Shown here: positions 1 through 64,000 of the stretch, in pieces
How positions within the stretch are numbered: position 1 is the first letter of the stretch
Layout: every line of letters begins with the position of its first letter
NCBI GenBank assembly: GCA_002269645.1
Contig: NIVC01000736.1
Coordinates: 1 to 64,000 of the forward strand
Direction: 5' to 3'
DNA length: 64,000 nt
Source of the DNA: Macrostomum lignano
Lineage: Eukaryota
Position numbers and translations under genes: made by a program
Notes under the pieces: model-generated
Told to the model about the DNA's origin: nothing
Database searches by the model: none
Seen by the model: the letters and a program-made list of their open reading frames with translations, nothing else

Positions 1-74
1 TAGTGCACTATGCATTCCAATCTCAGAGCAATCTCTAATACATCTTCATGAGATTCGGAGCGCGAACCACGCAC

Positions 75-530
75 CTGCAGTCCCAGGATGGTCTGCACGG
101 GAAACTGGCCGGCCAGGCTCGCAGCGGAGCCGCTGCTCCTCTTCGCCTGCCAGTCGGTGGCGATGGTCTGCACCGTGAAATACCGGCCCAGGTAGGCATT
201 GTAATTCTCGATCAGCACGCAGGTGAAGGGGTGGTAATCCGGATTACCGCTGTCAGTTGAGTTGCACCTCCTGTACAGCTCGAGGGAGCTGGTGTTTCCG
301 CCGTAGAAGCCCTGAGCGCAGTCGAAGAGGGTCTTATCGTTGTCCGTGCAGGCCGTGTCGCAGCAGCAGCCGACGTCGCAGGTGCTGGGCTGCAGGTCGC
401 AGGGGCACGGGGCGATGTTGTAGTACTGCGGGTCGAGCAGCTGCGTCTCCGACTGGGCCAGCACAGCCGGAAGCGGAAGAAGCAGCAGCAGCAGCCGCAG
501 CAGGCCAATGATTCGATGCCGATCAAGCAT
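75..530 (-). CDS. tctn: Tectonic family protein, first coding exon; gene continues off the left edge
   Basis: Manual translation from the ATG at 530 (this frame is absent from the ORF track because it runs off the edge): signal peptide MLDRHRIIGLLRLLLLLLPLPAVLA, then CPCDLQPSTCDVGCCCDTAC, the tectonic N-terminal Cys motif, and ENYNAYLGRYF. CAG|GTGCGT donor after position 75. Confidence 0.9.
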
Positions 531-689
531 TTGCGTCAATTATCTGCTCCTTCTTGACAGACTTCTCAAACTAGTTAGTTATTCAAAGCCTGCGCATTCC
601 TGCGACTCTCCTTTACACTCTTTCATTAGTTATGCCTCCATACCTACCTCTGTCCTCTCTGCTGTACGCTGAGCCGCCTGCCTCATAGC

Positions 690-704
690 GTTGCCAATGG
701 CAAC
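690..704. promoter_or_regulatory. RFX X-box
   Basis: GTTGCC-AAT-GGCAAC matches the GTNRCC-N(0-3)-RGYAAC consensus and lies 160 bp upstream of the tectonic ATG. Confidence 0.8.
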
Positions 705-1099
705 GGAGCTGTGGGTTGTGGGGCTGGGTGAGAAAGGCCTGAGGACGACCGAGAGGAGAGAACAGGGCGGCGGAGGCTACGAATAAGAAGAGAAGACAGG
801 CAGTGTACATTCACTCCTCCTGTGTACGCAGCCAAGTGTACAGTGGAACTGGACAGGAGCTGTTTAGCTTGGTATTGGATGGGCTGACAGCTTCATAATT
901 CATTCTGTGCTTGCCTGTAGTTCAATGGAAGCTTACCTTACTATTAAATTGTGAAAATTAATTGTTTTAAACATTATTTTATTTTTAATTTCTAATTTTG
1001 GCTCGTATGACTGAAAGTTTGTAGCCAAATTAAAGGCTTGTAAGGGATTTTTAAGGGTCCGCAAATGCAGTCCGATTGTCGCTAATCCAATTGTCCGAT

Positions 1100-1965
1100 A
1101 AAACCTCTAGGTTAGTCCCGACTCTTTACACTTCCAACTGTCTATCTTGGGCCATAGACACCTCGTGTGTTAGTCCCCAATGTAAATTCACGTGAGTCTC
1201 CATTTCGGTGCAATAGATGACGTCGCTTATTTTGACATCATAGTACAAATAGAAATGTCTGTGGTAACAAAAAATCGAAGACCACCAGACAGCCACGTAG
1301 TCGTGGTACAATTTCTTTCGTCTAATGCGAACCGCTTGACCACAATATACACTAGCTACTTGGATTGCTAGCCTGGAGACTCCTTGATGAGACCTTAATT
1401 TAAATAATTCAAAATAGGCTCATATGAGCATAGCAACTTAAAGAATCGATTCCTTGAGAATCGTGGGTCTCTGTGGCTCACTCGCGCTCAAGATCACGTG
1501 AACAGTCCTGTTCTTGTATTTCTGGTAATCTGCTCGAAACGAGAACAGAACATCCCTAATCCCAGAAATGACTAACTCTGCCAAGCTCTTTGGTGGCTTC
1601 ATCTCCTTGATTGCACTGACTTTCTCGTCGTTCGACTAGATGCGACCATTGTCTAGAGTGTGGCCTAGGAACCACAGCCTGCTACGATTTCACTGACTAG
1701 CCATTTGAGCACCTGCTCTTCTCGACATTGCAACTTAGCCTCGTCTTTGCCTCCAATCAGCGCATCATCAATATAAGCAATCGACCCAGATATACCTTGG
1801 ATGACTTGGGAAATGTAGCGCTGGAAAATTCTAAGTGCTGTTTTTAAACCAAACACCAGACGATTATAGCGAAAGTTACCAAACAGAGTCGACATTTCAG
1901 TAAGGGCCTTCGATTCTTCACCCAGCTCTATCTGGTTATACGCTTTCTCTAAATCAAGTATGCTG
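1100..1965 (-). mobile_element. Ty3/Gypsy RT-RNaseH relic, degraded
   Basis: YSILDLEKAYNQIEL...FGNFRYNRLVFGLKTALRIFQRYI...AYIDD (RT), followed by frameshifted EKVSAIKEMKPPKSL and an RHFYLY RNaseH-like remnant. Confidence 0.85.
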
Positions 1966-2234
1966 TACCTCGTGCACCTGTGGCAACTGTGGAGAGAGCT
2001 TCCTCCGGTGTTGGCATCGGAAAACTGTCTTGAGCTAGTTGCGGATTGATAGTCTGCTTAAACTCCTCTGCTGGAGATTTGAAGGCTTCGCTTGGGAGAA
2101 GCTGCTGAATTACGACCCAGACAAGCAGTATTTGATGAATGGTATCGTTCATGGCTTTCGTTTGGTTAAAGATAAGCAACCTAATATTACTGCTCTGAGA
2201 GATAACTAAATATTCTAGCCAGAATGCCGCCAAG

Positions 2235-3002
2235 GTGAAAGCTCAGCGGGCCGCTACACCGTTACCCAAGGAGTCTGTGAAAGTGAACCCCATTGAGTCC
2301 TTGACTGAATCCAACGGGAAAGTCCGCCTCATTCACGATCTGTCTGCTCGGCTCGGCGACTCTGTTAATGACTACTATCAGCAGGAAAAAGGCATCCGTT
2401 TTGGCTCTGTTCGAGAATTCAAAAAGCATTTAAAGCCCGGTTCCTACATGGCCAAAATGGATCTGAAAGATGCCTACAGGTCCGTCGCCATCAGTCCCAA
2501 TGACCATCGTCTTTCTGGCTTGAAGTGGCGCTTTCACGGTCAGGACTGTGAGACTGCGATGTTCGATAACAGGCTGCCTTTCGGTTCGTGCGCCTCCTGT
2601 GAGATTTTTCATCGGCTCTCATCAGCGGTGAAGCGCTACATGGTGCGGTGCGGTTTTCACACCACCGTCAACTACCTGGACGATTTGACAATGGCAGTTG
2701 ACTCGGAGAGCGGGGCCCGGCGGGCCTATGATTTTCTTACTAATCTGCTGCAGTCGCTGGGACTTACTATTAACTGGGATAAGTCGACTCAACCTTTGCA
2801 ACAGCTGGTTTTTCTGGGAATAAGCATCGATACACGCAAGGGTACGATGAGCCTTCCTGCTGGCAAAGCCAGTGAGATTGACAACCTACTGAGGGACTGC
2901 GGTCGCATGCAGAAGCTGTCGAGGAAGCTTGGTTGGCTGTGTCAAATCAATTGTCAGCTGCGGCATTTCCTTCATGGAGGTGATCACCTCAATGGATTAT
3001 GA
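2235..3002 (+). pseudogene. DIRS/Ngaro-type reverse transcriptase fragment
   Basis: KVRLIHDLS, MAKMDLKDAYRSV, LPFGSCASCEIF, NYLDD, INWDKS, LVFLGISID motifs. Confidence 0.9.
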
Positions 3003-3619
3003 CTGCAAGGCTCCAATTGTGCTTAGGTCTGAGCTGAAAATGCACCTAGATTGATGGCAGAAAGCGCTGGCCTGGTTGCCGCTTAGTAGTCTCTGGCCAA
3101 ACTACGCTCGTACCAGAGCTTGCAGCGATTGAGTCTGACAGCTGCACCGAAGGTGCGGCAGGCATTCTGAGGACCTCAACCGTCTCTGACTGGGTCTAAA
3201 TCCATTGGGAGAGAGACTTTGATGGCCAGTTAATGAATTTACACATTAACTTCAAGGAAGCCATGACTCTACTGTTGACGGTTTCGAAGTTTGGCTCGAT
3301 TCTGGTCTAATAGTACCGCCGCTGTTAGCATGGTTAATCACTTGTTCTGCAGTCATCCCAACCTCTTTGTATTGAGGCTTATCACCTGACAGGACTTATG
3401 AAAATTATAAAAATATGAGACGTGACGCCGCGTCTCAAATGCTTGGCTCTCGTGCTGGATTGCTTAACTTTTGCTTTTGTTTTTACGGTCATATCTGCCT
3501 TTTGTCTGACAAATTTTTCCATGCACGCGCTCTCGGTGTCTTCTCACTCCGCCCTCCGCTTTCAGGTCGCCTCCGCTCTCGGGACGGGCCGCCCCAGAAA
3601 GCAGTCTCCGCTGCCGCCT

Positions 3620-4501
3620 TGCTCTCGCAGACAGCTCCTGGAGATCCTGCCGTTGCCAATTCAAGGCCTGGCATGCGTTCTGTGATCGGGCGGGCATCGG
3701 TCCGACCACCGCCAGCGAGAGCGACCTGTGTCAGTACGTTGGTTCACCTGGTGCAATCACGGATCAACGCCTTCTTAGCCCAGCGGTCCATCATCAATTC
3801 CGTCTCGGTGCTCCACCAGCTGGCCGGCTCGCCAGACCTAGCTCGAGAGGCGGCACGGCTGCAGTTCCTTGCGAGGGGCGCTCGGCTCTTCCTGGGGCTT
3901 CGGACCAAGCAGGCGACTGCGCTCGAGCCTGACCACCTGCGGCGGCTGGTGAACGACCCTGCGGCCCATCGCGGCTTTGTCCCGAATCTGTGGTCTGCAT
4001 TCTGCGCCGCCTTGCTGGTGGCCTGGCGCCGGCGGTGGCTGATCCGAGTCGGCGACCTGCTGCCGGTCTGGAGCTGCGCTCTGGCCATCTATCCAGCTCC
4101 GGCTCCGGGCTGGTGCTGCAGCTGCAGCGGTCCAAGACCAACCAATTCGGCCAGCGTGTCCACACGGTGCAGCTGCTTTGTCTGGCCGGCGCTGCCTATT
4201 GCCCTGTCAGTGCTGTGTCGCGCCACCTGCGCCAGAATCGCATCGGCGCCACCGCCCCGCTGTTCTCCTACCGCGTGGGCTCGCAGAGGCAGCGTTTGAA
4301 GCCTCGTCTGCTGATCTCGCTTCTGCGTCAGGCACTGGAACTGCGGTTTCATCCCGGTCGCCTTCTCCGGGGGTGGCTCTGCCTGACACCATGGCCCTGG
4401 GTGACTGGCGCTCTGACTGTGTGGGGCGCTACTTCAGTGACTGTGCCTCTGAGGCCCGCAAGCGTCGGGCGGTTGGTCAGATGGTGTCCCAGCATTTGTA
4501 A
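3620..4501 (+). pseudogene. Tyrosine recombinase of the DIRS/Ngaro element, frameshifted
   Basis: ALADSSWRS...KAWHAFC N-domain; LIRVGDLL (catalytic R); QRSKTNQFG (catalytic K); YCPVSAV...APLF; LGDWRSDCVGRYF (catalytic Y). Spread over three frames; the HxxR box is not recognisable. Confidence 0.85.
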
Positions 4502-6436
4502 TGTTCCCTCTCTTCTCGGACGAACTGTCTTATCCTTTCTTGGGCTTAGGAGTTCGCTTGCACCCCTTTTTCTGCTTCTTTGCGCGGATGCCGCCTCTTG
4601 CTCGCCAAATGCCGCTTTGTCTCGTCCATCCTCATAGTTTGAATTGTTGATTTTGTTAAAGGTTTGAATATTTTAATTCGCAGCAACTTAAATTTGAATT
4701 TACCTTTTAGGTGTTTAAAGGTAAACGAGCCAACATACTGTTTAACATTTCAAACTCTGAGTTTGAGAGGATTTTAATGGTGAAGAGTTTGCTCCAGCGG
4801 TTGTGATTGAGAGAATGGGATAATAAAGTTGAAGAAAAATCTGGGGAAAGAGAGTGAAGAATCAACCGTGAGGGTTTTTACTCCCCCCCCGTGTACCAAA
4901 AAATGGAGGACAGTTGAAAGAAATTGCAGTTTAAATGTGCAATTCTAAATATAAAAATGTTACGATGTATATCCCTGACGTACAGTACATAGTTGTCAGG
5001 ACAGCTTCTACTCATAAAATACTTCCACTCCTTATTTGTTGTAAAGGAAAAAAAATGGTCCCATTTTTCTGAATTCAATACTGTAAGGATCGAATATTGC
5101 AGTATTCGGTTTTATGCACTGAAGCTCTCAGTCCACTTAGACTCACTCGATAATGCCAGCCGCCTCCAGCTTGCCCAGCTCAGCCTCCACCAGCTGCTGA
5201 TTTGGTTGATGTAGGAGTTCGATTTCGTCTTCTTCCTGAATTAGCTGAGGCGCCTCTGTTGCGAACTTGATCTTAGATCGCAGGCGTGACAGAGAAACTG
5301 CGCTGCACTTCAGTAATGGGTGCTGGCGGCTGAGCTTCGCAACGCGGATCAAAAAAATTCACCCAAGCGAGTGAAAATTTTATATTTCTTATAAAGCCTT
5401 ATATTTTTGTTTTTTTAGGTCGTCCTTACGTGCTGCAGAATCCCGCCGGCTTTTATGCCGTAGGAAAATCCTTAGTTTATTTTCCTAATCTACTCGACTA
5501 CGGATTCGATTTGGTGATGACCGCACTTGAAGTCTTCCAATCTTGTTGATTCACGAAGCTCTTAAGCAATTTTTTACTGCTTCTTCTTCCTTTACCTCCT
5601 TCGCATCTTGGTCTTCTTTATATTACCGCTAAACGTAGGTAAGACGATTTCTTCACGTTGAAATCGCCTGGTGAGCGCATTGTACGTGTTGATCCATATT
5701 TTTGCTGTTATACAAATCGCCGAAATCGATTATTTCGTCTAACAACTTGTTCTCCTCTTCTTCAAAGTTTTTCACCGTGGCATCAGCAAAAATCTTTTTA
5801 GTTATGCTAATTTATTGCAGGCTTTTGACTCGTCAGTTTTGCGTTCAGTTGATGGCATGGACATGAAGAGGCCTGGGTGGTGAATGTTTTTGCTCTAATA
5901 CGCGGCTTTAGAAGTTTTTATAACGTTGTTAGAAAATTCTATAATATATAATATTTATGGAAAACATATTATATTCTAGCGGCATCACTCAGTGTAGAGA
6001 GAAGTGGAAAGAGAGAGCAAGGCCTGCTGTGTGAAATTGCGCAGTTTATCCCGTATCTGTCTGTCCCCGCTTTAAATTGCTGGACTAGGAACTCTTTCCT
6101 CTGCAATGTTTACTACCCACCCAGATAGCCAACGCCTGCGCGGAGGGGGGAGGGCCACAAGCTCTTCAACTCACCACCCCACCACCGACCCAACCTCCCA
6201 GCCAACCACCCCGCCCGGGGGAGGCAACCCCGAGACCGCCGCCCGGCCCAGCCAATCACTAACCCGCCAAAGGGAAAAGCTGGCGACATGGCCACGGCCA
6301 ATCATAGCGCACAGCCCGGGATAAATAAACAACCGATTAAGCCACTGGCTGTGGCATACGCAGGGGGGGGGGTGACTCTCAATGACAAAAAAAGGACGCA
6401 AAAAAGGGGGTGACAAGTCTTTTGACGTAGAAGGAC

Positions 6437-6860
6437 TTGCATGACCTATCTGAATACTCAGAATCATTCAAAACGCAGAATGGCAATCAAATGTTTGGCC
6501 CTAGTAACAAGAAAGTGATTAGGAAAATAAAGGATAAGAATGCTGGCAAAATCATCACCGAATTTATCGGGTTGAGAGCAAAATCTTATTTTGTAAAATG
6601 TAGCCATCAGATCCCACTAAAAATCAAAGGGTGTTCCTAAACATGTAGTTAGGAATGAGTTAAATGAAGCTGCATACAGAGATGCCTTGTGTCACAATAG
6701 GAGAACTACAGTATTAATGAATTTTCTGAACTGCAGTCTAAAGATCACGCCGTTTATTACAATTCGACAAAGAAGATTGGCCTGTCAGGCGCTGATAATA
6801 AACGATTTGTCTTTGATTACAATATGATATGCCCTTTGGCCACTGGAGATTTCTATAAAT
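6437..6860 (+). mobile_element. Polinton/Maverick (adintovirus-like) protein-primed DNA polymerase B, C-terminal relic
   Basis: NKKVIRKIKDKNAGKIITEFIGLRAKSY; after a frameshift KGVPKHVVRNELNEAAYRDAL; then KIGLSGADNKRF. These match the pPolB C-terminal pattern KFKDE..G..I.EFVGLR.K.Y / KGV / LS..DDKR. Confidence 0.8.
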
Positions 6861-6939
6861 AGGTTTTTAATCACTTAACATGGAATTAAAAAAACTCACG
6901 GTGATTAAAGATCTGTTGATGAGTCAAGTCAGTGTCTCA

Positions 6940-9900
6940 AAGTTCAATCACTGGCCCGCCTGAAACCTGGCAGGCGAGAGCGGCATGCTGTCCAGTGACT
7001 TCAGTGACCGGAGCAGGTCCAGCGAGAGCTATCGGGGCCGCTGCTGAAGTTTCTGAAATTGAGCTGTCGGGGCCCACCTCAGAGTTCCGAGATTGATTTT
7101 GGTGCTTGCTCGGGTGCCGCGACGGCCGGTACTGCTGGCGGCTGCTGACACTTCTCTGGCAGTAGTTAGTCGATGTGGCGCCGACCTGACCTTTGCCGAC
7201 CTCAACGTCGTAGTTTCGTTTGCCCGCCGCCATGACGAAGCCACGCCGCCAGCCGGCGTTCTTGCCGAAGCTCTTTGGTGTCACCGAATTCGAAGGATCG
7301 CACTTGGCGGTGCGTCAAGTCAGTCTCGCATCTGCTCAACCAGGGACGGTCGCAGGAGGTCCAGATGGGATCACAGGCGACCTCCAAATAGCAGTTCGCC
7401 TGGTGAGGCAGCGGTGCTTGAATGCGGCGCGATCCGGTAGGCAAACAGGAAGCGCTGCATGACTTCTGCAGAGTGCCTCTGACTTCCTGATGTGAGCTTT
7501 GAGCATCTGCACGAATCTCTCGGCCTGCCCGTTGGCAGCCAGGTGGTAGGGCACTGAAGTCACGTGCCGGATGCCGTTGCTACGCATGAAGTCAGCGAAC
7601 TCCCGAGAGGCGAACTGGGGGCCGTTGTCTGAGATGAGAATACTTGGTAGGCCCCAGGTGGGAGAATACGTCATGGAGGTGCACGATGGTCCGGCCAGCA
7701 GACGTCCCGCTCGACAGCAGCGTCGACAATAACGATGTACGCTCGTACATTCGACCGTTGACAGGGCCGGCGAAATCGAAATTTAGGCTGCCTTATGGTT
7801 CCTTGGGGAACAGCCAGGGATGCACTGGAGCCTTGTTGGGTCTGCCTGATGGGCTCTGCAGGTGACGCACTCTCTTCCGAGCTGCTCCAGTTCCTTGTCG
7901 AGTCTGGGCAAGCAGACGAAGCTCCGTGCGATGGCCTTCATTTGGCTCGCACCAGGATGCGTCAAGTACAGCTGTCCAGGTGTCCGGGATGACGACGCAA
8001 GACCCCCTCAGTACACAACCGGCTTCGACAGAAAGCTCTGTTTGACGTCGGGCAAAGTTTTGGAAGTTTTTAGCTGGCAGTTCCTGTCCCGATCGCAGGG
8101 CCCACAGCAGCTTCGACAGTATCGTGTTGGCTTGAGTTGCCTTGGCACTGGCGGCAGCAGTCGAATGGGGGGCTCGAATCGTCCCCCAGAGTGAGCGAGT
8201 GCACTGCGGCTTCCTCGACGTGCAGGCGGGAGAGGGAAATGCAGTTTCCAGGCTTCTCGGTCGGCCTGAACTCCAAGGAGTACTGGTAGCCTGACAATCG
8301 GATGGCCCACCTCTGCATTCTGACAGCAGCGCGTGTCGGGATTTCCTTGTCCGGGCCCGGCAGTCTGAGGAGCGGCCGATGATGCGTCACGATGGTGAAA
8401 TGGCGACCGTTTAGGAATTGATAAAAGCGCTGTACGCCGACTTGAGATCAGCACCTCCTTGTCCAGCTAGGAGCAATTGCGCTGGGCTGAGGTCAGCGAC
8501 TTTCTGGCAAAAGCAATGGCATAGTCCGAGCCTTCTCGCGGTGGCTGAGCATGACGCCAATGCCGTATGCTGACGCGTCGCACTCCAATCGAAGAGGCAC
8601 TTCCGGGTTGAAGTGCACAAGGGCGCCAGAGTCCAGCAGCAGCTGCTTTGAAGGCCTGGTCCCTGGGATCGCCCCACTTCCATGTCACTCCTTTGGTGAG
8701 AGGCGCTACGACCGATGCGAGGTTGGGCAGGATCTTCGCATAGAGTCAGCATGCCTGGGTAGGAGCGCACTTGACTCACATCGGTCGGTGTCGGCGCTGG
8801 CTGCACGGCCTCGATCTTGTCCGTGAGTGGCCGCAAACCGTGATGGTCGATCCGGTGACCCAGGTAGTCGATCGAATCTCTGAAGAAGGCGCACTTGGCC
8901 ACTTTGATGTGCAGACCAGTCTCCTGCAGCTTGCGCAGCACTTGCATCAGGTTGGCCTTGTGCGCAGCCAGTGTGGGGCCGTCACCAAGATGTCGCCCTG
9001 GTAGACTCGAACACCGTCAAGGTGCCCCATCAGGGTATCGAGCACGCGCTGGAAGATGATGCTGGCCGAGCGGATGCCTAAAGGTAACAGGCGGTTGACT
9101 TGAAACAGTTCTCGCTGGGTGTTGATGACGATAAACTGCTTGCTATCCTCAAAGATCGGCAGCTGCAGAAACGCCTTGGCCAGTTCGAGCTTGCTCCACT
9201 TGTAGCCGCCGCCCAGCCGTGCGAACAGGTCCTCGATCCTCGGCAATGGATAGTGCTCCTGCTTGGCCACGCGTTTGAAGGTGCTTTTGTAGTATCCGAG
9301 CCATCCTTCTTAATGACCGGAACAATTGGCGCCGCCCAGTCGGAGGTGGTGATCGGATTGATGATGCCCTCCGCTTCCATTCGCTGCAGCTCCTTGTCAA
9401 CGCTGTCACGCGGGGCGTAAGGCACTGGTTGTGCCTGGTCAGTATAGGTGCGCAGGGTGGTCCTCGATAGGCGCAGCGGTAGGTGGCTGAGATGCTGGTC
9501 GTAGAAGGACTTTGGTGCTAAGCTGGCAGCTGATCCGATATCCACTCAAACTGTGTCAGCGTCTTTTCCACCTGCAGGGGCCCCATGATGGCCGACCGGG
9601 AGGCGTTCGATACGTGGAAGATGGGCTCCTCCTCCTGTTCGTCCTCTGTGGAGGAGTCAGACTCGTCTACCATTTTGATGGAGGCATTGGATGAACGGCA
9701 GACCTTCTTGAGATGACCGAGCCTGCCGCAGGCGTGGCACTTGGCGCTGCGATGCCTGCAGGTCTGTCGTGAATGAGAGCCTCTGCAGCTGTCGCAACGG
9801 TTAGCCTTGGGTGATGCCAATGGTCTCATTGAGCTGGCTTGCCTGCTGCCGGGGCGTGCGGTCGCAGCTGAGCTGTGACTCGGTGCGTAGACGACGGTTG

Positions 9901-10424
9901 CGACATTTCGCTTGAAGTTCTCTGCGAAGTCTCCAATGAATTAGTCAGGGTGGTCAGAGTCTGGTGGGAGCTGCTTGCACTCTATAAAAAATTGGAGCGC
10001 ATCGCATCGCTACTCATGCTGAATTCAAACTTATTGCGAAATCGTTCATTAATTCATTATTGAGCTGAAATTGCAGTGCACCACATCAGACTTCAGACCT
10101 GCTAAGTAAGGCTGTGGACGATTCGCCTTCTTGCTGAATCCTGCGCTGAAACTTGAATCTGGCAGCAATCTTGGAAGGAGGTGATTCTTGAGGACATCTC
10201 TGCGATTCTCGTATGTCTTGATGGTCAGCTAGTCAGTACGGATGGCACAGGTCCCGAAGCAGTTTGTAGTGTTTCTCTCCAATGGCAGTGAGAAATGTAG
10301 CACGCTTGGCCTCGGTGGACTCAACCTAGTTGCAGATGAAATACTGCTCCATTCTCTATGCGTAAATCTCGAAGTCGGAGTCTTGTGTGAGCTCCGGAAT
10401 CCGTCCGTGTGAACTTGTCGCCAT
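6940..10424 (-). mobile_element. Ty3/Gypsy (K02A2.6-like) gag-pol, near full internal region, multiply frameshifted
   Basis: Starts (A)TGGCGAC (PBS/gag start, MATSSHGRIPEL); Zn knuckles CDSCRGSH and CHACGRLGHLKKVC; protease DIGSAAS; RT WAAPIVPVIKKD, HYPLPRIEDL, YQGDILV; RNaseH CDASAYGIG; integrase HPG...C.TC and SDNGPQFAS...YHLAANGQAERFV. Confidence 0.92.
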
Positions 10425-10481
10425 TTGTGATTAATCAGCTATACTGCTTGTGTACGAGCTAAATTGTGTAAAAGATTCATG

Positions 10482-10860
10482 ACAGAACAGGGTGACAGGG
10501 GACTGGGGTGACAGGGACTGGTGTGACAGGGGTGTGACAGGGGACTGGAGTGACAGGGGTGTGACAGGGGACTGGAGTGACAGGGGTGTGACAGGGGACT
10601 GGAGTGACAGGGGTGTGACAGGGGACTGGAGTGACAGGGGTGTGACAGGGGACTGGAGTGACAGGGGTGTGACAGGGGACTGGAGTGACAGGGGTTGATG
10701 TGACAGGGGACTGGAGTGACAGGGGTGTGACAAGGGACTCGGGTGAAAAAGGACTGGGTTGACAGGGACTGGGGTGACACGGGACTGGGGTGACAGGGAC
10801 TGGGTGACAGGGACTGGGTGACAGGGACTGCGGTGACAGGAGACTGGGGCGACAGAGGAA
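10482..10860. repeat. GTGACAGGGGACT-type minisatellite
   Basis: Tandem copies visible; a related array lies at 20217-20462. Confidence 0.95.
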
Positions 10861-12050
10861 GAGCGCCGATGGTCAGGTGACACATTGACTATATATAAAC
10901 AGACTTTATGATGGTTTTGATTTATGCTAATTTTTCCTTCTAATGTTTTTAGAATTTTTAACTCTTGCCTCTACTTGTAGTTGCCTCTGGGTGTCCAGGG
11001 GTTTGCGAAATGGGCGGCAACGCCTCCTCGCTGCATCCGGATGCCCAGAACCCCCTGCAGCTGAATCAAGCAAGCCGAAACTTTTCGCAGATATGCAGAG
11101 CAAATTTTCAAACTTCAGCAGCTCCTGAATCCCTGATTGTAAGTCCTGAAGCACGCTGGTTCAGGAGCATGCCTCATTTGTCAAATGCGCTGCTGCCGTC
11201 ACCCTTGGCTGGTGGTCAGGAGGCTGCTCTGTCTCTCTGCGGTGGCGTGAGCTGGCTGTGGCCAGTGGCTGGAGCTGTAAGCTTGCTCACTTTGTACTCT
11301 GAATATTTCTGTTTCCATCTTTTTAGTATCAATTTCTGTATCAATTTTAGTATCAATTTCTCATATCGAACGCAGCTGCCTCCTGCAAGCCTATGGACGC
11401 TAAAAGTAAAATCCTCTCTGTTAATCCTCTAACAGTCTGCCTGGTTGAGCTTGAGTTCTGCCTGTACTTTTAGCCCCCTCCCAACCATCTGGGATGCCTT
11501 CCACCCTGTTGTTTGAATCTATAACGCACCCAGGTGTACTTAAAGATTCTTATTTACGAGGTACTGTTTTGCATGCTAAACAGTTTCCGCTAGTTAACAA
11601 AAAGTTTACTAAAAATATTTATTTTAATCTAATCTACTTACTGAATCTTTAGAATCAGTTTTGCAATTTCGCACCTCATTTTACTGCTTTTTTAATCACA
11701 TCTCCCCGCCGCTGCTGGGTGATCAATCAGGAAGCGGAGGTGCTGCAGTGTCTGTGTGTCATCTGTCAGACCCTGAATGGAGAACCCGCATTGTGCTTAT
11801 TAGATTACTGCATTATGGCAGGTCCCACCGAGCTGACAGGCGGACAGACAACTCAGGTCCTGAGCTCACGGACTCGATTCCTTCCAGTTTTGTCTCAAAA
11901 TGCGCTAGCACGATGGAAATTGTTCAGCCTTGGGGACAAAATTGGCAATTGTCTCAAATCATGTACTTCTGAAGATATTTTCATGATTGGATTTTCCTTC
12001 TGTTTAGCAACAGGAATTCCAATCCATTTTTTCGCCCTCGGGGAACCCCC
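10860..12050 (-). other. Degenerate copy 1 of a dispersed duplicated segment (homologous to about 20460-21620)
   Basis: Shared blocks such as tatataaacagactt, gtttgaatc...cacc and gctgctgggtgatcaatcagga.gc.ga.gtgctgcagtg occur in the same order after the same minisatellite. Confidence 0.75.
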
Positions 12051-12209
12051 CAGACACAATTTTTTTTGCTGCGCCCGAACAGAGCAACGAAGGCACACAA
12101 AACCCGAGAACATGGACTCACTTTTTGTAGCGCGACCTTCTGGAGCAAGAATCAAGTCGCCAGCCCTCCGGACCGTCGAGATAATTAAATGATTCTGCCA
12201 GAAAACCAT

Positions 12210-14167
12210 TGTAATGGCTATAGTAGGAAAGGCTGGAGTGTGCTGAGACGAAAGGTGGAGCGCTGCTAGTTGGGCTGATCGATATTTGTTTATTTTCAAA
12301 CGATGGATAAATCACGCCACCAGAGTGCAGGTGAAGAATCGTAAAGTGCATGCATTGTACGTACTGTACGCAGGGCGATGTACATATAGACTGGGCTAGC
12401 GAGAACACAACATCTCTCTCCACGCGCGGATTAGTAATAAGGGGGTAAAAACAAAATATTGTAACAAAGAATACATATTGTCAAAGTCTGCTGCTACCAA
12501 GCAATCACTGAGGCCTAATGCCTCCTGAGGTCCGGCTCCTTGTAGTTCTTGGCCCCGTCTTTGGCCTGGCGTGGGTGCGGCCTGGCCGCGATCGGCTCCG
12601 CGGGCTCGCCGGGCGCCTCTTGGCCGCCGGTCTCGCCGATGGACTCGGCCTGCTGCGTGGCCGGGGGGCTCCGGCAGCTTCTTGACCTGAGTGGCGTGCT
12701 GTCGGCAAGTGGTCTCGCCGCGCTGAATAACAAGGGCATTTTCCTGAAATTCGCCACAGTCCACGGTACGGTTTCAACGAAGGTGCTACTGGCGCCGTAG
12801 GACGCGCTCGGTTGGATTTGATGGTCCCGCTGGTCGCGGTAGTCCTTCATCTTCTCTTTGGCCTTCCGATCCGTTCCGGCAATGGCGGCCCGCGACACTT
12901 TCACAGGTCGCGAGTGGTGAAGACTGGGGATCGCGTCATTGACTTGGCGTCCGAAGAGCAGGTTTGCCGGGGCGACTCCTGTCGAGCTGTGCGGCGTGCG
13001 CGGCCAGGTATTCGTCGACAGCTACCGTCCAGTCTTTTCCTTCGGCGAAAGCTGCGCGTATGGCTTTGTTGAGGCGGCCCTCGTTGCAGCGCTCGGTGGC
13101 TCCGTTGGCCTGCGGGTAGAGCGGCGTGATCCGATGATGGTGGACTCCTTGGTCTTTCTGGAAGTTGGTTAAATCCGCTGATGAGAAGGGCGACACCTTG
13201 TCAGTCGACATCTTGAGCGGCTGGCCGAAAATGCTACACATACATGCGCAACATTCGGCCGAGTCGGCCGATCCGGCCGACCGATTTGGCGGCCAACCAA
13301 GGTAAGTCGCAAAAATGCCCACCCGAATAAATACCCAAGTAGTACTAAGTAGATGACGAAGCATCTTGCCTTAATAAGACAGTTATAGTTACTCCTACCG
13401 TGTACCCAAAGTTGCGTTAATTTTGCGTTAGGGTTTCTTTTACATGTAAGTCGCATTTTTGGCCAAAAACTACGTCGCATTTTTGTTAAAACTAAGTCGC
13501 ACCGAATTTTGGAGGTTGCGCATGTATGATGCTACATCACCGTCGGAGCACGCGTGTGGTGGCGGCGGCCGTTGTGTCTGCCATAGCTTCAACCAGCGGA
13601 ACCGAGAAAAGTGGTCGGTGCAGACGAGTAGCGATTTTCCTTTGACGGGCCCCAGGAAGTCAAGGTCGAGATCGAGCCATGGCCTATCCGGTAGATCCGT
13701 CGGCTTCAAGCGCGTTGCCTTTGTAGTCGCCTCGCTGTTGGAGGCCGCGCAGCTGATGCAGGCGGCCACATGAGTCTCCACTGCCGAGTGCATGCCCGGT
13801 CACCAGACCTTCGATTACAGGCGGTCTAGTTTGCATGCCTTGATGAGCCAGTTGAAGGCACCGGAACCGTAGCACCTCAGGCACGAACAGCTGGCTGTCG
13901 CGCAATAGGAGGCCTTCGTGCTCCGACAGCTCGTGCCTGACGCCTCAGATGTCCTTCAGATCCGCGTCATTGGAGTCCGTGGAGTCCTTGGAGACGAAAG
14001 GTGGAGCCCTGCTAATTGGGCTGATCGATATTTATTTATTTTCAGACGATGAATAAAATCCCGTCACCAGAGTGGGGGTGAAGGATCGCCGCACTTAAAT
14101 TGCATGAATTTTACGTAGGCCGATGTACTCGTACATATAAATTGGGCTCGCATGGGCACTAAAAACA
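12210..14167 (-). mobile_element. Gypsy relic: integrase region between two diverged LTR-like copies (12210-12412 and about 13985-14167)
   Basis: Integrase motifs DRPWLDLDLDFLGPV, DHFSRF, FGQPLKMSTDKVSPF, ITPLYPQANGATER. A GGAGAGAGA polypurine tract directly precedes TGTTG at 12412 on the minus strand. The two copies share gagacgaaaggtggagc.ctgcta.ttgggctgatcgatattt. Confidence 0.85.
13239..13528. mobile_element. 290-bp MITE with 14-bp TIRs and 8-bp TSD (hAT- or P-like)
   Basis: TIR CATACATGCGCAAC / GTTGCGCATGTATG; TSD ATGCTACA at 13231-13238 and 13529-13536; interrupts the Gypsy integrase. Confidence 0.93.
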
Positions 14168-14186
14168 TAATCACCTAGTGCTATCT

Positions 14187-14360
14187 GTTGAAGGTGCCGA
14201 CGACGTCAGCGTGATGACGGAATGCGTGAGAGACTACAGCTGAGGACGTCCAGCTGAGGATGAGGATAAGCATTTATTTCCCTTTGGAATAAACCGATCG
14301 AGGCAGTCATGAATAAACAAAGTTTGTATGTAAATGTACTCGTAGAATAACTCAATCACT
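14187..14360. mobile_element. Possible solo LTR
   Basis: Starts TGTTG, contains AATAAA, ends in ctcaatca/ctcaaca; no TSD found. Confidence 0.3.
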
Positions 14361-14478
14361 TCATCATTCTAAAGATGCTGAACTCAACAACTCCATCATT
14401 CTAAAGATGCTGAACTCAACAACTCCATCATTCTAAAGATGCTGAACTCAACAACTCCATCATTCTAAAGATGCTGAA
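14350..14478. repeat. 32-bp tandem repeat, about 4 copies
   Basis: Unit aactcaacaactccatcattctaaagatgctg. Confidence 0.9.
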
Positions 14479-15039
14479 GCAGTTTAACTGCAGAATCGGT
14501 TAACCTTTACCGTACATCGTTGACCCAAATTTGCGCATAATTCATGTACGGCGTGAATGTGTATGTGATTGGCTTGTAAACCTGTAGGTCACTCGAGAAT
14601 GCCACTTGTTGCTCCGGGTGTGCACTCTTTTCTCGGTTACACAAGTTCAGAATTAAGCAGTTCCATTCAACCCCGAGCTTTCAAGTACGAGCTAAGTTTA
14701 GTCGTCAAGCAATATTTCCTGAATTAAATGGCTATGCACTGACAGAAGCTGAAGGCTGTAATGAAGCAAGCTTGTTGGTTACTAAATATGGAATATCACA
14801 ATTCGAATTTGGTTGAAAAAAGCTCGATGCGGGATTTGATGTCTTGTTAATCATTGCCGTCATCTGTCAGTTAATAATTTCTAATTTACGACTATTGATG
14901 AAGCCGACGAGCTTGAGATGCCGCGAGCTCAAAGTGTTTCATGAAAAGCGGAAGCGGAGCTCGAAATAGACGAGAGCGGAACTAGAATAACTGGGAGGCG
15001 GAGATGGAACGGGCATTGGGAACTGAGAGGAGCAAATTG

Positions 15040-15494
15040 GGGGAGGGAGGAGCGGATTGGGGGAGGGAGGAGCGGATTGGGGGAGGGAAGAGCGGATTGG
15101 GGGAGGGAAGAGCGGATTGGGGGAGGGAGGAGCGGATTGGGGGAGGAAGGAGCGGATTGGGGGAGGGAGGAGAGGATTGGGGAGGGAGGAGCGGATTAGG
15201 GGAGGGAGGAGCGGATTGGGGAGGGAGGAGCGGATTGGGTAGGAGGGAGGAGCGGATTGGGGGAGGAAGGAGCGGATTGGGGGAGGGAGGAGAGGATTGG
15301 GGGAGGGAGGAGCGGATTGGGGGAGGGAGGAGCGGATTGGGGAGGGAGGAGCGGATTGGGTAGGAGGGAGGAGCGGATTGGGGAGGAGGGAGGAGCGGAT
15401 TGGGGAGGAGGGAGGAGCGGATTGGGGAGGAGGGAGGAGCGGATTGGGGAGGAGGGAGGAGCGGATTGGGGGAGGGAGGAGCGGATTGGGGGGA
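15040..15494. repeat. G-rich minisatellite (GGAGGGAGGAGCGGATTGGG variants)
   Basis: Directly visible; lies just 3' of the G-alpha stop codon. Confidence 0.95.
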
Positions 15495-15550
15495 GTGTGA
15501 GCGCATCGGAGCGAAAGCCGTCAGCCACTGCAGTCAAGCGAGCCGCCCGA

Positions 15551-18500
15551 TCACAGAATGCCGAATCGCTCGAGATGCTTGTCAATGATGAACCGCCGGC
15601 AGCCCTCCAGCACCTTTTTGACATTGTCGGTGTTCACAGCGCAGGTGAAGTAGCTGTAGCAGGCGTGGTAGTGGTACTCGAATTTGTACTCCGAGCGCCG
15701 CTTTCTCGATGCAATTTCCTGGAATTGTTTATCCATCAGAGCGATAATAATAATAACTGATTACGCCTGCCCCAATTGGATGTGCAACCGACAGCTCAGC
15801 CGCAGTTATTGCGCGGCGCATCTGAAGGCTGCGTACGGCGTTCAGTCCAAAGACTGAAGGGTCGCCTCGCACCCCTTAAATTACCCCAGCCAATGCTGGC
15901 ACCCATTTTACAGCTGGGTGAACTGAAGCAATGCAGAGTTGAATGTCTTGCTCAAGGACACGAATTGTTCCAGTGGGATCGGGAATCGAACCCCCAACCT
16001 TCAAGTCGTGAGTCCGACGCTCTAACCACTAGGCTACAGCCCCGGCCTGAGCATCAGAGCCTGACATCATCTCTAAAATTTCCCGATTAGATCTCGGCTG
16101 TCAGCTGCTCACCTGAAAGATTCTCTGTACGTAGCAGGCGAACCTGACCGTCTCCGGGTGGACCGCCGATTCCTCTGCAGCTGGAGACGACTCCAATTCC
16201 AGGCGAGGGAACGCAGTGATGAAGTCTCTGCGGTCCGATTCTGCAGGGAAGGTGTGACACATCCTGGCGCAGCGCCTTCGGCGACATGGGTCCCACAACC
16301 GGTGCTGAGGCGATTCAGCCCATTCCACTGACTCCCGGGCACACACAAGCGCGTCAATACTGTTCGCAAACACGCACTCACACAACACGCAGGCACGCAC
16401 TCACACACACGCAGGCACGCACTCACACACACGCAGGCACGCACTCACACACACGCAGGCACGCACTCACACACACGCAGGCACGCACTCACACACACGC
16501 AGGCACGCACTCACACACACGCAGGCACGCACTCACACACACGCAGGCACGCACTCACACACACGCAGGCACGCACTCACACGCACGCTCACACAAAATG
16601 TACAGCGGCCCTAACTTTCTAATCGTCAGGTATGTGCACTCTCTTTGACTTGGGGGTTGGTCTTCATGAAAGCACAAGCCCCAAATGGATGTGGCCAATT
16701 GAACTCTGAGTCGTGGCGCCAGAGCCAGACCCGTTCCTCTGCTCCCGGATCAGCCGCGAAGTCTCAGGAAACTGACCTGGAGGCTGGAACGCTTCCAAAC
16801 TGAAGCTGCAAATAAAGCGCCTGAGGTTGATGGGGCCGACGCACGACTTCTTTCGCATGTCCGGCTCCATGACCACCCCGCAACCGTCGTGGTCGACGAG
16901 ACAACCCGCCGCCGCCGCCGCCGCGGCTTCCGCCTCCAGGCAGTGGTTGATCAGAGCCTGCGGCGACCGGCCGGCGCGCACTTTCTCCTCCAGCTGGTCG
17001 ATCTTGTTGATGAACAGCAAGATGGACACGTCCTGCAGGTAGCGGTTGAGCCAAACCTCCTGGAACGTGTCGAGCGACTCCAACAGTCGATTCTTCGGCA
17101 TTGGCGAGTCATCGTCCTCTTTCAAGATCAGGTCAAAGCTGCTCACATCGCACAGGTAGAGAATGGCCGTCACGTTGTTGAAGCACTGGATCCACTTGCG
17201 CCTCTCGCCACGCTGACCGCCCACGTCGAACACGCTGTCAAAGTTGAAATTTTGCATTCATTCAAGATGATTTTTCAACCCAAGCTTACTAGAAGTGTCA
17301 CCCATTCTGCTGTTTCACTGTCGCAAGCTTGGAGAATTCCAAAACGAGTGCCAAATCACTCACCGAAACTTAACCGTGTGCCCGCCGTCTTTAATGTCGA
17401 AATTGATGTCGGAGATGTCGCTGGTCATCACGCGACAGCGCAGGATGTCCTGATCGCTGGGCGTGTAGCCCGGGTCGCTGAACTGGCGCACCCTGTCTAG
17501 GAAACTGCGCTCGGAGTCGAGGCAGACAGGGGACAGGAGAGCCAATGATTTGATCCAAGTCAGCGTCTCACATCTCAAAATCAGAAACCTAACGTGGAAG
17601 TGCTAGTCATGGATGGGGCCGCAAACCCAGGGCCCTTTTGACATAGCCCTGCCCGCCCGCCGGCTACTCACTATTTTGCGCAGTCAATCAGCTGGTAGCT
17701 GCTCGAGTTCTTGTAGCTCAGCTGGACGCCCGAGTCGCGCCAGAGCGTCTCCACGGCGGCGAAGAACTCAAGCGAGTAGTCGAACGGGTCCCGGTCGGCC
17801 GGCAGGCTGTTGCTGGTCTGATTCTCCGACATCAGCTCCAGCAGCCACCGGCCCAGGCGTTGATTGTCAGGCGTGTCGAAGTCCAGCGCGAGCTTTTGCA
17901 TGCCGGCAACGATGCACTGCGGGCATTTTGGCGGGCGGGGCTTGACCGGATGTGATAACAGCATTCCCAGCTGCGCTAGCCAACATTCCTAACTCCGCTG
18001 AATGATAGGAAATATTCCCAGTCTGTTGGAAAAGCACCCGACTACTGCAGCTTCGCCCCGTCAACGGAGCGAAACGCACTACTAAAAGTTCAGACAGCGA
18101 CCTACAACAGGCGCTGCCGTAAACAGAACTGGAAACTGACGCCGAAGCGCCACTCCCAGACTAATGTAAAAAAGTACGCAGCGCTGACCAATGAATGAGG
18201 TTGGGAAGGTTGGGGCAGAAAGGAAGCTGCTGAGCTGGCTTCAAAAGCGCACTGATAAATAGAAGGCAGTATTTTTCCAGTTTCCAATATTCCAGTTTCC
18301 CAAAGTTTAACAAAAAGTTCACTCCAGCTTTTTTCAACCATGTCAACAAGGAGTATCGTAGCGGCGGCCATCGCTGAAAGCAGTGCTCACGGAATCGGCA
18401 GAGCTGTTGGCGCCCGGTCGATCGCACTCAAGATCATGTGGACCGTCCTGTTCCTTGTGTTTCTGGTTCTCTGCTGCAGGAGCTCCTGGAGTCTCATTGA

Positions 18501-21500
18501 GAAGCTCATCAACATCACCATCGACCAGACTTATGAGGCAGAGAAGGTTCCATTCGAGTTCCCGGACCTCTACCTGTGTCCGAGTCTGATCTACTCAGGC
18601 AGCATTCCCTACACGCTGCAGGAGAATGAGGCCAAGATCGTAAATGATGAGGTTGAGAGGCTGAACCGGCTCTATGACAGGCTCTACTGCGAAAATGACT
18701 CCAAATTGTGTACTGGGCCTCACGAAACACTTCCAAGGGTGTCGAAGATACAGATGTCGATGCCTGTGCACATTCTTCAGAAGTACTTACTGCAGAGTAG
18801 GCTGCAGGCGTTTCTAATTCCTCCTGCCGTGATGCACTCGTCGCTGTCTCAGAGCAAGTTCCAAACTGGTATAACGACATTTCTCCACCCGAACAACGAA
18901 GTTTGTTTCAAGGTGAACTTGCCGGAAGAGGAATACGATAATCTCAACTACAGGCGGTCCAACGTGCTTGCCTGGCCGTTCGTAGACCCTCACAATTCCG
19001 ATTTCAACTATGGGGGCGCGGCCATCAATCCGATTACCAACCCGTTCAACAACGAGAGCGTGCCGTTCGAGGACTGGCAGACAACAGACGGGTATTACGG
19101 CCTGTCCAGCCTGGGCTACAATCTGCAGGTGGTACCCAGAGGCGCGTATCCTTCACCGCTGCACGAGACCAAAGTGAGCCTGGCTGCAGGCAGGCAGTAC
19201 GAGATCTCACTCGAAATGGAAGACAAAGAGTTCAGCTCAGAGCTGCACGGAACGTACTGCAACCCGAGCCAAGCCAAGCCGGAGTTCCAGGACCAGCTGA
19301 CCGGTGCACGGAAGGAGTACACGAACAGCCGAGGCGCCTGTTTCTTCATCCACATGAGCACCCTGTTGGAAAACCGGTTCAAGGTTCTCTTCTCCCAGTA
19401 CCCAAAGCCCTGGAAATGGAAGGACGTGCCCATGATTGAAAACATGACGGAGATCGCCATGAGCAACATATCAAGTGCGAAAACGTCAATTGAAGAGAAG
19501 ATGAAAGATTTCATTGACAAGCACACTCAACAGGTGATCGACCACTGCACGAAGCACCAGCCTTGCGAGTACAAGAAGTACACCGTCCAGACCACTTCAA
19601 TGAAATGGCCGAGATCGAGTAAGGGATTGGCCAGATTTATACTGAAGTTTTTCGGTTCCTACATCGCGTCGTTTAAAAAATGTTGCCCTGGAACTGCTCG
19701 GCTGATCGAACTGGCTAAGAACTTCTCATCAGGTGAGCTGCCCCAAATCTGCACCTCGTGCTAGAGGAATTTATTCTTGCCAAACTGATTAACCAGAGAT
19801 AGCAGGCATGACATGTAGAGATTCTACTGCACTCCCAACACTGCAGGAAACCATTCCGCCCACACTGAGTCGTTCTTTCGCGACTACGTCTCTCAGTCCA
19901 TGATCCAAGTCATGCTCTCGGTGAAGAGTCCCATGTCGCCGAAGATCACCATGGCCTACTCCTACTCATGGGTGGCCTTCCTGGCTGACATGGGCGGAAC
20001 CCTCGGCCTGTACATCGGCTGCAGCCTGCTGACCCTGTGCGAACTACTGGAGTTGGCCTACCACCTGTTGATGGGCGTAGTGGCGTCTCGGGCCAAGCCC
20101 AGCGACCCCAGCGACAAGGATATTATTGATCGGGAGGCGGAAATCGTCATGACAGCTGGGGTGAAATCCGAGCAAGCTGAGGTCGAGCTGGCGGCTTGAT
20201 GGTGGGCTGGACTTGCCGTGTGACAGGGGACTGATGTGGCAGGGGACTGGAGTGACAGGGGACTGGAGTGACAGGGACTCGTGTGACAGGGGACTGGTGT
20301 GACAGGGGACTGGTGTGACAGAGGATTGGTGTGATGGGGTATTGGTGTATCAGGGACTGGGGTGCCAGGGGACTGTTGTGCCAGGGGACTGGTGTGACAG
20401 GGGACTGATGTGACAGAGGACTGGTGTGACAGGGGACTGATGTGACAGGCGACTGGTGTGTCAGGAAAAGAGCGCCAATCAACTGTCGACAGGGTGACTA
20501 CTAGATATAAACAGACTTAATGATACTTTTTCCTTTAAACGTTTTTAGACTTTCAACCCTTGCCTAGTTGCCTCTAAACACGAGCATATGTAAATTGTAA
20601 ACATAAAATTGTTAAAATTCGAAAATTTGCAGAGCAATCTGTCAAACCCCAGCAGTTCCTGACCACGCGCCATCCCTCCTTGTTAATCCAAAAGGCTGGT
20701 GGTTGGAGTGAAGCTCCGTCGTTTGAATCAACAGCACACCCCGGATGTACTTTAAGATATTTCATCCGTACGAGCTAAACTGAACCTACCAAAAACGGCT
20801 TCACCGCGTCACTTTACTGTAAGTAGAGCAAGTGACCATGAGCTTCGAAGAAATTAATAGCAACACCCAGTTGCTCCTAAGGAATGAAAGGAATGTCCAT
20901 GCAGTGTGGCAGTGAATATAAAATTTTGTTTGATGTTTGCAAGCAAAAAGCGTGTAATCTGTTTCTGCAAGTTTGCCTAGTCCAGCAAAAATTGACTAAA
21001 AATAAGCTTTTTTATCCACTTCACATAATGCTTGAATCATTTTCTTAATTTCGTATCTTTACTTTCTGCACGTTATATTAGAAAAAAGAAATACACTTTT
21101 CTATTAGTAGCTAAGTAACAAAGATAAAACGAATGATTTCTATTTTTTTCATTGAAATTCCCCCTGCTGCTGCTGCTGCTGGGTGATCAATCAGGATGCA
21201 GAAGTGCTGCAGTGCCTGCGTGTCGTCTGTCAGGCCCTGTGTGGAGAACTCGCATTATACTAATTAAATTATTGCATTATGGGCAATCGCACTGAAGTTG
21301 ACAGGCGGACAGCAAAACTCTTCCAATTTCCTCTTCCAAACTCTGCCATTTTGTATCAAGTTGCACTACTGAGATAAATATGTTCAGCTTCTTACATAAA
21401 ATTGGCTATTGTCTTAAGTTACGTGCTTCTGTAGATATTTTGGGAAGAATATATTTTTAAGTTTTCTGACAAAAAGAATAACTTTTTCGTGTCTGTTTAA

Positions 21501-24500
21501 GGGCACAGTATTCTCGGCTGCTTCCGGTCACCAGTAGTATGTTCTTGAAGATTTTAATTGACAAACAATACATAAGATCGGATTCATATTGGGAGTTCAT
21601 ATGATGAGAAGTGAGATTTACACCGGTAGGCATGTGCGTGTCGAGGGGCCAGCCTACTCGTAAATCTTCGTGGCTCGCTTCCCATTGGCTGCATCTCCTA
21701 ACAGACCACCAACCTGGGTTTTTTGGGCCATACGGAGTTTTTTGGCCCCTTGAAAATTTCATTGGCAACTGGATTTTAGGTATCAGAGGCCAATCTGGCA
21801 ACTACATTTTCCCTGTACCAGTTGCCGATTTCAAAAAATGATTTTGTAAGTGTAATAAAAGTGCCATATAAATTGATATGATCATATGATGGAATTGTTA
21901 GTTTGTTATTATTTGCAGCATAGATAGCAATCTTAGAGTTAAGGGAACAAATTTCTGCTTTTCAAACGTAGCCCTGGAAATATCCATCCTCGATATCCAT
22001 CCATCCTCCAATGGGCAACCAAAAATAGGCATTGGCAACTTGCACTGGATTTTGAGCCCCAAGGGCCAGCTGGCAACTGGATTTCCAATCTTAGAAAAAA
22101 CCCAGCCACCAACCAACCAATCGGCGCTCACTGACGGGTAGGGGTCGCGCCTACCTCACTCCGCGTTCCACCCAGCTATTCCCATTGGCTGGCGGCTTCA
22201 GCCAATCAACTTCTGCCAGTACACACAGGCCGCAAGGTGAACATTCTCACCGCTATGGAATCCCGGATATTTCTTCGCATGTAGGGCAGCAGCTCCAGGC
22301 GCTCTCTGCAAAGTTATATTTTTGCTTAAATTATGTCGAAACATTAAATATTTTACAAGCAAGAAACAACACTGAGTTGCAGTCTGCGACCCACTTGTTG
22401 CTGAAACCGTTGATGTGAATGATCTGCATCTGCTTGCGGACAGTCGACTTGCCCGACTCTCCCGTGCCTGCAATGCAGAGAATTATGAATCATATGTTCT
22501 CTGTCGCTGCATAGGAAAACAGTAAAACAATTGCACTGACAATTGCACTGACGAATAAAGTTCGAAACAGTCAAAATACTGCGCAAATTTTCGAAGGCTT
22601 CTCGTGAAAATAATAAGACTAAATAAAATTAGAGAATACCAGCGTTAAGGCAATAAGCCTTCATGGAGGCATTCAAATTCAAAATTCAAACATTGAAAGC
22701 AATAAAAAACACAATTCTTCGAATATTTGACCCACTTTAAAATCGAATTTTTCATCGTTTGAAGTTTTATATAAGCTCTCTTAAGCCCCATGGGGTGCGT
22801 TCAAATTCAAATAAAAAATTCGAATACTTGATTTCAAGCATTAAAAAACATTGTTTTTCGAATTTGACCCACTTCCAATTGTGGAGTTTTACGAGCATAT
22901 ACCAATTTTCCAAATAAATATGAATTAACTGGGCGCATAACATACAGCCCCCATCTGCAACTGCGCCATCCTCTGTGTTGTAAAATAACACAAACAAGAT
23001 CAGAGCAGATTAGGGGGTTGATGAAAAAACGCTTCGCACACCGCATTTTAGCCGTTTCAGACCAGCTTTATACCCCCGCTCTCTTTCATCGATCGTCTAT
23101 CAGACTGGTTGGTAAACGACAAATTCAGTCAACACCGCAATTAAATTGCGAGCCCGCCGCGCGATTGTCATAAAACTCCTTAACTTTATTGTGAATGTAC
23201 ATTCTACACTGTATATTGGCCCAAGGAGAGGCCTAATGGTTGAACTGAACAATTAGATAATAAACTGTTATTGTGGGCAGAAAGTGGGTGCAGGGCCTAA
23301 ACCAGTGTATTTATAAACCAACTTAAGGAGGGTGGTTGAGCCCAGAATAAAGAGAGGGGTGGAGTGCGCGACTAAAGAGAGGCGAGAATGGAGAGCCAAT
23401 CAGAAGGCAGCAAGGGAGAGAGATAAGAATAACAAAGTGGAGCTGGACAGAGAGATAGAGAGAAAACAGAGTAAACAGAGTGAAGGTAAACTAAAGAAAT
23501 GACTTAAGAAAGTCGCGACAAGCAGTTTAGATGAACAAAACGTACAGCTTGGTTCTGTAATACTTTAGATGAAATTTGTCTCTATGCCCCAGCAGCTACT
23601 TCCCACCACCGTTCTTTCTTCATTCTAAACGAACATCAAAATTCCTTTAAAAAGAACTGTTACGAGCTCGTAAAAACACGGTGACAAACAACACCAACCC
23701 CCAGCAAACCAGTCTCAATCCTCCGGGTGATAAACTGCGCCAACCCCCAGCCACTAAGGGCACTAACCCAGGGTTATAAACTGCGCCAACCCCAGCCACT
23801 AACAATTAACCAGGGTTATAAACTGCGCCAACCCCAGCCACTAACAACAACCCAGGGTTATAAACTGCGCCAACCCCAGCCACTAACAATAACCCAGGGT
23901 TATAAACTGCGCCAACCCCAGCCACTAACAACAACCCAGGGTTATAAACTGCGCCAACCCCAGCCACTAACAATTACCCAGGGTTATAAACTGCGCCAAC
24001 CCCAGCCACTAACAACAACCCAGGGTTATAAACTGCGCCAACCCCAGCCACTAACAATAACCCAGGGTTATAAACTGCGCCAACCCCAGCCACTAACAAT
24101 AACCCAGGGTTAAGAACTGCGCCAACCCCAGCCACTAACAATTACCCAGGGGTTATAAACTGCGGGAACCCCAAGCCAGTCTCAAAAACGCCACACAAAA
24201 GTAATCTAAATGAAATGCACTAAGAATAAAGTACAATACCATTGCTTGGGGCTAAAAGAGCAACAAGAAAAAACATACAAAAAGCTCATATTCAGAGAAA
24301 ATTCAAGCACGCTCACGACAGCCATCTATGCTGTCAATTCAAAAGGCCAAGCTCCAGTCTCGCTGCCCCACTCCGAACCGTCGCCCCAGCCGCTTTTTGG
24401 CTGCATGGCTAAACGAGACGAATGCCGCCATTTTTGGGGTTCTCAATTTCTCGTGATGGCGAGCAGCGGCAGCAGCTCAGGCCGAGACCGGTGATGATGA

Positions 24501-25335
24501 AGGCGGCGGGCAAGGGGGACAGGGGAGACGGGAGAGCCGAGGTGACGCGGCCACCGGATCAGTGGAGACGATAGCCCCGGCCTCTCCATGCGCCCGATTT
24601 TCCCAATTGGGATTTGGCCGGATTGGGGGGGGGGAATCAGCTCAGGCCTGGCTGGCAGATGCAGCTGATTAACTTGACAAGCCGCCCCAGACTCCGGCAC
24701 AGCCGGGGCCTTTCATATTTTTTCAACCCCACCAAAAAACAGAAATACGAAATGAAATGACCTGCGGGTGTTTAGTGCCTGAATTCTCTGATTATTGTCA
24801 GATGGCCAGCTGGGCTGCCTGGAGACTGGTGACTGCTAATGCGAGTTCCGGGATGGAGCTTCATTTGGCGGCAACCAAAGACAAAGTACTACTGCGAGTA
24901 GCAGCCACTCTGTACGAAGTAGATCCTCGGTGAAACTCTGCCCTATCATTACCGTGCCTGCCGGGGACTTCCAGTTCCAGCCTCCCAGATCCTCAGTTAC
25001 TACTCTCTGCATCTCAAAGCAAACAGAATCCAGGGCAGAAACACGGGACACAAGCAACATTAGGCCTCATCAGCTCTCCTGAAAATTAGTGTGCATCGAA
25101 CACAAAGCACAACTCTTTGTTATTCCCAGAATCATGGAAGCCTGAGGCCGCATCAAATTCTCTTCAGAGAATACACTGGAGAGAACAGGGACAGGCGGAC
25201 TGCTAATTGGGACACTCGGGACGATCAGAACTGCCTCGTGGGAGTCCCTGTGCATAACGCCACATTGTGAGGCCATTGTGGCTGCAAATAAACCTGCGGA
25301 TGCTGCAGATAGCAAGTAAAGAGCAAACAAAAACG

Positions 25336-25384
<49 letters not shown>

Positions 25385-25523
25385 GCCGCTCACCCAGCAG
25401 CAGCAGCTGAATGACCTTCTGGCTCAGCTTGAAGTCGGCTCTGACCTGCTTCTCGATCTCCTTGTTGATGCGGGCAGCGGCCGCAGCCTCAGTGTCGGCA
25501 GCTGGGCAGCAGGCGGTGGACAT
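15551..25523 (-). CDS. Heterotrimeric G protein alpha subunit, divergent Gs family, about 465 aa, 8 exons: 25523-25394, 22467-22395, 22305-22251, 17916-17672, 17504-17364, 17234-16777, 16240-16113, 15718-15551
   Basis: LLLLG|TGESGKST P-loop, [55 protein letters not shown]. All junctions are GT-AG and phase-consistent. The exon 6/7 junction is the least certain. Confidence 0.93.
15744..16040 (-). mobile_element. tRNA-derived SINE with CORE/Meta-like central domain and (TTA)n tail
   Basis: Minus strand: A box TAGCCTAGTGG, B box GGTTCGATTCCC, then gtgtccttgagcaagacattcaac...cacccagctgtaaaatggg, ending ttattattat. Confidence 0.8.
16371..16585. repeat. 22-bp minisatellite (acacacacgcaggcacgcactc)
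   Basis: About 9 copies in a G-alpha intron. Confidence 0.95.
18340..20199 (+). CDS. DEG/ENaC (ASIC/FaNaC-like) channel subunit, about 581 aa, exons 18340-19732 and 19847-20199
   Basis: SSAHG pre-TM1 HG motif, TM1 [23 protein letters not shown], and TM2 [25 protein letters not shown] with GxS filter. The in-frame stops between the two ORF-track pieces fall inside a 114-bp intron (CAG|GTGAGC ... ctgcag|GA) that restores the frame. Confidence 0.93.
20217..20462. repeat. GTGACAGGGGACT-type minisatellite, second locus
   Basis: Same unit family as 10482-10860. Confidence 0.93.
20460..21750 (-). pseudogene. Degenerate duplicated segment, copy 2; possible Roco (Roc-COR)-like pseudogene
   Basis: Minus-strand fragments in different frames: LLGDAANGK (P-loop-like), SREYCALKQ, and [19 protein letters not shown] (COR-like). 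Many stops. Confidence 0.3.
23727..24170. repeat. 36-bp minisatellite, about 12 copies
   Basis: Unit ccagggttataaactgcgccaaccccagccactaacaa-like. Confidence 0.95.
25338..25384. repeat. (GACA)n microsatellite
   Basis: At the start of G-alpha intron 1. Confidence 0.95.
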
Positions 25524-26019
25524 GCTGACTGGCAAGACGACTGGCTGCACAATCGATGATCAGGCTCAAGTAATCAGGGCGGGGGTTGGCGGCCAAATCT
25601 TGGGGTGCAGGTGGGCGGACGAATTGCTTAGGCAGATGGGGACCCGGCGCTCTAAAGCAGGCCGCCCAGCCGCTTATCTGCGCGGAATTGCGATGCGGCA
25701 CTGGAGGGAGAGGCAGCCGGGCGCGGGGCTCGCAGATACGCAGAGACCGGGCGGCCTGATTGGCTGATGGAGTTCGGCAACGGGGCTGCCGCACCTCACA
25801 GTGGTCCCTGCCAGCTTCGCAGGAAATGAGATCTCTGCTTCCCAGTTGCCTGTGAAGTCACGAGATTGCATGGGGGCGGCTGTGGTGAAGCAAACTTGTG
25901 CGCTGCATCAGTGAGCGTACATGAGCCTGAGATACCTGCCTTTTTGCTCAGAAGCACCACTCCTATCGTAGAGGGCTCGTATCGCGATACCCTTAATTCA
26001 CCGGAGCGAATTACGGATT

Positions 26020-26360
26020 CCCAGTATGAAGACTCATTCACGGGTGTTTTATATTCCCGGTATGAAAACTCATTCCAAGGACCACTAGAAGTTACCGTTG
26101 TACAGTGGTCCTTGACTCATTCCCAAGTGCTTTTGTTTCTCGGTATAAAGACTCATTCACCGGTGTTTTTAGATTCCCATTCCCGGTATGAAGACTCATT
26201 CACCAGTGTTTTTGCTTCTCGATATGAAGACTCATTCACCGGTGTTTTTTGATTCCTAGTATGAAGACACTCATTCAGCGGTGTTTTTGCTTCTCGTTAT
26301 GAAGGCTCATTCACCGGTGTTTGTAGATTCCTGGTATGAAGACTCGTTCACCGGTGTTTT
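26020..26360. repeat. Imperfect tandem repeat (tatgaagactcattcaccggtgtttt core)
   Basis: Several degenerate copies visible. Confidence 0.8.
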
Positions 26361-26906
26361 TAGACTCAGACTGACAACTGAGTCTAAATTAATAAACAAT
26401 TTTAAAGCATTTCATAAACTATTTATTTCATTAAATAATGGTCTTCTACTACTACTAACAGGCACACAATTTACTAAGGTAGTAGGCAGTGAGGCCTACG
26501 CAATGAACCAAGAAAAAAAACAATTGAAGGAAATCGCCGCCAGCTGAAGCCGCAGCAGAATTTATAGTTGAAGCGCAGAAACGACAGCAATAAATCAACT
26601 GAACACAGCGTCTTTGATCGCGGATAGATTAAATATATTTAATTGATAAAATCACTCTCATCTGGCTAAAAAAACTCATCCAACTTGATTCGTTGGTAAT
26701 CGATAAAAAATTTCTACAAAATTACACATTTAAAACATACAATGTCGCTGCCGCGATTGCAAACAGAGCAGAGCAATGAAAATCGGATTCCAGTGATAGT
26801 GCGGGTCCGGCTGTGAGCGGCGGGACATCCTGATTGCATGCATGGCTACTGACAGCATATTGGTGGATTCCTATTGACAAATTGTCAGCTCCCGGATTAG
26901 CGCTGG

Positions 26907-29900
26907 ATATCAGATAGATCTCTGACTGATAGATCAGATAGATCTCTGACTGATAGATCAGATAGATCTCTGCCTGGTAGATCAGATAGATCTCTGCCTG
27001 GTAGATCAGATAGATCTCTGACTGATAGATCAGATAGATCTCTACCTGGTAGATCAGATAGATCTCTGCCTGGTAGATCATATAGATCTCTGACTGATAG
27101 ATCAGATAGATCTCTGTCTGGTAGATCAGATAGATCTCTGACTGGTAGATCAGATAGATCTCTGACTGATAGATCAGATAGATCTCTGCCTGGTAGATCA
27201 GATAGATCTCTACCTGGTAGATCAGATAGATCTCTGCCTGGTAGATCAGATAGATCTCTGACTGATAGATCAGATAGATCTCTGACTGATAGATCAGATA
27301 GATCTCTGACTGATAGATCAGATAGATCTCTGATTGATAGATCAGATAGATCTCTGACTGATAGATCAGATAGATCTCTGACTGATAGATCAGATAGATC
27401 TCTGACTGATAGATCAGATAGATCTCTGACTGATAGATCAGATAGATCTCTGACTGATAGATCAGATAGATCTCTGACTGATAGATCAGATAGATCTCTG
27501 ACTGATAGATCAGATAGATCTCTGACTGATAGATCAGATAGATCTCTGACTGATAGATCAGATAGATCTCTGACTGATAGATCAGATAGATCTCTGCCTG
27601 GTAGATCAGATAGATCTCTGACTGATAGATCAGATAGATCTCTGACTGATAGATCAGATAGATCTCTGACTGATAGATCAGATAGATCTCTGACTGATAG
27701 ATTAGATAGATCTCTACCTGGTAGATCAGATAGATCTCTGCCTGGTAGATCAGATAGATCTCTGCCTGGTAGATCAGATAGATCTCTGACTGATAGATCA
27801 GATAGATCTCTACCTGGTAGATCAGATAGATTTCTGCCTGGTAGATCAGATAGATCTCTGACTGATAGATCAGATAGATCTCTGACTGGTAGATCAGATA
27901 GATCTCTGACTGGTAGATCAGATAGATTTCTGCCTGGTAGATCAGATAGATCTCTGACTGATAGATCAGATAGATCTCTGACTGATAGATCAGATAGATC
28001 TCTGACTGATAGATCAGATAGATCTCTGACTGATAGATCAGATAGATCTCTGACTGATAGATCAGATAGATCTCTGACTGATAGATCAGATAGATCTCTG
28101 CCTGGTAGATCAGATAGATCTCTGACTGATAGATCAGATAGATCTCTGACTGATAGATCAGATAGATCTCTGACTGATAGATCAGATAGATCTCTGACTG
28201 ATAGATCAGATAGATCTCTACCTAGTAGATCAGATAGATCTCTGCCTGGTAGATCAGATAGATCTCTGCCTGGTAGATCAGATAGATCTCTGACTGATAG
28301 ATCAGATAGATCTCTACCTGGTAGATCAGATAGATCTCTGCCTGGTAGATCAGATAGATCTCTGACTGATAGATCAGATAGATCTCTGACTGATAGATCA
28401 GATAGATCTCTGACTGGTAGATCAGATAGATCTCTGACTGGTAGATCAGATAGATTTCTGCCAGGTAGATCAGATAGATCTCTGACTGATAGATCAGATA
28501 GATCCCTGACTGGTAGATCAGATAGATCTCTGACTGATAGATCAGATAGATCCCTGACTGGTAGATCAGATAGATCCCTGACTGATAGATCAGATAGATC
28601 TCTGACTGATAGATCAGATAGATCTCTGACTGATAGATCAGATAGATCTCTGATTTATAGATCAGATAGATCTCTGACTGATAGATCAGATAGATCTCTG
28701 ACTGGTAGATCAGATAGATTTCTGCCTGGTAGATCAGATAGATCTCTGACTGATAGATCAGATAGATCTCTACCTGGTAGATCAGATAGATCTCTGCCTG
28801 GTAGATCAGATAGATCTCTGACTGATAGATCAGATAGATCTCTGCCTGGTAGATCAGATAGATCTCTGCCTGGTAGATCAGATAGATCTCTGACTGATAG
28901 ATCAGATAGATCTCTGACTGATAGATCAGATAGATCTCTGACTGATAGATCAGATAGATCTCTGACTGATAGATCAGATAGATCTCTACCTGGTAGATCA
29001 GATAGATCTCTGCCTGGTAGATCAGATAGATCTCTGCCTGGTAGATCAGATAGATCTCTGCCTGGTAGATCAGATAGATCTCTGACTGATAGATCAGATA
29101 GATCTCTGACTGATAGATCAGATAGATCTCTGACTGATAGATCAGATAGATCCCTGACTGGTAGATCAGATAGATCTCTGACTGATAGATCAGATAGATC
29201 CCTGACTGGTAGATCAGATAGATCCCTGACTGATAGATCAGATAGATCTCTGACTGATAGATCAGATAGATCTCTGATTTATAGATCAGATAGATCTCTG
29301 ACTGATAGATCAGATAGATCTCTGACTGGTAGATCAGATAGATTTCTGCCTGGTAGATCAGATAGATCTCTGACTGATAGATCAGATAGATCTCTGACTG
29401 GTAGATCAGATAGATCTCTGACTGATAGATCAGATAGATTTCTGCCTGGTAGATCAGATAGATCTCTGACTGATAGATCAGATAGATCTCTGCCTGGTAG
29501 ATCAGATAGATCTCTGCCTGATAAATCAGATAGATCTCTGCCTGGTAGATCAGATAGATCTGACTGATAGATCTGATAGATATCTGACTGGTAGATCAGA
29601 TAGATCTCTGACTGGTAGATCAGATAGATCTCTGACTGATAGATCAGATAGATCTCTGCCTGGTAGATCAGATAGATAGATCTCTGACTGATAGATCAGA
29701 TAGATCTCTGACTGATAGATCAGATAGATCGCTGCCTTATAGATCAGATAGATCTCTGACTGATAGATCAGATAGATCTCTGACTGATAGATCAGATAGA
29801 TCTCTGACTGATAGATCAGATAGATCTCTGACTGGTAGATCAGATAGATCTCTGACTGGTAGATCAGATAGATCTCTGACTGATAGATCAGATAGATCTC

Positions 29901-30408
29901 TGACTGATAGATCAGATAGATCTCTGACTGATAGATCAGATAGATCTCTGACTGATAGATCAGATAGATCTCTGACTGATAGATCAGATAGATCTCTGAC
30001 TGATAGATCAGATAGATCTCTGACTGATAGATCAGATAGATCTCTGACTGATAGATCAGATAGATCTCTGACTGATAGATCAGATAGATCTCTGACTGAT
30101 AGATCAGATAGATCTCTGACTGATAGATCAGATAGATCTCTGACTGGTAGATCAGATAGATCTCTGACTGGTAGATCAGATAGATCTCTGACTGGTAGAT
30201 CAGATAGATCTCTGACTGATAGATCAGATAAATCTCTGACTGGTAGATCAGATAAATCTCTGCCTGGTAGATCAGATAGATCTCTGACTGATAGATCTCT
30301 GACTGATAGATCAGATAGATCTCTGACTGATAGATCAGATAGATCTCTGACTGGTAGATCAGATAGATATCTGACTGATAGATCAGATAGATATCTGACT
30401 GATAGATC
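26907..30408. repeat. 24-bp satellite GATAGATCAGATAGATCTCTGACT, about 145 copies
   Basis: 3.5-kb array with recurrent variants (tgcctgg, tacctgg, gatccc). Confidence 0.98.
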
Positions 30409-31183
30409 AGCCAGACCCCAGGCTACAATGGTATGGCCGCGCAAAAATAAAAAAGCGGTGCACACAAACATTGATCTATCCGAGTCGCAAATCCAAAAGC
30501 AGTGCATAGTGCAGAAATACACAAATGACAAAAAAATTCTTCAAAAACAAAGCTAAACAAGCTGCTCAAATGGAGATCATCGCGAATACATAATTACAAG
30601 CAATATATTTATAATTATAAAAATAGATTAAAAATAGATTATTAATGAGTGAACTGATGCAGCAGAAGCATAAAAATGTAGACAAATAAATCTATATACT
30701 ACTGTGCAGTAGTGAACGCGAAATCGCAAAGCCCAACAAAAACTGAAGTCGGAAAGATTTCGTGGAAGACGCAGAAGTTGCACGGGTTGAGTTTCGGGCC
30801 CGGGGAAAAATTAACAGACTGAAAATTCTGGCGGAATCAGCGCACCGAAATCTTTGGGTCAGGGCTGGCGGCCCCCTTCAAATGTATAACAAAACTATAA
30901 ATAGCAGCATTCAAAAAGCAAGTCCTCTGGGATATCTGGAATTCCGAATGTACTATAATTATATAGATTTCCCGTAAAACTGACCCCCCGTTACAGACAA
31001 AGACCACTGCTACATGTAGAAGACTGCAAACTTGAAAATTACATAAATTTCTGAAGGCTCAATTTCGCTTAGGGATTTGTCTCTTTTGCATAGCACTAAA
31101 TAGGCAATTTATCGTCTCAAGGACATATGAAGGTCAAATACTTATATAGTAAAGTAATTTACATTTCCAGGTTACATCTGTAG

Positions 31184-31378
31184 ATGCATCCAAGTTGGCG
31201 CCTTCGGTGAGACATTAGCGCCAAGTTGGGGCCTTCGGTGAGACAATAGCGCCAAGTTGGCGCCTTCGGTGGGACATTAGCGCCAAGTTGGCGTCTTCGG
31301 TGGGACATTAGCGCCAAGCTGGCGCCTTTTGGTAAGACATTAGCGCCAAGTTGGCGCCTTGGGTGAGACAGTAGCGCC
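31184..31378. repeat. About 30-bp tandem repeat with internal palindrome GCGCCAA-G-TTGGCGC, about 7 copies
   Basis: Contiguous units, no unique spacers. Confidence 0.9.
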
Positions 31379-31542
31379 ATTACTACACAAAAATATCCTC
31401 AGCATCCCTGACTTCCAGGTTTTTGTTTTTTCTTTGTTTTCTCCGTGATTCTGAAGCGAAGTTAGGCCTTCAAAAATATGCACAGCTACAGGGCTCAGCT
31501 ACAGCTACAGGGCCAGCGTCAACCCCGCAGCAGCCCGAAGAG

Positions 31543-32864
31543 TCACCGGCGCCGGTGCACCGCCTGGCCCAGCACCAGCTCGCTGTCCTCGCTGACAATC
31601 GGCAGCCGGCTGTCGCAGTGGAAGCGGATCAGCTGCTCCACGCTGTCGAACACTCGGTCCCGGGTTCGAACCCGGCCCTCAGGGTCGATGAGCAGCAGGT
31701 GCTTGAACCTCGGCTGTCCGCCAGGACCCAAGCCGGACAGGCGGCCGCTCAGCACGAACTGTCCGGGCTGGCCGGACGCGGAGCGGACCAGATAGTCGCC
31801 CTCGGACTTCAGGAGGGCCTCCGCGTCGAGGCGGGTCACCAGGCCGTGGTACCACGGCTGTGAGAGCGACGGCTGCTCAGGCCCCGTCGCAGCGGTGTCG
31901 GCGGCTGCGCTGGGTGTCGGCACCAGGTAGGCGCTTGAAGCGGTGGCCGCAGCGGCGGAATCGATGCCGGCCGTGGCTGGCGCCAGGCGCGGCGGGAGCG
32001 CAGGAGCAGGCGCTTCTGAGCGATCAAAAGAATATAGTTAGCAAATTTCTATTATTTCTACTACCAGTAGAGGAGCTAACTTATACATGCGACTTTCTTT
32101 ATTTCTACTACCAGTAGAGAAGAATGAACATTCAGTAGAATAGTTTAACTTAAGCCTGGTTCAAAGTCATTGTAATTAGACAGATTTTTTAACCACGACA
32201 ACTAACTGCGGACTTCTGGCTTGACTGCTCAACACAAGGATTTACAGTTGATCAGAGAATCCGTGCTCACCCAAGCCGATGCCGCCTCTGCTGTCGTTCT
32301 GCTTGCTGCTGGGCTTCTGCTGAGCATCCGCGCTAGGAGTGAAGGCCGCCGGCTGATGGGCCGCCCCGTTCGTCCCGGGCCTCTGATGGGTGGATGGGCA
32401 GAGATGCTGATGCTGATGGTGACGGTGTTGATGATGGTAATGGTGATGGTGATGGTGTGATGATGATGATGGTGATGATGATGGTGATGGTGATGGTGTT
32501 GATGATGGTGATGATGATGGTGATGATGGTGATGATGATGGTGATGATGGTGATGATGATGGTGATGGTGATGGTGATGGTGTGATGATGATGATGGTGA
32601 TGATGATGGTGATGGTGTTGATGATGGTGATGATGATGGTGATGATGGTGATGATGATGGTGATGATGGTGATGATGATGGTGATGGTGACGGTGTTGAT
32701 GATGGTGATGATGATGGTGACGGTGTTGATGACGGTGATGATGATGGTGATGGTGTTGATGATGGTGATGATGATGGTGATGATGATGGTGATGGTGATG
32801 ATGATGGTGATGGTGTTGATGATGGTGATGATGATGGTGATGATGGTGACGGTGTTGATGATGG

Positions 32865-32895
<31 letters not shown>

Positions 32896-35800
32896 GATGG
32901 TGATGGTGATGATGATGGTGACGGTGTTGATGGTGATGGTGTTGATTATGGTGATGATGATGGTGATGATGGTGACGATGTTGATGATGGTGATGATGAT
33001 GGTGATGGTGATGATGATGGTGACGGTGTTGATGATGGTGATGATGATGGTGATGGTGATGATGATGGTGACGGTGTGATGATGATGGTGTTGATGATGA
33101 TGGTGATGATGATGGTGGTGATGATGGTGTGATGATGGTGATGATGATGGTGGTGATGATGGTGTGATGATGGTGGTGGTGACGGTGATGATGGTGGTGG
33201 TGACGGTGATGATGATGACGGTGTTGATGATGATGGTGATGATGATGGTGATGATGATGGCGTTTATGGTGATAATAATGATAGCGATGGCAGTAAATAA
33301 AACCTCAATGACATTTGGCTGTCTGTCAGATTCGACCACTCGATAAGCGAGCAGAGGGGCTGGCACACACAATTAACACTTGCAGCCCACACGGGTCCAA
33401 AATGTCAAGGCGTATCATTAACAAACTAAATTAGCGACGCAAATTGCACACAGTGAAGGTGTAGGACTACAGTGGAGGCTGGCCAAAGAAGATGAGGGGG
33501 GGGAAATACGCCAGTGTATCTCCATGTTTAGCTTATGCATGTAATTAGCCTAGAGAAATCAAACTCAATGCCTGGCTCGACAACTGTAGCCAACTTATTT
33601 AAGCTTTTGTGGCCTTCCAATTTGCTTTACACACCTGAATAGGATACACTTGGGCAGGCAGCTGCAGTGCCACAGCCACTTCCATGTATAAATTAATGAA
33701 TAAGATAACTGACTAAAGTTTATTTAGCCAATCAGAGACCCTAATTAAACAATTAGACATTGCTTAGGGTCACTTTAGCAGTCAAGTCTGTACGCAGCGC
33801 TCACTATGGCCCAGACAAATCCACAATCAGCAAAAGGTGCTGACAGATGCAGTGCCAACTCTCGGCTGCACATAACTGAGTTCAATCTCTCACAAGTGTA
33901 ACATAGTCTGTAGCTGCGGGTGGGGGCTACGACTGCCGGAAATTGTGAGGACATGATTTAATAAATTTACAATTATCTAACTAATGGCTGTGCTGTACAT
34001 TTTTTGTATCACCACGGGGTCTGGGAGAGTCTGTATAACAGCATGAGGATCTGGGAGAGTCTGTATGACAGCATGGGGATCTGGGAGAGTCTGTATAACA
34101 GCATGAGGATCTGGGAGAGTCTGTATAACAGCATGGGGATCTGGGAGAGTCTGTATAACAGCATGGGGATCTGGGAGAGTCTGTATAACAGCATGGGGGT
34201 CTGGAAGAGTCTGTATAACATGGGGATCTGGAAGAGTCTGTGTCCCAGCATGGGGATCTGGAAGTGTCTGTGTGACAGCATGGGGATCTGTGAGAGTCTG
34301 TATAACAGCATGGGGATCTGGAAGAGTCTGTGTCCCAGCATGGGGATCTGGAAGTGTCTGTGTGACAGCATGGGGATCTGAGAGTCTGTATAACAGCATG
34401 GGGATCTGGGAGAGTCTGTATAACAGCATGGGGATCTGTGAGAGTCTGTATGACAGCATGGGGATCTGGGAGAGTCTGTATAACAGCATGGGGATCTGGG
34501 AGAGTCTGTGTCCCAGCATGGGGATCTGGAAGAGTCTGTATGACAGCATGGGGATCTGTGAGAGTCTGTATGACAGCATGGGGATCTGGGAGAGTCTGTG
34601 TCCTAGCATGGGGATCTGGAAGAGTCTGTATGACAGCATGGGGATCTGGGAGAGTCTGTATAACAGCATGGGGATCTGGGAGAGTCTGTATAACAGCATG
34701 GGGATCTGTGAGAGTCTGTATGACAGCATGGGGATCTGGGAGAGTCTGTATAACAGCATGGGGATCTGGGAGAGTCTGTGTCCCAGCATGGGGATCTGGA
34801 AGAGTCTGTATGACAGCATGGGGATCTGTGAGAGTCTGTATGACAGCATGGGGATCTGGGAGAGTCTGTGTCCTAGCATGGGGATCTGGAAGAGTCTGTA
34901 TGACAGCATGGGGATCTGGGAGAGTCTGTATAACAGCATGGGGATCTGGAAGAGTCTGTGTCCCAGCATGGGGATCTGGAAGAGTCTGTATGACAGCATG
35001 GGGATCTGTGAGAGTCTGTATGACAGCATGGGGATCTGGGAGAGTCTGTGTCCTAGCATGGGGATCTGGAAGAGTCTGTATGACAGCATGGGGATCTGGG
35101 AGAGTCTGTATAACAGCATGGGGATCTGGAAGAGTCTGTATAACAGCATGGGGATCTGGGAGAGTCTGTACGCAGCGCTCACTATGGCCCAGACAAATCG
35201 GCAATCAGCAAAAGATGCTGACAGATGCAGGGCCAACTCTCGGCTGCACATAACTGAGTTCAATCTCTCACAAGTGTAACATAGTCTGTAGTTGCGGGTG
35301 GGGGCTACGACTGCCGGAAATTGTGAAGACTTTCTTTTTAGTACCAGCGTTTAAAACCCCTTACCAGCGTAGCTTGCGGAATGGCCTGCAGAGCAGGCCA
35401 TAGACTATTTTAGCATATTTTTTACACCCCCGTAGCCTGCGATAGCCGGCGGATTAGCTTATACTCGTAGCAGAAAAGGATAAACATGAAAGCAAAAAAC
35501 AAAGTGGTGTGGGGTTGATGGACGGGTGGGTGGGTATAAATGACACAGTAAAATTGTGGAATTCATCAAATCAAGAAAGCTTGAAGTTACATGATCAAAG
35601 TCAAGTGCTAATTAATTAATTGATTTATTTAATTAATTTGTTTGATTGATTAATTAATTAATTGATTGATTAGTTAATTAATTTGATCCGGATACCGACT
35701 CCGAACTACAGGAGGAGGAAGGCTGGCTAGCAGCGGACGAGGTTGAAGATGAAGAAGAGGAGGACCTGCATCTCCAGCCAAATGAAGACGCCAGAGGCTT

Positions 35801-38800
35801 GCCAAATGATGCTTGGGTGGCACGGGAAGCTGGGCAGGATCAACGGCCAGATGCAGAGCCCGAGTTCTTGGGAATGCCTGGTATGGATCCTGACTTGCCA
35901 GAGACTGCCGATGACGATCCGGCTGCGTTTTTCAAGCTGTTTCTGACTGCTGACCTGCTGCAACAGCTCTGCGCTTGGACCAATGCGCAGCGTGGCGCAA
36001 ATTCGACGAGTTACAAGCATCGATGCCAAACTTGCCTCAAAGGTTCTCTGCGTGGAAAGACGTGACCGTGGACGAGATGAAGAAGTTTGTCGCCATGTCG
36101 CTTTACATGGGAATAGTTAAAAAGCCCGAGACCGCCAACTATTGGAGCAAAGATGATTTCTACGCAGCACCTTTCTTCCAAAAACTCGCTTGCCTAACAA
36201 GGGACAGGTACCAACAGATCAGTAGCCAGCTGCGCTTCTATGACTGCAATAACTTCGATGGAAACAACTCATAAAACAGATTTATAGGTGGTGTCGACAG
36301 GCTGGAACTCTGCCTTGCAGCCATACAACCCATGCCGGCGGACTCAGAAGTGGCCCACAAAGCTCGGCGCGAACCTTTTTCTTGTACTGTCCAGAAACGG
36401 CTGGGTTGTGTACCGATCGTGTGGCGGTACACTGGAGTTTTTAAAGTTTCTGGAGACCATAAACAAGAACTTTATCGACTCCTCTGGACCAGGTCGTGTA
36501 AGAGCTGCTTGGGCACAGCAGCAGCCAGCAGTGGCTCACCAACAGCACTCGCTGAAGCGCATTGAAGCCACCGAAGCGCAAGCCCGACCAACGAAGCGGT
36601 GCAGGCAGTGCTACAAGAACGGCCAGGCCAAGAAAACCGTGTTCGGCTGCGGCTCCTGTGAAGGCAACCCTGGACTGTGCGCTGCGCAGCCCCCTGCTTT
36701 GCCGACTGGCATGCCGCTCAGGTGTAACTTAAATACTTTTTATTTTTTAAAGCCAAAGGCAGCTCATATTTAATTGACAAAGGGCCCGCCCGTTCTATAA
36801 AGCCATCGTAAGATAAAATCGTTCTTAGTTCCTATTTCCGCGGTGTAAAAGTTTCGACGTACGTAGGATCGAACTGACGCTACGACAGCTTTATAGAGAC
36901 TGCTGGCTACCCAGCAACTAAGAATCTGGAATGGGCGGATAAAGCATTTATGTTTTCATCCCTAAATTGTGAGGACCCGGCCATCAGTAAAAGTTTTTAA
37001 GCTTTTACTTTAGGACTACTTAAAGGATCTGGGAAGTTGGCTACTAGCGTGCCCAGCGACTGAGAAATGATGTGGGAGGCTGGCCCAGCAACTGACGATC
37101 TGGGAGGCTGGCCCAGCAACTGACGATCTGGGAGGCTGGCCCAGCAACTGAGGATCTGGGAGGCTGGCCAAGAAAATGAGGATCCGGGATAGGCGCAGTA
37201 TTTCTGTTTTTATACATAAAATTGAATTCTGTGCGCAGCGCTCACTATGGCCCAGACAAATCCACAATCAGCAAAAGGTGCTGACAGATGCAGGGCCAAC
37301 TCTCGGCTGCACATAACTGAGTTCAATCTCTCACAAGTGTAACATAGTCTGTAGCTGCGGGTGGGGGCTACGACTGCCGGAAATTGTGAGGACATGATTT
37401 AATAAATTTACAATTATCTAACTAATGGCTGTGCTGTACATTTTTTGTATCACCACGGGGTCTGGGAGAGTCTGTATAACAGCATGAGGATCTGGGAGAG
37501 TCTGTATGACAGCATGGGGATCTGGGAGAGTCTGTATGACAGCATGGGGATCTGGGAGAGTCTGTATAACAGCATGGGGATCTGGGAGAGTCTGTATAAC
37601 AGCATGGGGATCTGGGAGAGTCTGTATAACAGCATGGGGATCTGGGAGAGTCTGTACGCAGCGCTCACTATGGCCCAGACAAATCGGCAATCAGCAAAAG
37701 GTGCTGACAGATGCAGGGCCAACTCTCGGCTGCACATAACCGAGTTCAATCTCTCACAAGTGTAACATAGTTTGTAGCTGGAAAAGTTTCAGTGCTAAGA
37801 CTGCCGGAAGTTGTGAGGCACTTGCTGCTACTGGGTTTAGTAAAGCATTTCTCCTACAATGAATTTCATCTATATCTACCGGTATACCCAAAGTAAGTCT
37901 GTGCCAGTGGCGCCACAGCATCTGAGAGCCAAACTCACATAACCGGAAGCTGCAGGCGCAGCGGCGGCAGCGGCAGACGCAGGGGCCGTGGAGGCCACCG
38001 GTGCGCAGTAGAGGCCTTTGTAGCGCAACTCGAACGCCTGGCCGATAGTGGACACGACGTCCGAGGCCAGGCCGTCCGGACATTCGATTACGTAACAGGC
38101 CCGGCCCTGGAGAGCGTCCTTAGCTACGTAGGCAACGTAGTCCATGGTGTCGGCGTCGCCGCCGCTGGCGAAGGACACGTTAACCAGATCGTGATTGGCT
38201 ATCACCGCCTGCGTATCCATGGCAACCACGTTGATGCTCTGTGTAGTGACGGTTATATTGACGCTGCAGCCGCTGTGCTGCATGGCCGGCCGGTCGCCAA
38301 GCAGCTTGGCGATGGCCTTGTCCCGGCGCTTCTTGCCTGGCATCAGCAGCCCGGCCGACTCGCAGCACATGCAGATGGCGGCCCGCGTCACCTGGCGGAG
38401 GGAGGGGCGCTGGCGCTCAGACTGGGACAGGACAAAGACTTAACACTCGGATGGAACAGAGACCAGACCAGGATGGAACAGACTTCAGACTGGGATGGAA
38501 CAAAGACTTCAGATTGTGGTGGAACAAAGACTTCAGAATGGGATGGAACAGAGACTTCAGTTGTGGTGGAACAGACTTCAGACTGGGATGGGACAGAAAC
38601 TTCAGACTAGAATGGAACAAAGACTTCAGACTAGGATGGAACAAAGACTTCAGTTTAGGATGGAACAGAGACTTCAAATTTGAATGGAACAGAAACTTCA
38701 GACTGGAATGGAACAGACTTCAGACTGGGATGGAACAGAGACTTCAGACTGGGATGGAACGAAGACTTCAGACTGGGATGGAACGAAGACTTCAGACTGG

Positions 38801-39441
38801 GATGGAACGAAGACTTCAGACTGGGATGGAACAGAAACTTCAGGCTAGGATGGAACAGACTTCAGACTAGGATGGAACAAAGACTTCAGATTAGGATGGA
38901 ACAAAGACTTCAGATTAAGATGGAAGGAACAAAGACTTCAGATTAATATGGAAGGAACAAAGACTTCAGATTAAGATGGAAGGAACAAAGACTTCAGACT
39001 GGGATGGAACAGAAAGTTCAGACTAGGATGAAAAAGAATTTAGACTAGGCGAGACCAGAGACTCAAACGGTGACTAAATAGTGTTCGCAGCGCCAAAAAT
39101 ACTAAGAGCAACAAAGACACAATGGCCAGCTCTCGTCTGCACTAGGCAAAAAGCAACTATACAATCTCTCACAAGTTTAACATAGTCTCTAGCTAAAATC
39201 GGGTTGCTAAGACTGCCGGAAATTGTGAGGCATATCAGACAGAAAAGCTGAATCACGCATGGCTCAGCAAACTCGCCTGGTTTCGCATGTCAGTCTTGAG
39301 CGACCTGGTGCTGGCCAGCACTGGCACACTGCCAACATAGCGGACACCGTAGGTCACTCCGCAGTTGGGGGCCAGGCTGTAGTCTGGATGGACGAATCGC
39401 GGCTTCCTGCCACCACCTGTTGATGCCATTTGGCTGCTCAT
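31543..39441 (-). CDS. shc: Shc adaptor protein (PTB-CH1-SH2), about 400 aa, exons 39441-39277, 38391-37939, 32382-32271, 32015-31543
   Basis: PTB: GVTYGVRYVG, RNQ|VTRAAI, SFASGGDADTMDYVAYVAKD, RACYVIEC, VVSTIGQAFELRY. SH2: QPWYHG...GDYLVR...GQFVLSG...[29 protein letters not shown]...LPIVS. Phases are consistent; the CH1 exon 3 is less certain. Confidence 0.93.
32404..33290. repeat. (GAT/GGT)n trinucleotide array
   Basis: Directly visible; intronic in shc. Confidence 0.97.
33786..35330. repeat. Composite repeat: about 165-bp unit A, about 65-bp unit B, 30-bp minisatellite (about 38 copies), unit A
   Basis: Unit A (gcagcgctcactatggcccagacaaatc...actgccggaaattgtga) at 33786 and 35168; minisatellite unit gggatctgggagagtctgtataacagcatg. 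Confidence 0.92.
35355..36996 (+). mobile_element. piggyBac (PGBD4-like) element, internally deleted
   Basis: N-terminal PAAFFKLFLTADLLQQLCAWTN and VTVDEMKKFVAMSLYMGIVKKP...YWS...LTRDRYQQI..LRF; C-terminal Cys-rich KRCRQC...TVFGCGSC..NPGLC. DDD core absent. Flanking TTAA at 35351 and 36997; TIRs weak. Confidence 0.82.
37026..37190. repeat. 28-bp tandem repeat (ggctggcccagcaactgacgatctggga)
   Basis: About 4-5 copies; shares GATCTGGGA with the 30-bp minisatellite. Confidence 0.85.
37233..37830. repeat. Second A-B-minisatellite(about 6 copies)-A composite
   Basis: Near-identical to 33786-35330 apart from minisatellite copy number. Confidence 0.92.
38448..39050. repeat. 23-24-bp minisatellite (gactgggatggaacagagacttca)
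   Basis: Fills shc intron 1. Confidence 0.93.
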
Positions 39442-39958
39442 GCCTGCGGCGGTCACGGTTTGGCTATGACTTATCTAAGAGCTACAAATGCAGTCTTTGT
39501 TAAACTTTCAGAGAAAATACTATGTATGTTAATACTATGTATATCTTGTATAAAACTGCATAGGAACAAAACTAAAGAATTTTAAAACATAAGGCCCACT
39601 ATATTAAATATATACCATCAAGATAAATCTAGGATACACTGGCTAGTTTAAAGCATTGAATTTTTTAGTGTACATTTACTGCCTGCTACCCCTATTGGAA
39701 TAAATGTTAAAAACCTGCGGATGCGCGCTTTGGAAAAGAGTCAAACTATTTTACCGTGCTTTAGGATTATTAGAGATGTTCCGAAAGATCTGCAGTTTCA
39801 TTGAAATCAAAATTCACCAACTTTCTAAAATCAAAATTGAAATTTCCCGAAATCATAATTTAGAAAAACAAAGTTTAGTATGATCAACACTCACTTTTTT
39901 ACTTTCAATTTACTGCTTAAGCAAAAAGTAATACATGTATATGTAGTAGAAAGTAGTT

Positions 39959-40744
39959 GGCTCATTCTATATAAGCATGGTCGTAACATGACAGGTTATT
40001 TTTACTTATAAAATGAAATCTAATAATAGAATATACTAAACTAATATTTTAAATGAAAGATTATTTTGTCTAGAATATTTTTATAGAGTTTCATATAGAT
40101 ATCATCATTAGTATAGATGCTATTAAACCTTAAATGACACTTATGGTCGTAACGACAGGATTTTTGACATATAGAAACTAAAAGGTAAAAGTCTTATAAC
40201 ATTTTTCATTTTTGATATTTTGCAATACATTTTTAAAATTTGACTAAGAACATCTTTAGAAATCATACTCTTTTATTAGAATATATAAACTCAAAAGGCA
40301 ACATAGATACAAAAGAAAAGGCAGCCTTATGGTCGTAACATTATGGTCGTAACATATTTTTTTCTGTCAATTCAGTAACTTTGAGGTACTAATACATTAA
40401 AAATATAATAGATTATTTGGTCACCAATGCTTTTATCTGATGATGCAAGTACTATACTTTTATCTATAGTTTGTTTCAACCTTCAAAAGCTTTCTATTTG
40501 TTTTTAAAAGGTACAAAATCTTAATGATGTCTTTTGCTTCGAAAAATGTCCAAATTTTTACAAAAATGACTTTTTGCCAATTGATAACATACTAATCCAA
40601 CATTTTACCATTCCTTTATTCTTAGATTGTATATATTGCACAATATAAACATTTGGTAAAAAAATAGGCTAATTAGGCAATGGCAAGCAAAAATATTGAC
40701 TTTTTTCTATTTTCCAAATATGTCCATCTTATATGGAATGAGCC
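39959..40744. mobile_element. 786-bp non-autonomous TIR element with 4-bp TSD (Sola-like)
   Basis: Left end GGCTCATTCTATATAAGCATGG; right end (reverse complement) GGCTCATTCCATATAAGATGG; TSD AGTT at 39955-39958 and 40745-40748; internal repeats ATGGTCGTAAC. Confidence 0.8.
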
Positions 40745-42873
40745 AGTTTATTTTTAGTGACTTTTTAGACACTACCAAAATTTTTACTTCTAAATTTTTT
40801 TGAAGTTGAAATTTGCTCTAAAAAATTTCAAATTTTGGAAATTGAAATTGAATTTTCGGAACATCTCTAAGCTTAATAAATTACGAGTGTATAAGCCCCT
40901 TCAACAGAGGTATTATACCCATTTCCATGTATATGTATTTGCTAGAGCAGCAGCCAGTAAGAAAGGGCAGCACGCGCAGGCGATGCACCTGTGCGCACGC
41001 TGCGCTTTAGAAAAATTTCAAAAGTGCGCTGGACACGGTCCGCAGTTTTACAACTTTTTCCTATAGGGCCTGCTACAATAAGAGGTTTGCAAGTTTGTGC
41101 ATTGAATTTCACTGTCCGCTAGTTAGCAAGGGTCCAAGTGTACATGTGCAGCCACTTAGAATGCCCCAATCCCCCCATTGGAAAGAAAATACACTGCCAA
41201 GATAGGAAAAAATAGTAACACAATTGCTCAAAATTGATGCAAATTTTCAGTTTAGAGCAGAAAAAGTAGCCAAATAAGGTTTAGAAAACAGTTTTCTGCC
41301 TTTTAACAGACTTAAATTTGAAAATTTCAACATTAAAATAGCCTATTTGTTATGTAGGAAAATTTTCCATTGATAGATATGTCTCGCATTTAAGTTGCCA
41401 ACCATCTAGGAGGACATACGGCACGCATTAAACCCAGTTAGTTGATCAATCAATCAATTGGTCCACTCAGCTTTAAATATATGATATATAAATGTATAGC
41501 AGAAGTGTAAGTATAAAAACACTATTATAATAACCTTATTATAGCCATGGGATGTCTTTATATATAATTTTTATATGTAGAAATATTTGAAGTTTGCTTA
41601 ATTTATTTAAAATATATTAATAAGTATTCATAGCAGAAAAGAGAGTTATAGTTTTTAACTAGCAAAGCAAAGGAAAATAAACAAAAATATATTTATAGAA
41701 AATCTTCTATAGAAAGCACTTTCTTTATTTTTTTGCCTACTTAATATAGTTGATATTCTATTAGGCCTACCTAAGAGCATGACTAAGATTACCCCTGATT
41801 GGCCAAATTTCCTAGATTAATTTCTAGGAAAGACATCATAGATTTTTAAAAGGTCAACTGACTCCTTGACCATTTAGATACATCTTTTGTTGTGAGATTT
41901 GGTCATTTGTATATTTTAGGCTATGTATAAAAATTGTATATTTTGCATATACATGTATAACTGCTAATTTTGATTTTCTTTAAAGTTGCAACTGATGTTT
42001 CTTTAAAAAGCATCAAAGATTTCTTGCTTTTTTGCCATGTACAACATACTATACTAGAAAAATATAGTCCATATAATAAAAAAGAATATAGCAATGAATA
42101 AATTTCTATTGAAATTGCAAGGGGTGTCCAAGAAGTAGTGTCACTTTTGCTTGCTTCCACAAATATTAATGTGTATTAAAAAAAATAATATGGGCCATTC
42201 CATGTAAATAGGGTCGTAACATTTACATATAAAATTCAAAGTATATGCCTTATATATATATGCCTTAAAAGTTAGCAGCTTATTTTAGCTGTCATGCCAC
42301 GAAAATCCAATTTTTATAAGTGCTTCTTGCTGTAAGCAGCATGCATTTGTTCACATATCCTTGGCCATAGAAATACACACTGTCTAGTGCTTCTATGCTC
42401 ACTTAGAAGAAAGCCACAAGTACAGTTGATCAAGCACAGAAAAGAACAAGGAACAAAGAACAAGTATTCTATCCAGATGTCCCCCATCGGGGGGCGAAGA
42501 TTGCTAGAACAATACTAATGTGGAAATTGTAGAATCGATCGGCAATCAGTAGCTGACAAGTGACAGTGTTTCAGACTACAAACTGCAAACTACATGTACA
42601 TGTAAAACAACTGATTTATAAAGTGATGGCGCAGGATATTTTAAAAAGTTCTAAAAACTAGTTTTAAAAAAGAAAAAAATTACTATTTCAGCATCATTGA
42701 CCAAAAAGTGAAGTTTTGATCATAACTTTCTGTAAAAGAACGCAACTATTTCATCCATTTTAAAGAAAATTTGATTATTTGCATGCTCAAAATTTCAAAA
42801 GTATCGGGACTACTGGGGTTCGGCAGGCAGTTGCAGTTGGCAGCAACGCAACGCCTCCCATCGGTGGACTGCT

Positions 42874-43750
42874 TGACGTAACCTAACTGTGTTCCTTTGA
42901 TTGATGTTTCCCGTTCCCCCGGTTGCTCCCACCATTGTTCCCCCGGCGGGTCCTTTCCCTGATCGCATCCTTGTTTTAACGTGTTTTGCCACGTAACCAC
43001 CGCCGGTTTTATTCCTTTTTCCCTCGTGTGTTCCACCCGGTGTTCCCCCTTGTGTCCCACTCCCGGGAATTAGCAGAGTTCTGCGTATAAATTCTTGCGT
43101 GTTTAGTTTCAGTTTTCAACCCCCCTTTTGTTCTGGTTCTGTTCTGGACCGTAGCTAATCTCTCATTTGCTCAGTGCATAACCCCAATTTATTTCATTAA
43201 TTGCTCTCGGCACCGCCGAATCTACTCTTGTAGCGAATTAATAATTAATAATAATACTTTAGTAATTCTTAGTAATTTGTTTAACTAGTGCCTATCCAGT
43301 GTTAAATAATAAGAAGTGACGACAATATTTATTCACTCGTTCCTAATCGAAGCCTTTAGTTTCGATTGAGTCATTTGCCGCGGGGCGTAAAACAACCAAT
43401 TAGTCTCATCTCAAAGAAAGCTCTGAGGCCCTTAACGTTCCGTAATACGAAATTACGGTGGTGGCAGCGCTACTTTACTACTGATAGTTAACAAACCGAG
43501 CATATCGACAGATACAAAATTTACGGCGTCTGAAGACCCAATTGAACGACCGTGCCGTTAAAAGACTGCTCGACTGCGAATTACGACTACCCCCCCCCCC
43601 CCGGAATTGAGGACCCGGCAGACGGAGTATCAACGGAGAAGCTAAACGCATCAGTTCGTGAAATTTTCCGGCTTTACGAGTGCCGAGACAACGCAGACGA
43701 CAATTCAAAGTTGAACCGCCCCACCTTAAATTGGTGTAAGCAACCGACCG
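42874..43750 (+). mobile_element. Possible Gypsy 5' LTR, PBS and start of internal region
   Basis: TGGTGGCAGCG at 43459-43469 resembles a Gypsy PBS and follows an LTR-like stretch with a TATA-like gtataaa; no second LTR. Confidence 0.3.
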
Positions 43751-43824
43751 ATTTCAAACACAAAGATATTCAAATTAAATAAATTATTTTTTTTCTCCTT
43801 TTCTTCGCCCCCACCTCAATTGCA

Positions 43825-43942
43825 TCGGAAGTTACCGAAGTCCGATACTGTCAAAAAAGTATCGACTTCCGATACTCCGATACTATCGGCGATACCTTTT
43901 GGGTATCGGAGTATCGGAGTATCGGAATTGTGCCCAACACTG
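43825..43942 (-). mobile_element. hAT-like element end
   Basis: Minus strand begins CAGTGTTGGGCAC, followed by repeated CCGATACT/AGTATCGG subterminal motifs; partner end not found. Confidence 0.4.
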
Positions 43943-44234
43943 CTAATGAGTGATGTATGTTTAGGTCCATATTGTTACGTATTACCAAATAAAATCTCCT
44001 TTTTTGGGATCAGTCAAACAGAAACAGTCTCCTTTATTTTACTTTCTCAAAATGTGCAGGCATCCTGAATTTGATCATTTTGCTTGCTATGAAAAGTTTA
44101 GTAGTAGGCCCTATTCAGTGCACTCACTTCAAGGCAATGCCAATAAGACTATGATTAATAGGATAAAACATTGTCTAAAATCAGTTTTTTAAATTGCATG
44201 ACATGCACTCCTTGACTTTCATTCTTGGGCGCAA

Positions 44235-44382
44235 CCTAGGGTTTCACCCAGCCTTTTCTATTGGCAACACACACATGTAAGTCGCTATTAGCTGGCAGCA
44301 GTACAGTATGTGACTATTGTTCTGTCCAATAGCGACTTACATGTGTGTGTTGCCAATAGAAATGGCCGAGTGATTCCCAAGG
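44235..44382. repeat. Long inverted repeat (hairpin or mini-MITE)
   Basis: Perfect 35-bp arms at 44255-44289 and 44328-44362, with an imperfect extension of about 20 bp more and a 38-nt loop. Confidence 0.9.
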
Positions 44383-44602
44383 TTATGCATGCATGCATGT
44401 TGACTTTTTGTAGATAGGCTTGGCTAGAATTAGCCAGTTACCAGTTGTTACTGTTAGGCCCTAATTAGAGGCAAAGGGTCTAAGAATAAGTTTTACTAAA
44501 ATAAGGTTTAGACTAGCTTAGGACCTTGGCCTAAGATTAAAAAAATCAAATGGCTCTACTAGGCCTAACCATTGCATAAGTTAAGTTTTATCTAGAATTC
44601 TA

Positions 44603-45090
44603 TGCCTGCCCTGCCCTGCCCTGCCCTGCCCTGCCCTGCCCTGCCCTGCCCTGCCCTGCCCTGCCTGCCCTGCCCTGCCCTGCCCTGCCCTGCCCTGCCC
44701 TGCCCTGCCCTGCCCTGCCCTGCCCTGCCCTGCCCTGCCCTGCCCTGCCCTGCCCTGCCCTGCCCTGCCCTGCCCTGCCCTGCCCTGCCTGCCCTGCCCT
44801 GCCCTGCCCTGCCCTGCCCTGCCCTGCCCTGCCCTGCCCTGCCCTGCCCTGCCCTGCCCTGCCCTGCCCTGCCCTGCCCTGCCCTGCCCTGCCCTGCCCT
44901 GCCCTGCCCTGCCCTGCCCTGCCCTGCCCTGCCCTGCCCTGCCCTGCCCTGCCCTGCCCTGCCCTGCCCTGCCCTGCCCTGCCCTGCCCTGCCCTGCCCT
45001 GCCCTGCCCTGCCCTGCCCTGCCCTGCCCTGCCCTGCCCTGCCCTGCCCTGCCCTGTCCTACCCTGTCCTGCCCTGCCCCCTGCCCTGCC
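44603..45090. repeat. (CCCTG)n pentanucleotide array
   Basis: Directly visible; followed by CT-rich sequence to about 45300. Confidence 0.98.
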
Positions 45091-45574
45091 CTTCTCCCCT
45101 CTCTTCCTTTCTCTCACCTGTCAACTCTCCCAACTCTCCTCTCTCCCCCTCTCTTCCTTTCTGTCACCTGTCAACTCTCCCCTCTCTCCTCTCTCCCCCT
45201 CTCTTCCTCTCTCTTCCCTCTCTCTTTTCACCAATCTCCTCTCTCCCCCTCTCTCTTCGATCCTCTCTCTCTCGCCCCCTCTACCCCTGTTCCCCTCTCC
45301 CCCCGTCAAAGTACGATACCTATGTTTATGAGGCTCACAGAATCCAACGTTGTCTGGGTTGCGTTCTGCAATGGTTCCTTATAATTCAACAAACCAAAAA
45401 CCAACACATGCAAAACACTGATTGCATTCCCTGTCTGACAGGTCGCCACGCAGTGTCGCGGAGAAGGGGCAGGGTGGCAGACTTGCTCAGAAATGTAGAC
45501 CGGATGACAGAAGCACAGCAAGACTAGCAGAAGACTAGCATGGAAGACTGGAAGAAAGGAAGACTGAAGACTCC

Positions 45575-46168
45575 CGGCTGCTCAGACTGCTGCTCTCCCA
45601 GATGCTCAGACTGCTGCTCTCCCAGATGCTGACTGCTGCTCTCCCAGATGCTCAGACTGCTGACTGCTCTACCAGATGCTCAGACTGCTGACTGCTCTAC
45701 CAGATGCTCAGACTGCTGCTCTCCCAGATGCTCAGACTGCTGCTCTCCCAGATGCTGACTGCTGCTCTCCCAGATGCTCAGACTGCTGACTGCTCTACCA
45801 GATGCTCAGACTGCTGACTGCTCTACCAGATGCTCAGACTGCTGCTCTCCCAGATGCTCAGACTGCTGCTCTCCCAGATGCTCAGACTGCTGATTGCTCT
45901 CCCAGATGCTCAGACTGCTGATTGCTCTCCCAGATGCTCAGACTGCTGACTGCTCTCCCAGATGCTCAGACTGCTGACTGCTCTCCCAGATGCTCAGACT
46001 GCTGCTCTCCCAGATGCTTAGACTGCTGATTGCTCTACCAGATGCTCAGACTGCTGCTCTCCCAGATGCTCAGACTGCTGCTCTCCCAGATGCTCAGACT
46101 GCTGCTCTCCCAGATGCTCAGACTGCTGCTCTCCCAGATGCTCAGACTGCTGCTCTCCCAGATGCTTA
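45575..46168. repeat. 24-28-bp minisatellite (cagatgctcagactgctgctctcc)
   Basis: Directly visible. Confidence 0.95.
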
Positions 46169-47508
46169 AACTCAAACTTTTTCAAATTCAGTATGCTTAA
46201 TGTCTTACTGACAGTAGTGCCATACAATCCTATGTTTTCTTGTGCAAACAGCACGTAAGGAAGATAATTAAGCGTTTGACAGCATTGCTGACCTTTGGGA
46301 TATGCTCGTATTAACGGTAACTTTGGATTAATAGTAATTACACTCGCTGCTTCTATAATCGGACCATTGCATGTAATACGCCAAATGCTTTAATTTATGC
46401 TGGCTCTCTTGACCCTCGTAGTTTTACCCTGAGGCAGTGCCAGAATCCATGCAGTGGCTTCAAAAACACTAATTTGCGTTATTTTGCATTTGCGTCCTTT
46501 GAAGTTAATTAGGCCGATCTTATTACAGATCCATCGTTGGGAGCTCACTGACCGCCCGCGGCAGTTGCTATCCATATCCATATTTAGATGCCGGAGATTT
46601 AATGATATCTAATTAAAATAAAATCGTTTGGTGACGGAAATTTTTTGAGTTTCATCCAGTCAGTACTTGGCATCCACGCAAAAATGACTCAGAGGGTCCC
46701 GGGCTCGATTTCACCGTCGCGGCAGTTGATCGGAGTGCAGCTTGTGCGATCGACTATCGCTCACCGCTACAGCCAACATGCAGAGGGAAAACTGAAAATT
46801 ACCTCCTCACCGGCTGGCGAGACAACTTCCTGAAAGACTCGTCTTTAATAAATTTATCGAGCGTGCACTCCAACCCATGCCAGGCCTCATCATGATTGCC
46901 CCATTGTGCCGCAGCGAAGCAGGCGGTCCATCAAATTCAATTCGTGCGAGAGTGGCTGCTCAATGCCGAACTACTCACTTGCCATATTTGGCCGATGCTT
47001 TGAGCTCTCAGAAGTCGAAGCAGCCTCTCTCTGGCTGTTGTCAAGCGGGGGTACTTCATCACTACTTTCGGTCGGCATTGCCCCGTCTCCACCCTCAAAA
47101 ACAGACAGTGAATGGAGGATACGATGGTTGCTAGGCCGCTTGGCAACGCGCCCCGTTAGCCTCCCCAATCGCCAGCTTCCAATCGTTGATGATGCAGGCC
47201 GTCACAGCCATGGGGTGGGTGGGTGCAAATTCTCGCCATTCTCCGCGGCTCTGTCAGTCTCCCCATCCTTTTCTCCCGCTCGTGGCTCACTCTAACAGGC
47301 CAAGGCCAAGCTCTGGTTTATTTTAACGAGTCCCTCAGGGGTTCGTCCGGCGACACGCGTTCCTGGTCGCCAGCTTTGATTTGTACTGAAGGACTAATCT
47401 CATCTGCTCTCAAGTCGGGCACTCGTCGGAGCTCTCCAGTCTCAAATCGGCGCATTGGGTTGGGGCTGTCGAGATTTGTGCGGCAAATCAGAGAGATAAA
47501 AAATAGTG

Positions 47509-48172
47509 CGAGCCGAGGGCAGATCCGGTAAACAAGCAAATCTTCAGGGCGAGCCGAGGGCAGATCCGGTAAACAAGCAAATCTTCAGGGCGATCCGAGG
47601 GCAGATCCGGTAAACAAGCAAATCTTCAGTGCGAGCCGAGGGCAGATCCGGTAAACAAGCAAATCTTCAGGGCGATCCGAGGGCAGATCCGGTAAACAAG
47701 CAAATCTTCAGGGCGAGCCGAGGGCAGATCCGGTAAACAAGCAAATCTTCAGGGCGATCCGAGGGCAGATCCGGTAAACAAGCAAATCTTCAGGGCGATC
47801 CGAGGGCAGATCCGGTAAACAAGCAAATCTTCAGGGCGAGCCGAGGGCAGATCCGGTAAACAAGCAAATCTTCAGGGCGATCCGAGGGCAGATCCGGTAA
47901 ACAAGCAAATCTTCAGGGCGAGCCGAGGGCAGATCCGGTAAACAAGCAAATCTTCAGGGCGATCCGAGGGCAGATCCGGTAAACAAGCAAATCTTCAGGG
48001 CGAGCCGAGGGCAGATCCGGTAAACAAGCAAATCTTCAGGGCGATCCGAGGGCAGATCCGGTAAACAAGCAAATCTTCAGGGCGAGCCGAGGGCAGATCC
48101 GGTAAACAAGCAAATCTTCAGGGCGAGCCGAGGGCAGATCCGGTAAACAAGCAAATCTTCAGGGCGATCCGA
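47509..48172. repeat. 41-bp tandem repeat, about 16 copies
   Basis: Unit gagggcagatccggtaaacaagcaaatcttcagggcga(g/t)cc. Confidence 0.97.
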
Positions 48173-48218
48173 GGACACTTCGAGTTGGAAGCCAAGAGTG
48201 TGTACTGCAGGCTCAAGG

Positions 48219-48340
48219 ATGTCAGCCATGCAGAGTCTCATCCGGGATGTGGTCCGAAAGCAGGCTAGCGAGGACAGCGACGACTCCGGCGAGATGATGA
48301 TGCCGGGCGCAGCCTCCGCCAGCTCCGGCCTGCTTGACGA
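48219..48340 (+). CDS. Candidate variable first exon A (MSAMQSLIRDVVRKQASEDSDDSG...SGLLDE)
   Basis: Open frame ending GAC GA|GTGAGT (phase 2); tactgcag acceptor just upstream. Confidence 0.5.
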
Positions 48341-48821
48341 GTGAGTTTATTTTTTTGCGATTGGATTTCATTCTTTCCGGTGCAAAAGTTATTCTCGAGT
48401 GCAAAAGCCCCAAAAAGGAACAATTTGTGTGCACTGCGAGTGTTTTATTAAAAATCAATTTATCGATCCACCGAGAGACTCTCTGATCTGCGGAGCTTCC
48501 CGAAAGCAGTAAAAGAAAAACGATCGACGCAGGAATCAGAAAGTCGGCGAAAAAGTGCGCGCTGAGTGTGGCGTCGGCCAGTGCGTCCAATTAAAAAAGC
48601 CGCGCTACTGCCGGCCGGTCCTGCCGCTCTCTCCGCTTGATTGCCGATCCGTTTAAACAGCTGACAGCAAAGGACTGGGGGGTCTTCCCGTTCGAGAGCT
48701 GTTGTTAATCAATCAGTCAGGCGGTCAAGAAACCGGCTGGCAGCTGAAAACAAGGGGGGGTTCTGTTTCGCCCAGCAATTATTTGAGAATTTCTAGTGGC
48801 AAGTAAGAGAACGGATACTAT

Positions 48822-49815
48822 AGGGGAGAGAAGGGTAGAGAAGGGGAGAGAAGGGTAGAGAAGGGTAGAGAAGGGGAGAGAAGGGAGAGAAGGATAGAGA
48901 AGGGAAGAGAAGGGAAGAGAAGGGTAGAGAAGGGCAGAGAAGGGAGAGAAGGGAGAGAAGGGTAGAGAACGGCAGAGAAGGGAGAGAAGGGCGAGAATGG
49001 AAGAGAAGGGTAGAGAAGGGTAGAGAAGGGGAGAGAAGGGGAGAGAAGGGAGAGAAGGGAGAGGAGGGAAGAGAAGGGAGAGAAGGGAGAGAAGGATAGA
49101 GAAGGGGAGAGAAGGGGAGAGAAGGGAGAGGAGGGAAGAGAAGGGAGAGAAGGGAGAGAAGGATAGAGAAGGGGAGAGAAGGGAGAGAAGGGAGAGAAGG
49201 GGAGAGAAGGGGAGAGAAGGGAGAGAAGGGAAGAGAAGGGTAGAGAAGGGGAGAGAAGGGGAGAGAAGGGAGAGAAGGGTAGAGAAGGGTAGAGAAGGGG
49301 AGAGAAGGGGAGAGAAGGAAGAGAAGGGAGAGAAGGATAGAGAAGGGGAGAGAAGGGGAGAGAAGGGGAGAGAAGGGAGAGAAGGGAGAGAAGGATAGAG
49401 AAGGGGAGAGAAGGGGAGAGAAGGGAGAGGAGGGAGAGAAGGAGAGAGAAGGGGAGAGAAGGGAGAGAAGGGGAGAGAAGGGGAGAGAAGGGAGAGAAGG
49501 GAGAGAAGGGGAGAGAAGGGAGAGAAGGGAGAGAAGGGTAGAGAACGGCAGAGAAGGGAGAGAAGGGCGAGAATGGAAGAGAAGGGTAGAGAAGGGTAGA
49601 GAAGGGGAGAGAAGGGGAGAGAAGGGAGAGGAGGGAAGAGAAGGGAGAGAAGGGAGAGAAGGATAGAGAAGGGGAGAGAAGGGGAGAGAAGGGAGAGGAG
49701 GGAAGAGAAGGGAGAGAAGGGAGAGAAGGATAGAGAAGGGGAGAGAAGGGAGAGAAGGGAGAGAAGGGGAGAGAAGGGGAGAGAAGGCAGAGAAGGGAGA
49801 GAAGGAGAGAAGAGG
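48822..49815. repeat. Polypurine (GAGAAGG)n-like array
   Basis: About 1 kb almost exclusively A/G on the plus strand. Confidence 0.97.
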
Positions 49816-50383
49816 AGTCGGTCTAGAGTAGTGATCAGATGATAGACAGGCTGACAGATACGGCAAGTCCCTGGCGCCGAGCCAGCCGCTCGCTGAAATT
49901 TTATGGATTAAGGATTCAAGCCTCCCCAAACTGATGGGATTGACCCGCCTTGGTGACAGCAGCTGCGGCAAACTTCTAAAATTCAGTTCTGAGGCCGCAG
50001 AGGTCCGTGGGGTCTCCGGCCCTAAAAACGGCCTGAGACATGCAGCAAGTGCGTCACGCAAGCTGTGGCTTCTGGTGGCTCAGCAAACTGAATTATGAAT
50101 TGTTTTTTTGGCTGAGTGATCCCCTACCTGAGCCCGCACTGATCCTCCGGGACTGGGAGATTTCTGCGCCTCGTTGGAGCAGCACTTTTGGGAGCTGGAA
50201 TTACAAAATCGTGCTCATCCCAGTTTCTCTGTCTGCTTACTTTTTTAATGGAAAAATTCTCTGCTCCTAATAAAGTCCTTCGTACGCTCACAAGCTGACT
50301 CTATCCATCTGACACTATATCTATCTGACACTACATGTATATCCATCTGACACTATATCCACCTGACACTATATTAACCTGAC

Positions 50384-51821
50384 ACTCAGGATTCGGGACT
50401 CAGGATTCGGGACTCAGGATTCGGGACTCAGGATTCGGGACTCAGGATTCGGGACTCAGGATTCGGGACTCAGGATTCGGGACTCAGGATTCGGGACTCA
50501 GGATTCGGGACTCAGGATTCGGGACTCAGGATTCGGGACTCAGGATTCGGGACTCAGGATTCGGGACTCAGGATTCGGGACTCAGGATTCGGGACTCAGG
50601 ATTCGGGACTCAGGATTCGGGACTCAGGATTCGGGACTCAGGATTCGGGACTCAGGATTCGGGACTCAGGATTCGGGACTCAGGATTCGGGACTCAGGAT
50701 TCGGGACTCAGGATTCGGGACTCAGGATTCGGGACTCAGGATTCGGGACTCAGGATTCGGGACTCAGGATTCGGGACTCAGGATTCGGGACTCAGGATTC
50801 GGGACTCAGGATTCGGGACTCAGGATTCGGGACTCAGGATTCGGGACTCAGGATTCGGGACTCAGGATTCGGGACTCAGGATTCGGGACTCAGGATTCGG
50901 GACTCAGGATTCGGGACTCAGGATTCGGGACTCAGGATTCGGGACTCAGGATTCGGGACTCAGGATTCGGGACTCAGGATTCGGGACTCAGGATTCGGGA
51001 CTCAGGATTCGGGACTCAGGATTCGGGACTCAGGATTCGGGACTCAGGATTCGGGACTCAGGATTCGGGACTCAGGATTCGGGACTCAGGATTCGGGACT
51101 CAGGATTCGGGACTCAGGATTCGGGACTCAGGATTCGGGACTCAGGATTCGGGACTCAGGATTCGGGACTCAGGATTCGGGACTCAGGATTCGGGACTCA
51201 GGATTCGGGACTCAGGATTCGGGACTCAGGATTCGGGACTCAGGATTCGGGACTCAGGATTCGGGACTCAGGATTCGGGACTCAGGATTCGGGACTCAGG
51301 ATTCGGGACTCAGGATTCGGGACTCAGGATTCGGGACTCAGGATTCGGGACTCAGGATTCGGGACTCAGGATTCGGGACTCAGGATTCGGGACTCAGGAT
51401 TCGGGACTCAGGATTCGGGACTCAGGATTCGGGACTCAGGATTCGGGACTCAGGATTCGGGACTCAGGATTCGGGACTCAGGATTCGGGACTCAGGATTC
51501 GGGACTCAGGATTCGGGACTCAGGATTCGGGACTCAGGATTCGGGACTCAGGATTCGGGACTCAGGATTCGGGACTCAGGATTCGGGACTCAGGATTCGG
51601 GACTCAGGATTCGGGACTCAGGATTCGGGACTCAGGATTCGGGACTCAGGATTCGGGACTCAGGATTCGGGACTCAGGATTCGGGACTCAGGATTCGGGA
51701 CTCAGGATTCGGGACTCAGGATTCGGGACTCAGGATTCGGGACTCAGGATTCGGGACTCAGGATTCGGGACTCAGGATTCGGGACTCAGGATTCGGGACT
51801 CAGGATTCGGGACTCAGGATT
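50384..51821. repeat. 14-bp satellite ACTCAGGATTCGGG, about 102 copies
   Basis: No variant unit seen by eye. Confidence 0.98.
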
Positions 51822-52294
51822 TGAGACTAGCTTGTACTATAGACAGAAATGTCAACTCAATCGTCACGAGAAGTGCAGCTCCCCCCGGTTTATGCCGTGT
51901 TCACCCCGCCAGCTCTCGGCACTGACAGGCGGCCCTAAAAGAAAACTCCTCCAGCGGGGATCACCCAGCTGATTGATGGCTACACATCAGAAAAATCGCA
52001 TCCCAAGCCGAATCGAATGCAAACAGCTCGAAATGCACTCTAAGCGGGGGCGCTGAGGCCCGCGGTGAGATGCAGAGCTGGAATATTGAGCCCTAGGTGA
52101 GCACTGCGGGGTGAAATGAGATCGGCTTTCATTCCCCGCAGCGGCGATGTGATAATAAAACATCAGGAATGGGGGCTGATGAGGCAGGACGGGAGCGTGA
52201 TGAGGAAGGGAAATGAACCGGCTGCTGAATGAAGTGAAATTGCTTTTTCTTGCTCTGCTGTTACTCTGAGTTCTTATTAGATACTAATAATGAG

Positions 52295-52822
52295 CGAGTG
52301 TCAGGTAGGCTCTGCAGTGAGTGTCAGGTAGGCTCTGCAGCGAGTGTCAGGTAGGCTCTGCAGCGAGTGTCAGGTAGGCTCTGCAGCGAGTGTCAGGTAG
52401 GCTTTGCAGTGAGTGTCAGGTAGGCTCTGCAGTGAGTGTCAGGTAGGCTCTGCAGTGAGTGTCAGGTAGGCTCTGCAGTGAGTGTCAGGTAGGCTTTGCA
52501 GCGAGTGTCAGGTAGGCTCTGCAGTGAGTGTCAGGTAGGCTCTGCAGTGAGTGTCAGGTAGGCTCTGCAGTGAGTGTCAGGTAGGCTCTCTGCAGTGAGT
52601 GTCAGGTAGGCTCTGCAGCGAGTGTCAGGTAGGCTCTGCAGTTAGTGTCAGGTAGGCTCTGCAGTGAGTGTCAGGTAGGCTCTGCAGTGAGTGTCAGGTA
52701 GGTTCTCTGCAGTGAGTGTCAGGTAGGCTCTGAAGTGAGTGTCAGGTAGGCTCTGCAGTGAGTGTCAGGTAGGCTCTGAAGTGAGTGTCAGGTAGGCTCT
52801 GCAGTGAGTGTCAGGTAGGCTC
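52295..52822. repeat. 23-bp minisatellite (gagtgtcaggtaggctctgcagt)
   Basis: Directly visible. Confidence 0.96.
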
Positions 52823-53649
52823 TATAAAACTGACTGGTGAGCTGAGCTGCTCAAAACGAGAGTTATCGGTGCGGACGGGCTGCTTGAGCTGTTACTGCAG
52901 CCTGGGTGAATGCCAGGCCTTTGGCGGCAAGTTTGCTGCCTGCGCTGCCCTCTCGCTCTGTCACCCTCCCGGTGACTGATGTCGGCGGCTTCATCTGCTG
53001 GACGCAGCCAGCCGCACGTGGAAGCGGAAGTCAACAGAAAAAAAATGTCAGGACGGAAGTTTGTCGGCCGCTCTGAGCGCTCCGCATCTGACAAGTTTTT
53101 TTCTATCACTGGCTTGGGAAGCTGCGGTGGGAGGAAAAAGGCCGCGCCTCATCGTTCTTTGAGTTCAAGCGTGACCTAATTCGCCCATTGTGTGAGCCGG
53201 GCCCGGCCCCGGGAGGGCTTTGAGCTGCTCAAGGCAACGCTTTTCCGTGCTCAAAGATCCGCTGCCAAGGCGACTTGAGCAGGACAGCGGGTTTTTTTAT
53301 AGCAACCGCGCTTTGTTAGATCGGGCTGGGTGGAGATTGATGATGATGGCACTGGCAGTGCCGCCAGCCTAAACTTTGCCGAGAGAAAGCGGTGTAAACT
53401 GATGAGCTCGAGTCTGCAACATACTACTGATAATAGTAGCAATGCACGATTGTAAGTTTGTGTTAACTGTTGAGCTGCAATGATTCAATATCTGTTGGGA
53501 AGAAGTCATGGGATCAGGCTGATGGGATCAGGCGCCATTGGGTCAAGAGGTTCTTTGGGACAGGATAGCAATTCAGCCCTCGATTAGGTCAGAAAGTTTA
53601 GCTTAGCTTAGTCCGGGTTCGTCAGTTTACCGGTAGATCATGCTCGTCA

Positions 53650-54000
53650 GTTTAGGTTCAGTCCGGTCAGTTTAGGTCAGGCGCGTCAGTTTATGTCCGG
53701 CGTGTCAGTTTAGGTCAGACGGGTCAGTTTAGGTCAGATGGGTCAGTTTAGGTCAGATGGGTCAGTTTAGGTCAGACGGGTCAGTTTAGGTCAGACGGGT
53801 CAGTTTAGGTCAGACGGGTCAGTTTAGGTCAGATGGGTCAGTTTAGGTCAGACGGGTCAGTTTAGGTCAGACGGGTCAGTTTAGGTCAGACGGGTCAGTT
53901 TAGGTCAGATGGGTCAGTTTAGGTCAGACGGGTCAGTTTAGGTCAGACGGGTCAGTTTAGGTCAGACGGGTCAGTTTAGGTCAGGCGGGTCAGTTTAGGT
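53650..54000. repeat. 19-bp minisatellite (gtcagtttaggtcagacgg)
   Basis: Directly visible. Confidence 0.95.
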
Positions 54001-54742
54001 CCACCAGGGCCCTCGGTGGCGGATCAGTGAGGCCTTTCAGCAGAAACAGGATAGGGGAAGTGATTGGCGATATTATCCGGCACAAATCCTCATCAGGGGA
54101 GCTGGTCTCGCGCATTACTCACCGTGATTACACGCATTTCCTACAGTAGAAAATCCGCCTTACCGGCGAGTTTTAGCACGGAGGCCTCCGCGCGGCCCGC
54201 CCCCGAGGCTCCGAGAACATTTCATTTCTCGCTGGAGTGCCTCAAAAACAGCCGGGCGGGTCCCGCAGTTCGAGCCACTCAAAGAGACCGGCAAGGAGGG
54301 GCAGGGGGCTTCTCTTCTCATTTTCCCTTACTTATTTCCCTGGCTCCGACTTCCCACAACTCCTTTTGCCGGGAGTTTAGAGAGAGGGGGTGGGGCGCCG
54401 AAACTCGAATCCGACTGATTGCCTCGGCGAGAATTCCCACGGGCTGAGTTCGAGTAATAAGCTGCTATCATAATGAGCTGCTATCATGCCCTCCGCTGTT
54501 ATTGTATCCGCGAGCCGCAGAAACTCGCAGTTCTTGACAACAGGCGCGGCGGAGATTCGAGACTTATCGAGCTCCCAGCTTCTGAGAAGGAGAACAGAGA
54601 GGCCAGGGCGGGGGGGGGTCAAGCCGCGGGAAACCGGGACTTCGCGGCTCGATTATCAATTCCCAAGCCGGCTGAAGTTTGAAGGCTGGTTGCTTCAATA
54701 TTTATGCCCCGGGCTTGCGGACAGATGAGCACGGGACAGCAG

Positions 54743-54744
<2 letters not shown>

Positions 54745-54813
<69 letters not shown>
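54745..54813. repeat. (TC)n microsatellite
   Basis: Lies about 130 bp upstream of candidate exon B. Confidence 0.97.
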
Positions 54814-54821
<8 letters not shown>

Positions 54822-54942
54822 CACACGGCTGGGACAGTTGGCCAATGGGAATCTCCGGGTGGGCGAGGCCCGGGTTGTCAATAAAAAGCCTTGAAGCTCT
54901 GCGTCAACCGAAGGGCTGGGAAGACCGCACTCGAGCAGCTCC

Positions 54943-55214
54943 ATGGCCAAGCTCCTGGCAGCCAAGCATCTGCTCAGAGGCGGCAGCTGCGGCGGCAGCG
55001 GCGATTGGTCAACGGAATGCGAATGGGCCATCCAGGCCGCGGCGGCTGCAACCGGAGGCGGGGCGGCCGGCGGTCTCGGCGGCAGGCAGGCGAGCACCGA
55101 CAGCGGCCAGTCCTCGGTGGGTGGCGGCTCCGGCCTCGGCGGCACCAGCCGGGAGCGGACCGAGTCTGTGGACTCCGGGCGGAGCCACTCGCGCGAGAAA
55201 GCGCTGCTGGACGA
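54943..55214 (+). CDS. Candidate variable first exon B (MAKLLAAKHLL...RQASTDSG...KALLDE)
   Basis: GC-rich ORF with an upstream in-frame stop, ending GAC GA|GTGAGA (phase 2). Confidence 0.6.
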
Positions 55215-55809
55215 GTGAGAAGGGCCGCTGGGAATGGAGGGGCGCTGAGGGGCGTTGAGTAGCTCAGATTTAAAAAATCCTCGGAACTCGTCATCGACGG
55301 TGACCTGAAGTATAGAGTCGAGTTTACTTTTAAAGCCACGAGAACATTCGGCATCAGGGAAGGTCATGGAAGGTCAGGAGCGGCTTGTTGTTGATAAGTG
55401 GGAAACTACGAATAACTGACGGAGTGACAGACTCAGATATTAAGCAACTGGACCACAAAAAGCAGAAGACTCGTCCTTTTATCGTAATTTTCTGCCTGCC
55501 TCTTCATTTCCCATTTATTGCTGGCAGCCAGGCAGGCCGTGGGAGAAAATTCCTCAATTCCCTCAACTTCCTCATCGCCCGTCTGTCTGCCTCTAAGCGT
55601 ATTTTGCTGAATGCAAAAATTACTGGGAATTCAAGTGACTTTCCTCAGCCGGGGTCGGGTGCCGGAATTTCCCCTGGCAACGACGAAATATTAATATTTG
55701 TGCAGATGCAGTTATCGGCAAGATATGGGAGGGGGGATCGTTGTTGCTGCTGCTGCCTCGGTTAGGGGACAAGTGGAGCCGCTCCTGCTTGGGGAGTTTT
55801 AGGCAACGG

Positions 55810-56010
55810 GGCTTCAGGGAATTTTCTTCAGGGACCGCACCGACCCTTCAGGGACCGCCCGATCTTTCAGGGACAACCCGATCCTTCAGGGACAACCCAA
55901 TCCTTCAAGGACCGCCCAATACTTCAGGGACCACCCAATACTCCAGTGACCGCCCAATCCTTCAGGGACCGCCTGATCCTTCAGGGATCACCCAATCCTT
56001 CAGGGACCAC
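55810..56010. repeat. Imperfect repeat (ccttcagggaccgcccgatc core)
   Basis: Several degenerate copies. Confidence 0.8.
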
Positions 56011-56759
56011 CCTGAACTCCACCCTGACCTCCCCAATTCTTCAGAAGCTGTCCCGATCCTTCCGGGAGCCATCAAATCTCATTATAGCTCGCGGGCTGCC
56101 ACAGCCGCTTGTAATCTCACTCAAGGCGTGAGAAAGCAGCCAGCGCTCCCACACGCCGCCCCCATCGATCTTGGGAAATCCGACACCCATCGCCGCTCGG
56201 TTTTCCTGAAAAATTCTTACGAAAAAGTTGCAAACTTCGCTGCCACCTAATTCAGCTCTTCCTTCTAAAAGCAAATTCTTGTGACCGTGCTGTGATCTGG
56301 CAATTCGATCTGGTTTAGGAAATAATGAGAACCTATGAGAACTTTCTTTCACTGGGGGAGCCGCGGAGTCCGTGAAAGTCTCTGCCCCGTCCATCCCCTC
56401 TCGCCCCATCTCCCCAGCTCAAGCCGCGTTGCAACGGACCGCTGATTCGAGCTGAGAGGCCCTCCAGCCACTCCATTGTGAAGCCAAGCTTGACCCCCCC
56501 CCGAGCCTCCGTTCTCCGGGTGGCTCTTCCGGGTTGGGAAGCTGGGCCTCATCTCCCACCAAATCATCTCCTTTTCTGTTCCTGCAGCCCAAGGGGCCCT
56601 CTGTCCCGCTCAATTCATTTGCTGCAGTGCACGGCATCCCGCCGGAGTCAATCAGACCAGCGGCTAATCAGATACAATAATTGCCCCCGGACCGCCGCCT
56701 CCGCACCGCCCTGTCTCTCCGTGCTCTGCGCACCTCTGCATCTCTCACGTACTTAATTC

Positions 56760-57170
56760 CCATCTTCCCAGCTCCTCTTCTTACCATCCCCCATCTCCCT
56801 ATTCTCTCATCTCCCCATCTTCCCATCTCCCTTTCTCCCCATCTTCCCATCTGCCATCTTCCCATATTCCCATCTCCCCATATTCCCAATTCCCATCTCC
56901 CCATCTTCCCATCTCCCCATATCCCCATATTCCCATATTCCCATCTCCCCATATTCCCATCTCCCTATCTCCTCATCCCCCCATATCCCCATATTCCCAT
57001 ATTCCCATCTCCCCATATTCCCATCTCCCCATCTCCTCATCCACCCATATCCCCATATTCCCATATTCCCATCTCCCCATATTCCCATCTCCCCATCTCC
57101 TCATCCCCCCATATCCCCATATTCCCATATTCCCATCTCCCCATCTCCCCATCTCCCTATCTCCCCATAG
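56760..57170. repeat. CCCATATT/CCCATCTC low-complexity array
   Basis: Directly visible. Confidence 0.93.
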
Positions 57171-58209
57171 CTCCTGCATGCTCTGGCCTGCCTCACCAGG
57201 CTCACCTACCTCTTAATTAAGTCTGACTCCCTTGGAATGCAGCTGTCCATGAGTTCAAATTGTAACTCAAAAATCACGCGACTCAGCCTCAATTAAGAGG
57301 GCAGCACTTGTCTCAAGCATGACGCGTTGCCCCGACTTGAAAAGAAGTTCATCTTTTACTTTCTTCTTCTCCTTCTTGAAGAGCTCATCGCGGTTGCGCA
57401 TCACCTGTCCGCCTGTTCAATGAGGACTTCAGCTTAGGCAGGAATTCCTGCTCAAGTCTTTTTGTGTGCGCGTAGGCGGTGCAGAATCCGGAGAGAAGTT
57501 TATTACGAGATTTAATCCCCAGCTATTTTGCTCGGAAAGCTCGGACATCTTAATTAATCTCCAGAATAATTTCGCATCGACTGGTTTCTCATAATATAGA
57601 AACCGCTATTCATTAGCGTTATGCCTATTTCACAGTCTACTTCACTAATAAATCCTACAGTTGAAATGCTCTACTGCCTACTACTAGTAAGTAAGATGGA
57701 AATTCAAGTGTATTGGCAGCAATTTGCACTTGATTCATGTCTGCTGCTGAGATCTGTCGCAAAAAATGGCGGGAGCTGTTGTCGGGCATCCATCACTGAC
57801 TACAATGCGGCCGCTCCATCATTCTGAATATGGAAGGTGTCACGCTCTGACTGGCTGCCCCATCCCCAAACACTGATGGCTCAGCATTTATGGAATGAAT
57901 AACTCGCGTGCGAGCGGGGCGGAGGCTGCCAGATGTACAATCATTGGTCATCGGCGCCTCCGAGAGCCCCGGCCTGGCTCAAATCTCGCACAAACTCCTC
58001 ACGGCCTGTGCTCCAAGCATCATTCCCAGCCAAGATGGGACAAAAATCCCCATCTCCCTTCCCCCGGGTTTCCCTTCCTCTGCCGAACCCCCCCTCGCCT
58101 CCGGCACGCGTATAACAAACAGCGGTTCTCCCAGAAATCCTTGCCATTTATTCGCCCTCCATCTGCGGTCTCCTCGTCTGAGTCCCCCAACCCCCGGCTC
58201 GCGTCTAAC

Positions 58210-58412
58210 ATGCCGACCTGCAAGAGCCGCATCAGCAAGTCTGCCTCGAACCACAGCCTCTCCGCCAGCAGCTGCGGCTCCCTCAGCGACAGCGGCAGCT
58301 TTTTCGAGGACGTATCAGCGTCGCTGTGGAGCCTCTATCTGGACTACGCGGCCAGCGGTGACTCGGCCGAGCGAGAGGCCGAGGCGGCGGCCGCTGACAG
58401 CCGCAGTAGAAA
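58210..58412 (+). CDS. Candidate variable first exon C (MPTCKSRISKSASNHSLS...DSRSR)
   Basis: GC-rich Ser-rich ORF ending AGA AA|GTGAGA (phase 2). Confidence 0.55.
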
Positions 58413-58724
58413 GTGAGACGCAGACTCGAGCCGCTTAGTGAGGGCTGGCGGCGGCCTCGGGCCTCCTGGCAGTTTCGACTCATCCTGGTGTATTTTATAG
58501 GGGTCAAGCGTACTTAACGCCCTTCAAGTTTCAAGTTCGCGTCAAGTTCGTACTATCGTGACTTCAGTTAATGGGTCATAAACTAAAGTTCAAGTTCGAG
58601 CGCAGAGATACTCCCAGGCAGTGTAGCAACTTTTGGCGTACAGGTTCTTGCGCCATTCTCTGGGCTCTCCCTTGTCGTTTGGGCGCCACTTCTTGCACCA
58701 CTTTCGTCACCATGTCTGTCGGTA

Positions 58725-58895
58725 CCGCCATATCTACCAGCCATATCTACCAGCCATATCTACCGCCATATCTACCGCCATATCTACCGCCATATCTACC
58801 GCCATATCTACCGCCATATCTACTGCTATCTATCGCCATACCTACCGCCATATCTACCGCCATACCTACCAATATATCTACCGCCATATCTACCG
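58725..58895. repeat. 12-bp repeat (ccgccatatcta)
   Basis: Directly visible. Confidence 0.93.
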
Positions 58896-59487
58896 CCGCT
58901 TTCACTTCCTGACTCATTAATTTTTAGCACTTATGGGTAAGAGATTAGCGAAAATTGGCTTTTTTTTAAATTTAAGTTCAAACTTCAGGTGCTGCTGCTG
59001 CTGCTGATATTTAAGTCAGAAAAATAGATCTCCCATTTCCCAATCATCATTATCTCCCAACTCCCTGAAGCCTAATTATATTAGCTGGTTATTAATTTAT
59101 TTTCCGGATATCCCCAAAGAACAGCACGCAGTCACTAACAGGCAATAATAGGCGATTGCTAAAGAGTCCGGAGGACGGGCTGCCTCTTCACAAATTCTTC
59201 TTAAATGATGATTTTTTGCCTTTCACGCCAGAGCTCAGCTGAGAACTGCAAAGCCCCCCCCGTGGACTGCTTCAGTGGGCAGAGAGGGTTCTGCTCGCCC
59301 GGTTGGACAGCTAATCAGCTGGGAATAACCGGCGCCTGGCAACTCACAGAATACCTATTCCGCTTCCATGGGGATTAAGGGCTGGGAGGATTAGCTCAAC
59401 AGCCGCATGCGATAGGTGAGCCCCCGTGGCCTAAGGCAGATAAGACAACTTGGTGCTGGGATTCGCGGCAATTTTTATCGATCCATT

Positions 59488-60128
<641 letters not shown>

Positions 60129-60377
60129 AGTCAGCAATAAAAAGATTTGGAAAAAATAGAGCATTTGCAATACATACTACTGTTTAACCAACCACAAACA
60201 AATAAGTAGGGCATCGTGTTTTTAAAGTCTATACTTCATATAAGTTTTACCTCAGCAGTCATCAGCAGGCCGTTTATCTGAATTAAAATTTGAGCTTTCT
60301 TGTGAGGAAGGCAGTGAGGGAAGAACTGATGGACTACTTAACCACTTTCTAGACGCTACTTTAGTCATCCTTGAAGT

Positions 60378-60632
60378 GGTGAGGCAGGCAGTGAGGCAGG
60401 CAATGAGGCAGGCAGTGAGGCAGGCAGTGAGGCAGGCAGTGAGGCAGGCAGACAGTGAGGCAGGCAGTGAGGCAGGCAATGAGGCAGGCAGTGAGGCAGG
60501 CAGTGAGGCAGGCAGTGAGGCAGGCAGGCAGTGAGACAGGCAGTGAGGCAGACAGTGAGGCAGTCAGTGAGGCAGGCAGTGAGGCAGGCAGTGAGGCAGG
60601 CAGTGAGGCAGGCAGTGAGGCAGTCAGTGAGG
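60378..60632. repeat. 12-bp repeat (gaggcaggcagt)
   Basis: Directly visible. Confidence 0.95.
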
Positions 60633-61013
60633 TAGACAGCGAAGTATTTAGTGAGGGCATGGTACAGCTTGGGGCTGGGGTAGTTCAGCCCTCATAAATG
60701 TCCTAAACTAGCATTTTGCTACAAACAGCCAGCCAATCCCAACAGTGAAACAGGGACAGTCATGTCAGCCCCGTCACATTCCATTTCCCACGCATCGCTC
60801 TGGCATCCCTTGAAAGGCCTCCGTGGCTTCCCAGAGGGCCGCAGGAATGTGCGGAATTTCCGGCGCGCCTGGTCCAATCCCACAAAGCCAGACAGGAGCC
60901 CAATCCCGGACCGCCTCAGCCCCATTCCCGGCGCTGCAATGGGGAAAATATCCCGAGAAGTGGCAGGCCGGCAAGACTGTTGAGCCGGCAGAAGTCCCGC
61001 GGATCCCAACAAG

Positions 61014-61282
61014 ATGGACAAGCAGCATCTCCACGGCTCGGACAAGAACGCGCCGCCGTCTCCCAGCCGATTTCGGACGCGTCGAAATGCCGCCGTCTTC
61101 CTGGTGGAGACGGACCAGGATCAGGAGGAGGCCGAGGCAGCCGCCGCGGCGGTCACTGCTGCCGAGAGCATTGCCGACTCGGCCGAAAATGCCGCTGCCA
61201 CGCCAGGTGATCCGCCAAGTGGACGATCGACAAGCGGCAGCGGTGGTGGTGGCCGTCGGCTTTCTAGGCGGGGCCGTAACGG
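61014..61282 (+). CDS. Candidate variable first exon D (MDKQHLHG...RTRRNAAVFLVE...RRLSRRGRN)
   Basis: GC-rich ORF ending AAC GG|GTGAGC (phase 2). Confidence 0.6.
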
Positions 61283-62558
61283 GTGAGCTCAAAGAGCCCT
61301 CGACGCAGGCATCTCAGTTTGGCCTGGCGAGCTTGGTCAGTTAGTTTGAGTGAGGGCTGTGAGTGCTGCCAGCCAGCAAGGAGGCAATAATTGGGCAGCC
61401 AGGCCTATTCCGCAGCGTACGCGTTTTTTCATTGTCAACACAATGTACATTCTCAGCGCCCTGGGGTCTGGTTCACCCTCAATACAGCGTTCTGTGTTGA
61501 ACCCCAAATTCTAGTAAATCATTCCCTACCCTCCGCCATTCCCCCATCGATTGAATCAATGTGCGTTCTACGCAAGCCCAGCGAAGCGAGACAGTGCGAG
61601 GCGGGTACAAAGCACGAAAGCCCTCACTGACACCCACCCCCGCCTAGGCCGCGGCGCACCAAGCCCCGAGACAAGTGCGCGCCGGGACCCACCTTAAACA
61701 CAGTGGGCGGTGGAAAGCACCCCGGAACCCAAATTAAATCGCCCCACCCTCTGCCATTCAACCCATCAACTGAATCAATGTGCATTCGCAATGTACATGT
61801 ACAACCGCCCTCCTCCCTAGGCCGTCCACCTCACTCCTTTATCGATCCATTATCGATCCAGTTTGCGCCGCTACAACCACCGCAGCTACTGATGAATAAA
61901 TGGAGACTAGAGAGATTGCAATTTACTCAGCTGGCAATAAATCATAGATCATGGAGCCGGTCTGGCTGAGCTCAATATCGATAGAGAAACACGGGCGGCG
62001 CGCGGACTTCGTGGGATAGCGATAAGTCCGATCTCAGTCAGAGAGGACGGCCGCCGCCGCATAAAACTCGGAGCCGCGCAGCCAGCCCCAGCCGTGAGAC
62101 GGAGGGGACACAAAAGAGGCTGAGGCCAAACTCGATTGAATGTCCGGGCCCACGCGGATAGGCATTTGGAAAGTCCTCTCCCAAGAAGGAATTTTATCGG
62201 AAATTTGCGCTAGAATTCCCTTCATTCTAGGAGTTTCCATCGCTCAAAGTCCATTTCTCTTCCCGCTCGGCTCCGATGCTGAGCTGCCGCTGTCCCTGGG
62301 TAAGAGGAAGGCTGGGCGTCATTAATTAAAAGAGGGAGCCGAGGCTCACGGCCGCTTTGAATCAGTTCTGTCATTCAGGGCACGTGGCAGCGACAGGGCC
62401 GAGTTCCCATGGCCGAGCAGAGCCAGGGTCAGCCCGGATCATCGGTCAAGTCTTGAACCCGATCGGTGGCTCGGAGCTTGGATCTCGAATAACCGTCAGT
62501 ACAGCAGCTTGAAGCATTAACCCCCGGATTGCTTAATCGACATTTGTTTATAACAAAA

Positions 62559-62713
62559 ATGGGACGCAGTAAAACAAAACTCCACCGCCACGGGACCGAA
62601 TATTTGGACTTTTGCGCGACGATTGGAGTTGGGAGGCAGCCGGTCCTGCCGGTGTCCTCCTCGCGCACTTGCTTGCGGCGGTGCGGTTCGGATAAACAAA
62701 CTCGCTTGGCGGC
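62559..62713 (+). CDS. Candidate variable first exon E (MGRSKTKLHRHGTEYLDFCATIG...QTRLA)
   Basis: aaaaATGG start; ends GCG GC|GTGAGA (phase 2). Confidence 0.4.
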
Positions 62714-62947
62714 GTGAGAAACAGCCGCATCGCAACTTGCTGCCTTCAAGTGGGGCCGCAGAATGAAACACCACCCGATACCCCTCGGAATCTGGGATCC
62801 CCATCTGCACCCGATTCCACCGCCCCGCACGCGTCCCCCACCATTTGTGACATCTTCGCGTTTCCGGATCTGCGCTTTTTATCACCTGTTTTTTGGTTAA
62901 ACGATTAACTGTGTTTTTCATTAGCGAAAGGTTCCCTGTGTCCCCTG

Positions 62948-64000
62948 CGACTGTGTCTGAGTGACTGTGTCTGAGTGACTGTCTGAGTGACTGTGTCTGA
63001 GTGACTGTGTCTGAGTGACTGTCTGAGTGACTGTGTCTAAGTGACTGTGTCTGAGTGACTGTCTGAGTGACTGCGGCTGAGTGACTGTGTCTGAGTGACT
63101 GTATGAGTAACTGTGTTTGAGTGACTGCGGCTGAGTGACTGTGTCTGAGTGACTGTCTGAGTGACTGCGTCTGAGTGACTGTGTCTGAGTGACTGTCTGA
63201 GTGACTGCGGCTGAGTGACTGTGTCTGAGTGACTGTCTGAGTAACTGTGTTTGAGTGACTGTCTGAGTGACTGTGTCTGAGTGACTGTCTGAGTGACTGT
63301 GTCTGAGTGACTGCGGCTGAGTGACTGTGTCTGAGTGACTGTGTCTGAGTGACTGTGTTTGAGTGACTGCGGCTGAGTGACTGTGTCTGAGTGACTGTCT
63401 GAGTAACTGTGTTTGAGTGACTGCGGCTGAGTGACTGTGTCTGAGTGACTGTCTGAGTAACTGTGTTTGAGTGACTGCGGCTGAGTGACTGTGTCTGAGT
63501 GACTGTGTCTGAGTGACTGTGGCTGAGTGATTGTGTCTGAGTGATTGTGTCTGAGTGACTGTCTGAGTGACTGTGTTTGAGTGACTGCGTCTGAGTGACT
63601 GTGTCTGAGTGACTGTCTGAGTAACTGTGTTTGAGTGACTGCGGCTGAGTGACTGTGTCTGAGTGACTGTCTGAGTAACTGTGTTTGAGTGACTGCGGCT
63701 GAGTGACTGTGTCTGAGTGACTGTGTCTGAGTGACTGTGGCTGAGTGATTGTGTCTGAGTGATTGTGTCTGAGTGACTGTCTGAGTGACTGTGTTTGAGT
63801 GACTGCGGCTGAGTGACTGTGTCTGAGTGACTGTCTGAGTGACTGTGTTTGAGTGACTGCGGCTGAGTGACTGTGTTTGAGTGACTGCGGCTGAGTGACT
63901 GTCTGAGTGACTGCGGCTGAGTGACTGTGTCTGAGTGACTGTGGCTGAGTGATTGTGTCTGAGTGACTGTCTGAGTGACTGTGTTTGAGTGACTGCGGCT
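62948..64000. repeat. 12/14-bp satellite (ctgagtgactgtgt variants), runs off the window
   Basis: Directly visible. Confidence 0.97.

Follow-up and report, generated by a model that had tools for sequence, protein, structure and literature searches.

A tandem row of short, mostly GC-rich reading frames in the Macrostomum lignano genome raises the question of whether one gene can draw on several interchangeable N-termini, or whether such frames arise by chance in DNA of this kind. In the window (i.e., the whole stretch of 64,000 nucleotides that was analysed), a first-pass annotation had proposed five plus-strand candidate first exons, termed here islands A to E, each opening with ATG, ending at phase 2 before a GTGAG donor and separated from the next by satellites. 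The five intervals lie at the coordinates described and have a GC content of 0.59-0.73. Each does begin with ATG and is 2 mod 3 in length, and GTGAG comes immediately after it (from A to E: GTGAGT, GTGAGA, GTGAGA, GTGAGC and GTGAGA). The intervening satellites are equally real, with tandem arrays detected by Tandem Repeats Finder making up ~35% of 48.2-62.7 kb. The features of the region are as follows:

47508..48174, no strand: 41-bp minisatellite of 16 copies (Tandem Repeats Finder), its 3' edge 45 nt before the ATG of A
48219..48340, plus strand: island A, candidate first coding exon of 122 nt, phase 2, encoding MSAMQSLIRDVVRKQASEDSDDSGEMMMPGAASASSGLLD(E)
48341..48346, plus strand: donor of A, cga/GTGAGT, followed by a T-rich stretch; same type as the G-alpha and Shc intron donors
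48822..54001, no strand: A-B spacer, with arrays at 48822-49817, 50298-51821, 52296-52823 and 53646-54001
54943..55214, plus strand: island B, candidate first coding exon of 272 nt, Gly/Ala/Ser-rich, ending ...REKALLD(E), phase 2
55215, plus strand: donor of B, GTGAGA
55826..57168, no strand: B-C spacer, with arrays at 55826-56012 and 56759-57168
58210..58412, plus strand: island C, candidate first coding exon of 203 nt, encoding MPTCKSRISKSASNHSLSASSCGSLSDSGSFFEDVSASLWSLYLDYAASGDSAEREAEAAAADSRSR(K), phase 2
58413, plus strand: donor of C, GTGAGA
58723..60632, no strand: C-D spacer, with arrays at 58723-58897, 59488-60128 and 60379-60632
61014..61282, plus strand: island D, possible but ambiguous first coding exon of 269 nt, phase 2, donor GTGAGC
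62559..62713, plus strand: island E, ATG-initiated ORF not supported as an exon, phase 2, ending at GTGAGA

The left edge of the intergenic region before island A is set by a Shc gene on the minus strand, whose first coding exon (39271..39441, minus strand; in-frame translation MSSQMASTGGGRKPRFVHPDY...) was found by tblastn with a human SHC1 sequence, and whose PTB exon gives a match to PDB entry 1SHC (E=2e-35). In humans, a CKS gene lies head-to-head with SHC1 and with SHC3; no CKS gene was found beside Shc when one was looked for in the window.

Because ORFs of this form are frequent in the window, the shared layout of the islands alone proves nothing. The first-pass annotation had itself cautioned that a phase-2 GTGAG donor always gives a TGA. 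In all, 15 ATG-initiated ORFs of at least 40 aa in the window end in G/TGA/G, nine on the plus strand and six on the minus strand. By an independent coding measure, A, B and C exceed chance, D is marginal and E does not. The measure was a codon model with a training set of just 1165 codons, taken from three genes (G-alpha, Shc and DEG/ENaC) whose homology-confirmed exons in the window have a GC3 of 0.70-0.90 and a GC2 of ~0.4. In the frame originally proposed, the score per codon is 0.60 bits for A, 0.43 for B and 0.54 for C (known exons, 0.31-0.94), as against -0.04 to -0.56 in their other plus-strand frames; their dinucleotide-shuffle z of 3.9-5.2 compares with 3.2-7.6 for known small exons, and all three exceed the null 99th percentile of a synonymous-only score, which does not distinguish the two strands. 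Across 24 kb of non-repeat DNA, no plus-strand coding-like segments are stronger than the three that these islands contain. The top four non-repeat plus-strand maximal coding segments between 39.4 and 64 kb all fall inside A, B, C and D, starting 0-18 nt from the island ATGs, and the fifth (12.4 bits) also lies inside D. In this composition-based scan, which is blind to phase, coding-like segments sit only in phase-2 GTGAG-ended ORFs; the window's remaining ATG ORFs with a GTGAG end have scores of -0.43 to +0.07, bar one lying antisense to a real exon. No further plus-strand coding segment was found between the islands (none above 10.2 bits in the A-B spacer) or from 3' of D to the window end.

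Island A has a GC content of 0.62/0.47/0.82 at codon positions 1/2/3 and scores +0.60 bits per codon in its own frame versus -0.40 and -0.56 in the other two plus-strand frames, with a maximal coding segment at 48225-48341 (25.6 bits), a shuffle z of 3.9 and a synonymous-only score of +0.35 (null 99th percentile, 0.15); the 24 in-frame codons 5' of its ATG score -0.36. For B the corresponding scores are +0.43 versus -0.12 and -0.04, the maximal segment spans 54925-55215 (43.4 bits) and the shuffle z is 4.4. This island is partly composed of GGC-like triplets; when its Gly and Ala codons are left out, GC3 is 0.86 versus a GC1+2 of 0.49. Island C (+0.54 bits per codon, shuffle z 5.2) is the sole non-repeat hit of a GC3-periodicity scan of 39-64 kb. 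Its ORF opens at 57877 and has its first ATG at 57895, with 111 codons (333 nt) open upstream of the island, and its maximal coding segment (58207-58404, 39.8 bits) begins one codon 5' of the internal ATG at 58210; since the coding signal begins there, the start originally assigned to C is correct. A, B and C thus behave as real ATG-initiated plus-strand coding exons with a shared phase and donors of the local type.

The proposal of five real first exons accordingly stands for A, B and C, whose codon scores are exon-like, is ambiguous for D and fails for E, whose values on all measures are at background. Island D reaches +0.16 bits per codon (shuffle z 2.2, p=0.015), and minus-strand frame -2 reaches +0.18. 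It holds two coding-like segments (61008-61058, 12.4 bits; 61089-61202, 21.8 bits), and the signal ceases 80 nt short of the donor, the last 29 codons having a GC3 of 0.3-0.56; the GT sites near 61200 permit only phase 1. As a first coding exon, D is marginal. Island E scores -0.13 bits per codon, with a shuffle z of 0.9 (p=0.18) and a synonymous-only score of -0.15 that lies within the null distribution, and no plus-strand maximal coding segment overlaps it, so that E is most likely a chance ORF.

The island donors are of the same type as those of homology-supported introns in the window, which read GTGAGT, GTGAGC or GTGGGT. Upstream of all the islands, no pyrimidine-rich AG in a compatible phase was found: the compatible-phase AGs have pyrimidine fractions of 0.35-0.6, to be read against a mere handful of known acceptors, and in A, B and D an in-frame stop lies 10-24 codons 5' of the ATG. 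A scan of the 500 nt upstream of the islands for core-promoter motifs gave no enrichment of Inr, TATA or DRE. Reasoning from CpG islands was dropped, as the unique DNA of 46-64 kb is barely CpG-depleted (observed/expected ~0.8-1.1) and CpG islands are therefore uninformative here. For A, the 41-bp array ends so close to the ATG (45 nt) that its promoter or transcription start must be inside or adjoining the array.

We favour, with moderate confidence, the reading that one plus-strand gene, ~9 kb from the divergent Shc and extending past the window, has A, B, C and possibly D as its alternative first coding exons. The shared phase, the local-type donors, the lack of good acceptors upstream and the absence of other plus-strand coding segments between A, B and C are what such exons would be predicted to show. 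From the layout we infer separate promoters, mutually exclusive use and one shared acceptor beyond 64 kb. Each island would be transcribed from its own start site, translation would begin at the island's own ATG, and each would end with a GTGAG donor after two codon bases; because all share this phase-2 end, any of them could join one downstream acceptor in frame. The predicted proteins would have a common body and differ in an N-terminus of 41-91 residues that matches no Pfam domain and no solved structure.

This reading has to be weighed against others. The coding-like exons may be real without being interchangeable, i.e., they may come from separate transcripts or genes, be joined to one another in series, or be complete small ORFs with a true TGA stop. 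The donors' destinations lie outside what the window shows, the promoter motif scan found nothing, and in D the signal does not reach the phase-2 donor but stops close to weak GT sites of phase 1, all of which would suit such an arrangement. However, the plus strand has no further coding segment, whether between the islands or beyond them, that could complete separate genes, and the in-frame stops 5' of A, B and D, together with the dearth of good acceptors, also speak against it. True stops, moreover, would not require a G on both sides of the TGA, as found in four of four cases at an estimated ~7% each by base composition. We consider non-interchangeable exons rather unlikely. It is quite unlikely that all five islands arose by chance as ORFs in inter-satellite spacer rich in GC and poor in stops, with GTGAG ends that are an artefact of ascertainment: the 15 ORFs of the same form, the open frames around B, C and D (several frames on both strands, in stop-poor GC-rich DNA), the scores of D and E at or near background and the lack of a homologue in any collection searched would all fit, but the frame-specific GC3 and codon signal of A, B and C equals that of confirmed exons, starts at the ATG and tops every other plus-strand segment in 24 kb, while background GTGAG-ended ORFs carry no such signal.

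It is very improbable that the signal belongs instead to minus-strand exons overlapping the islands, even though A and B each have an open antisense frame with a positive score (+0.35 bits per codon for A, +0.33 for B), and the synonymous-only scores are blind to strand. With such antisense partners, the strand call for A and B rests on the ATG and the donor, and it is these that stand at the start and end of the signal on the plus strand (an ATG and a consensus donor, respectively), where no minus-strand AG adjoins the signal start in A. The antisense frame of C contains two stops, the plus-strand frames of A, B and C score higher than their partners, and between 39.5 and 64 kb the minus strand holds no coding segment except the antisense partners of the islands.

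A relationship between the islands themselves was also considered. The first-pass annotation took A and B to be paralogous, a view that their local alignment does not bear out (score 27 versus a shuffle mean of 25.4, p=0.34); blastn among the islands and their flanks detected no DNA similarity, and no pairwise local alignment of the island peptides was significant except one between B and C that is of low complexity. A and B do both terminate in LLDE, with 13 of their last 14 nucleotides identical, and the chance that any pair among five islands shares its last four residues is ~5e-4 (computed post hoc). The shared LLDE would suit a motif that straddles the boundary with a common exon. In CLC-3/4/5-type exchangers, an N-terminal ...LLDE stands immediately in front of a conserved block; this identity was given no weight, as a four-residue match cannot name a gene. 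The basic-x-Ser kinase sites pointed out earlier (RKQAS, RQAS and RRLS) are present, but the inference drawn from them has no statistical weight: peptides rich in Ser and Arg can be expected to contain such short basic-x-x-Ser strings.

Searches for homologues returned little. With the five island peptides concatenated, a protein search gave no match at E<=10 among the best 8000 candidates, which were probably saturated by low-complexity words, and with A alone it gave no candidate sharing three 5-residue words. When C was searched exhaustively with HMMER against 1.84 billion representatives, two matches came up (E=1e-5 and 2e-4), which we rejected as homologues: both are internally repetitive proteins, their scores summed from many weak repeats. 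The island peptides had no Pfam hit at E<=10 and no meaningful match in the PDB, and neither source offered a PDE-related match to any island.

The layout looks like that of an ordinary multi-promoter gene rather than a new kind of system. As in PDE4, a single strand carries a row of several short, mutually dissimilar N-terminal coding exons, all with an ATG and a donor of their own, before a presumed common body. In members of the PDE4 family, the unique N-termini are followed by UCR1/UCR2 modules and a PDEase catalytic domain; here, no phosphodiesterase or any other domain is visible, as the common exons would lie past the window end, and nothing links the locus to that family. The protocadherin alpha/gamma, UGT1 and GCNT2 loci likewise have tandem same-strand, ATG-bearing first exons, with a donor and (as may also hold for the islands) no acceptor, before presumed constant exons. 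Variable exons of the protocadherin, UGT1 and GCNT2 type are large, at ~0.9-2.4 kb, and a complete functional domain is encoded by each one. Clustered variable first exons evolve by birth-and-death duplication and are hence paralogous (PMC1885805). The islands, at 122-272 nt, show no significant similarity to one another and no Pfam or PDB match, so the comparison with protocadherin and UGT1 made in the first pass breaks down over the size, paralogy and domain content of the exons. Chance ORFs of GC-rich non-coding DNA, for their part, resemble E and perhaps D (ATG...TGA, stop-poor, background codon scores), but not A, B and C, whose frame-specific GC3 and codon usage equal those of confirmed exons.

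If the favoured reading of alternative first exons is true, its main value would be for annotation: in this satellite-rich animal genome, a gene next to Shc would have three or more promoters and as many N-terminal variants of its protein, and the exons behind them, being short and of low complexity, could be missed by ab initio gene finders. As alternative first exons are common and well understood as a source of diversity in targeting and regulation, the arrangement would not surprise a specialist. A useful by-product of the method is that frame-specific GC3 and codon usage suffice in this genome to separate short real exons cleanly from the many GTGAG-ended chance ORFs.

A more elaborate scheme, which we hold to be extremely improbable, would have four or more unrelated N-terminal exons of an invertebrate gene boxed by long, near-perfect minisatellites that act as boundary or choice elements, with promoters making the choice, as a non-paralogous counterpart of vertebrate variable-exon clusters. 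The array at 50298-51821 in the A-B spacer consists of 102.7 copies of a 14-bp unit at 100% identity, and that at 59488-60128 in the C-D spacer is a perfect (TCTA)160. The rest of the window, and with it the introns of neighbouring genes, is equally rich in satellites, and the window end, position 64000, itself falls within one. The units of the array at 60379-60632 in the C-D spacer, GTGAGGCAGGCA, generate a spurious GTGAG-ended ORF at 60403. Of the other features in the window, the PTB exon of Shc has as its best protein matches 55% identical fragments in metagenome and Logan contigs, from other small eukaryotes, and an Rfam scan returned a single borderline tRNA, at 15974-16043.

Islands A to E, five plus-strand open reading frames that the first-pass annotation had proposed as interchangeable first exons, all have the coordinates, ATG start, length of 2 mod 3 and adjoining GTGAG ascribed to them, each ending after two bases of a codon (phase 2) so that the donor gives an in-frame TGA. 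The accompanying caution that such ORF ends are easily seen was justified: the window holds 15 ATG ORFs of at least 40 aa ending in G|TGA|G (9 on the plus strand, 6 on the minus), one of them produced by a GTGAGGCAGGCA satellite. Because such ORFs are frequent, and because B, C and D lie within GC-rich, stop-poor DNA with several frames open on both strands, the ORF-plus-GTGAG pattern alone is weak evidence. The satellites said to separate the islands are present, tandem arrays making up ~35% of the interval spanned by the islands, but arrays are just as frequent inside the introns of neighbouring genes, and this separation therefore characterises the genome as a whole rather than the locus.

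The window is animal DNA with many minisatellites, and its homology-confirmed exons carry a very strong composition signature (GC3 0.70-0.90, GC2 ~0.4).

Neighbouring genes placed by homology
~25392-25466, 22400-22480, 17674-17946, 17380-17521, 16964-17245 and 15554-15667, minus strand: G-alpha exons
18340-20196, plus strand: DEG/ENaC channel gene (Pfam ASC)
31558-31860, minus strand: Shc SH2 exon
38017-38394 and 39271-39396, minus strand: Shc PTB exons

We scored the islands, in the frame of the ATG originally chosen for each, with a codon log-odds model trained on 1165 codons of homology-confirmed exons, taking the non-repeat DNA of 39.5-64 kb as background. Known exons score 0.31-0.94 bits/codon, known small exons have z of 3.2-7.6, and the 99th percentile of the synonymous-only null is 0.15.

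Island scores (bits/codon; dinucleotide-shuffle z; synonymous-only score)
48219-48340, plus strand: A, +0.60; 3.9; +0.35
54943-55214, plus strand: B, +0.43; 4.4; +0.41
58210-58412, plus strand: C, +0.54; 5.2; +0.48
61014-61282, plus strand: D, +0.16; 2.2; +0.10
62559-62713, plus strand: E, -0.13; 0.9; -0.15

As exons, A, B and C are well supported, and both of their other plus-strand frames are negative; D is weak, and E, which has no coding signature, is likely a chance ORF. In a scan for maximal coding-like segments, blind to ATGs and splice signals and covering 24 kb of plus-strand non-repeat DNA, the four segments that ranked highest all fall in islands (48225-48341, 54925-55215, 58207-58404 and 61089-61202), and the next-strongest, of 12.4 bits, is also within D (61008-61058). 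The strongest segments begin 0-18 nt from the ATGs, that of C included, despite an ORF open 333 nt further upstream; the frames picked at first reading, including the internal ATG of C, were right. B keeps its signal without Gly and Ala codons (GC3 0.86 versus GC1+2 0.49). In D the signal is gone ~80 nt before the donor, and the score is no higher than that of one antisense frame. The window's remaining GTGAG-ended ATG ORFs score -0.43 to +0.07, the sole exception being antisense to a real exon. The start of E, MGRSKTKLHRHG (62559-62594, plus strand), has the form expected for N-myristoylation, MGxxxS/T and then basic residues, much like an SH4 domain; because its ORF lacks a coding signature, we discount this match as probably a coincidence.

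We lean towards a single plus-strand gene in which A, B, C and perhaps D serve as alternative first exons, each with its own ATG; it would be divergent from Shc and have unrelated short N-termini. The multi-first-exon gene originally proposed would keep A, B and C, well supported as coding starts, and perhaps D, but not E. The homology-placed introns of G-alpha and Shc have GTGAGT, GTGAGC or GTGGGT donors, and two of these introns are phase 2; the island donors therefore fit the local consensus. We found no AG ahead of the islands with both a pyrimidine-rich tract and a phase able to accept a phase-2 donor, and the in-frame codons preceding each ATG have negative scores, which would argue against internal or serially spliced exons.

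It is unlikely that the islands are real exons yet not interchangeable first exons of a single gene. Chance ORFs throughout seem somewhat less probable still. Antisense exons are very improbable: A and B do have open antisense partner frames, scoring ~+0.33 to +0.35, and third-position signals have no power to tell the strands apart, but we assign the plus strand because its scores are higher, the antisense frame of C contains stops, and ATG and consensus donor lie exactly at the signal ends.

The suggested paralogy of A and B found no support in local alignment (p=0.34), where only B-C was nominally significant, in Ser/Gly low complexity; blastn found no similarity among islands or their flanks. 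A and B nevertheless share their last four residues, LLDE, and 13/14 final nt (p ~5e-4, post hoc, for such sharing in any pair among the five); this is likeliest a short motif across the junction into a common next exon, which would lend modest support to a common acceptor. The kinase-site strings RKQAS, RQAS and RRLS do occur, but are too short and compositionally expected to have evidential value. Nothing usable came from island-peptide searches of Pfam, PDB and a 5.8-billion-cluster protein collection, or from searching C exhaustively with HMMER against 1.84 billion representatives. The scan found no plus-strand coding segment after D within the window, so the common exons would lie past 64 kb.

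The architecture is of a familiar kind, and the feature itself is real. The layout would work like that of PDE4-type multi-promoter genes, in which every isoform has a promoter of its own, placed 5' of the exons that encode its distinctive N-terminus (PMC5342582). Protocadherin and UGT1 clusters join multiple variable first exons, evolving by duplication, to constant exons (PMC1885805); the likeness to these, drawn earlier, is in topology only, as neither paralogy nor whole-domain content was detected in the islands.

Among the neighbours, the G-alpha gene is Gs/Golf-like yet divergent (~37% identity across a 186-column tblastn alignment spanning an intron, higher in the switch region) and might represent a Gs-related class specific to its lineage. 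The DEG/ENaC gene, one 1.4-kb exon plus a second containing TM2, is nested on the opposite strand in the intron between G-alpha exons 22400-22480 and 17674-17946. Shc likely starts near 39441 (minus strand); its PTB exon is only ~51% identical to human SHC1 and 55% to its best match in the protein collection. The first PTB exon seemingly ends CAG|GCGAGT (39265-39270, minus strand), and the following intron would be a candidate GC-AG intron, because this junction alone preserves the reading frame to the following exon (…ccgcag|GTGACG at 38394).

Two arrays have 100% identity: 50384-51821, where a 14-bp unit (ACTCAGGATTCGGG) is repeated 102.7 times, and (TCTA)160 at 59488-60128. Such uniformity is unusual at these lengths and suggests that the arrays expanded or were homogenised very recently, or that the assembly is responsible. 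One 30-bp minisatellite occurs twice within Shc (34016-35170 and 37457-37656), with a piggyBac-like transposase remnant (Pfam DDE_Tnp_1_7) between the copies at 35975-36274. Part of the G-alpha/Shc intergenic region is a 3.5-kb array of 146 copies of a 24-bp unit (26909-30410); since this period is divisible by 3, the array looks to composition scans like a long coding ORF. Fragments of LTR-type retrotransposons lie in 2235-14000.

LTR-type retrotransposon fragments
2235-3002, plus strand: RVT_1 fragment
7336-7674 and 12936-13364, minus strand: integrase core fragments

In several fragments the ORFs are GC3-periodic, and transposon genes are therefore detected by the coding-signature scan as well. 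The unique DNA of the window is hardly CpG-depleted, which together with the low identity of the PTB exon to human SHC1 suggests an invertebrate-grade animal as the source. Directly downstream of the last G-alpha exon, there is a borderline tRNA match (15974-16043, minus strand; Rfam RF00005, 30.1 bits, gathering score 29), possibly a repeat derived from a tRNA.
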